Positions 1 through 64,000 of a stretch of DNA of 64,000 bases are shown here, one piece after another (position 1 is the first letter of the stretch; the number at the start of each line of letters is the position of its first letter). A model generated the notes under the pieces. It was not told where the DNA came from. It saw only the letters and a list, made by a program, of their open reading frames with translations, and did not search any database. This DNA comes from Azolla caroliniana (taxonomy: Eukaryota > Plantae > Polypodiophyta). Position numbers and translations under genes: made by a program. The stretch covers positions 6,944,001-7,008,000 of the forward strand of contig JBHGNT010000004.1 in assembly GCA_043228905.1 (NCBI GenBank). Direction: 5' to 3'.

Positions 1-319
1 AGTCGGATCGACATTTCGGATCGATGACTCAGCAGATAGCCGAATAGGATATAGTTAGTTACGAAGTTTTGTAAATCTTGATAATTATAGGCAGTAGGAT
101 TTCTTGATGAGAAAAGACCTTTGGGTTACCTATAAAAGGAACCGAAGACATTGTAAAAATCTATCGTTGTATTTAGTAATATAAAGTTTAGTTAGGAAAC
201 CTCTATGTACGAATCGCTCTTGCTATCTATTTCCTTCGGTCTAAGCTATATTACATAAGTCACGATCTCGGTGTCTGTTATCACCGATAAGTTTACAACT
301 AATTCGTATCTATTCATCT

Positions 320-2235
320 AACCACAACTTCTTGATAGAACGTTCGGTACGAATGTTCGTCTTATACTGTGTCGGCAAAGTAGTAATTGTCGACCGAACA
401 ACAGTCCTAGAGTCGGTAGCCGATTTTGCCATCTAGTCCATAACCAAGGAAGATACATTTCCGGGACCTTGGTGCAAGTTTGTGGCAATCGTCTTTCGGT
501 ATGAGGGCGTACGCCTCGCACCCGAAAATCCTTAGTTTGTCGTAATTTGGCTTACTATCGGTCCATAATTCCTAAGGTATTTGAAGTCCTAGAGGCCTAC
601 TTGGCGACATATTGATTATGTGTGCTACCGTGAGTAGGACCTCTGCCTAGAAGCTATATGACAATCCGGAATGTTGGAGCATGGAAACTATCCTTTCTTG
701 AATTGTCTGATTCATTCGCTGGACAATTCCATTCTGCTCCGGACTATAGGGTGTCGTATATTCACGTTGAATGCTACTCCGTTAGAAAAATTTGATGAAT
801 TCTTCAGACTTGAACTCTCCTCCTTTATTGGTTCGAAGGCATTTCAGCTTTCGATTGTTCTGGTTCTCTATCATAGCGAGCAAATCAGAAAAAATCAAGA
901 ACACACGATCTTTGGTTTTGATAGGATAAGCCCACACCTTGCGAGTAAAGTCGTTGATAAAGCTGACAAAATACAAAGCACCGCCGAGAGACTGATGTGG
1001 CATAGGACCATAGATGTCCGAGTGGACCAAATTAAGTGGACTCGATTCTCTTGGTGCTGAAGTCGGGTGTGATGCGGTATCTGTTTGCCATACTGGCAAT
1101 GCTCACGTAACTGATGATCAGTGAAGGAGATTTTAGGGATGTATCTGGCTCAAGATAGATGTGTGATTCCGTCCTTGCTGAGGTGTCTGAGTTGTCCATG
1201 CCATAGTGATGACACGGGAATGTCGACCAGGAACAAGTCACCCTCTTTGAGTGTGACCTATAATGGGTACAACGAATGTACTTTTGGTCCTTTACCAAGC
1301 AGGAGGTTCCCCTTGTGGAGTGTCCATCCTCTTGATGAGAAGCCAATACGAATGTCGTCGTCATCAAGTTCTCCGACTGAGATCAATGTTCTTGAGATCT
1401 CAAGTACATGTCGGACATTGTAGTATCATTGTAGAGCAACTGGAAGGTTAAGCTCTACTATGCCGATTCCGATTATGGCGCAGTGTTGCAAATTTCTGAC
1501 TCTAACTGAGTCGGAATGTCGGGTTGAGTATTGCCGAAATTGGGATCGATGAGGGGTCACATGATATGAAGTGCCAGAATCCAAGAGCCATGTGCTCAAT
1601 TCCTCAGTCGTAAGCAGAACTTCTGATTCGACTGGGTTATGAATGGCTAGTATGTTCGGGTCGCTCTACAGTACTTTGGCTAAAGAGCCGACATAATTGA
1701 CCTCCTCATGCCGGCCACTCTTTTGATCCACTCATTGAGCGTTGTCGATTATTTCCGCTTTGATGTGTCTGGGTTGCTTGCAATAATTGTAAACTCGATT
1801 ATCCCAGGATTTGCTCCGACTTCGCTGGTTGTTCGACTATTGAGAGGAACTTCTTCCTCGATTCTTCGATTGGTCAGTCGAACCTTGTACTACATAAGCG
1901 TCATTGGCCAAATCGTTTGCAAAGGATTTCCTCCAAGCTAATTCAGTTAGAATTCCTTGACAACAATAGTCGACGCATTGCACGCAGTAGTGACGAAAAT
2001 TTCCCACGAAGGGGGGAGACTGCTCATGAGCAACATTGCTCTTAGTTCATCTTCGATCATTTTCCCTTGGGCTGCAATTTGGGAGCTTAAACTTTCGTAC
2101 TCATTAAGATGTGCCTGGACTGAGTAGGATTCTTTCATCCGCAGGTTGTAGAGGCACCGAATCAAATATATCTTTGTGGAGGCTACCTTTTTCTTGTAGG
2201 TGTCTGAGAGTGTCTTCCACAGTTGGAAGGCAGTT
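320..2235 (-). pseudogene. Degenerate Ty1/copia gag-protease-integrase remnant, related to the intact copia at 10649-14683
   Basis: ORFs 782-1099 (LVHSDIYGPM...YFVSFINDFTRKVW) and 1947-2297 (LWKTLSDTY...LMSSLPPSWE) align by eye to the 1344-aa ORF, with many stops and frameshifts. Homology breaks at 2235. Confidence 0.9.
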
Positions 2236-2600
2236 TGTTGGGAAACATGTCCCTCCGGATAGGAAAAGAAGGAACGTGTTGGTGAGTATACCAACACGTT
2301 CGGAATCGGAAACCAGAATTGTAATTGGAAACCGAAACGAAATCGTAATTAGAAACCAAAATCGTTTCGGAAGACTATAATTGTAAATAGTCTAAAATGC
2401 CCTTGTGGGTTATACTTGTAAATAGTCAAAAAGTTGCTTTGTTTATACGCAACTAGGGCAAACTTTAGTAAGTATGTAGTTGATCATTATTGTAAAAGTT
2501 AGAACGTAGGTAGCTGCCTCTGTAACCGTGAGAGAGAGAGAGAGAGTTTAACTCTGTAGCCATCTGTGAGACAAAGGAGAACTCGAGGTCGTTGCCTTCT
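2236..2600 (+). repeat. 5' part of an LTR interrupting the copia remnant
   Basis: Starts TGTTGGGAAACATGTCCCTCC, similar to the terminus of the solo LTR at 40648-41356. Shares TGTAAATAG and CAACTAGGGCAAACTTTA motifs with it. Right end not defined. Confidence 0.55.
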
Positions 2601-2914
2601 GGATGTTGGCCGACAAAGACTTAAGAGCCGGATAAAGTCCAGAATGGGAAAGGGAGCTGATTATCTATAATATTTAGAAGGATATTTTTTGAAGCGAACG
2701 GATGGACCGAAATCGGTATGCCGATCCGGATCCGGACCGGTTCGTAGCCGGTTGCCGGTTGCCGGTTGGCACCGGTTTGTACTTAGAACCGGGGACCTAT
2801 TAAAGGGCCCGATTAGATTGTAATCATTAAAGGATAATTAATAGAGTGATGTTGTTCTGTTTCCTAATCAGTGTTAATTACCATTATATGCTAAGTGTAA
2901 TTCATCTTACGCGT

Positions 2915-3557
2915 TGTCGAGGTATTCCTCGCGGATGCGTGGAATGAGGCGGGGCCTCGGGGGTCTTGTACCGAAGATCAAGAGACAAAGGAGAAGGGAA
3001 GGGACCCACTACGTGTGGGCGTAGATTCACAGGGACACGGCCCTTCGACACAAAGACGCGAGTGGGACACCGACGCAGAGAGACACGAATGTATGTATAT
3101 ATATCAACAAGGACAAACAACAAGAAGCCCGAAGTTGGTTACAACCGAATAGGCCGGCGAACAGATGTCGATGCCTGTTCGTAAACGCTCAGAAAGAAAG
3201 GAGTAGGTTGGAGGTGCTACCGGAAGCACTCGGGCATTCCTCAGAGCAGCGCGAGCCTCCCCAAAAACCTGCACAGGAAGAAGCTATGGAGTATGGAAGA
3301 GAGAGAAGCCTTCGGCCGACAACCCGACAACACTTCGTCCTCTCTAACCGCGATACCCTCCTCCTCCTCGTCTCCCCCCTTTTATAGGCAAGAAAGGAGC
3401 CGTTTCCCATTAACTTCCTTCCTACCGAATCTACCTACCTTGGATCTTCTATGTACCTAATTCTCTCTTATGTACAACATAAGGCGCACGTGCATGAAGA
3501 GCCGGTTTCTACGCTCCGGTGCACCGATTCCGCTTGTGGACGGTTTTCTTCACGACA
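2915..3557 (-). repeat. 3' LTR of the Trp-primed gypsy
   Basis: Direct repeat of 9279-9921; abuts the PPT (plus strand TCCGCCCCCACC). Confidence 0.95.
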
Positions 3558-3630
3558 TCCGCCCCCACCTAACCGTGCATCCACCGGCATGCGCCAAATT
3601 GAGTTGGGATGGAGAAAACCGGTCCAGCCT

Positions 3631-6600
3631 TCATTCCCCGCCCGTTGGTTCTTCCTCGGTTTCGGATCGTTCGTCGTCCTGGTCCAGGTTAACCAGATCC
3701 GGCTCGTCGTCATGACGCTTCTTGAACGCTTTGATCCGCTTCCCAGCTACCGGTATCGCCATTCTCGTGCCGTCGAGTTCCGCCAGATGGTACGTCCCGT
3801 TGTCGTTGGCGCTTTGTACCACGTAAGGCCCGAACCACCTTCTTGCGAACTTCCGTGTCGCTCGGTGCTGGTTGTCGAGGCTGTTGTCGTAGACTAGCAC
3901 CCAGTCGCCTTCCTCGATCTTCTTCGGTCGGAGCCGGTGCGTTCGGTCGAACCGGGCTTTGTTCCTCATCCTTGCTTCCCGAAGCTTTCCCGCAGCCTGC
4001 TCCACGTCCTCCGGCCTTCGCTCGAGCTAACGTATGCGCGCCGCCAATAGTTCCTCCCGGCTCATCTCGTCTCTCCAGTCCATGGTTGCCCATGAGAAGA
4101 TCGTACGTTCCATCGGCATGATCGGCTTCTGCCCAAACATGAGCTCTGTCGGCATGAATTCGGTTACCGAACTGTGCGTAGTTCGGTCAGCCCACAATGT
4201 GTAAGGCAGCAGCCGCGGCCAGTTCCCGACTTGACCTCCGCATGCCCGAACTAACGCCTTGACGATCGGTCCGTGTCCGCGCTCCACCTTTCCATTCGCC
4301 TCCGGATTGTACGCAGTGGTAAGCGAGAGCTTGACTCCTAGCCGGTCAAACAGCTCCTCGGCCTCTTCGGCGTCCAACTCCCCGCGATCAGCCATGATCT
4401 TCCCGATGCACCTGTACCGGCATATCACGTCCTCGATCAGGAACCGACATACGGCTGCGGTCGTTTTGTTCTGAAGGGCCCGGCCTTCCACCTGGTTCGT
4501 CAGATCTTCCCGAGCCAGGACCAGATACCGTATTTGTCCTACTCCCATCGGCATCGTCACCAGGTCTACCATCCATTTGAAGTGGATGGTCGGAGGGTAC
4601 GTAGGGTGAAGCCCGTCCCGATGTCGGACTATGGAGTGCATCTGACAGCTCTCGCAAGTTGTCACAAACTGATGCACGTCCCGGTACAGTCCCAGCCACC
4701 AGTACTTCCCCTTTATCTTCTCGAACGTGGCCCACGTTCCTCGGTGTCTAGCCCAAGGGCTGTCGTGGTAGGCCGTCAGCAGCTCCTCCTGTTCTTCCTT
4801 CATCGCCACCACCCGGAGCGGGACGCCGTTCCTCTTCTTCAGGTGCTTCCATAAGTATCCGTCCCGGAGAAAGAATCGGTATGCTTTCTTCCGGATCCGG
4901 TTGGCCTCGTCTCTCGTCCATGACGCATCCAGCGTCATTGTCCTCAAGAAACCACTGATCTGCAGCCACTCGCCGTCTCGCCGTCGTACTTGCTCTCGTC
5001 GAAGCCGTTAAGTGCCGGAGTGCTCGTCCCATCGGTCATCACGTACGCCGCCTCGAAGAAGTCCACGCCGACTTCTTCGTCCTCCGAAACCATGCCGCCC
5101 TCATCATCAAACCTCGCCCTCGAAAGCATGTCGGCCATGGCGTTGTCCTTTCCGGAAATGTGCCATATTTCCGGGTCCAGGGACTTGATGTACGCTATCC
5201 ACCTAAGCATCGCCAGGTCCGGTGTCGCGCATCCGGAAACCATGCCAAGAATTGGCAGGCAATCCGTCTCGATAATCACTTCTGTCCCGATCAGGTAGTC
5301 TTTGTCGGCCTTTACTGCCGAAACGATACCCCAGAGTTCGCGTTTAACCTGGGCGTACCCTCGTTGTCGCTCACTGAGGACCTTCACGCCGAATCGGATC
5401 GGGAACCGAATGCCGTCCTCGTCTTCTTGGTTGACGACCCATCCGATCCCGGACGGACTCGTATCCACCGTTATGTATACCGGGGTACCCTTCTCGTAGA
5501 CAGCCTTCCGGAGCGCCGGTGCTGCCGCCAGAGCTTCCTTCAGCTTCCGGACTGACTCCATGTGTTCGTCTCGCCACTCGAATTTTTGCCCCTTCTTCAG
5601 CAACCTGTATAGCGGCTCCGCAACGTGGGCGTAATGCGGGATCCATATGTGGTAGAATGCGCATGCCCCCAGGAACCTCCGAATTTCCGTAACCGAGCTA
5701 CAATCGGTCTTCATCGCGGAGATGGCTTCTACCTTTGCCGGAGACGGCTTCCGGCCATATGGTCCACATAGGTGTCCGACCACCAGGCTTTCTGATTGCC
5801 CGAAGGCCGATTTCTCCCCGGAGAAGGTGAGCCTCGCATCCTCTAGCCTTTGTAGCACCTTCTCGCAGTCGTCGATGTGCGTTGCCACGAATCGCCGACA
5901 TCCGTCCGGTCCGAGTTTTGCGTCCTTCTCTTCCACCGGGCACCCCTTGATCGGGATGTCGTCTAGAAATGGCATGGTGATGTCCGGGATGCAATCCCTC
6001 AGTACCTTGTTCATTGCATTCACCATGTGGGCCACCGAGTTGGTCCCTCCTTGTGGTAGGGTACACATTCGCACTAGGCCGAGGGGAGTTCGCATCGTCG
6101 TAATGTCTCTGCTCTCCACGGCTAGCTGGAACTGGTCGTACCCCGAGTACAGATCACCGACTGAGTAAATCGACCTTCCGGCGAAGGCCTCCGCGAACTC
6201 GTCTATGGTCGGTCCGATTCCTGCGTTCCGTATGGTCACTCTGTTGACCGGCTGCAGGTCTTCAATGAAGCGCAATGTTCCGTTTTTCTTTGGTACGGTA
6301 AACCATCGGTTCGAGTATGGGGCACTCGACGGTTCGAGAATGCCCATATTGACTTTTTGCCTCAATAGCTCCATCAACTTCGGGATGTGAGCTCTCGGTA
6401 CTGGAATCGGCTTGAGATTCCACGACACATGCGGTACCGTGAATATCACCATCGGCTCCACGATTGTCGGGTCTGCGCACCCGATCTCTTCCGGTGAGAA
6501 TGCGAAGGCTTTCCCGTGCCTTCCGAGCATTCTCCGAAACCGGTCTTCCTCCGCCGGCAGTAAGAACCCGCCCCCACCTATTTTGAGCTCCCGGAGCGTC

Positions 6601-7140
6601 CCGTCGGTGAAGGTGTGTCCTATGTAGACCGGATCTCGTAAGCTGGGGTCCGACGCAACCCCTCTGATTCGGGACTCACTGCCCTCCGGTAAGGGTGCCG
6701 CGACTGGCCTTACCTTCTGGTTCACAGTCTTGTACTTCGTGCTAACTCGGGCCGTCCGATCCGACCGGAGCCCCTGACTGAAGTTCGCGATGACTTCGTA
6801 CATCTCTTCGGAACATACCGATATCGTCCGGTCTTCGTTAAGGTCTTCTCCGGCTACCTTCCTCAGCATCCCCAAGGTGTCGTCGAAGGAGACCGCCTCC
6901 ACGGCCCCGCTGATTTCCTCGTTCGGGCCGAGAACTCCGCACGCTCGAAGTCGCTCCTCCGCCCTTGCCCTTTCTCGGCCAATGATGCCGACTATCATAC
7001 ACCCTCCGTTGTTGGAGAAGCAGAATTTTCTACCTATCGTACAAGGTTTCTTCGGTTTCAGTTCTATCGTACAGCTGTGGGGTCTTTCCCGAGTGTCCGG
7101 ACTGTCTCGGCCCCACGCCTTGGCAGCCCTCTCTAAAAAT
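3631..7140 (-). pseudogene. pol: gypsy pol (RT-RNaseH-integrase), broken by a frameshift near 4960 and a stop at 4027
   Basis: ORF 4944-6998: DLYSGYDQ, LPQG, FLDD and RNase H DTS...KRELW...TDC...ADMLSR. ORF 4027-4947: integrase H-H-C-C, DL...DRG...E core. ORF 3631-4005: GPY motif. Confidence 0.92.
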
Positions 7141-9262
7141 CCTCTCGGTTCTCGCCACCGAGGGATTCACGGTTTCGCTCGTGGTTCGGCCGCACCGTCA
7201 GAAATTGGACCGAATGGCGCCCGTCCTGGCTTTTGACCCTCGTGTAGGCCGAACCGTTGTCCAGCACCTTGGTCTCCATTCGCGCCGCCGTGATGTATGG
7301 TTCCCCTAATATGACCGGGTGCGAGGACGTCTCCTGTACGAAGAAGTGCTGGTCAATCTCGACGTCGCCGATCTTGACTCGCACGTTCGGGCAGGCCCCG
7401 TGCAGTTCCTCGGTGGCGCGCGTTGCCGCCCGTATCTTCCACCCGTGCTTGGTGTTGATCGGCCATTTTCCCTTCATGTAGAAGTCCATGGACATCAGGT
7501 TTATTTCCGAACCGTGGTCCACCAGTGCCACCACCGGTTCCTGGACATCTCCGATCTTTACCAGGGTCTCTGTGGTCGCTTGGGCCCAGTGTGGCCTCGA
7601 ATAGTGGCTCTCCGCCCACTCATCTTCCAGCGCCATGTCGTCGATGTGCATCGTACGCACCTCCACCGGTCTTTCCGGTTCCGTCTCCGTCGACAACCTC
7701 TTCCGCTTCACCAAGTCCACAATGGAGTCGTGGAACTCCTTCTTAGCGATCCTTAGCACCTCCCGCAATGACAGCTCCACTTTGCTGTCGAGGATCCGTT
7801 CTTCTAGGACCTTTCGTAGGTCCGTGGCCCTTTCTATTTCCGTCCCCAGTCGGTACCCGCCCTTCCTGGGGTTATCTTGCGCGCTGGACCCACCGGCTTC
7901 GTTCTGTCGTTGCCCGAATCAGATCTCGTATCGTTGCGAGGGCCCGGCCGCTCCGGCTTTCCCCACTTGTTTTTCTTCTACCAGAGCCTCGTAGTTCTGG
8001 CAGGCGGCTTCTATGAAGCCCGTCTTCTCCTCGACCGGGTCGCTCCACCCGGTTATTTCCCGGACCTGTCTCTCAGCGCGGTCTGCTTCATCTTTCCTCA
8101 GCCGTGCGCCGCCGAGGCCTTCAAGCATTGCCGACAAGAATCCGTCTTTTCTCTCCTTTCGGGCCTCGCTGCTCCCGACCCGAATGCCGGCCGACGCCGA
8201 GTAGTGGATGGCCTCCACGTGTCGGGCCGCTGCCTCTTCCATCAGTCTCTTCATACCTCCTCGCCCGTCGTTTCGGTTTAGGGCCCTTCTGGTGTCGCTG
8301 GTGTGCACCCGGCTTTCCCACAGGTACACCACCCGGTTCCTCAACGCCTCTACGAAATCGTCGCAGTCCTTCCGGATGTGGCCGACCTCCTCGCACCACA
8401 TGCACCTGTTCCCTGCTGTCGGTCGTCGGTCACGAGCCGGTTCGCCGCCTTCCCTTCGAGCCTGGGCGATCTGGAGATCCTTTATCGCCCGCGTCAACTC
8501 CTCCAGCGCTGCTCCTCCGGACGAGCCATTGACCATGCCGGTCGAAGCCGAACCGGTTTCGAGCCACTCCTGGGTCTCTTCCCTTCACCCTTGCGGTGCC
8601 GGTTCAAGCCTCCTTGCTGTGACCGAGCCCGTGCTGGCCGCCCCGTTATCAGCCCATTCTCGCCGTTTGTCGAAATGGCCACAGACTCTCTTAACTGCAG
8701 CCCAGTCGGTCGTCTACCGGTCCCGCTCCCGGTCCCGCTCGTCTACCGACTTGACGAACAGTAGGACCCGGCTCGTATCCAGAACGGTTCGGTCAAGCGC
8801 CGAAAGGCGCGCAAAGCGTTCCTCAAACTCCCGGAGGAGTGCCGACGCGTTTCTTCCCTTGCCGGGGGACTCCACCCATTCCATGAAGTCCCGTTTCGAA
8901 AGCCGGAGCGCGTCGTCCAGCCCGTATTTTTCTAGGAGTCGGCCTTCGAACTCCTCCCAGGTACGGCTCTCCGCCCGTACCTCGAGCACCTCCGCATGGA
9001 TGCTCGGCATCGCCACTCGAAGGAACCCGGCAAGACGCCTCTCTTCCGGAATGTCCCGCATCAACATTTCTGCCCCGTAGGACGCCAAATACTTCGTGGC
9101 ATCCTTTTTGCTGAACCGGCCGATTGTACCGACGACCACCTCAATGGCTCTGTCGAGGGCGCCGGTGCCCTCGCGTGCGCTCAATATCCGATCCACGGCC
9201 AAAGCCATGGCGTCCGCAAGATCCGACCCCTTCATCTTCTGCTCTTCTGCCGCCTCTTTCAC
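7133..9262 (-). pseudogene. gag: gypsy gag and aspartic protease
   Basis: ORFs 8714-9262, 7919-8536 (CMWCEEVGHIRKDC knuckle) and 7133-7780 (ALVDHGSEINLM, ILG protease motifs); interrupted by frameshift/stop. Confidence 0.85.
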
Positions 9263-9275
9263 GTCGGGTTCACCA
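9258..9275 (-). promoter_or_regulatory. Primer binding site complementary to tRNA-Trp
   Basis: Plus strand TTCACGTCGGGTTCACCA matches the 3' end (with CCA) of plant cytosolic tRNA-Trp as recalled; 3 nt from the 5' LTR. Confidence 0.85.
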
Positions 9276-9278
9276 AGA

Positions 9279-9921
9279 TGTCAAGGTATTCCTCGCGGAT
9301 GCGTGGAATGAGGCGGGGCCTCGGGGGTCTTGTACCGAAGAGCAAGAGACAAAGGAGAAGGGAAGGGACCCACTACGTGTGGGCGTAGATTCACAGGGAC
9401 ACGGCCCTTCGATACAAAGACGCGAGTGGGACACCGACGTAGAGAGACACGAATGTATGTATATATATCAACAAGGACAAACAACAAGAAGCCCGAAGTC
9501 GGTTACAACCGAACAGGCCGGCGAACAGATGCCGATGCCTGTTCGTAAACGCTCAGAAAGAAAGGAGTAGGTTGGAGGTGCTGCCGGAAGCACTCGGGCA
9601 TTCCTCAGAGCAGCGCAAGCCTCCCCAAAAACCTGCACAGGAAGAAGCTACGGAGTATGGAAGAGAGAGAAGCCTTCGGCCGACAACCCGATAACACTTC
9701 GTCCTCTCTAACCGCGATACCCTCCTCCTCCTCGTCTCCCCCCTTTTATAGGCAAGAAAGGAGCCGTTTCCCATTAACTTCCTTCCTACCGAATCTACCT
9801 ACCTAAGATCTTCTATGTACCTAATTCTCTCTTATGTACAACATAAGGCGCACGTGCATGAAGAGCCGGTTCCTACGCTACGGTGCACTGATTCCGCTTG
9901 TGGACGGTTTTCTTCACGACA
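9279..9921 (-). repeat. 5' LTR of the Trp-primed gypsy
   Basis: Direct repeat of 2915-3557. Confidence 0.95.
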
Positions 9922-10128
9922 TCGTGTATTGTGACTAACGATCTTGCTGATTAGTAACCCATCAGGGTCTTATTAATAGTTTGGTCTAAGTTATCTCACC
10001 GCAACACCCCTTTGGTGAAGAGTCTCAAAGGGACACTCTATGTTAAGGCATTGTCCGGCCCCTAGTGATAACACAGTTTTTGGCGACCACGATTCCTGCA
10101 CAAACGCAGCGAACAACGGTGGGAATGG

Positions 10129-10215
10129 TGTTGGAGACAAGGCCGTGTCGATGTGGAAGATCAAGAAGCATTCGATTAGGGTTGAGTACCTGCGTATGAC
10201 AGTTTGCACGATCGT

Positions 10216-10272
<57 letters not shown>

Positions 10273-10455
10273 CACAAAACACTTTCTATTCCATAGAAAC
10301 AATAATACAACCAACCTTACAAAAAGGTTACAAGGTCACTTTATATAGTGACAAACTTAGGGCAACTACCCTTTATGTTAATTACACAAATGGCCCAAAC
10401 TTGAGCTATACATAAGGATAGTGTGAATACGTCCATTATACACTTGTATTCGACA
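10129..10455 (-). repeat. 3' LTR of the intact copia, with an internal (GA)n tract
   Basis: TGTTGG...TCGACA followed directly by the PPT (plus strand CTCCCCC), ~190 bp downstream of the pol stop. No partner LTR seen. Confidence 0.7.
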
Positions 10456-10648
10456 CTCCCCCGTAATGGGCGTATACATGGGTTGTCTAAGATTACAGGT
10501 ATAAACCTAGGTTCTCGGACATATCAGTTTTGTTCGAGTTGGCAGTGTCCGAAGGCAGAAGACCGGACTGGTCGGGTCGGAAGAGTTGAAGCCGATCATT
10601 AAGGAACTGATGTCGGTTGTCCGAAACCATCCTGCGCTGTGTCCGGCT

Positions 10649-13600
10649 CTAACCGGACTGGTTTGTTGTTACGCCCATCTGATGCCGAAGAGACCGAAAG
10701 CGGTCTGCCGAAAGACACTTGGTCATTCCATCTGCGACATTGTCGGTTGTGGATATTTTCTCTAGACCGATTTTCCCTGAAATGACGCAGTCCCGAACGA
10801 AGTGATATCGAACGTCGATATGTTTGGAGGCGTTGTGGTGAACCGGATTTCTCGACAAGGCAACAACACCTTGACTGTCGCTATAGACAACTGGAGCCGA
10901 GTCATGGTCTACTTGCCGAAACGTGTGCGCCAGGCGGCCGAGCCACAAAGCTTCTTTTGCAGCGTCGGACGCAGCTACATATTCTGCTTCGGTCGTTGAG
11001 GTCGCTGTGCACTCCTGAAGTTTCGACTTCCACGAAATTGCTCCATTGCCGAATTTGAAGCAGTATCCGGTTGTTGATTTCCGACTGTCTATACAGCCGG
11101 CGAAGTCCGAGTCGGTGTAACCGACTACGCCTGAGGTTGAGTTCGGTCCGAAAAGAATGCCGTGGTCTTTTGTGCCAGCCAGATATTTGAACACATGCTT
11201 GACTGCGTTCCAATGCGATCGGCCAGGATTGTGCATAAATCTGCTAACGACTCCTACGGCATGAGAAATATCAGGCCGTGTCGCGACCATCAGGTACATA
11301 AGGGAGCCGACTGCCGGTGCATACGGTACCGACTTCATATCTTCCCCCTCCGGACCGGATGTCGGGCAGTCTCGCTGAGAGAGCCGAAGATTCATGGGGA
11401 GCGGGGTTGAAGTAGATTTGGCTGATTGCATGTTGAAGCGTTCCAAGACACGTCCGATATAGTCGGTCTGAGACAAGAAAAGATGTCGTTTATCGCGATG
11501 CCGACTAATCTTCATGCCAAGTATGTGTCGTGCCGGACCGAGGTCCTTCATGGCAAACTTCAACCGCAGTTGCCGAATGAGATCGGCAAGTTCGCCCGCG
11601 TGGCGTCCAGAAATTAGCATGTCGTCCACGTAAATGATGAGGAAGATGGGTGATCCATCGTGAGCTGTGTTGGTAAAAAGACAATGGTCCTCATCGCTTT
11701 TTGAGAAGCCGATCGATTGGATGAAGTCGTCGAACTTCTTATACCATTGTCGCGGTGCCTGTTTGAGGCCGTATAGACTCTTCCTGAGTCGGCAGACTAG
11801 ATGTTCTTGGCCAGTTGCCACGAAGCCTTTTGGCTGCTCCATATAAATTTCCTCTTCAAGATCACCATGGAGGAAGGCTGTTTTGACATCTAGCTGAATC
11901 AGCTCCAAGTTGTCGGCTGCCACTACGCCGAGTAGAAAACGAAGGGTTGTCATTTTCACCACTGGTGAAAAAATCTCGTCGAAGTCGACGCCATATTCTT
12001 GTCGGAAGCCCTTCGCAACTAGTCTGGCCTTGTACTTTGGGGTGGTCGAATCAGACGTCTCTTTTAGTCGATAAACCCACTTGCAAGGAAGAGCACGTCG
12101 GTTCCTAGGTAATTCGACCAGATCCCAAGTCTTGTTTGCCCGAATGGAGTGCATTTCCGACTCCATTGCCAGATGCCAGGTGGCTGAATCGACAGATGTC
12201 GATGCTTCTTCGTAAGACGTCGGTTCGCCGGCGTCGGTGAAGAAAATTCCAGGAGAATACCTCTCCGGAGGTTGCGACAGTCTCTCGGATCGTCGAGGTA
12301 TGATTGGACTGGTCGCATCGGGTATCGAGGTCGGATGGTCCGAAAGCGAATTATTCTGCTGTGCCGAGTCGGAGTTGTCCGAGTCGGTAGTGTAAGGTTC
12401 AGCTACCCGTGAAGCTGACCGTGTGTTAAGAGCGGGGCCTTCTTGAAGGGTCGGCACATCGGAAAATGTTACCCTTCGGACTTCGATCGGTTTTTCGACT
12501 GATGGATTCATAGCCGGCTCGTTGAACACAACGTCCGAACTTCGAACGATTTGTCTGCGTTCGGGGTCCCAGAGTCGGTATCCCATTTCGCCGTCTGATC
12601 CATATCCAAGGAAAATGCATTTCCTGGACCGAGGTGCAAGTTTTCGGGGATCATCTTTCGGAATAAGGGCGTATGCCTCGCATCCGAAGATCCTCAGCTT
12701 GTCATAATTCGGCTTACTGCCGATCCATAGTTCCTGAGGAATTTGAAGTCCTAGAGGTCTGCTTGGCGACATATTGATTATGTGTACTGCCGTGAGTAGA
12801 GCCTCTGCCCAGAAGCCATCCGACAGTCCGGAGTGTTGGAGCATGGAAACTATCCGTTCTTGGATTGTCCGATTCATGCGTTCGGCAATCCCGTTTTGCT
12901 CCGGACTGTGTGGTGCCGTAAATTCACGTCGGATGCCACGTTGTCGGCAGAATTTGACGAATTCTTCTGATTTGAACTCTCCCCCATTGTCAGTCCGAAA
13001 GCATTTCAGTTTTCGGTCGGTTTGATTTTCTACCATAGCGAGCCAATCGGAGAAGATCGAGAAGACACGATCTTTGGTGCGAATTGGATAAGCCCACACC
13101 TTTCGAGTCGAATCGTCAATAAAACTGACGAAGTAAGAGGCACCGCCGAGAGACTGATGCGGCATTGGGCCACAGACGTCCGAGTGGACTAAATCGAGAG
13201 GTCTCGTTTCTCTTGGTGCTGATGTCGGGTGTGATGCGGCTGCTTGTTTGCCATACTGGCAATGCTCGCAGAATTGATGGTCGGAGAAGGAGAGTTTAGG
13301 GATGTATCCGGCTCTAGATAGATGCGTAATGCCGGCCTTGCTGAGGTGTCCTAATCTTCTGTGCCATAGTGATGACACAGGAATATCCACCAAAAACAGG
13401 TTACCCTCTCTGAGCGTAACATGTAACGGATACAGTGAGTGTATCTTGGGTCCTCTAGCAAGCAGGAGGTTCCCCCTGTGGAGTGTCCACCCTCCCGAAG
13501 AAAAACCGGCACGAATGCCGTCTTCATCTAGTTGTCCGACTGAGATCAATGGCCTTGAGAGCTCGGGTACATGTCGGACATTGTGAAGTACAAGTGTAAA

Positions 13601-14683
13601 GCCACCTGCAAGGTTGAGCTCTACTGTGCCGATTCCAATGATGTCACAGTGTTGCGAGTTGCCGACTCGAACTGAGTCGGAGTGACGGATCGTATATTGC
13701 CGAAATTGGGATCTATGAGGAGTCACGTGAAATGACGCGCCCGAATCTAAGAGCCATGTGCTCGATTCTTCAGTCGTGAGCAGAACTTCTGATCCGACTG
13801 GATTTTCGATTGACAGTATATTCGGGTCGTTTGGTAGCACATCAGCTGAGAAGCTGACGTAATTGATCTCCTCATGCCGGCCACTCTTCTTGTCTGATTT
13901 CTGAGACTTGTCGTTCTTGTTCTTGAGTGCGCGGCAGTCGGCTTTGATGTGTCCGGGTTTCTTGCAATAGTTGCAGATTCGATTATCCCGTGACTGGCTC
14001 CGTCTTCGCTGATTGTTCGGCTGCCGTGAGGAATCTCTTCCTCGTATGTTCGATCGGTCTGTCGAACCTTGTACTACATAAGCGTCGTCTGTTGAGTCTT
14101 TGGCGAAAGACTTTCTCCGAGCTGCTTCGGTCAGGATTGCGCTCGTGACTTCGGAGTATTTAACAGCTGTGGTTGACGCGTTGCACACGGTTGTGACGAA
14201 AGTTTCCCATGATGAGGGAAGGCTACTCATGAGTATCATTGCTCTGAGTTCATCCTCGATTGCCGTCCCCTGAGATGAGATTTGGGAGCTTATGCTTTCG
14301 TACTCATTGAGATGTGCTTGAACCGAATCTGATTCTTTCATTCGCAAGTTGTAGAGGCGCCGGATCAGAAACATCTTCGTTGCAGCGACCTTCTTTTCGT
14401 AGGTGTCCGACAGTGTTTTCCACAATTCGAATGCTGTCGTACACGATTGCACCGTAAAGTATACCGATTCCGATAGGTGCATCCGAATCGTGGCGCGGAC
14501 GATTCTGTCCAGCTTCTGCCACTCAATTGGTTTGTATCCTTCTGGAGGTTCTTCATTTTCGATGGGATCGATTTGCCCCTTGACTATGAGATAGTCCTGC
14601 ATTTGCTCCTTCCAGAAATTGAAGTTCGATCCATCGAACTTTCGTAGACTCATTTCTGACGAGCCGGATGTTGATGCCATCAA
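10649..14683 (-). CDS. gag-pol: Intact Ty1/copia gag-pol polyprotein (Tnt1-like), 1344 aa
   Basis: One uninterrupted ORF: CNYCKKPGHIKADC knuckle, LLDSGAS protease, WHRRLGH/CEHC, integrase HSDVCG...TDNGGE...AERMN, RT KARLVAKG/DVKTAFL/YVDD, RNase H SDFAG...EAEY...ADGMTK. Confidence 0.97.
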   Translation of the reverse strand: MMASTSGSSEMSLRKFDGSNFNFWKEQMQDYLIVKGQIDPIENEEPPEGYKPIEWQKLDRIVRATIRMHLSESVYFTVQSCTTAFELWKTLSDTYEKKVAATKMFLIRRLYNLRMKESDSVQAHLNEYESISSQISSQGTAIEDELRAMILMSSLPSSWETFVTTVCNASTTAVKYSEVTSAILTEAARRKSFAKDSTDDAYVVQGSTDRSNIRGRDSSRQPNNQRRRSQSRDNRICNYCKKPGHIKADCRALKNKNDKSQKSDKKSGRHEEINYVSFSADVLPNDPNILSIENPVGSEVLLTTEESSTWLLDSGASFHVTPHRSQFRQYTIRHSDSVRVGNSQHCDIIGIGTVELNLAGGFTLVLHNVRHVPELSRPLISVGQLDEDGIRAGFSSGGWTLHRGNLLLARGPKIHSLYPLHVTLREGNLFLVDIPVSSLWHRRLGHLSKAGITHLSRAGYIPKLSFSDHQFCEHCQYGKQAAASHPTSAPRETRPLDLVHSDVCGPMPHQSLGGASYFVSFIDDSTRKVWAYPIRTKDRVFSIFSDWLAMVENQTDRKLKCFRTDNGGEFKSEEFVKFCRQRGIRREFTAPHSPEQNGIAERMNRTIQERIVSMLQHSGLSDGFWAEALLTAVHIINMSPSRPLGLQIPQELWIGSKPNYDKLRIFGCEAYALIPKDDPRKLAPRSRKCIFLGYGSDGEMGYRLWDPERRQIVRSSDVVFNEPAMNPSVEKPIEVRRVTFSDVPTLQEGPALNTRSASRVAEPYTTDSDNSDSAQQNNSLSDHPTSIPDATSPIIPRRSERLSQPPERYSPGIFFTDAGEPTSYEEASTSVDSATWHLAMESEMHSIRANKTWDLVELPRNRRALPCKWVYRLKETSDSTTPKYKARLVAKGFRQEYGVDFDEIFSPVVKMTTLRFLLGVVAADNLELIQLDVKTAFLHGDLEEEIYMEQPKGFVATGQEHLVCRLRKSLYGLKQAPRQWYKKFDDFIQSIGFSKSDEDHCLFTNTAHDGSPIFLIIYVDDMLISGRHAGELADLIRQLRLKFAMKDLGPARHILGMKISRHRDKRHLFLSQTDYIGRVLERFNMQSAKSTSTPLPMNLRLSQRDCPTSGPEGEDMKSVPYAPAVGSLMYLMVATRPDISHAVGVVSRFMHNPGRSHWNAVKHVFKYLAGTKDHGILFGPNSTSGVVGYTDSDFAGCIDSRKSTTGYCFKFGNGAISWKSKLQECTATSTTEAEYVAASDAAKEALWLGRLAHTFRQVDHDSAPVVYSDSQGVVALSRNPVHHNASKHIDVRYHFVRDCVISGKIGLEKISTTDNVADGMTKCLSADRFRSLRHQMGVTTNQSG

Positions 14684-15252
14684 ATTTGGTTTCGGTTGAC
14701 GAAGCTCGGTTCGGAGTTGACTACGAACCTTGTTGGAGTGCAGCCGGTTGGCTCACCTGATATCGTTCTAGTCGGATTTGAACCCGAGTCGGTTCGGCTT
14801 CGGATATATGTATTGTTGAACTTGCTCGAATTGACTCCGGTAACTTGAGGGACAGAACCGACTGGTCTTCCCGAATGTTGCCGAGTCGGAGTGAGCCCGG
14901 TTCGCTTCCGAATATATATGCCAAATACCGATTATTGAAACCGATTGTCTGGACCGATTCTGCTTCGGGTGACTGCAGCGACGAGAGAGACGGATCCAAC
15001 TGATCCTCCCGAATGTCGATCAGCCGGATGAAGCACGAATTGGGGTTGTTGTCTTGAGAACGATCTGCACCGAGTGGTTACAATGAGCGGCGAGCAGCGT
15101 TTGATGACCTCTTCGGATGCCGTTTAACCGAGTGGAGCACGATCGTGTCAATGTTGCACAAGGGGATTTCACCTCGAGCGGTTACGATCACAAGAAACAG
15201 AGTACAACCGGCTGGCTTACTCCAAGCGAAGATGATCTAACGCGATGACTAG

Positions 15253-15719
15253 TGTTACGGGCATGACCATATAATATCCCGTGGTGAGAATTGTCGTAGT
15301 ATTCTATACACGTGGATAAGTGTGAGGGTTAAACAAAGAGTCTAAAGAAGGGGAGGATTACTTTTAATCCTCGGGATTGAGACAACCCATGAGGCCAAGT
15401 GTGAACATGGCTGGGGGCCTTGAGAATTACTATAAATAAGAGGCCTAGCTACCCTCATTTGGGGGCATGCATTGACTACGTCGAGACTCTGTCCGTGAGT
15501 GGAACGACTCTTGTAGCAAGCGCGCTATCGTCCAGGTACGACTCGACGCCAAGGCGGTGGTATGGGACGCCGATCGAGGCTCGAGTCCGTCTCGATCCCT
15601 TCGCTCGGGGGTGGTCGGGTGGATCGGCACCCTTCTTTCTCTCTTTTCTCTCTATTCTTTCTAGATCTATCATTGATATATCCTTATTTTATGCTTACTT
15701 TAGTACCTAATCTCTAATA
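15253..15719 (+). repeat. 5' LTR (TG...TA)
   Basis: Direct repeat of 34025-34491; TATAAATA box near 15431. Confidence 0.97.
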
Positions 15720-15721
15720 TT

Positions 15722-15733
15722 TGGTATCAGAGC
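15722..15733 (+). promoter_or_regulatory. PBS for initiator tRNA-Met
   Basis: TGGTATCAGAGC, 2 nt after the LTR. Confidence 0.95.
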
Positions 15734-15743
15734 CTATGTACTA

Positions 15744-15769
15744 GGGTAGAAGCACGCTACGGTGTACCA
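15744..15769 (+). repeat. Left TIR
   Basis: Inverted match to 27901-27926; a subterminal TTTTGGCCA-AAAAATT block is also shared. Confidence 0.92.
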
Positions 15770-16252
15770 GAAAAGTACTGTTTTTGGCCACAAAAATTGT
15801 CAGTACTTTTAGTACTGTTAGTATGAATAATTCAAAAAAAAAAATCAGAGAAAAAGAAAATCGATTTTGGAGAGTGGGGTGACTGTAGTACAAGTGTCAT
15901 TTATTGTAGAAGGAGTGGGGGGAACAGGTGAGGAGATGTTCATTCCATTTTGGGGGCTATTTTCCCCTCACGTTGATTTTGGCGCTTCCCCTCACGTCGT
16001 TTTGGCGGTTCCCCTCATACTCCTCTTCCTCTATCCCTCTGAGCTTTTCATCACAGATCCATGTTCAGTTTCTGATTTCCTCCAATCTAAATCTCAGACA
16101 TCCATGTCTGTTTTGAGCGTTTAAGTTGAGGATTTCTGATTTTTTTAGGGTTTCTGTTTTTGTTAGGGTTTAGGTCGAGGTACAGAGACTGTTGGTAGCA
16201 GCCAATAGTGACTTCTTCGACAACGACTTTCTTACATCCATCCATTGAAGTT

Positions 16253-16848
16253 GGTGTCGTGGTGATTTGTGGCTTTTTCCACCAAATCGAGGCGGCATTG
16301 GAGGTTCCTTCCGCCAAATCGAGGCGGCATATCCAACGCTCCGTCCACCATTGGAGGTTCCTTCCACCAAATCGAGGCGGCATATCCAACGCCCCCTCCA
16401 TCCATTCGAGGTTCCTTCCATCCGTTTTTTTTATTTTCAGTACTAAAATGTTACATTTCTTCATATTTCAGTACAAAAATTTTAGAACTGACAATTGTCA
16501 TATTTGATATGTAATTCTAATGTTTGAAACGAAATATCTTTCACTTTGCAGGCCACATTTAAAAACATTTGATTTGGTGTCGTGGTGATTTGTGGCTTTT
16601 TCCACCAAATCGAGGCGGCATTGGAGGTTCCTTCCACCAAATCGAGGCGGCATATCCAACGCTCCGTCCACCATTGGAGGTTCCTTTCACCAAACCGTTT
16701 TTTTTATTTTCAGTACTAAAATGTTACATTTCTTCATATTTCAGTACAAAAATTTTAGAACTGACAATTGTCATATTTGATATGTAATTCTAATGTTTGA
16801 AACGAAATATCTTTCACTTTGCAGGCCACATTTAAAAACATTTGATTG
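16253..16848 (+). repeat. Tandem duplication (~270-320 bp) with internal CCAAATCGAGGCGGCAT sub-repeats, upstream of the transposase
   Basis: 16253-16574 is repeated at 16576-16848 with one sub-repeat fewer. Confidence 0.9.
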
Positions 16849-16926
16849 TGTTTTCTTGGTTGAGTCTATATAACATTAACTACTTTTGCAAGCCACTTAA
16901 TTTTTGCGGATAAATCTAGTGACCGA

Positions 16927-19900
16927 ATGGGGGTTCCTAACGAGAGTGAGTTGTCAAGTAACTCATGCATATCTGAAAGGACTAAGAGACGAGTGGTTCT
17001 TCACATAGTCCGTTATTTGGTAGAAATAACAAAGAGATTTAGTGAAGAGGATCGTAGGGATATTATCTGTAGAGTGTTACACCATCAAAGTTTGAATGAA
17101 GACATGGAGAGAATAAAATTTAGGGACCAATGTGTTTCAGAAGAGATTGTAGAGTCTATGAAGTCATCCCTAGACTTAGTGAAAGGTGTAGAGAGCTTAG
17201 ACAAACTTGCTGCAAAGAGGGCAGCCCTACACATGGTTGTGAACGGTGCGAGAGGAAAAAAATATAGTGATACTAAAGTTGCCTTAGCCCTGGGTATTCA
17301 AAGAAGGAACTTGAGGAAACATCGCCAAAATATACACTCAAACAAATTCAAGTGGATGGGGTTGGGACGTAGACGACGATGTGATGCCTTATCTCAAGAG
17401 ATTATTGAGAAAGTGGATTCATTTTGGGCCAAAAATACGCGTGTCTCACCAAATAAGAAGGACGTGTGTAGACAACGAATAAGTCAGGGTAAGTACCAGA
17501 TTCACCCTAGACACTTCTTGGAGATGACAGAGGTATTCCATTTTTTTATATCATTTCACATTCCATAACTTTGTGTTTTGACCAACTGTATATTAATGTT
17601 TGCTATATATATTGGTTGATGTAGGCTGAATTGTACATGAACTTTAAAGATCAACATCCAAGCTTGACTGTTGGATTCCGCAAGTTCCAAGGTTTGAAAC
17701 CATTTTATGTTAGAAAATTAAATGAGAGGAATACATGTTGTTGTGTGTACCATGTGAAGATGGACATGTTAAGGCTAGCCGTGAATGCAATGCGTACTGA
17801 TTGTAAGGGTATACACGGGGAATTATGTGTCTGCACTTGTGAGATATGTAGACCAAATGGGGAGGATAATAGGTGTAATGCACGAAACATGACTTATGCA
17901 TCTGTTTCTGAGCTATGGAGGTCTTGTGTTTGTGAAAAAGAACCATCATGTGAGTGGCATCGTCGTACATGTCTATTAAGAACATGTAAGGTTTGTCCGC
18001 TACCATTATTTTGTATGCAGGAGCTTGATTTGGGAAACAGTCATATCGTGAAATGGAAATATTTAGAGTATGTGACTGAAAATATTGGCAAGGGAGTTGT
18101 AACTAAGCGTATCAAGGAAGTATATAAGGAGACATGTGCTGCTACCCTTGTCTCAGAATTTAAGAAACAACTTGGGGAGTTCATTCCACATAACTTCCGG
18201 AGTTATTGGCAAAATTCACAATTCAAGGAATGTATTAATAACTTACCAACGGGTGTCATCGTATCTGTTATTGACTTTGCAGAAAACTATACATTTAAAG
18301 TTCAGAATGAGGTTCAATCAATGCATTGGTACAATGATCAATGTACAATACTTGTGCATATTTGCTATTGGAGGCAAGACGGTGAGTTACATAAGAAATC
18401 AATATTTTACATTTCAGATGATAAAAAGCATGATACACTATTTGTTCAACATTGTTTTAAGCTTCACCATGCAGATTTATTTTCTCTAGGGGTAACCTTT
18501 AACCGTCATTGGGTTTGGTCTGATGGTGCTGCCTCGCAGTTTAAGGCGGCACGATCGTTCTACTTTATCGCCAGGTAATTTTTAATCCATATGTTTAGTA
18601 CTTACCATGCAATGTGTAAGGAAGTAATTCTTGTGTTAGTGCATGCATACTAATTATGTTTGTAATTATTAACAAACAGTACTATTCACATGGATGCATA
18701 CTAATTATGTTTGTAACTATTCGAATCTTGCACTTGTGAATGGATGCATGCATACTAATTTTGTTTGTACTATGTTTTAATCCATGTGAAGGGTTCTCCA
18801 TAGACACATTGTACTATGTTGTGTGTTGTATCTGTACTATGTTGTGTTTACAGGAGGATGTAAAGTACTCATCTTGTACTCATAGTATTGTCCGTCCTTA
18901 AGAGCATTGTACTAAGTATGTTTTAATCCATGTGAAGGGTTCTCCATAGACACATTGTACTATGTTGTGTGTTGTATCTGTACTATGTTGTGTTTACAGG
19001 AGGATGTAAAGTACTCATCTTGTACTCATAGTATTGTCCGTCCTTAAGAGCATTGTACTAAGTATGTTTTAATCCATGTGAAGGGTTCTCCATAGACACA
19101 TTGTACTATGTTGTGTGTTGTATCTGTACTATGTTGTGTTTACAGGAGGATGTAAAGTACTCATCTTGTACTCATAGTATTGTCCGTCCTTAAGAGCATT
19201 GTACTAAGTATGTTTTAATCCATGTGAAGGGTTCTCCATAGACACATTGTACTATACAAGAGGATGTAAAGTACTCATCTTCTACTCATAGTATAAACCA
19301 TACTAAGTTAGTACTAAGTTATATCCATACTAAGTATCGATTAATCAATGTGAAGGGTTCTCCATAGACACATTGTAGTATGTTGTGTGTTGGTTCTGTA
19401 CTATGTTGTGTTTACAAAAGGATGTAAAGTACTCATCTTGTACTTATAGTATTGTCCGTCCTTAAGAGAATTGTACTAATTATGTTTTAATCCATGTGAA
19501 GGGTTCTCCATAGACACATTGTACTATACAAGAGGATGTTAAGTACTCATCTTGTACTCATAGTATAAACCAGACTAAGTTAGTACTAAGAATTGTACTA
19601 AGTATCGACTAATCAATGTGAAGGGTTCTCCATAGACACATTGTACTATGTTGTGTGTTGCTTCTGTACTATGTTGTGTTTACAAAAGGATGTAAAGTAC
19701 TCATCTTGTACTTATAGTATTGTCCGTCCTTAAGAGAATTGTACTAATTATGTTTTAATCCATGTGAAGGGTTCTCCATAGACACATTGTACTATACAAG
19801 GGGATGTAAAGTACTCATCTTGTACTCATAGTATAAACCAGACTAAGTTAGTACTAAGTTATATCCATACTAAGTTAGTATTAAATGGATGCCAGTATTA

Positions 19901-20855
19901 ATGGAAGTGTAGTACTCTCTATTGACAACATAGTACTAATTTTGTTGGAAACCTGAGTTACAAAAGCAGGTATTTCTCCTTATTCAACATTCGTATGCAA
20001 TGGAATTACTTCGGGTCTGGACATGGAAAAGGAGAGCATGATGGCGCGGGGGCTGTGATCAAACGTGCCCTTACAAGTGAGCAGTTGGATAATAATGGTG
20101 CTAAGCTACAAAATGCACATGATGTTGTGCAGTGGCTAACATGGAAGATGTCAAATGATGGTAAGAACAGATTGTTTGTTGAAGTTCGCGCTGATGAGGT
20201 CGATAGAACTAAATCATATGGTTGTAAAACCGTGAAAGGCACACGCAGCACCCATTGTGTGTTAGGGTTTAGCCGCAAGGACACAACACAATTGTTACTA
20301 CGTAGTTTATCATGCTTTTGTTCCATGTGTATAGATGAAGCTTGGGATAAATGCATCAACCTATCAATCGTGGAGCCCTGGAAGTTGCAGAAGCTTGAGC
20401 CTGAACGACAAGATGATATTGAAGATGATGTGCATTCAAACGATATTGTATACTACAACCAAAATCAAGACTTGGCAGTTTTATTGGAAGTTGGAGATCA
20501 TTTTGCAGTGCTCAAATCTCCTCAGAATGAAGATTTAGAAGACTACTACATTGTGGTGTGCAAGCAAGGAAAGACATTATTGAAAGAAGTGGTGAGGGAT
20601 GGCTGGGGCAACAATTTCAACGTTGGTGAGTCTGTCGTGTATGGAAACTATTATGCAAAGTTGCCGCAGTGCAAGAACACATATGCATTACTAAAAGAAG
20701 CACCCATCGCAATAATCTACGCTGATGCCATTCTTGCGATCAAATTCAATATGACTCAAGCAAAGCACAAGGTTAAGGGATACAACACTGTCTACAAGGT
20801 CCCCCAAGAGGTTCATGAGCACATATTAGGGGAGGTCTCTCTATTTAATGCTTGA
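16927..20855 (+). CDS. Sola-family DDD transposase, 3 exons (16927-17532, 17625-18574, 19970-20855), ~813 aa
   Basis: GT-AG introns 17533-17624 (phase 0) and 18575-19969 (phase 2) join three ORFs in frame (2442 nt). Motifs RNTCCCVYH, VIDFAENY, WSDGAASQFK, GHGKGEHDGAG, LSCFCSMC. Confidence 0.9.
18765..19880. repeat. Tandem array of 146-bp and 122-126-bp units (8 copies) inside transposase intron 2
   Basis: TC(C/A)ATGTGAAGGGTTCTCCATAGACACATTG recurs at 18781, 18927, 19073, 19219, 19345, 19491, 19613 and 19759. Confidence 0.95.
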
Positions 20856-21775
20856 AAGTCACCCTCTCAATACATTGTACCCTCTCAATACTTGGAGTTC
20901 ACTATTAATTTTGATGATTGACAAATGAATTGATATATTTCATCTTTCTTCTAAAGTGTTTATGCCTGTCAACCACTTGTACTTATCTTTCATAATATAT
21001 TAGTTGTTGTCAACAAGACTTGGATTTCTTCATTGCCGATATTGCTCATGTTTCCTGATGTTATTTGAGCATAGAAGTTTTGCAGAGCCATGGTAAAATG
21101 AGTAAAAATATTGTATATCTTCTTGATAAAGTCTAGATTCATTGCCGTTGGTGTGTCCTCTGTAGGCACATAAATCTGTAAGTTGAATTCAAATTATGAC
21201 TTTAATATTGTAAGATTTTATACTGTAAGTTCATTCTTCAAGAAGCAAATGTGCAATGAAGCCTCAAATTCCTTAACAAAATAATCCAACTCCTGAAACA
21301 ATAATTTGTGATAGCTCAAAAAGGGGAGTGTTTCCTTACTACTGTTAGTGGATAGTTCATCCATTGGGATGATATCATCAAAATATGGCCCACATTGCTT
21401 CAACAATTTGCACAAATTCTGGTTACCCTCCAAATGGGATTGATGAAACAGTCTATACTTCAATAACACCCGATATTTTCTGTTTATCATCATTAACACC
21501 TGAAAACCTAAATTTTCCTAGCAAGCTAAGAAGAATTTCAAGCATTTTATCTACAACAGACTCAAAGACTTGGCAACTCATCAGGAGATGATCTCAAAAA
21601 AGAAACAAAACGTTGTAAAAAGAGGAATACTTAGATCAAAAAGTATATTCCCATTGTTTCTACAAAATACAGAAGTGGAATTTTGACATTGGCAATTGAA
21701 ACAGTATTTTGGTATCCAAATAGAGGTATTTCAGACATCACTAACAGGTAAAGTTCAAGTACAATCGGAAGAAAA

Positions 21776-24700
21776 TCAGGCACTAGAGGGTAACTTGGCC
21801 GATCTTGTAATGCGCTTGTTGTTGGTGCCAGATTTTACATTCTTCTTTATCTTAAAGCCTTTAGGTATGAGCTGACTAAGTGGCACTTCATCATCAGAGG
21901 CATCAGAGATAGGCGTGGATGCGCGGGCACCTTGTACTGGTGGCAAGCTTGAGAGAGCAACTGTGTTTTCTGCAACTGCAATGCTTGTACACAAATCCAC
22001 AAAGGTGCTGTCGATAGTCAAATTATCACTCATCTTTATTCCCCTATCATCATCAATGATGCCTGTACACTCGTTCTTATTAGACTCCTGTATGTGGACT
22101 ATGGCAGTAGTCATGGTCAACTCCTCTTGTACGGTGGCTGTCAACTCATTCTTAAGACTACGTGTACAATCAGGCTTATCTGTACAATCAGGCTCCTCAT
22201 GTGATTCTGTACAATCAGGCTTATCTTCAGGGAAAGCGATGTTCTTTCCACGATCCATTTGGGCATTCTCAGTACAATCAAGCTCCTCTTCATTACTAGC
22301 AATGTTCTTTCCATACTCCTCATCAGAATCTTTAGACAGTACTAGCACATTATCAGTAGACACTACTAACACATTATCAGTACAATCAGTCTGCTCTTCA
22401 GTACTTGCCATATTCTTTCCACACTCTTCATGGGCTTCAGTCTTCTCTTCAGTACTTGCCATATTCTTTCCACACTCTTCATGAGCTTCAATCTTCTTTT
22501 CAGTACTTGCCATATTCTTTCCAGAGTCTTCATAGGCTTCAATCTTCTCTTCAGTACTTGCCATATTCTTTCCAGACTCTTCATGGGCTTCAATCTTCTC
22601 TTCAGTACTTGCCATATTCTTTCCACACTCCTCATGGGCTTCTTTAGACATACTGTTGTTTGGACATGCCAGCTGCTCTTCACATATGAATGCTTCGTTT
22701 TTCTCACAATCCTCATGTGTGGAAGATGTGCTTCCAGAATCTGCCTCCGTGGAAAGGTTAATCCCAGAATCTGACTCTGCACTTGTGCTCCATGAAGTTC
22801 CCGATTCAGGCTGCTCTTGTAAACCTAATTAATGGGATTCCAAACAATATTAGTATCAACTCACATACTCAAAAGTTTGCAAACAATGAACATAGGGTTT
22901 TGGGCCACATTTTTACCTAATGTTACATGGTCATACTGTACAGCCGTAGATACCCCATTGCAAGTGGTGGGCTCGGTCATCTTCTCCACAACATCTAGGT
23001 GCTCAACAGTGTTGCTATGATCTATAGAATGCACCAAAAGCAACAATATAATAGGGTTGTTATGAGCTAAATCATTGTTTTCAAAGTCTGGCTTTTGACG
23101 TTTACCTGGGAGTGTGATAAATTCGTCTTCACGATCAGGTTTTGAACTCGTATCTCCGTCACCAAATATCATTTCGTCATCAGCTAGCAACACAAGTACA
23201 TGGTATTAGACAATGGATTAGGTTGACAACGCTCCTGACAGGTGAGAACTTATATGACTCACCATTGCATTCAACTTTCCTTTTCTTGCCGTTTCCATAC
23301 AACATTCTTGCAGCATTTCTCTTCTTACTGGGCTCTATTTCTAAAGACACATCATTTCTCTTCTTAGTGGGCTCTATTTCAAATTGTTGACCGGAGCTTG
23401 GGGAATTTGTTTGTAGAAGCATATGTTCCACTGCTCCAATGGCCCTTCTCATACATTCATCCTCATCATAAAAATCATAGGTTATTGGTAATGATGGTCC
23501 CTGAACCTTGGAATGTGCGGCAGATATTGAGGGTTTAGGCACAGGGGCTGGTAGTTCCATGACCTTCCCTGGCGTGGAGTTGCTTGACACTACGACATTC
23601 ATTGCAAGAAACAAAAAAACGTTGAACGTTAGTACCATCATCTAAAATATACAATGTAGGTCACAATGTACTCCTCACATAGTTCCTAATTTACTGAACT
23701 AGTACTAATAAGGAACAATGTACTGCTCACTTAGTTCCCAATTTACACAAGTAGTACTAATCATGCACAATATACACAAGTAGTACTAATCATGTAGAAT
23801 ATACTACTCACTTAGTTACCATGTTACACAAGGAGTACTAATCCCGAACAATGTACCACTGTACTAATCATGAACAATGTACTACTCACTTGTTTCCTAA
23901 ATTAGTGGACTAGTACTTATAAGGAACAATGTACTGCTCACTTAGTTCGCAAATTACACAAATAGTACTAATCATGCACAATATACACAAGTAGTACTAA
24001 TCATGCACAAGTACTAATCCCGAAAAATGCACCACTGACTTTGTCAAATTTATAAGTAGTACTAATCTTGAACAATGTACTACTCACTTATTTCCTAAAT
24101 CACTGAACTAGTACTAATCCCGAACAATGTACTGCTCACTTAGTTCCCAAATTACACAAATAGTACTAATCATGCACAATATACTACTCACTTAGTTACC
24201 AATTTACACAAATAAGGTACAAATCTAGTACTAATAGGGAACAAAGTACTACTCAGTTCCCAAATTACAAAACTAGTACTAATCATGAGCAATGTACTAC
24301 TCACTTAGTTACAAAACTATTACTAATCATGAGCAATGTACTAGAAACTTAGTTCACAAAGTACAAAACTAGTACTAATCATGAACAATGTAGTAATTAC
24401 TAAGTACTAATCCAACAAATGTAGATTGGTATTTTGCACACAAGTAATACTAAACGTGATATGTGTTCTACACACCTAGTTACATAACTTGTACTAATTA
24501 CACCAACAGTATTGAACTTGAACAGTATTAGTACTAAACGTGATATGTGTTTCACACACCTCATTTCCAAATTACAGAAACTGTACTATTATTCAGCAAT
24601 TTAAGTGACACCTTGTTCCCAAATTACATTACTAGTACTAATTTCCAAGTTACACAAACAATACTAACAGTCAACAGTGTACTATAAGTATAGTGTTTAC

Positions 24701-26277
24701 TAAACTAATACTAGGCAAGTTACAATATAGATTGGACGATGTTGTACCTGGTTCCCTTTTAGTACTACTAATTCTGGAAAATATCCCTTCAACTAACTAC
24801 ACATACCAATTATATATTAAGAGTACTGCCAATACTATCCCATTGTTGTTAGAGATACACTAATACTAATCCATTGTTCTCCTAAATTTTAAGTATGAAT
24901 TGTGGCATACACTAGTTCTAGTCCAAATGATAATTGACATTATATAATACAAACAATAGAATAGTAGAGCCACATACCGTACGGGTGTACTTTTAAACCC
25001 CAAGCATAGTACCACTCAGCCGCAATTGTAGTTTTACAGTCCATACATGTATTCTCTTTCTCAAAATGATACTTAGCACATAGCACATGATATGTGTGCA
25101 AGCATGGTGTAATCACAACATCCATAGCCTCCAGCTTGAATCCGAGGCCACAAAATATACACCTGGAAGATTGCAAACACAAGTTATAATATATTAGCTG
25201 CTCACTTATTTATACCATAAAAGTAGAAATAAATAACTTTTAAAGCTAATACCGTGATATAGCTATACTAGTAATGGTACTTTCTATACCACTTGGGTGC
25301 TCAATTACAGATGGACACAAAGTATCAAAACCATTATGTTTTAAATCCTGCATCAAGCATGCAAGGTTCTCAGAATGCAACTTTAAGGCTGACAACTTAT
25401 TATCTATTTCTTCATGTGCATTCCTGCAAGTATCAAGGTCTGTCATCTGTGAATGTAATTGAGCACCCATATTGTTCAGCTCTTTCTTCAACTCCTCTTT
25501 CAACACCTCACTTTCTGAATTTTGGATTGTCGATGCAATCCATTCATATGTAGTCTTTATTGAAGAAAATTTCTTTTCTGCCTGTATCTCAGCTGATTTA
25601 ACTGCTTCCAAATCAGCAAGTAGTGCTTGTATTCTTGAGCTCATAGAAGCTATGCAACCAGCCATCATCTGTTCATGTTTTTCAGTCATTGTGGCCCGTA
25701 CCTTTGCCTCTAGAACTTGTTGGACAGGTGTTGTAGCTGGAATATCCACATGAGAGGTTCCAGATGACTTCAAGCCAGTGTTGGTACTGGAGGACCCTTT
25801 GTAATGTTCTGACCGGTGCCGATTAAAATCTTCCCAATTAACGTCGATGCCACCTTGAACTTCACATGCAAAAGCACGTGCAAAAACAGTACCCACCTCA
25901 TTGTTAGTGATTTGATTTGTATCATAAACATGTTCGTATCTCGTCTTCAATAAATTGATGTATTCCCTCTTCAAACCACTCATGTGGAATCCTCGCCTTG
26001 TGTCGGGATGTGCTGACCCCCAGGTTTTTAACAACCACTCTCTCAGCTCTGGGTAAACGTCAGGTCGTGCCCGAAGGAAATAATTCCATCCAAGAGGTGT
26101 GTCTCGACTGATGGACTGGTACTGCCAGGTCTTCTTTCTCTGTGTTGATGAATTCATCACCCTTTCTCTTGTGGGTGTCTTCTTGCTTTCTTTCATGGGT
26201 GTCCTTCTTCCTTCCTTCACTGGTGTCTTCACTTTCTCTTTCATCAATGTCTTCTTTATGGGTGTCCTTCTCGTCAT
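21776..26277 (-). CDS. Transposon accessory gene: basic N-terminus, unknown domain, coiled coil, RING-H2 finger, long acidic repeat tail (~920-950 aa)
   Basis: Exons 26277-25253, 25162-24978, 23589-23263, 23183-22917 (optional in-frame intron 23022-23105) and 22824-21776 join through GT-AG introns with matching phases (2853 nt). RING-H2: CIFC-x15-CLHTYHVLC-x10-CMDC. Confidence 0.75.
22388..22642 (-). repeat. Coding tandem repeat, 5 x 51 bp (EAHEECGKNMASTEEKI)
   Basis: Visible in ORF 21776-22651. Confidence 0.92.
23650..24720. repeat. Degenerate ~52-bp tandem array rich in TAGTACTAAT, inside the large intron of the accessory gene
   Basis: AGTACTAATCATGAACAATGTACTACTCACTTAGTT-like units recur many times. 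Confidence 0.85.
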
Positions 26278-27199
26278 TTTCCTAGTCAACACAATTCTCA
26301 TCAACACATAGCAAATCAATTACCATCAACACATCGCAATTACCATCAACACATAGCAAATCATCACATTGCATGTACAAACCACATGTACAAACCACAT
26401 AGCAAATCATCACATTGCAAATCAACACACAATAACCCTAAATAGTCAAACACACAGAAAATAAAACTCATCCATGTCAAACACACAGAAAATAAAAACA
26501 GACGAATAGGAAAGTCAAAGAAAACGAAAACTTTGTAAATCATCATAACCAACTCCATCACATCGCATGTACAAGCCATGTCCAACATACAAAAACCCAA
26601 AATAGTAGGAAAAAAACTCATCCATGCCAAACTCACACAAAATAAAAACAGATGGACATGAAACATTAACAAAACAAAAACATAGCAACTCATCATAGCC
26701 AACTCCATTTTGGCCACATGTACAAACATGTCTAACACACAACCACATCGAACAAAATATTGTGATACATTTTTAAAAGAAACACAGAGAAACACAGAGA
26801 AAACAAAAACATACCAGTTGGGCATGCAACACATAGACTATGAATAATCAAAACCTACAAATGGTCATACACATACAAATAAAAAACAGACAGAGAGGAA
26901 ACATTCAGAAAAAGAATACATACCAGTTGGGCATGCAACACAGAGAATACCTGGAGGTCGCTAAACTTGCAGAGGTACCACACCGTCTTGATTTCGATAC
27001 CTTGGGAGACAAACGAGAAAACTTCAGGATGACAAACGAGCAAAACGTCAGAGGCTGCTGCAGAGGAGACAAACGAGCAAACTTCAGAGGCTGCTGCAGA
27101 GGAGACAAACTTCAGAGGCTGCTGCAGAGGCTGCTGCGTATACAGAGTTCAGAGATCGAACCTGGCACAGAGGGGAACACAAGAACAACAACAACGGGG

Positions 27200-27410
27200 A
27201 AACAGAGAATCGAAGGTGGAGTGAGAGAGAGAAACAGAAAGAAAGAAAGAAAGAGACCTTCGAAGGTGGAGTGAGAGACAGAGAGAAACAGACCTTCGAA
27301 GGTGTCTGTCTGACAACTTCGAGGTAGAAGAGAGAGAGAGAGAGACAGAGAGTGAGTGAGAGACAAAGAGAAACAGACCCTCGACGGTGTCTGTCTGACA
27401 ACTTCGAGAC

Positions 27411-27462
<52 letters not shown>

Positions 27463-27551
27463 CAGACAGACAGAGAGACAGAGAGACAGAGAGTGAGTGA
27501 GAGACAGAGAGAAACAGACCTTCGAAGGTGTCTGTCTGACAACTTCGAGAC

Positions 27552-27601
<50 letters not shown>

Positions 27602-27660
27602 GAGAGAGAGACATACCAACTGACACGTTCGACTACCAATACCAGAGAGAGAGAGATTGA
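27200..27660. repeat. Compound (GA)n microsatellite with duplicated CTTCGAAGGTGTCTGTCTGACAACTTCGAG spacers
   Basis: Seen directly; lies in the presumed 5' leader/promoter of the accessory gene. Confidence 0.9.
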
Positions 27661-27900
27661 CACTGACCACCTGTCACAATGGAAACCTTCTCCAGGTGTG
27701 CTTTCGTACAACTCTACCTAGGAGACTGGGGCAACACTTAATGCATTAAATATGGCCTAGGGACATTCGAGTGTGACGTATAATATCTTTGAACATTCGA
27801 GTGTGACGTAATGAATTTGTTTTTGGTTTTTTGAAATTTATTTACAATTTTTAATGTTTCTTTTCTTCTTCGATTTAGTACTAAATTTTTGGCCAAAAGT

Positions 27901-27926
27901 TGGTACACCGTAGCATGCTTCGACCC
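27901..27926 (-). repeat. Right TIR
   Basis: TGGTACACCGTAGCATGCTTCGACCC followed by the TSD ACTA. Confidence 0.92.
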
Positions 27927-29604
27927 ACTAACGTTTCTTTTGGTTTTCTTTTTGTCTTCGCGTGGAATGGCGATTGATCGTTGTGCGGTCGCCTTCATGC
28001 AGACAAGGATTAGCGAAAGAACTTCGGTAAATTTTCCTTAATTTTTTATCTAATTTTTCTTCTCCCTTCTATACATGTGTATACTTAATATGTAGTTTTT
28101 TTTTCATATATTCAATGATGTTGACGTGGTATTTAATTGGTTATCTTAAACGTTTACATATGTCCACGAGGTCAATACCTCGTTTGACATATAAATCATA
28201 TGTGATGAGTGTCGTATGCGTACGAGGTTACTACCTCAATTGCGTATTACGTTCACGAACATATGTTACGTTCGCGTACGAGGTCAATACCTCGCTTCGT
28301 TCGAAATGATATGCGTTGGATTTACTATGCGTAAGAGGTCAATACCTCAATTGCGAATTACGCTTAACCTTATTTTCGGATGTTTCGTGTGCGTAGAGGT
28401 ATATGCCTCGATTACGTATCCCGAATACATCATTGTTGGCTATATAAAAAAAACGATTCATTTAGTATACGCATATGTGGTCACTTATATACGTCTCTGA
28501 TCGTATATATGTGATATATTGACATATGTGTATATTTTAGATTACGTGATTCATATCAAATGTTTTCCTAATTGGGGAGAGGATTTTGGTGGCCGTCCTC
28601 ACATTTTTGTGAGAATGGCGTTGTCACCATCCCTTTTATCAACAATTTTTATTGTTGAAATTCCCGTTGGTCACTTTGATCTTTCGTTACGTAACGAACC
28701 TCGTATAGCCAAAATGATGTTGAATACGTCGGGCTTGATCCACATCAAGTAGGGTCGCTCTAATGACACACGTATCCAACATCTCCCCTCGTTACATGGA
28801 TACGATGCCACCATGAGCTCGTTCTTACGAGCGCCATTCGTAATGACGTGACCATGTGATGGGCCACATGAGCCTACGAAGACACAAGGGCTCATTCGGC
28901 TTGACCATTAGGTTACACTTTGGCATAGGCCATTGTACTTACGAGGCTTGAGGGTAGGTAGCGTACAACCATAGTGGGTAATAAATGAGGGAGAAATAAG
29001 GCCACTTGACCTATATGTTTCTTTTAAAAAAAACATATAGGGGCAAATGCCTCACATATCTCGAATACGCCTCAAACATTAAACATTCAATACGCGCAAT
29101 CTACTTGGTTGGCTCAAGTGTTTAATGTATTTGTCCTCGAGGTCTCGAGTTCAAATATGACCAATACCATACAACATCGTTGATACATATGACTATAATA
29201 CATGTTTAGACTTTAGGTCTAAGTGCACTTCGGGGTCCTCGTAATAGGACTTAAAGAGCCGAAACCACATATGTGGGCACAGAAACATAGTTATTGTTAA
29301 CATTTTTTTCGTGTATAAACTATTCATGACGCGAACATACATGGTTGAGCCTCGGGGAGCCGCCATGAAAAAAATCGATATAGAGATCAGGGAAAGGCAT
29401 TCATTTGTCACCCCCATGGTTTTTAAAACACCTCTGTGTTACCATAGTAACCTGATCTTGAACCTCATCTCATACGTCTAGAGGGGTATTGACGTGAGAT
29501 CATGATATCGATTAATGTTTGCCCATGATATGTTTACACCACGACAAGATGTTATGACTATTTGTCTGACCTTATCTTATTTCTTTGCCAGAAATAATCA
29601 TTCA

Positions 29605-32600
29605 ATGGCTCAGAATAACGACCCGATGCCCTCCGCTCAAGCGGAAAGACCTCAAGGAAATCCTCCTGGGACAATGTCCATTGAGGCGTATATTTTACAA
29701 GTACAACATTTCCTTAGTTCAACCGCGCAGCAGTTGACCGAATTTCGGCAATCTCAAAGTGCTCTCGAGGCACGAGTCATTAGTCTCCAAAATGAGATTA
29801 ATAGACCTGATGAGCGTCAGGGTGAACCATCATTTGTCGTAAAGCCATTTACGGGAGATAAAAAGGAAAGAACCGAAGAAGCAATCTGCACGTGGCTGGG
29901 CCGATGGGAGTCTCATTTTGAGCTCTATCCCACGCCAGATAGTACGAAGATTGCATATGTCGGCCGAGAACTAGGGGGTAAGGCCGCCGCTTGGTGGCGT
30001 GGGCTCCGAACTTTGGGGAGATTGCCCGAGACCTGGACAGACTTTGTCACAGTTTTCAAGGGTCAATTTCTACAACCTCCCTCTCGAACCGAGGCAGCAC
30101 AAGCTTTAATGAACCTCTCTAGCAGGAAGTTTTCCTCGCTAGAAGATTATGTCCACCATGCTAGAACCCAAATCCAAAAATCGGGTCTAGAAGGGGACAA
30201 TTGGTTAATAGCTTGTTTTGTCAATGGCATCCCCAATTCGGACTATCACTGGATAGTGCACGATAAGGATCCAAAATCCTTCGAAGAGGCCGTTGAGATA
30301 GTTCTTCGCTATCAACGCACTTCGAAGAAGGACCATAACAAACCCAACGAAGCGCCCGGGACTAAGCAGTCGCAATTCGTTGGGAAACGCAAGACACCCA
30401 ACGAATTCATGGATCGCGATTATAAGCGACAACATCCTTTTTGCGTATTCTGCAAAAAGAAGGGTCATACAAAAGAGCAATGTCGTAAGCTCCAACGAAA
30501 AGAGCACGACGCCAAACCTAAAGCTACAGATCATAAAGGTCAGATTCCTAATGTCCTTCAGGTCTATACACATCATTTGAGTAATTGTCAATGTTCTTTC
30601 CCTCATTATGTATTGGGTCCCAATGATTTACTACGTGCAAACGGGTATATCAATGGATCTCCCGTACAATTTTTATTTGATTCGGGAAGCTCACACAATT
30701 TTGTGAATGATCGTTTGGTACAGATATGGGGAATCCAACCCACCGTAAGTGATCACACCTACACGGTGCACTTGGCTGATGGAAGAGTACAACACATCAA
30801 CGGGGCGATTCATTCTTTAGGAATTTCTATTGATACCTATATAGAGGAAGTAGACTTCCATGTAATGAATCTTAGTACCACCGATGTAATACTGGGTTAT
30901 CCCTGGTTTTATAATAAAAGCTCTTCTTTATTTATTGATTGGGTTCGCCATTCCATTTCTTTTGTACTCAACGATTGTACGCATTTTATTCAATGTGTAA
31001 CAAAACAATCCCTCTCGATTGTTTCCTCGTGTCCATCAATATCCGAGTTGTCTTGTTCTACGTTATTTTATTGTGTACTTGATCCGGACATTCACGTTTA
31101 CAATATCGATAATGTCTCGGGTCAATTAACATATTTTGAACAAAAACAACTTGATGAAATCGTAAACGATTTTCGTGATGTTTTTCCGAGTGAACTACCC
31201 GATGGTTTACCTCCTAAACGTAATATAGACCATCGTATAGATATTGTACCTGGCATTGCACCCATTAGTATACCTCCGTATCGCCTAAGTCGATCTGAAG
31301 AGGATGAGGTAGCTAAGCAACTTAAGGACTATTTACGAATGGGTTATATACGTTATAGTAAATCTCCATGGGGTGCACCAGTTCTCTTGGTTAAAAAGAA
31401 AGAGGGCACATGGCGTATGTGTATTAATTACCGACGCTTGAATAAAGTGACGATCAAGAATTCGTACCCATTGCCCCGGGCTGACGATCTAATTGACCGT
31501 CTCCAGGGAGCTCGGTATTTTACGAAACTTGATCTCCGTACTGGCTACCATCAAATACGAATAAGTGAGGACGATGTTCCTAAAACAGCATTTCGTACGC
31601 GCTACGGCCATTATGAGTTTTTGGTTATGCCTTTTGGTTTGACCAATGCTCCGGCTACATTTCAACAAGAAATGAATGACATTTTCCGAGAACAACTTGG
31701 AAAATTTGTCGTTATCTTCTTAGATGATATTTTAGTTTATAGCCGTACATTACAAGAACATGCTAGACATGTCCGCTTTGTTTTACAAATATTGCGTGAC
31801 AAACAATTTTACGCGAAGATCTCAAAATGTGAGTTCTTCAAGAAATCAATTACTTATCTTGGACATCTCATAACCGAACGAGGAGTTGAAATTGATCCTT
31901 CTCGCATCGAGAAAATCAAGCTTTGGCCCACTCTTCGGAATATTCGAGAAGTTCGATCATTCCTTGGTTTTGTCGGATTTTTGCGAAAATCTCTTCGTAA
32001 TTACTCACAATTGACGACGCCGTTTACTGATCTTCTAAAAGGTCAAACGCGTAAGTCTACAAAACCTATTGTGTGGAATGCTACACTAGACCTCGCCTTT
32101 AAGGAACTCAAGGACTTGGTATGCAAGGCTCCTTCACTTCTTTTACCCGATCCTTCAAAACCTTTTGAGGTTGAAACCGACGCAAGCGATTATGCTATAG
32201 GTGATGTCTTGTATCAATATGGTAAACCAATAGCATTCGAGAGTAAGAAACTTGATTCTGCTCAATGTCGGTATACCGTTCAAGAAAAGGAATTATTTGC
32301 GGTTATACATGCGCTCAAAACATGGCGCCATTATCTTTATGGAAATCGCTTTGTGGTAACTACGGACCACGAGTCCTTGAAATATTTTTGTGACCAACAA
32401 GACCTGAAAGGTCGTAAGGCACGATGGGCTGATCTCATCCAGGACTTTGATTTTTCCATACGATATCGTAAAGGTTCCATGAATACTGTCGCTGATGCAC
32501 TAAGTCGCATCCGTGAAGTTAACATGCTTAGCTTCACTGAAATAACATCAGATCTTTATGATCACCTTCGAGGAAAGTATCCTGATGACAATTATTTTGC

Positions 32601-34038
32601 AAAATACTGGGCAAGAGTCGAGTCTGGAACAGACACCACCACACCCTCGAAGGAATACTTCCACATTGCTAACGGTCTGCTCTACCGTAATGGGAAGGTT
32701 TGTGTTCCAGATTTACCTGAGGTCAAAAAGAGAATTCTTTTTGAATGCCATGATGCACCCTCAGCAGGGCACCCTGGAATACATCGTACACTCGTTCTCA
32801 TCTCCACTCAATTTTATTGGCCTAAGATGCGTCCTGACATACATAGCTATGTGACTAAATGTCACCAATGTCAGGTTAACAAAGCCGAGCGACTTAAAGC
32901 CGCAGGACTTTTACATCCCTTGGACATTCCCAATAATAAGTGGGAAAGTATATCCATGGATTTTATTGTTAGCCTTCCTCGCACCCAAAAAGGTCATGAT
33001 GCCATATGGGTTGTGGTTGACAGACTAACTAAAATGGCCAGATTTATTGCTACTAAAACCACGGTAACAGCTCCTGAATTGGCTTACCAATTCGTTGATG
33101 AGTTATTTCGTTTTTACGGGTTACCGATGGATATCGTGAGTGACCGAGATCCGAAGTTTACTAGTGACTTCTGGACGCAAGTCTTTAAGAAGTTAGAAAC
33201 TACGTTGAGCATGAGCTCCACGGATCATCCTCAATCCGATGGACAGACAGAACGAGTAAATCAAATTATTGAGGACATGCTTCGAGCATACGTTGGTGCA
33301 AAACCAACAAAATGGGAACGTTACCTCCCAATTTTGGAGTTTGCTTATACCAGCTCCAAGCATACGTCTACGGGATATAGTCCTTTTATGTTGATGTATG
33401 GATTTCAGCCACGAGCCCCGATTGATGTTAATATACATCATGATGAGTTGCGAAGTACGCAAAACTTTCTTCGGGATATGCAAGATATGTTGCATATTGC
33501 ACGGGATAATATAAAAACAGCTCAAGATAGAGCGCGTTTTTATGCCGATCATCGCAGGCAACCTCGTGTATTCAGCCCTGGACAGAAGGTATTTTTACGT
33601 GTACCTCACAATTCTAAGACATTGTCTACGGGTAAGTGCGCTAAGTTAGCCCCACGGTTTTGTGGACCTTTTACAGTCCTCAAACGCATTGGATCATCAG
33701 CCTATCGTCTCGCTCTTCCCGATGGTGTTGGAATCCATCCAGTCTTTCATGTAAGTCGTCTAAAAGAACTTCTAGGTTCTGGCGACAATACAGTTACAAC
33801 TGAAACTCTGGTTACTTCTGAAGATTTATCTTCTAAACCACATGTACCAGAAAGAATTCTCGATGTTAAAACAAAAAAATTACGTGCTAAGGAAATCCGA
33901 GAATTTAAAATAAAATGGATGGATAAATCAATCACAGATGCCACATGGGAACGCGAAACGACTCTAAGAACTAACTTCCCTAACTTTCCATTGCAAGAGT
34001 GCAATGTTTTAAAGAGGGGGAGTATGTTACGGGCATGA
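29605..34038 (+). CDS. gag-pol: Intact chromovirus gag-pol single ORF with C-terminal chromodomain (ORF open from 29515)
   Basis: [53 protein letters not shown]...EKEL...TDH...ADALSR, integrase HH-CC/SMDF/SDRD/TERVN, GPF, and chromodomain PERILD...FKIKW...ATWE. Ends inside the 3' LTR. Confidence 0.97.
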
Positions 34039-34491
34039 CCATATAATATCCCGTGGTGAGAATTGTCGTAGTATTCTATACACGTGGATAAGTGTGAGGG
34101 TTAAACAAAGAGTCTAAAGAAGGGGAGGATTACTTTTAATCCTCGGGATTGAGACAACCCATGAGGTCAAGTGTGAACATGGCTGGGGGCCTTGAGAATT
34201 ACTATAAATAAGAGGCCTAGCTACCCTCATTTGGGGGCATGCATTGACTACGTCGAGACTCTGTCCGTGAGTGGAACGACTCTTGTAGCAAGCGCGCTAT
34301 CGTCCAGGTACGACTCGACGCCAAGGCGGTGGTATGGGACGCCGATCGAGGCTCGAGTCCGTCTCGATCCCTTCGCTCGGGGGTGGTCGGGTGGATCGGC
34401 ACCCTTCTTTCTCTCTTTTCTCTCTATTCTTTCTAGATCTATCATTGATATATCCTTATTTTATGCTTACTTTAGTACCTAATCTCTAATA
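34025..34491 (+). repeat. 3' LTR (TG...TA)
   Basis: Direct repeat of 15253-15719. Confidence 0.97.
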
Positions 34492-35656
34492 ACTAGACCA
34501 ACGAATGACCCGGTTACGGAGCGAGCATGAAGACTTGCCGAATGATTGTGGAAGCAGAAGAGATCTGTGTGGATCGATCATTTTCCAAAGTAATCCGGCG
34601 AGTGGCCGTGGAGTCACTCCGCATGCAGCAGAATTCCCACCCGGATGAAGGAAGCAGCTTGAGCAGTCTCCAAGACATGGAATCCATTCTGCAGGCATTA
34701 GCGATAGGGTAAGGCGATTCGGAACTGTTCTCGGCCTTCGAATTGGATTCAGACGGCGAATGCAGCACCCATTCAAATTACCGTTGTCGTGCCTTTCGGC
34801 TCCGGATCGTTGCGTGAGTCGGGTGGGAACCATTGGGGTTTTGGACTAGGAGGAAAGAAAATTCTAAGGCAATTAAGAATGTGAAATATATTGTAAGAAA
34901 GAAAGATATGAAAAATTCGTGAATCCCACGAGTATAGTGTATTAGTGAGTACTCAAATTAAGAGAGAAAGAAAATAGTTAGCAAATTCGTGGATCCCACG
35001 ATTATATTAATCAACCCTTGTAAAATAATCAACAACCTCTATACATCTTTCTCTCTTCCTTATATAGTGTTGGAAGAGTCTAAGTTTATCACATGCAAGC
35101 ATCATGCTTTTCCTATCTTTTGTTTTCATGCACACTGCATGTGCATGATTAGCTTTCTATCTCATCTTTTCTTTTAACTCGAGTGTCTATGCATGAATAA
35201 CTTTTTGTACCATGCATGTCTAGAAATTTTACATGGGATAAAGTTTAGTATAACTTTAAAATTCATAATACGCTAGTATAATGATAAGGCTTAACATTAT
35301 TAACATGGAGGTGCAAGGTTCGAATCTTGCCCTATGCATGTAATATATATATATTTTATACTTTCTTCTATTTACAAATATGTCTCTTCATCCGGTGAGA
35401 GACTCTCACTGGCCTTCTTCATCCGGCTCTTTCCAGTTCTGCTTCATCCGGTGCTTGCTAGTTTTCTTTGTCCGGTTCTTATCGGGACCTCCTTACGGAT
35501 ATCTTTGTCCGTTTCTCACCGACTCTCACCGGCCTTCTTCATCCGGCTCTTGCCGGGTCTCCTTACCGGTTTCGGTCCTTACCGGTTCCTTCTTCCGGTT
35601 CTCACCGGGTACTCCATGTCCTATCCGGAGAGACCAAAAATGTAATTTTTCACGTA

Positions 35657-36110
35657 GTGTGCGAATTACACTAGGACACCGTAGAAGCCACGACACCCCA
35701 GACGGACCGGAGGACGAGCAGTCGGATACCTTGCCAACACCAGAACCGGAATAAACGGAACTAGAAGCCCCAGACCGGCAAGCGGCGGATCAACCTCTTA
35801 CACCGCCACGTGAAACACCGAAAGAAGAGGAGGAAAGACCTCCGACACCAAAAGAAGAGGAGGAAAAACCTCCGACACCGAAAGAAGAGGAGGAAATACC
35901 TTTGACACCGAAAGAAGAGGGGAGACCTCCGACACCACCAGCCCGTGTTCCGACACCAGACGACGACATGCTGTTCCAATATCCCAAGTACCGGGATGAT
36001 CCGGACGCGGAAGCTCATGTCTATGCATTTCTACAAACATGGGAAGCAAACCATGTGTCGCAACGCTTGACCGCCGCCGAAGCAGAACGCTCGAAGATTG
36101 CACCGTCCCG
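35657..36110 (+). pseudogene. Fragment of a gypsy gag N-terminus with PKEEEE-PPT repeats
   Basis: FQYPKYRDDPDAEAHVYAFLQTWEAN resembles a retrotransposon gag start; preceded by 30-bp coding repeats. Confidence 0.5.
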
Positions 36111-36149
36111 GCACCATCACGACATTTGAGGACTTAAAAACTAGATTTT

Positions 36150-36420
36150 TACAGTTCTGCATATTTGTGAAGAAGTTTGGTGGAGGAGACTTCCTCGTCC
36201 TCTTGTTGTAGGTGGATAACATGCTAATTGTTGGATGGGACCATATAAAAATGGGAATACTGAAGAAGGCCTTGAGTAGGTCATTCTTAATGAAGGATAT
36301 GGGTCCGGCAAGACAGATCCTAGGAATGCACATTGTCCGGGACTGGACAAAGACGCAATTGTGGTTGTCATTGAAGAAGTACGTGACAAAGGTGCTCGGG
36401 AGATTCAACATGGAAAGTGC
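36150..36420 (+). pseudogene. copia RT fragment
   Basis: LLL*VDNMLIVG...FLMKDMGPARQILGM (decayed YVDD). Confidence 0.85.
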
Positions 36421-36470
36421 AAATCATTATATGTATTATTTATGAATAGTTGCCGTTGTAACTAAGAGAC

Positions 36471-36515
<45 letters not shown>

Positions 36516-37778
36516 GAGTGAGAGTGACTCCTTTGTAACCGTCGAGCTAACAAAGAAGAACTCAAGGTAGTTTTCGTGAAGTTTCTTATTGTATACCTTA
36601 CTCATATAGTGATTTCTTGGAGTTTGTGGACTCCCCTGATTTTTCCCTTTCTAGGTTTTCCAAGTAAAATACTAGTGTCCATGTACTTTGTTCTTGTCTG
36701 TTGTTTCTCCGTTGTCTTGGCTCTTGTGTCTCTCATTTTTGTACGCGTAAATTGGTTGTGGCTGGTTACATATTTTTGTACATATTGGTTGTGGTCAACT
36801 CCAACACAAACGACAAAAGATGAACATAGAACCCCATGGACATCCCATACCCTTGAATGTAGCCTTATGTTATAACTTGGTAGTTAACTGACTTACTGAT
36901 CCAACATATGAGAGCTTTGCCTCGCCAACAAACTCAATGGCGTCTCTAAGATGCCCGGTCAAATGGGGTGACTAGTCTCCTTTAGATAGCTAAACTCCTT
37001 AGGTGCCCAAAGCACCACATGTCCTTATGTGTCTCAATACCTTACGACTTGTTCCAAGTAATAGGATAATTGTTTTTCCACTTATCCTACCCTTAAAACT
37101 ATTAAAATTAGCCTTCAAAAACAATAATAATTCTATGCATGAACAACAACCCCTTGAATTGCAAAATTTATGTAGGTCGAGAAGTAGTCTTTGACAAATT
37201 CACATCTTGGTACAACACAAAGATGACTACATCTAGAGGGGAAGATATTATCGAAGTGGATAACCAACCAAATAGAACATTTTTTAGTATGATAAGATAG
37301 TCCATTCACAAGTGGCCTACCCTCACAATGACTAGAATCGACAGAGGGAAGGGAAAAAAAATACTCGTATATGAGAAGAGCACAAAAATTATGATGAAGA
37401 GGATGCATAGTGCTACTCACACAAATCTATGAGCTCATGTACATCTCTAGGACCTAGGTACATCTCTAGATGGAGAATTCAATGCTCCTATGATGAGGAC
37501 ATTGAATATAAAGCGAACAACTATCAAAAGTCAAATGAGTAACTTTGCTACCCAATTTGAGAGAAGAATCTAGTTAACCAACTCAGGTACAATGACGATA
37601 TGTTAGAACGTTACATGAATGTGATGAAAGTGGCAGAAGTTACAAGCCTTGAAAGCTTCGCACAAGTGTTACAAGACCCTAGATGGGCAAATGCATCAAG
37701 GAGTTCCCTCGCATTTCATATGTTTTCTTTGACAAGATATCCATTCATTAGTATAAACAATTTACAAAGTTTTGATTC

Positions 37779-38800
37779 CTAAGTGATCGATGGAGGGAAC
37801 AACCATCTTGGCGACTGAAAGTGCCAAAAAGGAATGCCATTCTTCCAGGACATAAGTGGAGTAGCTTTCCACAAAGTAAGAATTTGATGACATTGAGCAC
37901 CTTTATCGTCAGAATCTCCACTTATGCAATCCCATTGACCCTTCAAAGTATAAACCATGTCCCGCAAAATATTATTTATCAATTCAGTTGGTGAGGCTCT
38001 AACTTGATGAAAAACGAGAGAACACCGAGCCTTCCAAATGTTATATATAGTAGTAGTACTCAATATCTCCCATAATGGTTTCCCCTCCTTCCCGTATCCC
38101 TAAAAACTGCATCAATACTAATGGAAGTACATAGACTCTTCGAGAGATAGTGTGAAAACCATGGTCCATAGATTCAGCATCTCAATGGAAAATAGGGCGG
38201 ACAAGCAATGTCCAAACCACCATGCCCCATGTGAATACCGATGGGGGAAAGTTGTTAACAAATATTCTAAGGGAGCGTTACCATACCAATTGGGACTCAG
38301 TGTAGTCCCATAGACTATGTTTTTGAGTTCCAGCTTGCAAATGACAATGAGCACAACTAGAGGATATGCCCATCTTATGCAACCATGTGCCAACAAGCAA
38401 GGCTTGATGCACAACTAACCATTGTACATGAAGTATTTGTCGTGACTGTTTTCCTGCCCATAGGTTAACCCAACACTTAGCAAGGAACTTCAGTGTAATA
38501 CCCTTCTGACTCTAGTATTGAAATTCAATTGGTAACACATCCAATCTATCCAACAAAATATGTCTTTGCAACTATATAGAATATTGGAAAAATTAAAGTT
38601 GTTACTAGTAAATGGATCTGTCCACTTATAATCAATTGGGTCCTATGCTAATCGGAACACAGGTTGTTTGCCCAACACGCATAACTTCCAATGTGGCCTT
38701 ATGTCCTCTATTGGCAGGTTAATATACCATTTGTGATCAACATAGCTTATTACCCTTATTTTGTGTTCCATGACATAGGGATAATCAATTACCATTTCCT
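37779..38800 (-). pseudogene. Decayed LINE (L1/Tx1-like) ORF2 3' fragment
   Basis: WEILSTTTIYNIWKARCSLVF resembles the IWxxRN-F terminal motif of plant LINE ORF2; heavily disrupted. Confidence 0.55.
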
Positions 38801-39946
38801 ATCATTGAGACAATTGATTTGTGTTATCCACATCAAAATAACAAAAGGCCTTATTCTCTAAATACCCCTTTACCGTCAAGAGTACTTCCAATCTGGGAAA
38901 AACACCTACCAATCTATGGTAAGAGCTAGTGGGTGGTATGGTGGCTCTATTCATGGCTTCCTGAATTTGATGATACATTATTTGTGCTCTATGCATCCTA
39001 GCTTGTACTTGTTTTTGTTTTTCCTAGGAGCACATTTCATATGTTTACTTGGGGGGTGTAAAAGTTAATATGCGGAAACATGTAGACAAACCGGCTCAGT
39101 CGGATAACAACAGTAAAACAAAGATGAAGGTTTAATGGAAGCTTAAAAATACACAGTACATGGGAGAGACAAAGAGAGCAGAATAGCATAAACTTAATTC
39201 AAAATAATAACAATCTATAAATACAAATGTCCTACAAAACACTTTTTATACAAGTCCTTAAAAAGACTGACATGTACTTCAATGCTCATACGAGTGACTG
39301 ACACTATCTCCAAGGAATATGCCTACGTACTATGCTTGAAACATAGGCTCCAATGGCCTACCAGTTCTCCGTTCCGGCTCTAGGTTCCGGATACCGATCT
39401 AGATCCAGTTGAGCTTGCCCCCTCAACACCGCCCCTCAAGCTCAACTTGAGGTCAGATCTCTATGTGTGTCCACTAGTCCTCTCCTCCGGCTTCTCTTGG
39501 CGTCTTCCCGTCCGGTTCCACTTTCCACAACACGTCCGGTTCCATGCACCTCGACCTTCTTGGTCGACTTGTCTGCTCATAAGGCCCATCTCAACTCCTT
39601 CGTTGTTGCGACTCCGGCATGTCTTGACCCGTTGGTTCCTCCGTGTCGGTTTGACTTTCGTTGCCTCATTCGTTTGGCCTTCAGTTGATCTGGCTTCTCT
39701 GAATCAATCACCTCTTTCAAATCGTGTGACTTTGATTTGTTCTAGCTCTTGTTTGATTTGGTTATCCCCAATTTGTCCTCAATCTTTAGGCCCTTTACCC
39801 CATCATACCACGTCGGGTCTTGGCCTTCTCCTTCCGGTCAGCTCTGTCCTTCTTGACTGTGTCGTCGTCGCCGTTTGTTACGACTTGAGTCGACTCAACG
39901 TCCTTCTTCTTCTTGTCTCCTCCTATCTCTTTGGCTCTTTGTCCAG

Positions 39947-40569
39947 TGTCGTGGAGAAAATCGTCCCTAGGAGGAAACGAGAGAAACCGTGCACGAACCG
40001 GCCCTTCCATGTGTGGGCGTGTTAATTGATAACTTGTACATAATTATGTGTAGGGTGGCTGATGTGCATATACTAGGAAATCAATGCGTATCTCTGTCCG
40101 AAGGGACAAAGAATAAAGTAAGGTGACTGTGACTGAAGGAGAGGGGTCTCTCCCCAACGACCTATATAAGAAAGAGGAGAAGGAAGAACAGGTTATAAGG
40201 CGTTAGCGAGGATGAAGTGCTGCCGGGCCGTGTACCGAGCTCTCTCTCTCCTCCTTCAGTTGTCATTCTCTACGGGTTTTGGAGATTGTTGCCTCTATTT
40301 CGTGGAAATCCCGTGTGCTTCCAGCAGAGGCTCTCCCTTCACGTTTCTGTGTTTGGCATGTGACATCTGTGTGTGTGCATGGAACCCCGAGCTAGGTTTG
40401 TCGCCGGCTTGCCGGTTTTAATCGTTTGGCATTATAATCGAATCTTCTGTTTGTCTCTCTCTCTTTCTCTGTGATTCAGTAATTGCTCTTTTTCTGTCTC
40501 TCGCGTTCCTTGGTTCAGGGCCCCCGCGGTCTCGTCTCGTTTCACATGCGAAAGCGTAGTAACATGACA
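39947..40569 (+). repeat. Solo LTR (TGTC...GACA) with perfect 4-bp TSD CCAG
   Basis: CCAG at 39943-39946 and 40570-40573; termini like the Trp-primed gypsy family. Confidence 0.85.
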
Positions 40570-40647
40570 CCAGTGCCATTACCTGTTTTCCCAGTTTCCT
40601 CCTTTCTCCCCCTCAAGTGTGGCATGTCGAGATGTTGAAGACCAAGA

Positions 40648-41356
40648 TATTGAGAAATCATTGCGGAATAGATCAGAATAAACGAACTACGCGCTAAAAT
40701 ACGAATTACAGAAATGCAAGAAAGACGAGATAAACAACTATACACAAAGATTTACGTGGAAACCCTAAACGGGGAAAACCATGGGTGAACAAAATCTTCA
40801 CTATACAAAGTGGATATACAACACTGAGAGGAATACAACACTTTGTCGAGTGTATCAGCCGCACAGGGCTCTTCGCGTCTGTTGTTACTCACACAACTAT
40901 GGCGCGGCTCACACACACTCTCTCTCTCTCACTCTCTCCTGCACACAACAACTTCTGTTTTTACTCTATTCGTCACACACATAAAGTTTGCCCTAGTTGT
41001 ATATATACTTACACAAATTTCTGGCTATTTACATGCGTAGGCCTCATGGGGTGCACACGTAGACTATTTACAAGTATAGTCACCCGAGTTGGCTATTTAC
41101 ACGATTCCGGTTTCGGCCTCGGCCGAGTCACTCATCAACTCAGCTCCTCTCTCTTTCCCATGTGGAGGGACTTGTTTCCACACATCATCATTATTATTAT
41201 TACTATAATAATAATTGTCGAATCTTCAAACAATCGACTCATTGTTTTCGACTCTTCGACTGTCGGCTTTTCGAACAGTTGGATCTTCCCTGTCATCGAT
41301 TGTCGGCTTTTCGATTAGTCGGTTCTTCCTTCCATTGGAGGGACATATTCCCAACA
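40648..41356 (-). repeat. Solo LTR inserted in the copia RNase H C-terminus
   Basis: TSD CAAGA/CAAGC; removing it restores EML-GLQHLD. Related to the LTR piece at 2236. Confidence 0.75.
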
Positions 41357-42280
41357 CAAGCATCTCTGAAAAATGTTGCAACTTATCGGTTCCGAGTGCA
41401 TTGGTGAAGATGTCGGCAATCTGCCGATCCATCTAGACGTACCAAAGGTCTACTTCACCGCTTAGGACCCACTCGCACACAAAGTGATAATGCACTTTTA
41501 TGTGCTTCGTGCGAGCATGGAAGACCAAGTTCTTGACAAGCTGCAAGCTACTCATGTTGTCATAGTAGATCGGGATCGGAGTCGGGACTTCGATCCCGAG
41601 GCCTTGCAGCAACCACCGAAACCATATGGCTTCATAGGTGGCAATGGTTGCGCCCCGATATTCGGCCTCAGTGCTTGAAAGAGCCATTGTTGGCTGTTTT
41701 TTGTTGCTCCATGCAACAGTTACGCTACCCAGAGAAAACATAAATCCAGATGTTGACCACCGATCTGACGCATCACCGGCCCAGTCATCATCTGTATATC
41801 CTACTAGCTTCTCGGTTATACCTTGTCGATATAACAATCCTCGGGCCTTAGTGCCGCTAACATACCTCAATATTCGGTGCACGCATTGAAGCTGCTCCAC
41901 GGTTGGCTTCTGCATGAATTGACTGATCACTCCAACTGGATAGCTAATGTCGGTTTGGGTGATCGTTAAATAAATAAGGCTTCCGACAATTTTTCGGAAC
42001 CGTCTCTCATTGCAGGCCGGTCTGGAGTCAGGACGAAGCTTCAAGTTCCGGTCCAAGGGTGTGGAGACTAGTCGGCAATCCATCATGTTGAACTTGTACA
42101 ACATATTCAACACATAATGTCGTTGAGAGAGCAATATGTCGGCGGGGGTATGGATCACTTCGATCCCGAGGAAGTAATGAAGGTCCCCTAGATCCTTCAT
42201 TTCGAATGCATCCGACAACTAGGACTTCACTTGGCCGATTTCAGCAAGTCCGGGTCCAGTGATGACCAGATCATCCACGT

Positions 42281-45200
42281 TGTCGTGAAGATTTTCGGGA
42301 ACGGTGTGAAAATCATGTGGAAAGGAGAAAACCGAGAAGGGGTTCACATTCACACTTCTCTCACTGTTTTCTTCTCAGTGAGTTATCCCACATATATATG
42401 CAGCTAACATGACTCTCTCTATATAAATACTCACTTATCTTACATGTATATATGACTATGTATATATACGTGTGTGTATTCATCTGAACTTCTATTTGAT
42501 TGAATCCTATTTCGGCTTTTCGACCGACTCCCCCCCACAAGGAGGGACGACCTTACATAACACAATTGACTTACCACAAAGTCAAGTCATTTCTTTAAAA
42601 AGTTGTATTTTCATCATTATACTTTTTCATTCTCATACATGAGAGCTTGCATGAGTGACATGGTTATCATGCATCACATGTAATGCATGAGCGCCAAATG
42701 GAAAACATGCATCGCATGCATTTCATGCATTACATGCATTGTATGTATGTCTTGCACCCTCACATGCATCATATGCATGGGGGCATCTAATAAAAGACTG
42801 GAGAAAAAAAGAAAGAGGGAAGGAAGGAATTAATCAAGCAAGCTATGTATTGAATTAAGAAAACAATAATAAAATCTAGTTATCTTATTGGTGACAGATC
42901 TTGTCTCTAAAAACTTGAAGTCAAGGGTTCATTCTCTATCTCAATCTCTCTCTCTCCATCTATCCATCTATCTATCTATCTTCAATACTTTCTCTCTTAC
43001 ACTGCTAAAAACATCGATTCCTTTCGGTCCAGGACCCCAGTGGTCCTGCTTCATTTCGCGAACCCGACGTGAAGAAGCAGTAGGAAGGATCAACGTGAGG
43101 ATCCACCAATACTTGGAGATGACATCCTCAAGCAATCAAGCGGGTGAGTTCGAAAGGATGATGGTAATCGTCAAACAAATGATGAGATCTCGGGACAACA
43201 ATGCGAGCGTGGAGAAGGCCATCGACCTTGTCGTGGAGATCGAGGGTCAATTTGATGGAAGGAACAAAGGGACGTGTCTCAAGCACGCCAAATCTCGAGT
43301 TTTAAGCGAGTTGTTGCCAACAACATCCAAAAACGGGTCATTGAGCTTGAGGAAGGGAAGACAACATGGACCGAGTTCGAGAAAGCAATATTAGTGGAGT
43401 TCGTGATGGAAGATTTGTCGATTATGACTCGACATGTCTTGATGAAGTGGATAGAGTAGAATAAGAAGAAGATGAATACCTCAAGGGTGTACGACGAGTT
43501 TGACCAGATGCTTAGTCATCTCCCCGACACGGACCAAGTGCTACTTGAGGAGGACAAAACTTTGTACTTCCTAAAAGCTATGGATATGAAGGATAAACGA
43601 GAACTGGGTACTCTCCTCGAAGATGACACCTAAGCGAACGGACTTGTCGCAGACTGGACTGCGGTGAAGTGAGCGTGCAATAGGCTTGACAAGTGACGTC
43701 AATGGGTTGATGACACTGACTTGGTAGGATTGAGCGGGGAGAAAACGAGACGACCAAAAGTGGCTGAGCTGCCCAAACAAAGCAACCTGGAAGAAAAGAA
43801 GATTGATGACGACATCATTGAAAAACTAACGAAGAAGTTCGAGACGGTCACGCTAGCGAACATGAATCATTGGGGCCCGAAAGGAAAAGAACCCTTTAGA
43901 TGTGTGTGGTGTGACAACATGGATCACATGAGAAGGGAGTGCGCGAGCCTTCGAGAGGCCATCCGACAAAGTATCGTATACATGGACGACAACATGATCT
44001 GCTCGAGTGAAACTCGAAGACCCCTGCGGGTGAATTTCGGAAGAGGGGGAATGAACAAAGCTACGGAAGATGCTTAGGCGATGCACTATGCTGCATCGGC
44101 CGGAATAAGAGTCGGGAAAGATAAAAATGAAGCTGCTAGAACGGGAACAAAGTTTTAGTCTTCTGTTCTCGAGTGTAAGAAGAAGGGCAAAGTTACTTTG
44201 GACGATGTAGAGCTTGCAGACTGAAGTGTTCAAAGTATCACCGGATGGTCGGATCCGGTAGATGACAACACCATACTCACGGAAGTGATGTGTGACAACC
44301 ACAAGGTGTTCGTGGATGAATGAAAAGAGAAAAAGAATGGAAGGGCAAGATAGCTCATCAAAAAGATATGAAACAAGGAGTGCGAAAAAGAAAGAAGATG
44401 CAGAAGCAAGTCGAGCTTTACAAACGGAGGATGGAGACTCAAGCCGGAAAGGGGAGTTGAGCAAACGAGTCGAAGAAACGGTTCGGCCCATGAGGGTTGA
44501 TGTCAAAGACCCCATTCGGAAGACGAGAACTATTCCTACCTATAAACTAAAGTCGGACATAGAGTAGATGACAGACCTGAAGAAGTTTCTCGAGGAACGT
44601 GTTCTTGATAGCCACGTGACCTTGCCCTTGAGGGAATTGCTCGACATTACGAAGGAGTTCCATGATACGACCGTGAACCTCGTAAAGAGAAAAAGGCAAC
44701 AATCAGACGAGGAAGAAGAGAAGCCACTAAAAGCAAAAGCGAATGCCATAACGATGGCAAGGGACGAAGTTGATGAAGATATGGTGGATAGCCACTATAC
44801 TCGGCCTCATTGGGCACGAGCGACGATAGAGACGCTAGTAAAGTTGGGAGAGAGAAAAGAGACAGTCGTAGCTTTAATAGACCATGGGTCCGAGATAAAC
44901 CTTATGCCGACTAAGGTCTACAAAAAGGGAAGATGGCCCATAAATACGAATCATGGGTGGAAGATCCGTGCGGCAATGAAAGCTACTTAAGACTTGTATG
45001 GGGCATGTCCTAATATCCCCATCACGATTGGCGATGTCGAGATAGATCAACATTCTTTTGTTCAAGATTCGGCATCCCATCTTATCATTCTTGGACAACT
45101 ATACATAACTTCGTCCCGGATGGAAACGAAAGTGTTTGTCAATGATGTGGCATTTGCTCGAGTAAGGAGTCTTGATGGGAAGAAAGCTGTACAGTTCTTG

Positions 45201-46640
45201 ACTGTATGTGCCAACCACGAAAGGAATCGGGATTGTCTCGGAGAAGATGCTTCAGATTTTTAGGGCAGGCTATTTGCGAGCGGGGCGTGAATAGTCCAAA
45301 CAAGCGTATGCCCCAAGAAGAAAGAAAAGTTCACGAATTTGCGAAAGGAGGGTTGTGTGTGGCCCCCAATGGAGTGTGCAAAATCAGCACATTTGATAAA
45401 GAAGAGAAGTTTCGGATGCAAAGCTTCAAGGAAGCTTTAAGAGAAGAAAAAATATTGGAAAGTGATGAAAGCATCGAATGGGTAATGGAGGAAGCCTCAT
45501 TTAACGACACCATTGGCGAAATGGAGAATGTCGTGGACTTGAGCCCTCATAGCCAACGATCAATACAAATAAACTCCATCAACATGTACGTTGCCATCGA
45601 CGAGTATAGTCGAAGTATCATGGCAGAGAAAGTCGAAGTCAATACGAAATACAAGACGGTGAACAAGAAACTAAAACCTGTTGCTATTCTGTTGCCTAAG
45701 AATGGCTGGCTAAGAATGAAGGTGTGTGGGATCCAAGCTTACGGGATCCGAGAGGAATCAGACATGCCTTCATTAAAGAGAAAAGAGAAAAGCTTCGTGT
45801 TGGGAAAGATGAATTTCTCTTGCCAGAAAAGGAAGTCGCATTTCGGGAAATGCTTGAAAGACATGGGAAAGCATTTGCTTTCTATCTGAATGAAATCGGA
45901 TGTGTTGATCTGAAGATAATAGAACCGATGGTGATATTCATAATACCACATGTGCCGTGGAACCTAAAACCGATATTAGTCCGAAGACCACACATTCCAA
46001 AATTAATCAAGCTCTTGAAAGAGAAGGTCGAGCTGGGAATTCTGGAGCTATCAAATGTTCCTTACTCGAATAGGTGGTTCACGATACCAAAGAAGAATGC
46101 AACCTTAAAGGTTCATACAAGATCTTCAACCAGTAAATAAAGTGACAATCCGCAATGTTGGGATCGGTCCAAGTATTGATGAGTTCGCAAAAGCATTTGC
46201 GGGAAGGTCCATTTATTCTATTGGTGATCTCTACTCAAACTACGATCAATTTCAACTAGCAGTCGACAGTAGAGACATCACAACAATGAGGACTCCGATT
46301 GGATTGGTACGAATGTGCACCCTACCTCAAGGCGCAACCAACTCTGTAGCACACATCGTAAATGCCATGAACAAAGTACTAAGAGACTACATCCCAAATA
46401 TTACAATGCCTTTCCTCGATGATATCACTATAAAAGGGTGGCCTGAATCAGAAAAGGACGAGTCTTTAGATCCAGATGGATGTCAAAGATTTGTTTCAAA
46501 CCATATTGAAGACTATGAGAGAGTGCTACAAAGACTAGAAGGAGTTGGGCTTAAATTTTCCAGAGAAAAGTCGGCATTTGGCCAACGCGAGGTCCTAGTA
46601 GTGGCACATCTTTGTGAACCATACGGACGGAAAGCCTCTC
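42281..46640 (+). mobile_element. Truncated, decayed relative of the Trp-primed gypsy (5' LTR, gag, PR, RT)
   Basis: Starts TGTCGTGAAG; degenerate PBS GAACCCGACGTGA near 43060. ORFs with CVWCDNMDH, LIDHGSEINL, DLYSNYDQ, LPQG and FLDD match 2915-9921. Confidence 0.88.
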
Positions 46641-46691
46641 CTGAGAAGAGCTTGAGGGGGAGTGTTGAGATACAAGCTCAACATTGGGTGC

Positions 46692-49600
46692 GGTTGAGAG
46701 ATCAAGCTCAACTTAGTTTAGTTAGTTAGTCAACACATGTAACTTAGTAGTTACCTAGATAGAATCTAGTTAGTGTATTGACCATAAAGCCTTAAATAGG
46801 ATTTTGTACTCGAGTGGGATACATTGTAGATCCACCACTCCATGCTCATCTAATATAGGACTTACACGTTGTACCTATATTCTCCTAGCACATGTGCACC
46901 CTTGCACATGAACCTATATATACCTCATTGAAGGTATTTTTGTATTTGATGATAGTTGATGATATTTACCTTTTAATATACTTTATCATCCCACATCTTG
47001 TTTTTGTGTTCATAAGTGTACTTCTCTCTCTCTTCCTCTCACGCACACATACACACACATATCACTTAATCTTCTGCTACGCAATCACATAATTAGGTAA
47101 TAATTATTCCTTAATTAATTACCTAATCCTTAACATGGTATCAAAGCGTGTGGTTTAGAAAATCCACTAAGCCCACCCGACTCCGTGATTGTGTGTTCAA
47201 AACGCCAATGACAAATTCTGGCCATCCGCTACCGTAGTGCCACTACGTAGCACAAGTACGTGATCGAAGAAAGAAGAGCCAAAAAGGAAGACACAAAACA
47301 ACATGAACACACAAATGGGTAGCTCGCTCCCTAGCGAAAAGCTAGACCGGAGCAATCATTCATCTTGGGAGTACAAGATGACCCAATACCTCATCGGCCA
47401 AGGGTATTGGAGCTACATCAACAACGCACTCGAGAACAAGCCCGACAACACAAACGCCAACTACCCAACGTGGGAGCAAGGAGCGAGTCGGGTAATGTAT
47501 TGCTTGGCAACATGTGTCCACGACCATATGCTTAGCTACATTCGAGATGCCAAGACGCCTAAAGAGGCGTGGGAGAACTTAAAGAAAATGTTCGCCGCCA
47601 ACACAACTGCCCGCAAACTTCAACTCCGGCAAGAGTTGAATAACATTTGGCAAAAAGACATGTTTGTGTCGGACTACACCACCAAAATCAAGAGCATTTG
47701 TCACTCGCTTGGCTCCATCAACATAAATGTCGACGAAGACGAGATGGTTCAAGTATGCTTGGGTGGCCTCACACAACGATTTGATCCACTACGGACAGTA
47801 ATCTTGGCGAGAGATAACCCTCCTTCATTCTTCAACCTCCAATCGATGTTATTGGTCGAAGAAAACCACGTCCGAACCAAAAGCAAGGCACCGGAAGGAC
47901 AAATGTTCTTCTCGAATTCGGACGGTGGTCATGGAAGAGGTCGTGGCGGTAGAAGAGGAAGCCATCGAGGAACCTTCAAAAGAAGGGGGAGCTTCCAACC
48001 CGAACAAGGTCGGCAAACGAGGCCCGCAACTTGCAATTATTGCGGCAAAATCGGCCACTATGAGGCGGAGTGTCGGAAGAAAAGAAGCGAGTCGGTGTCG
48101 ACAAGACAACAACTCACAAACTACGCCAACAACTCCGAATACGATGATTACGGAGGACTATTCGTAATGAGGCATAGAGCGAACTCTATGACGGCCTCCA
48201 ACTCCACAAGCGCCTACAACTCGGAAGATGTGTGGCTCGTTGATTCTGGCGCCTCACATCACATGACATCTCACGAACAGTGGTTTCGTGATTTACGAAC
48301 GCCGGATTTACCAATGGCTTCATAGAGACGAGAGATGACACCACGCACCCCATTCGGCACATCGGCAATGTCCCATTTGGGAAAGAAGGCGAGCAAACTT
48401 GCATAAAGAATGTCTTGCACGTGCCCACAATAACGAAGAATTTGGTCTCGGTCGGCTAAATCGTGGAGCAAGGCATGCAAGTCCGCTTCAACAACGAAGG
48501 TTGTTTCATTGAGAAAGATGGCCGACTCATAGCGAAGGGGCGGAGAGACGGCCGAATGTTCATCCTCGATTCAAACGAGGTGAAATCGGCAATGTACGCT
48601 AAAGGTCTCAAAAACGAGACGAACATTGAGTTGTGGCACAAAAGAATCGGCCACATGAACCTCCAACGGCTCCGAGCAATGCAAACAAAGGGAGTTGTCA
48701 TCGGACTTCCGACATTCGAGTCGAAACGAGTCGACCGAGTATGTGAAGCGTGTCAACTCAGCAAACAACATCGACTCCCATTCCCAAAGGAGAGCTCCGC
48801 AAGAAAAGGCCTCCTCAACGTCATACACTCGGATGTATGGGGACCAGCTCAAACGTCGATGATCGGAGGATGCCGATACTACGTAACCTTCATCGACGAC
48901 TACTCACGCTACGCGTGGCTCTACCCGATGAAGAAGAAGAGCGAAGTGTTCTCCCACTTCCAAAAGCTCAAGGGGCAAGTCGAAAAAGAAACCAGTCGGC
49001 ACATTCGATGCCTACGATCGGATGGAGGAAAGGAGTACTTCTCCGACGAGTTCACCTCCTACCTCCAAAGTGAAGGCATTCGGAGAGAATTCTCATGCCG
49101 ACACACACCCCAACAAAATGGATTCGCCAAAAGGAAAAATCGGCAAATACTCGAGGTAGCATGTGCCATGATGCATGAGAAGCACATGCCGAATTTCTAT
49201 TGGGCCAAAGCGGCATCCACGGCCGTCTATCTCATGAACCGGTGCACCACCAATGGATTCCATGAGCTAACTCCATACGAGCTCCTCGTCGGAAGGAAGC
49301 TGATCCTGTCGCACCTCAAGGTGTTCGGAAGCATTGCGAATGTACACATCCCGAATGAACAACGACAGAAGCCCGACGCGAAGTCAGAGGAATGTATCCT
49401 CATAGGATACTCGTCCGAGAAGAAGGCGTACAAGTGTTACAAACCTTCTATTTGAGCGGTTCGGGTAAGTCGAGATGTAGTCTTCGACAAGTTCGCATCG
49501 TGGTGCGTACCAAAGGCAACTTCGACTCCGACTTCAGTCGACCCGGAATCTGCTGAACAAGAGGTAGAAGTTGGAGATCGCTTCGAACATATGTTCGAAG

Positions 49601-50373
49601 AAAGTCCAATTACGACCGAGGTTAGTGGGCCACAAGAGCCCCCACGCGACCCAAGCACGTCGCGGCCAAGTACGAACTTGGACAAAGGCAAAGGTAAGAT
49701 GCCCGAATACGAAGTCGATCACCCTAACAACAATGATTCAGATGGATCAACTCCCTCACTAGATAGTGAGTTCGGTGTACCCATCATGCGTACACCCGCA
49801 GTAAAGAAGGAGCTCACATCAGCAAGCGAAAAACTTCGATGCTCTTCTAGAGAGAAGAATCTCGTTGCTCGGCTCGGCTACAACGAGTATATGGCCCATC
49901 ATTACGCCTTCGCGATGAAGGTAGCGGCCGAACAAGAGCCCAAGAGCTCCACCGAAGCGGCTCGTAACCCACGATGGGTGGAAGTAGTCGACCTTCGCCC
50001 ACACACTACAAGCCTTCGTCACCGGCTTGAGGGGGAGGACTCGAGATTGCCATGGCGAACAAAGCCGAAGGCCAGACAGAAGCCACACAAAAGCCGACAT
50101 CGAAAGTCGGACAACGCCGAAAACAACGCCGGATTTCGGACGCATCACACTTGAGCTTGAGGGGGCATGTTGAGAGATCAAGCTCAACTTAGTTTAGTTA
50201 GTTAGTCAACACATGTAACTTAGTAGTTACCTAGATAGAACCTAGTTAGTGTATTGACCATAAAGCCTTAAATAGGATTTTGTACTCGAGTGGGATACAT
50301 TGTAGATCCACCACTCCATGCTCATTTAATATAGGACTTACACATTGTACCTATATTCTCCTAGCACATGTGC
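46692..50373 (+). mobile_element. copia derivative with gag-PR-IN but no RT/RNase H; 5' LTR 46692-47135, truncated 3' LTR 50168-50373
   Basis: Near-identical LTR segments; PBS TGGTATCAAAGC at 47136; ORFs 47303-48325 and 48463-49455; PPT before 50168. Confidence 0.9.
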
Positions 50374-50419
50374 TTCCTTTCAACTTCTATGTTGCTTGTT
50401 GCTCCTGGAATGCAAGTCG

Positions 50420-50818
50420 CTCTAATACCACTTGTTGTTGTTGGATATGCGCCGAATTGTATGTGTATGTGTGTGTGTGTGTGTGTGTGTGAGGACCTAT
50501 CGTATGTGTTCAACAAACTACACCGAATAGAGGCAAGAAGATGTAATAGAAGATAGACACAGTTTAAGCTTTAATGGATACTCTCTTATTACACTCGTTC
50601 TCTCTCTCTCTCTCTCTCTCTGACTCAATTTACAAGATGAACAAGAGGTCTCCTTTTACAATGTTAGGTTATTGCTTATATACTAAGCCTTAACTCTTTG
50701 GACGAGTTCACACTAGGATACAAATTGGAAGGAGTCTTCTTTTATGCCAACAAGATCAAGCTACCAATCACTCTAATACCATGTAACAAATCGAATATGA
50801 TTCTATGCAGCGGAAGAG

Positions 50819-50850
<32 letters not shown>

Positions 50851-50851
50851 A

Positions 50852-50917
<66 letters not shown>

Positions 50918-51000
50918 ATACAGAAAACAAGCAAACTGTATTAACAATAATAAGACAACCAACCACATACGAGGAGAAATGTGCTTATGTAATCAGGTGG
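50420..51000 (-). repeat. Two orphan 5'-LTR/PBS-Met remnants with (TG)n/(GA)n tracts
   Basis: Reverse-strand PBS CTCTAATACCA at ~50420 and ~50771, each followed by a TG-starting LTR-like sequence. Confidence 0.5.
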
Positions 51001-51501
51001 AGACTTAACTACACTAAATATGTATCATAGAACTTTAAGGCTCTATGATACACTAGTTACTATATTTCGGAGGTGGGGTGTTCACACAATTGAATATACT
51101 AAGGTGTGTTCCAACACTAGGGAAGTTGAGTTCGATTCTCAACAAGAGAAAACCAAAACTCACCCGATTGAAGAGATCGAAGATGAAGAAGACTATGAGG
51201 TCTACAATGCGTGTTGAGTATGTGTATGCCGACAACACTCGATTCCTACTTTCAATCGTTGCATCTAGTATAGACCACCAAATTAAACTTGTTATATCTC
51301 TTTACGAAGCTCTAACCGAGGGCTTTCCAACACTTGTCTTTGTGCCCAATTTTATTGCCGATAGAGAACGCATCAACAAAAACAAATTCACTTCTTCTTC
51401 TTCCCCTCTCCACTCTTGCTTTTTCTTTCTTTCTTTGTCTCTCTCTTCGTAAGTAATGACATTCATTACGAAAGAATAAAACACTACTATGACTAACTTA
51501 C

Positions 51502-52330
51502 TATTGAGAAGCAAGCTCAACAAAGGTATGTGATGCTTATTGAGAAATAAGCTATAGTAGCTATTAGCTAATTAGCTACTAGTGGACATAAAGGTGAAAC
51601 AACTATTTAGCTATGCACAACTATTTAGCTACTGACAACTATTTAGCTACAGACAGCTATTTAGCTACAGACAGCTATTTAGCTACTGGCAGCTAATTAG
51701 CTGCATATATAAGTCACTTATGTACTTAGGTAAAAAGTAAGTGTAGTAAGTAGAAAAGTAAGAGTAAGAGTGAGAGTAGTGCAAAGAGTAAGAACAAAAA
51801 ACAGAAAATACACGAGAGCGAGTTGAGCTCTGCGTGTAATGAAGTAGAAGCTTTTTGGACTGTGCAGAGGTAAGCCTCCTTCCCCTTCCCCTTTTCTGCC
51901 TTGAGCACTGAATGATCCAGCACATCACGATCCGTTGTGCACATAGAAGAGCCGCAGCGACTTCGTAACATGGTATAAGAGCAGAGTTCCTCATAAAGAA
52001 GATTAGAACAGTACAGATATGAGAAAGGTTGTTTCTCTGTTTGCTAATCTGAATCAGAGAGAGAGTTGTCTATGAAGTTAACCATAATTTGAAAGAGAAA
52101 ATGGCTACAGAGAATGCAAGCCAAATAGTCACAAAAAAACTAGATAAAAACAATTTCCCGGCGTGGAAATTTAGAATGACAAACTTCCTTATGGGGAAAG
52201 GATACTGGGATTATATTGAAGGAGACCTAGAAGAGGCTCCAGAGATCCCTGAAGAAAATGCATCTGTTACACAGATTAAAGCATTTAAGGAATGGAACCA
52301 AGGGGGCAAGAAAGGTATTGCATTGGTTGT
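51502..52330 (+). mobile_element. copia 5' LTR (51502-51970), PBS and gag start, interrupted at 52330
   Basis: TATTGAGAAGCAAGCTCAAC start, CTATTTAGCTA repeats, PBS TGGTATAAGAGC at 51971, ORF KLDKNNFPAWKFRM...GYWDYI. Confidence 0.8.
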
Positions 52331-53361
52331 TGTTGAGCGAGCAAGCTCAACCGGATTCGGATCGGGTGAATAAGCCTGACCCGAATCGGCATCTAGAAGG
52401 ATGAGCCAGATCGGTATCCGGATGGTATCCGGAAACAACCGGCCGGATCGGAGAGCTGGATTTGAGCGGGAATCAGAAGCCTAGTAGTAGCCTAGACTAC
52501 TAGGTAATCATTTTCTCGTAGTTAGTGTCAGTCGCACGTGTGAGCATTGAAGTACCTGTCAGTACTTCTGTCAGTCCTTTATGGACTTGTACAAATAGTG
52601 TTGTTTAGCACGTTGTATGTACAGAGTTTTAGAGTTAATTTTTTAATATAGTTTTATGTTCTGCTCTCTCTGTCTCCTCTGTGTTTGAAGCTTTTCCATT
52701 AAACCTTCATCTCATTTTCTGTTGCTATCTGGATGAGCTGGTTTAGTCTGATGCTTCCGCACATTAACATTCACATGGTATCAGAGCGCGAGGGTTGAGA
52801 ACCTCTGCAGCCGACATTTGCTTCCGTAGACGAACCCTAGAACTCGGTAACAACAAATAGAGAGAAGATATGGATAGAGGAATGGCGATTTCACTTCCAA
52901 CAGAGAAGCTCGACCGGAGCAACTATGCGTCCTGGTCATATAAAATGCACCAATACATGTTGGGGCATGGATATTGGAGCTTCGTGGAAGGAACAAATGA
53001 AGTATCATTAGAGCCATCACACAAAGACTTCTCGGTATGGGAGCAAGGAGCGAGTCGGGTACATTATTGTCTTGCGTCCGGTGTGCATGATCAAATGCTC
53101 AGCTACATCAAGGATGCAAAGACGTTGAAGGAGGACTGGGAAAATCTACGGAAGATTTTTGCCACAAGTACCACAACTCGTAAGTTGCAACTCCGGCAAG
53201 AGCTGAACAACATCCGGCAAAGAGACATGTCGGTTACGGACTACACCACCAAGATAAAGGAGATTTTCGATGCACTCGGGTCCATCAACGTGACGGTGGA
53301 CAAAGACGAAATGGTACAAATCTGCCTCGGTGGTCTAACGCAAAGGTACGGGTCAATCCGG

Positions 53362-54417
53362 TGTCATGGCGTGGCTCTCCTAGAAGCGTATCGTTGCGTA
53401 GACAAAAGATATCGTGAAAGTGAGGAAGGAATCACTGGGATTATGGACGGAAGAGACAAAAGAGTAGAGATAGAGTAAATAGAGATCAACAAGATATGAC
53501 AAGATGGGATATAGAATGATATTTGAAGGAATGAAAGAAACTTATAATTATTTGATGAATGAGTTACAAAATGATTGTGAGCATCGTTGAACCTTCGAGC
53601 TTTGTCTCACAAGGTAATCGCTCTTCTCTTTCTTGATGGTAGACCATAGTCTTCCCTTCAATCTCTCGACAAGTATAAGACTCGAACCGCCGCCCTTCTG
53701 TTGCGAGTTGAGAACCACCACCCCCAAGCTAGTTCTTCTTTTCTCTTTTAAGAATACCTTTCTCTGTCTCTTTCTCTATTACAATATATCTTTCTCTAGA
53801 TCCAATATAATCATTTCCATCTTATTTCTTGGTTTCCTTTTGTCTATACTTCCTTCTCCTTTTATAGGGAAGAGATGGTTCTACATGTGGGCCATGTGGC
53901 GCACATGCAAAGAGGCTCTTGCATGTGTGCTATATGGTGCACATGTAGCACGTTTGATGGTTTAAACCATATAATACTACTTAAATGAAAACAAGAAAGA
54001 CGTGCACATTTACATGCATTATAAGTATAGGCTAAATGGTAAGGTTTGAATGCCATAACATTGAGGTTGTTGGTTCAAGTCCTCTTTTGCCAATGTAATT
54101 TTGTGCATGTATTATATTACATGGTTTAGACTATAAAATACTACTTCAAATCATATATTATTTTGTAAATTATTAGTATAGGCTAAATGGTAACCTTTGA
54201 GTGTCATAAGGTAGGGTTTATTAGTTCAAGTCCTTTTTTGTCCATGTAATATAATATATATATTTTTTTTTTTATAATAGATATATATATATTTGTCTCT
54301 ACATATAATGTATAATATTATCATAGTATGTTATTAACATTATAAAGGTTTATTTTATTTTCATTACGTATTTATCTTATTGTGGATTTTAATGTGAAGC
54401 TTTCGTACTTCACAACA
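53362..54417 (-). repeat. Solo LTR (1056 bp) with 4-bp TSD CCGG/CTGG
   Basis: TGTCA...TTCACAACA; removing it restores gag SIR-TTICT. Confidence 0.82.
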
Positions 54418-57311
54418 CTGGACAACAATTTGCACCTGGGCGAAACCACTGTCCTTCTTCGACTTGCAATCGATGTTGATGGTCAAAGAAAACCACGCGA
54501 GTGGGTCAAGGACCACTCAATCGGACGGCCGGATGTTGTACACGGAGACAGATCGGCCCCATGGATGTGGTGGACGAGGTGGGTCGGCACGCAATGGAGG
54601 CGGCCAACAAGAGCAGGACCGGAGACATAGAGGATGTGCCGACAGCAGTTCCGGACCCTCCACAAGCAGGGGGAGTCAAAGCGGCGCCGAGAACCGGCAA
54701 GGAAAGGCCGACACGAAATGTTGGTATTGTGGCAAAAAGGACCATAGGGAAAGCGAGTGCTGGAAGAAGCGCGTCGATTTGGACAAATTCGGATCTAGGA
54801 AAACCGGCCGGGAGAACCGGCAAAGCTCGCACTACGTAGAAGGATCAGAAGGCCCCAGAACCAGGAAAATCGGCAAAGGGCCAGCCTTTGTGATGAAGCA
54901 CAAGGCTAACTCGATGAAGAAGACTACTTTTGGATCGGAGGAAGTATGGTACGTTGATTCCGGAGCGTCCAACCACATGACGAGCCATGAAGAGTGGTTC
55001 TCTTTTTTGGAGAAACCGGAACAACCGGGGATTGTCGAAACCGGAGACGACACCCCTCACCCGATTGTGCATGTCGGAGAAGTCCCTTTAAGCCATGTCG
55101 GACAAAAGGGGAAGTTGATGAACGTACTACATGTTCTAACTATCATGTTGAGAATCAAGCTCAACTTGGTCTAGTGTGTGAACTCACCTTGAGAGTGAAT
55201 AGACACTCCAACGGTCAAGAGTCACCATTATGTCACCACTTTGTATTCTAGCATTTAGTATGAGTCATAAAATCATATTCTATGACACATAACTTATGAG
55301 CTTTCACATTCCCCATGCTCTATGAGTCTTGTAGTTAATGAAGAGAGAGGGTGACTATATAAAGCACCCTCCTCCCACCTTGTATTTTGTCGAGTCTTTC
55401 TCCTTTGTTAATATACTTTACCTTGCGTATTCTCTGTGTCTTACTCCTTGTCTCTCTCTCACTCTCTCTCCCTCTCTCATACACACACACAGTTCATATC
55501 TATTCCGTTGCACAGAATCCATCTTTTGATTCTTTACATGGTATCAGAGCGACTTGGTAGCTCGATCTAGCCCATCTGTGTGCATTGTGTCCTACGCCGA
55601 CGACCAAGAACCAGCTCATCGCCATCGTAGCTTCGCTACATAGCTCACATTCGAAGAGAGAAGAAGAAGAAGAAGAAGAATCGACATAATGAATACTCAA
55701 ATGGGGAGCGCTCTCCCTACAGAGAAGTTGGATCGAAACAACTTCGCATCTTGGGAGTACAAGATGCACCAATACCTTGTCGGACAAGGCTATTGGAGCT
55801 ACATCAAAGGAGCACACGAAGACCGACCCGTTGAAATGGCTCCCGGATACGTGACATGGGAGCAAGCCACAAGCCGCGTGATGTATTGCTTGGCGACATG
55901 TGTTCGCGATCACATGCTCAGCTACATTCGCGAAGCCAAGACGCTGAAGGAGGCATGGGAAAATCTACGAAAGATTTTCGCGGTGAACACAACCACAAGA
56001 AGGCTTCAACTCCGCCGAGAGTTGAACAACATTCAACAAAGGGACATGTCCATCACGACATACACCTTGAAGATCAAGGAGCTTTGCGACTCGCTCGGCT
56101 CGATAAGCGTAAATATCGATGATGATGAGATGGTGCAAATATGCCTCGGCGGCCTCGCACCACGGTTCGGCGCGATGCGAACCGCCGTTTTAGCAAGGGA
56201 GAAATCTCCCTCCTTCTTCGAGCTCCAATCAATGCTATTGGTCAAAGAAAACCACATGCGTACAAGGAGCAATGAGTCGGAAGGCCACGTGCTCTACACG
56301 CACTCGAACGGAGGAAGAGCACGCGGACGAGCGAGATGCCGATTCGGCCAAGGACAAGGCGGACGAGGTCTAACCTACGACAACAACTCCCAATTTCGGC
56401 CGTAAAATGGAAGCCAACGAGGAACCTTCGCAAGAAGGGGGAGCTTCCACTCTGGCCCGAGCCGTCAAAACGCAACCAAATGCGGATATTGCGGATATTG
56501 CGGAAAGCTCGGCCACCACAAAGAAGAGTGCCAAAAGAAGATGCACACATCGGCTTCCACAAGCCGACAACTCACGAATTACACGCACAATTACGACTAC
56601 GATGAGTATAGCGGAATGTACGGGCACAACTCCAACTACGAAGATCGTGGTGGAATGTATGCACACAACTTCGACCGTGGCGAAATGTTCATGATGAAAC
56701 ATAGAGCAAACTCTATGTCGGCCTCTACCTCAACTAGTGCCTTCAATCCGGAGGATGTATGGTTTGTTGACTCCGGAGCCTCAAACCATATGACATCTCA
56801 TAAAGAATGGTTTCTCAAACTTCGAGAGTCAGAGTGATCTAGTTATGTCGAAACCAGAGATGACACTACGCGCCCGATTCGGCACATCGGCAATGTTCCG
56901 TTGGGGTACACAAACGCCGATTGGGTCGGCACAAAAACCGATAGAAGATCAACCTCTGGATTTGTTTTTTCCCTTGGCAGCGGAGCAATATCTTGGAGCA
57001 AAAAAAAGAAACCAATTGTCGCTCTTTTGAGCATAGAGGCAGAATACAAGGGCGCGGCAGTGGCCGCATGTGAAGCGATATGCCTCAAAAGGATACTCAA
57101 GGATCCGGGCGTACCCATCAAGGATCCGACTTCCCTTTACTGCGACAACATGAGCAATATCTATCTGGCTCAGAACCCGGTGTTCCACGCACGGACAAAA
57201 CACATCTGTCAGGAACAGTACTGAGACAGAGAAGGAATTAGTACTAAACGAAGGATTAGTACTATGAGAGGTGTGGAACTTCTTCGAGAGAAGAAAGAAG
57301 TGAGCGAGACG

Positions 57312-57344
<33 letters not shown>

Positions 57345-57642
57345 TGAGTGAGTGATGATAAGAAAGATATGTATTATATGAAGAGAATATACAATGGTGG
57401 CTAAAAGGCTTAAGACTGGCGTTGAACCAATTTGGTTCAATATAATGCCTAGTGCCCTCTTTTATAGTGTTTTCAAGAGTAATCCTGAAGCTTCTAGAAT
57501 GTTCCAGAGAAATCTGGAATATACACTAATTTCCTATAATAAAATGTAAATGAAAATAATATCCTACGTATTACAATAGATGATCTAATGGTCAAGAGCT
57601 CGACCCATATAACCTTAGGTCATGGGTTCAAGTCTTGCCATA

Positions 57643-60600
57643 TCATGACACTATCCCCCCTTTAAAACGACGAGTGATACGAGTCATCTTGGATTGAGGA
57701 CCTGGTTTGTGTGGATATTGACGATGGAAGTCTTCAAGAAGAGCACGAGCATTGGTCACATTCTCGATCAGTTCCCAAGTACGTTCGCTGGGGCTATAGC
57801 CTAGCCAATCGACTAGATAGTAGAGCTTGTTGCGAACAATCTTGGAATCAAGGATGGCGGCAACCTCATACTCCGGCCCATCTTCAAGCTCGATCGGGGG
57901 TGGAGGTTGGATAAGACGTCCTAGGATGGTGCTCTCGTGGTAGGGTTCGAGGAGAGAACTATGAAACACCGGATGTATCCGAAGTCGAGGAGGTAGATCG
58001 AGACGAAAAGCGACATCATTAATCTGTCCAATAATACGGAAAGGACCTAATCGCCGATAATCTAATTTCTCACATGGACGAGTAGTCTTGATGTGTCGTC
58101 GTAGCAGCCACACCCGATCTCCAATATTAAAACTGGATGGAAGTCGATGACGATCTGCGTAGACCTTGTGTGTTTGTTGAACTTGTTGGAGATGAGTAGA
58201 TAAATCCTCTTGTATCTTGCATAACTGCTCCAAACGATCCTCCGCACACGGATTTGTGGACACCTCTGGGGTTTCAAGTACGCTCCATCGGGGGTGACAT
58301 CCCGTATAAGCATAAAATGGCGTAACTTTAGTGGATGCGTGGATAGAGTTGTTATAGGCAAATTCGGCGAAGTGGAGAATATCTGCCCAGTCATCTTGAT
58401 GATAGCTGAGAAAGCACCGCAGATACTGCTCCAGTGTTTGATTTGTTCGTTCAGCTTGGCCGTCGGTTTGTGGGTGGTAGCCGAAGGAGAGGTTACAAGT
58501 GACCTTGAGCATGTTAAAAAGGTGCTTCCAGAATTTTGACACGAACTGGAGTTCACGGTCGCTAATGATACTATCGGGAAGTCCATGATGCCGACATACT
58601 TCACGCATGACAATTTTGGCAGTGTCTTCACTGGAGATCTCCTTAGTACATGGCAAGAAATGAGCCATCTTCGTATATCAATCGACCACCGTTAGAATCG
58701 CATTGAACCCCTTAGAGACTGGACGATCTGTGATGAAGTCTAGAGCAATGGATTGCCACGGTTTGCTTGGAATTGGTAATGGTTCTAATAAACCATATGG
58801 ATGATGCCTTGGCATTTTCGCTTTGCAACATGTATCACAAGTCCGAACAAAATCCTCGACAAATTGTCTCATACAGGGCCACCAGAATGTTCGTTGTACT
58901 AAATGTAATGTTTTAGTACTACCAAAATGCCCAGCTGTATATGTGTCATGACAGTTTTGTACTACTCGAAGGCGGCAAGAACCATTAGGAACATACAAAA
59001 GTTCTTTAAAGAAGAGTAATCCATCATGGTATTTGAATTGCCGATAGTCCGTACCTGGTGGTTGCGACTGTGAACACGATGCTCGAGAGGGATCAATTTG
59101 TGCTAGTATAGCTTGGGCGAACGCATCTGTCTTCAAGTCTTCACGTATGGTATCGATAACGTGGGAATCCATAGGCATGTCAAATATCTGTGTTGCTTGT
59201 AGTCGTGCCGGTCCCAAGATGACTTGTTTTTGGTTATCGAAAGCTGGCTCGCCGGGACGGGGTGCTAGATACGAAGGCCGTGATAATGCATCTGCCTTCC
59301 CTTGGTGCCTCCCCGGACGATATGTAATTTTGAAGTCGAAACGCGTGAGGAAGTGGGTCCACCGAGCTTGACGTCGATTCAACACACGAGCATCCTGAAA
59401 GTAGGCAAGATTCTTGTGGTCACTAAATACGGTGACTGGATGAGAGGATCCCTCCAGAAAATGCCTCCATTGCATAAAAGAATTCACTATTGCCAATAGC
59501 TCCTTATCATGAATTTCGTAGTTGATTTCGGCAGAGTCAAACTTGTGTGAGTGAAAAGCCACAGGATGTAGCTTCTCATCATTCACCTGTTGTGACAAAA
59601 TGCTCCCCAATGCAAAATCCGATGCATCAGCTTCGATAATGAATGGTTTTTCCGGATCGACATGAGCTAGAATTGGAGCCGATGTAAATGCCTTTTTAAG
59701 ACTCTCGAAAGCCATGTCCGTTTCTTCAGACCAGATGAACGGTTGTCCCTTCCTGGTAAGTTGTGTGAGAGGTAGAACGATCTTTGAGTAATCTTATATG
59801 AACTTCTGGTAAAAATTGGCAAAGCCTAAGAAGCATTGCACATCCCGCACCGAACACAGAGTCTGCCATTCTACCACCGTTTTGACCTTAGCTGGGTCCA
59901 TGGAGATGCCTTCTGACGAAATGATGTAGCCGAGAAATTCCACTTGGTTGCACCCAAAACTACATTTTTCCAGCTTTGCATACAGACCATGTTCTCAAAG
60001 TCATTTTAGTACTAATAGTACATGAGAATCATGTTCTTCTTGGGTCTTTGAATAAACCAGTAGATCATCCAAATAGATGATCAAACAATCATCCAATAGA
60101 TCTCGGAATATATCATTAGCCATGTGCTGGAAGACTTCCGGCGCATTAGTGAGGCCGAACGGCATGACCATATACTCGAAGTGCCCATATCTGGTGCGAA
60201 ACGCGGTCTTCCATTCGTCTCCTGGTCGGATCCGTACGAGGTTATATGCTCCCGGTAAGTCGATCTTCGTGAAGAACCTAGCACCATTGATCCGTTCTAA
60301 AAGACTTGAGATAAGGGGAAGAGCATACCTATTCCTGATTGTAACCTTATTCAAGCCACGGTAATCTACAACGAGACGAAGCGATCCATCTTTTTTCTTG
60401 ACGAAGAAAATGGGCGCGCCGGCTGGAGATTTTGAATGCCGAATGAAACCATTTTCCAAATTCTCCTCTATATAGGCCCGAAGGACTTCCAGCTCGGTTG
60501 GTGACAAATTGTAGATCGGTCCCCATGGCGGCTCTTTTCCCGGTTGTAAATCGATGGGGCAATCGTACGGTCGATGATGAGGAAGTGTGTTGGCTTGTAC

Positions 60601-61200
60601 TTTATCGAACACATCGGCGTAATGACGATACTTCTCAGGAAGTTGAACGGTGGATTCTTCTTTAGTGGTGCTGGAGGGGTTTACTGATATTGCAAAGAGG
60701 AACATTTCCTCCTTGCACCCTTCTTTACGCAACTGACGTAGCGAAATGGTTGCCATCTTCTGAGTTGACCCTTGGGTTTGTCGACACTGGATTTCTCTTG
60801 TTCTCCAATCTATGTCTGGGTTATGTAACTCAAACCACGGTAATCCTAAAACTATAGGATGTTCTGGGATACTAATAATATTAAATGATACTACACATGC
60901 TAAGTTATCTAGGACAATATTAATGGGCTCTGACTCTTCTATGATATTTCCGGAAGCAATGAAACGTCCATCAATGACTATTACAGAGGCTGGACACTGG
61001 AGTTTTCTTAGGGATATCTTATGAGCTTGAGCAAATTTATTATCCATAAAGCAAGAGTTAGCTCTGGAATCTAGGAGTGCTAGGACATGTACTGGAGGGG
61101 TACTTTTAGTACTAACTATTACTTGGGCTACGAACACATCACTAACTTGCTTAGAGGGAATGGAACCACTAATGGGCTTCACAGATCTAGGGTTGTCCAA
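57643..61200 (-). pseudogene. pol: Chromovirus pol (PR-RT-RH-IN-chromodomain) with in-frame stops
   Basis: ORFs 60001-61200, 58678-59715 and 57643-58668 are in one frame, separated by stops. Confidence 0.92.
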
Positions 61201-61364
61201 CCAAACGGCTCCTATTTTGGCTGGACTTAGTCGTTTAACTCTTCTTCTAACTGACTAAGGACATCAAATTTGTTTGCTAGATCTGGGATATTAGTACTAT
61301 TAGGACTATCGGATATCCCTACTGAAATAGGCTCGGGTTTAGTACTAGCGACTATTTGGTTTAC

Positions 61365-62369
61365 CTATCTTCTTGGCCTATGGGGGCAATTTATTGCGAT
61401 ATGTCCTGGTCCACCGCAGTAAAGACATAGTCGATTTGTACAGCATCGCTGCTTTTCTTCTTCAGATAATGGCCCTCGACGACATGTAGTGTCAATCTCC
61501 ATCGGAGTCGGAGTATTCGTTGGAGGCGCATTATATGACTCCCTCGGAAAAGGTCTTGCTACCACTGAGGCATAGGTGGGCTCTGATCTTGCCCTCGGCA
61601 TCTGTAGCTGTCGTTCCGAACGTCGCTCAAAGAGGCGGTTGTCACATCTCACCGCACGACTGATTGCTTCTGTTAAGGACTTTGGCTCTTCGGGGAAGGT
61701 CAAGAGTAAATCCTTGATGTCGTTGCGTAAACCATAACGGAGTTGCTCCATCAACGCTTGATCATCCCAAGTGATATCGGCGGCGAGTAGGCGAAAATCT
61801 GCAGCGTATGCGGAGGCTGGACGGTCACCTTGGCGTAATCGCCGGATTTTGTTGATTGCGGTCCTGATGTTGTCAGTATCTCCAAAACATGCTTTAAACT
61901 CACCTAGAAACTCTTCAAAATTGTTGAGTAACGGAGATTCCTTTTCTAATAGTGGAGCGAACCATGACAACGTTGAGCCACTTAACAAAGTGCCTACTAA
62001 ACCCACTCGTGATGCATCGGTGGGATATCAGGAAGGATGCATTTGAATAACTAATCATACCTGGTTAAGGAACCCTCTCAACTGCGATTGCGTTCCATCG
62101 AACTTCGTGGGAAGGCCAATCTTGGGCTCTTTATGAATCCCTTGTGTTCCGAGCCCTTGTTGTTGCATCGCTACGATGGTTGCTTCGACTTGTTGCACGC
62201 GTAACGCAAGTTCCCCATGTTGTTGTTGCGTTTGCTGCTTTTCTAAGGAGATTTGCTGAAGATCCCCTAGCAACCGTTGGTTTTCTTGTTCCAAAGCATG
62301 GAACTTCTCCTTCAAGCATTGAAATTCCAAGAAAACAGATTGATATTCTTCAGCGCTAACAGTGGCCAT
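61365..62369 (-). pseudogene. gag: Chromovirus gag with in-frame stops
   Basis: ORFs 62055-62369 and 61365-62006. Confidence 0.88.
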
Positions 62370-64000
62370 GGGATGAAAGAAAAGAGGAATAAAAGATTAG
62401 TAGGAAATGAGAGAGATAGAAGGTAGGGAAAATTGGTTCAAACTGTCAGGAACAGTACTGAGACAGAGAAGGAATTAGTACTAAACGAAGGATTAGTACT
62501 ATGAGAGGTGTGGAACTTCTTCGAGAGAAAGAAGAAGTGAGTGAGACAGAGAGAAAGAGAGAGATTGAGAGAGAGAGAGAGAGTGATGATAAGAAAGATA
62601 TGTATTATATGAAGAGAATATACAATGGTGGCTAAAAGGCTTAAGACTGGCGTTGAACCAATTTGGTTCAATATAATGCCTAGTGCCCTCTTTTATAGTG
62701 TTTTCAGGAGTAATCCTGAAGCTTCTAGAATGTTCCAGAGAAATCTGGAATATACACTAATTTCCTATAATAAAATGTAAATGAAAATAATATCCTACGT
62801 ATTACAATAGATGATCTAATGGTCAAGAGCTCGACCCATATAACCTAAGGTCATGGGTTCGAGTCTTGCCATATCATGACAACATCGAAGTGCACTATCA
62901 CTTCATCCGAGAGCGTGTTCTAGCTGGCGATGTCGACCTACAACACATTAGCACAAATCTTCAAACGGCCGACATCTTCACTAAAGCCTTAGGAGCCGAG
63001 AAGCTGTGGCAATTCATGACCGATCTTGGATTGACGATCCCTGACCTGCCAAGCTTGAGGGGGAGTATTGAAGACACTACACAATAACGCGTGGATTCCA
63101 CAACTGTTCAACGAAGCCGCGAAGAGCCGATCTACCACACAAAGCTGCAAAGAAAGACGCAAGACGAAGCACAGACTTTGCAACTACGCACAACGCAAGC
63201 TGGAGCACGGATTCCGCAACTCCGCATAAATGTGAGTCAACGCGGACTCCGGAATGCGAGTCGAAGTGGATTCTGGATACCGTCTGAAACCGACCCGACT
63301 TGAGCTTGAGGGGGTGTCTTGAGAATCAAGCTCAACTTGGTCTAGTGTGTGAACTCACCTTGAGAGTGAATAGACACTCCAACGGTCAAGAGTCACCATT
63401 ATGTCACCACTTTGTATTCTAGCATTTAGTATGAGTCATAAAATCATATTCTATGACACATAACTTATGAGCTTTCACATTCCCCATGCTCCATGAGTCT
63501 TGTAGTTAATGAAGAGAGAGGGTGACTATATAAAGCACCCTCCTCCCACCTTGTATTTTGTCGAGTCTTTCTCCTTTGTTAATATACTTTACCTTGCGTA
63601 TTCTCTGTGTCTTACTCCTTGTCTCTCTCTCACTCTCTCTTCCTCTCTCATACACACACACAGTTCATATCTATTCCGATGTACAGAATCCATGTTTTGA
63701 TTCTTTACATATCTCAAAGAACCTGTTGTCGGTTGGACAAATCGTCAACCAAGGGATGCAGGTGTGGTTTATACACCTAGGGTGCTTCATCGAGGAAGAG
63801 GGCCGGATAATTGTGCAAGGGCGCGGAGACGGGAGGATGTTCATCCTCAACACTAATGATGTCGGCACCGCTATGTTTGCGAAAGGGCAGAAGGTCGAAT
63901 CAGACATCGACCTATGGCACATGTCAATTATCGGAGGCTTCAAGACCTGCAATCGAAACAAGTCGTTTTCGGTTTGCTGAAATTTAGCGGCCGGAAGGTC

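Follow-up and report, generated by a model that had tools for sequence, protein, structure and literature searches.

The termini of Sola2 DNA transposons follow the rule 5'-GRG...CYC-3'. The Sola2-Fanzor1 elements of dictyostelids are 10–15 kb long and hold two genes, a DDD transposase of about 800–900 aa with the blocks DFxEN, SDGAxxFK and HGKxxxD and a second large gene, between GRG...CYC ends with short TIRs and 4-bp AT-rich duplications of the target site (Bao and Jurka, 2013, PMC3627910). In Sola2_DFa-2, which has GAG...CTC ends and 4-bp duplications, the motifs read DFKEN, WSDGAKHFK and HGKSDVD, and in Sola2_PPa-1 they read DFKEN, WCDNARHFK and HGKSECD (PMC3627910). Among ferns, SOLA elements were reported to be abundant in Azolla filiculoides on the basis of repeat annotation (Li et al., 2018, PMC6786969). 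Therefore, two premises of an earlier note on the DNA studied here do not hold: two-gene Sola2 elements of 10–15 kb have been published (PMC3627910), contrary to the view that Sola2 is single-gene, and the abundance of SOLA in Azolla (PMC6786969) speaks against rarity in land plants.

Conserved second genes are rare in known eukaryotic DNA transposons, and MuDR, VANDAL, Harbinger, CACTA, ProtoRAG and Sola2-Fanzor are each informative on the dealings between element and host. MuDR (mudrA/mudrB) and VANDAL21 are plant transposons in which the transposase is accompanied by an accessory protein that evolves fast and is specific to its lineage; MuDR has convergent genes, and the VANC protein of VANDAL21 counters silencing. 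ProtoRAG and RAG1-RAG2 are two-gene, tail-to-tail systems in which a RING-type E3 activity accompanies the recombinase, the RING of RAG1 being fused to a Transib-type transposase and its partner gene encoding a kelch/PHD protein. The herpesvirus protein ICP0 is a RING E3 of an invading DNA element that removes host chromatin-silencing factors.

In the window, the whole 64-kb stretch of Azolla caroliniana DNA that was analysed, positions 15744–27926 hold a complete unit of 12,183 bp that is likely to be a cut-and-paste DNA transposon of the Sola2 type, present at full length, with a transposase and a convergent RING-H2 gene. In contrast to Sola2-Fanzor1, its second gene encodes not a Fanzor1/TnpB nuclease but a RING-H2 protein that also has a novel domain, its genes converge, conserved arrays of the palindrome TAGTACTA lie in introns of both genes, and its hosts are ferns. 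The likeness to MuDR and VANDAL is one of layout only, an analogy and not membership, since those elements have a MULE transposase, long TIRs, a 9–11-bp duplication and accessory proteins without a RING; Mutator-type membership was considered and rejected, there being no MULE Pfam domain, a 26-nt TIR and a 4-bp duplication. Unlike in RAG1, the RING is encoded by a partner gene of its own, next to a transposase of Sola2 type. With ICP0 there is no sequence or fold relation but a functional analogy only. The SOLA of A. filiculoides shares the superfamily label and a fern host, but the paper gives abundance only, without element structure, a second gene or palindrome arrays (PMC6786969). No description of a Sola2 element with a convergent RING gene was found in the literature searched, and to that extent the two-gene layout is undescribed, as the earlier note had supposed.

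Element structure and transposase

The element is flanked by identical ACTA duplications at 15740–15743 and, directly outside the right end, at 27927–27930. Its TIRs, the left one starting GGG (15744–15769, plus strand) and the right one ending CCC (27901–27926, minus strand), are 26 nt long and 92% complementary (24/26), and both these TIRs and the perfect duplication had been described correctly from the sequence. The pair occurs once in the 64-kb window. The surroundings of the element are a TE-rich region, and no empty insertion site was found for the window copy. In all related loci the TIR begins GGGT. The left subterminal region (15770–15820) has three AGTACT motifs, at element positions 31, 59 and 68, and one TTTGGCC motif, and these are also present at the right end; a TTGGC(C)AAAA-like motif adjoins the TIRs in both this element and that of the distantly related fern Adiantum nelumboides. 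The transposase ATG lies 1183 bp from the left TIR, the RING-gene ATG 1649 bp from the right TIR, and 920 bp separate the two stop codons, so that each gene indeed reads inward from one end. Both reading frames look intact.

The transposase gene has three exons on the plus strand (CDS 2442 nt, 813 aa, no internal stops) with GT-AG borders and compatible phases. In this gene model, exon 1 (16927–17532) encodes an N-terminal region of 202 aa, 49–53% identical to Adiantum loci; exon 2 (17625–18574) encodes a Cys-rich region and the first two catalytic Asp (DFAEN, SDGA); and exon 3 (19970–20855) encodes the third (HGKGEHD) and a C-terminal CxC..C region, and includes the stop. The model splices cleanly and contains the three motifs quoted for it beforehand (DFAENY, SDGAASQFK and HGKGEHDG), and the exon 2 donor at 18574 is used in contigs from runs guessed to be RNA. 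Homologues number 4391 at E<=0.001, from plants and animals, and Asp is the sole residue at all three catalytic positions across 38 full-length homologues. Exon 3 gives a dN/dS of 0.13 against the diverged copy L008, with a bootstrap interval below 1. Very probably, the transposase would bind the TIRs and the GTAC-centred motifs of the subterminal regions and arrays, and then cut and paste the element, which may be autonomous, as the earlier note proposed.

Compared by eye, the blocks DFxEN, WSDGAxxFK and HGKxxxD follow the same order, with similar flanking residues, as in Sola2_DFa-2 and Sola2_PPa-1, and the protein length (813 aa versus 888 aa for a published Sola2) is in the same range. The GGG...CCC ends fit the GRG...CYC rule, and ACTA in the window and TATT in the Adiantum element L027 fit the 4-bp AT-rich duplications of the published description (PMC3627910). 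By every feature examined (the motif blocks compared by eye, the 4-bp duplication and the end sequences), the element is thus probably of Sola2 type, in agreement with its earlier assignment. The label would be wrong if the transposase came from a different or unnamed DDD/DDE group, a reading to which it lends something that a Pfam scan of the transposase found no domain, neither MULE nor another transposase family, and that the likeness to published Sola2 proteins is at motif level only. However, the agreement in block order, length, termini and duplication, together with the report of SOLA in Azolla by repeat annotation (PMC6786969), makes such a misassignment improbable. It would be more surprising still if two nested or adjacent elements, a Sola2 and an unrelated RING-carrying insert, had been taken for one. 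The interior is rich in tandem arrays, but no internal TIR pair or internal duplication was found within 15744–27926, and the Adiantum element has the same order and spacing inside a single outer TIR pair with one TATT duplication.

The RING gene and its recurrence

The second gene, also described in the earlier note, lies on the minus strand and has six GT-AG exons (CDS 2769 nt, 922 aa), with splice sites that are kept in diverged copies. Exon 1 (25253–26277) encodes a basic tail in which [KR]TPx[KR] is repeated four times, a helical domain of about 110 aa, for which no PDB match was found, and a coiled-coil hairpin. Exon 2 (24978–25162) encodes the RING-H2 finger, C-x2-C-x15-C-x-H-x2-H-x2-C-x10-C-x2-C, whose eight C3H2C3 ligands are all kept in each of the six intact copies; scanned as a single exon, it scores 22.9 bits with zf-RING_2 (E=1e-4), which is below the Pfam cut-off of 27.3. 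Exon 3 (23263–23589) holds the conserved blocks YDEDEC and KRNAARMLY, followed by exon 4 (23106–23183) and exon 5 (22917–23021), whose donor is kept in L008, L014 and L004. Exon 6 (21776–22824, stop included) encodes an acidic, Ser-rich, repetitive region in which a 51-bp (17-aa) unit occurs five times in frame. The region ends in a conserved motif at the C terminus, PLSQLIPKGFKIKK...RITRS, which can also be made out in L008 and the Adiantum loci L027–L029. Nuclear-type basic tails are found at both ends of the protein.

Diverged copies from plant-metagenome contigs and Adiantum nelumboides loci were compared. The metagenome copies keep the RING gene, its splice sites, the upstream inverted repeat and the convergent transposase, and A. 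nelumboides shows the same layout. In L008, transposase exon 3 comes after RING exons 1, 2, 3 and 6 and converges on them; both genes are present in L007 and L017, which are deletion derivatives; and in L010, L011 and L014 the RING gene is preceded, at a distance of about 1.25 kb, by the inverted repeat. Repeats related to the TIR precede either the RING gene or the transposase in L010, L011, L014, L003, L027, L028 and L029. The Adiantum locus L027 is a complete element of 10,041 bp with both genes, both TIRs and a TATT duplication, and L028 and L029 are similar to it; all three Adiantum copies contain stop codons. The two-gene order, the TIR type, the intron positions and the intronic and subterminal TAGTACTA arrays are common to the diverged copies and A. 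nelumboides. Independent contigs and a second fern show the TIR sequence again, with the genes in the same order and orientation, so that the two-gene unit is more than chance.

Among RING-carrying lineages that are 34–63% identical, dN/dS is 0.32–0.37 for exon 1, 0.17 for exon 2 and 0.31–0.43 for exon 3, and every bootstrap interval lies below 1; both genes are under purifying selection. The RING gene is therefore a conserved part of the element and not a one-off captured fragment. Its expected co-occurrence with the transposase stood only in part: it was seen in the metagenome copies and in L027–L029, whereas in L001, L002 and L003 (one Adiantum, one liverwort and one metagenome copy) no RING gene was found up to 10 kb away from the related transposase. 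Therefore, the transposase clade can apparently exist without the RING gene.

Palindrome arrays and transcripts

The palindrome TAGTACTA occurs 19 times in the window element, versus about 0.25 expected, and 19 times in the Adiantum element L027, versus about 0.3, where it lies in the same introns. Three copies in the window element belong to tandem arrays with periods of 146 and 268 bp in transposase intron 2 (18771–19875), detected by a repeat scan, and a fourth copy in that intron is at 19931, the Adiantum element having six there. RING intron 2 contains a tandem array of about 52-bp units with 14 copies (23663–24767; nine in the Adiantum element), and one further copy at 27876 stands beside the right TIR. 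Of these arrays the 8-mer alone is common to both species; it is also arrayed next to a liverwort homologue.

No spliced minus-strand transcript of the RING gene was found in the read data, and its introns are covered by contigs from runs guessed to be RNA. A candidate poly(A) site of a minus-strand RNA, at 21597, about 180 nt past the RING stop, is weak, coming from a single record, an X19 contig with adaptor and T-run, at a place where the minus strand of the genome is not A-rich. A plus-strand exon at 22944–23241, antisense to RING exons 3–5, is indicated by joints and loose ends in X19 and X15 (run type guessed). It is entered from the transposase exon 2 donor through acceptors at 22944 or 23139 and left from a donor at 23241 to acceptors at 23368 or 23524, with a canonical CAG|GTGAGA donor and polypyrimidine-AG acceptors.

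Possible roles of the RING protein

The conserved gene structure and RING ligands and the low dN/dS suggest that the RING protein is, with high probability, a functional accessory protein borne by the element, and we predict with somewhat less assurance that it is an active E3 ubiquitin ligase. Such a protein would be a nuclear RING-H2 E3, dimerised via its coiled coil and supplied in trans for the spread of the element. By analogy with ICP0 or VANC, we tentatively favour a role in which it would ubiquitinate a factor of the host and in this way relieve the silencing of chromatin.

The RING protein may instead act on the transposition machinery, much as the RING domain of RAG1 does during V(D)J recombination; at the excision site it would ubiquitinate the transposase, histones close by or factors of repair. 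Action on the transposase or on the cleaved-donor complex is nearly as likely as silencing relief, although likewise doubtful: a convergent two-gene layout with a RING matches that of ProtoRAG/RAG, the basic tails at both ends and the conserved domain of unknown fold could bind transposase or DNA, and the linkage between RING gene and transposase has persisted in fern lineages that are probably of different orders. However, related transposases exist without a RING gene, so that catalysis itself does not require one. Some Sola2 copies without a RING gene would also be expected if it were a captured host gene or fragment, carried in the manner of a Pack-MULE as a passenger with no role for the element. 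Nevertheless, wherever a homologue has sufficient flanking sequence, it sits within a Sola2 element, at the same position and in the same direction; the searches gave none outside such elements, none assigned to a Pfam family and none that bears a functional name; and the exon structure and ligands have been kept, at a dN/dS of 0.17–0.43, across lineages this divergent. A passenger is thus very unlikely.

Under silencing relief, our preferred reading, or the steering of repair, a broader and speculative scenario is that an E3 built around a domain without a known fold has belonged to the Sola2 elements of ferns since before two fern lineages, probably of different orders, split, and that it might counter silencing or steer repair at the TAGTACTA arrays, which would have been conserved from liverworts to ferns as a protein-binding platform. 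The second gene is ubiquitin-ligase-like, has an unrecognised domain and is under selection over lineages in which as many as two thirds of the residues differ, and it is accompanied by a palindrome array conserved across land plants. The "SOLA" label of repeat annotation masks structured multi-gene elements, and this copy, in which neither reading frame is broken, may be a Sola2 element suited to transposition assays. If the protein is an element-borne E3, it would be the first known DNA-transposon-encoded ubiquitin ligase serving as a dedicated accessory factor, and the element offers a testable system of conflict between transposon and host in ferns, a group with large genomes of which little is understood.

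Termini, transposase and Sola2 assignment

The element at 15744–27926 is 12,183 bp long and is bounded by inverted repeat arms of 26 nt (15744–15769 and 27901–27926), in which 24/26 bases match. It starts with GGG and ends with CCC, and ACTA immediately flanks both ends, as in the 12.2-kb unit with GGG repeats and an ACTA target site duplication that the earlier note had described. No further copy of the inverted repeat, the transposase gene or the RING gene was found elsewhere in the window, and an Rfam search of the window gave no match. The neighbors of the element in the window are other transposable elements, with an intact-looking Ty1/copia polyprotein (1344 aa; 10649–14683, − strand) directly to its left and a Ty3/gypsy chromovirus polyprotein (1507 aa; 29515–34038, + strand) to its right. 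The upstream end of this copia element either contains the Sola2 element or adjoins it.

The transposase is encoded by three + strand ORF pieces joined via canonical splice sites, namely the exon 1 donor at 17532 (GAG/GTATTC), the exon 2 acceptor at 17625 (TGTAG/GCT) and donor at 18574 (GCCAG/GTAATT), and the exon 3 acceptor at 19970 (GCAG/GTA). With compatible phases and no internal stops, the CDS of 2442 nt encodes 813 aa, in agreement with the spliceable 813-aa transposase of the earlier note. Protein lengths for both genes were obtained by exon arithmetic and per-exon translation, and every search and fold used separate exons. Pfam recognized no family in any transposase exon, nor in eight full-length homologs. 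A HMMER scan with exon 2 retrieved 4391 proteins at E ≤ 0.001, including homologs from Adiantum nelumboides (59% identity), the liverwort Calypogeia fissa (40% identity), the moss Ceratodon purpureus, Klebsormidium and the clam Mya arenaria (30% identity), and the nearest clusters to this exon in the ESM Atlas, all unnamed, are from arthropods, cnidarians and molluscs. No dictyostelid transposases were among the best 150 homologs.

The assignment to Sola2 is based on comparison with the transposase sequences given in Additional file 3 of Bao and Jurka (2013; PMC3627910) rather than on a reference phylogeny. The three motif blocks of the window protein (DFAEN, WSDGAASQFK and HGKGEHD) occur in the same order as those of Sola2_DFa-2 (DFKEN, WSDGAKHFK and HGKSDVD; PMC3627910) and Sola2_PPa-1 (DFKEN, WCDNARHFK and HGKSECD; PMC3627910), and the residues following the first block are similar. 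Among 38 full-length homologs, Asp is the sole residue at the three catalytic positions (38/38, 37/37 and 34/34 aligned). Sola2_DFa-2 has a GAG start, a CTC end and 4-bp AT-rich duplications (PMC3627910). Since the motif blocks, the invariant Asp, the termini and the 4-bp duplication all agree, the element appears to be of Sola2 type on every feature testable short of a phylogeny, and it is unlikely that the transposase is misclassified and the Sola2 label wrong.

Structure and conservation of the RING gene

With the diverged copies aligned, the RING gene on the − strand resolves into six exons (26277–25253, 25162–24978, 23589–23263, 23183–23106, 23021–22917 and 22824–21776), with a CDS of 2769 nt encoding 922 aa, in which all borders are GT-AG, phases are compatible and internal stops are absent. 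Nearly all of its acceptors and donors are kept in the plant-metagenome copies L008, L014 and L004, and the proposal of a second spliceable gene on the opposite strand therefore holds, with conserved splice sites. These three copies have an extra short GT-AG intron within exon 3 (3420–3511 in L008), which is absent from the window lineage; at its site, the window has an in-frame duplicated segment (23336–23389, EIEP.KKRN twice). An intron has been gained or lost between these lineages of the element.

Exon 1 encodes, in order, a basic tail, a helical domain of ~110 aa, a disordered linker and a coiled-coil hairpin. The N-terminal tail (26160–26277, − strand) contains four [KR]TPx[KR] repeats, kept as SPxK/R in Adiantum-type copies; as the repeats fit a minimal CDK-site and SPKK-like pattern, they may serve in phosphoregulation or contact DNA. 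The ~110-aa domain is strongly conserved, with 33 invariant columns among 13 sequences at identities down to 45%. The hairpin is predicted to be long and antiparallel (pLDDT about 95), and fold searches with the whole of exon 1 were swamped by this coiled coil. Folded in isolation, the ~110-aa domain gave a confident model (pLDDT 87, pTM 0.83) for which no match was found in the PDB (best VIA-align Z 3.6, best Foldseek E 1.9); exon 1 found nothing in the ESM Atlas. Exon 2 encodes a complete RING-H2 signature, which scores 22.9 bits with Pfam zf-RING_2, short of the cut-off of 27.3, although all eight RING-H2 ligands are present in every intact copy. Exon 6 contains five in-frame 51-bp repeats and a conserved C-terminal motif.

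Selection was estimated between the window copy and the ~62% lineage of diverged metagenome copies, with dS near 0.7–0.8 in the RING exons and near 0.5 in transposase exon 3. The dN/dS is 0.32–0.37 in RING exon 1 (bootstrap 95% interval 0.23–0.51; 0.28–0.33 within the second lineage), 0.17 in exon 2 (0.06–0.49) and 0.31–0.43 in exon 3 (0.17–0.71), as compared with 0.13 (0.06–0.24) in transposase exon 3. The RING gene is thus constrained, yet evolves 2–3 times faster than the transposase, and the check on neutral evolution proposed earlier comes out against neutrality in exons 1–3.

Copies elsewhere and the palindrome arrays

Protein searches found 17 relatives of RING exon 1, none of which has a functional name or is assigned to a Pfam family, and a scan of metagenome contigs found 21 loci in consecutively numbered ENA assemblies, which are probably from one study. 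L008 has RING exons 1 (63% identity), 2, 3 and 6 and, beyond them, transposase exon 3 (86% identity) in convergent orientation. Both genes are also retained, each with stop codons, in two metagenome copies with internal deletions, L007 (2087–3123) and L017 (3224–4260), in which RING exons 1–2 lead through a stretch rich in the 8-nt palindrome TAGTACTA into the middle of transposase exon 3. Both have the appearance of non-autonomous copies. In L010, L011 and L014, the RING start is preceded, ~1.25 kb upstream, by a member of the terminal repeat family of the window element.

Three annotated fragments in A. nelumboides led to the loci L027–L029. L027 is a complete element of 10,041 bp with TATT at both flanks. 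It runs from an inverted repeat at 9613 through RING exons 1–3, the C-terminal motif and then transposase exons 3, 2 and 1 in convergent orientation to an inverted repeat at 19653. The Adiantum copies are decaying, with stop codons present, and intact relatives of this type exist (protein homologs P0191 and P0192). RING exon 1 of L027 and L029 has a common premature stop at the same codon, which is Gln in intact relatives, and which was either inherited from the source copy or produced by two C-to-T changes. Synonymous sites between the window and Adiantum are saturated, which argues against recent transfer.

The RING gene belongs to the element. The co-occurrence of the RING gene between terminal repeats in other copies, which the earlier note had proposed to check, is found in L027 with both genes and the repeat pair, and the two genes also occur together in L008, L007 and L017; it does not extend to Calypogeia L001, metagenome eukaryote L002 and Adiantum L003, in which no RING gene was found within 10 kb of the related transposase. 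It is unlikely that the RING gene is a captured host gene, and also unlikely that the unit consists of two nested elements. Contigs from three runs that are 91–94% identical to the window (21500–21659 and 25176–26299) cease to match at 21659 and 26299. Upstream exons were considered for these loose ends and rejected, as the sequences beyond them were searched across the window and are absent; 21659 and 26299 therefore mark not splicing but module boundaries between related, diverged element families.

The window contains 28 copies of TAGTACTA (0.63 expected), of which 19 are inside the element, with 14 in RING intron 2, four in transposase intron 2 and one beside the right repeat. The leftmost 70 bp of the element contain AGTACT three times, and the inner part of the inverted repeat, GTGTACCA, has a GTAC core in common with TAGTACTA. 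L027 has 19 copies, located in the equivalent two introns and in subterminal positions, and 16 are present in L029; the 17 copies of L001 are split into arrays of 10 (13069–13472) and seven (18230–18608) downstream of the transposase. The first-order Markov expectation is 0.14–0.33 copies. The 8-mer is all that these arrays share between species. We infer that TAGTACTA represents putative protein-binding sites of the element, and the transposase is most likely the binder, since the liverwort copy has arrays without a RING gene. The region bracketed by the L001 arrays contains ORFs resembling RNA-polymerase subunit fragments (14545–15824) and two adjoining unknown − strand ORFs (16320–17702), and may be other cargo or an accessory gene. 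The other nine window copies (57239–62501) lie in and around a − strand Ty3/gypsy element (integrase, RNase H, RT and gag ORFs), a region without blastn similarity to the Sola2 element.

Transcripts, novelty and possible function

The runs containing this stretch bear plant or leaf metagenome labels or coded organism names, and none is recorded as RNA; an RNA origin of the four runs whose Logan contigs were examined is a guess. No − strand splice joint was seen in these contigs, which span the RING gene introns, and a single record suggests a possible poly(A) tail on − strand RNA at 21597. On the + strand, several records join the transposase exon 2 donor at 18574 to acceptors at 22944 and 23139, and several join a donor at 23241 to acceptors at 23368 or 23524, all with canonical signals, supporting real use of the exon 2 donor. 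Should these runs be RNA, exon 3, with the codon for the third Asp, is skipped in some transposase-sense transcripts. As leads only, and on the same proviso, such transcripts would be antisense to RING exons 3–5, encode a truncated protein, which could be a regulator isoform, and imply convergent overlapping transcription.

SOLA elements have been published from Azolla as an abundance figure only (Li et al., 2018, PMC6786969). The earlier view that Sola2 is described as single-gene is incorrect, as two-gene Sola2 elements have been published (PMC3627910); however, their second gene is Fanzor1, whereas the window element has a RING gene instead. In the papers searched on Sola2 in ferns and on RING accessory genes in DNA transposons, we found no description of this layout, in line with its having been called undescribed.

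The structural and evolutionary claims on the element are well supported, and a function for the RING protein may be proposed from its domain make-up, i.e., nuclear-type basic tails, a dimerizing coiled coil and RING-H2. A complex prediction with three transposase exon chains and the ~110-aa domain gave no answer (score 0.00) and weighs neither way. In the possibility that we favor, the element would supply a predicted E3 ligase with a host factor of chromatin or silencing as its target; an action of the RING protein on the transposase or a repair step follows close behind.
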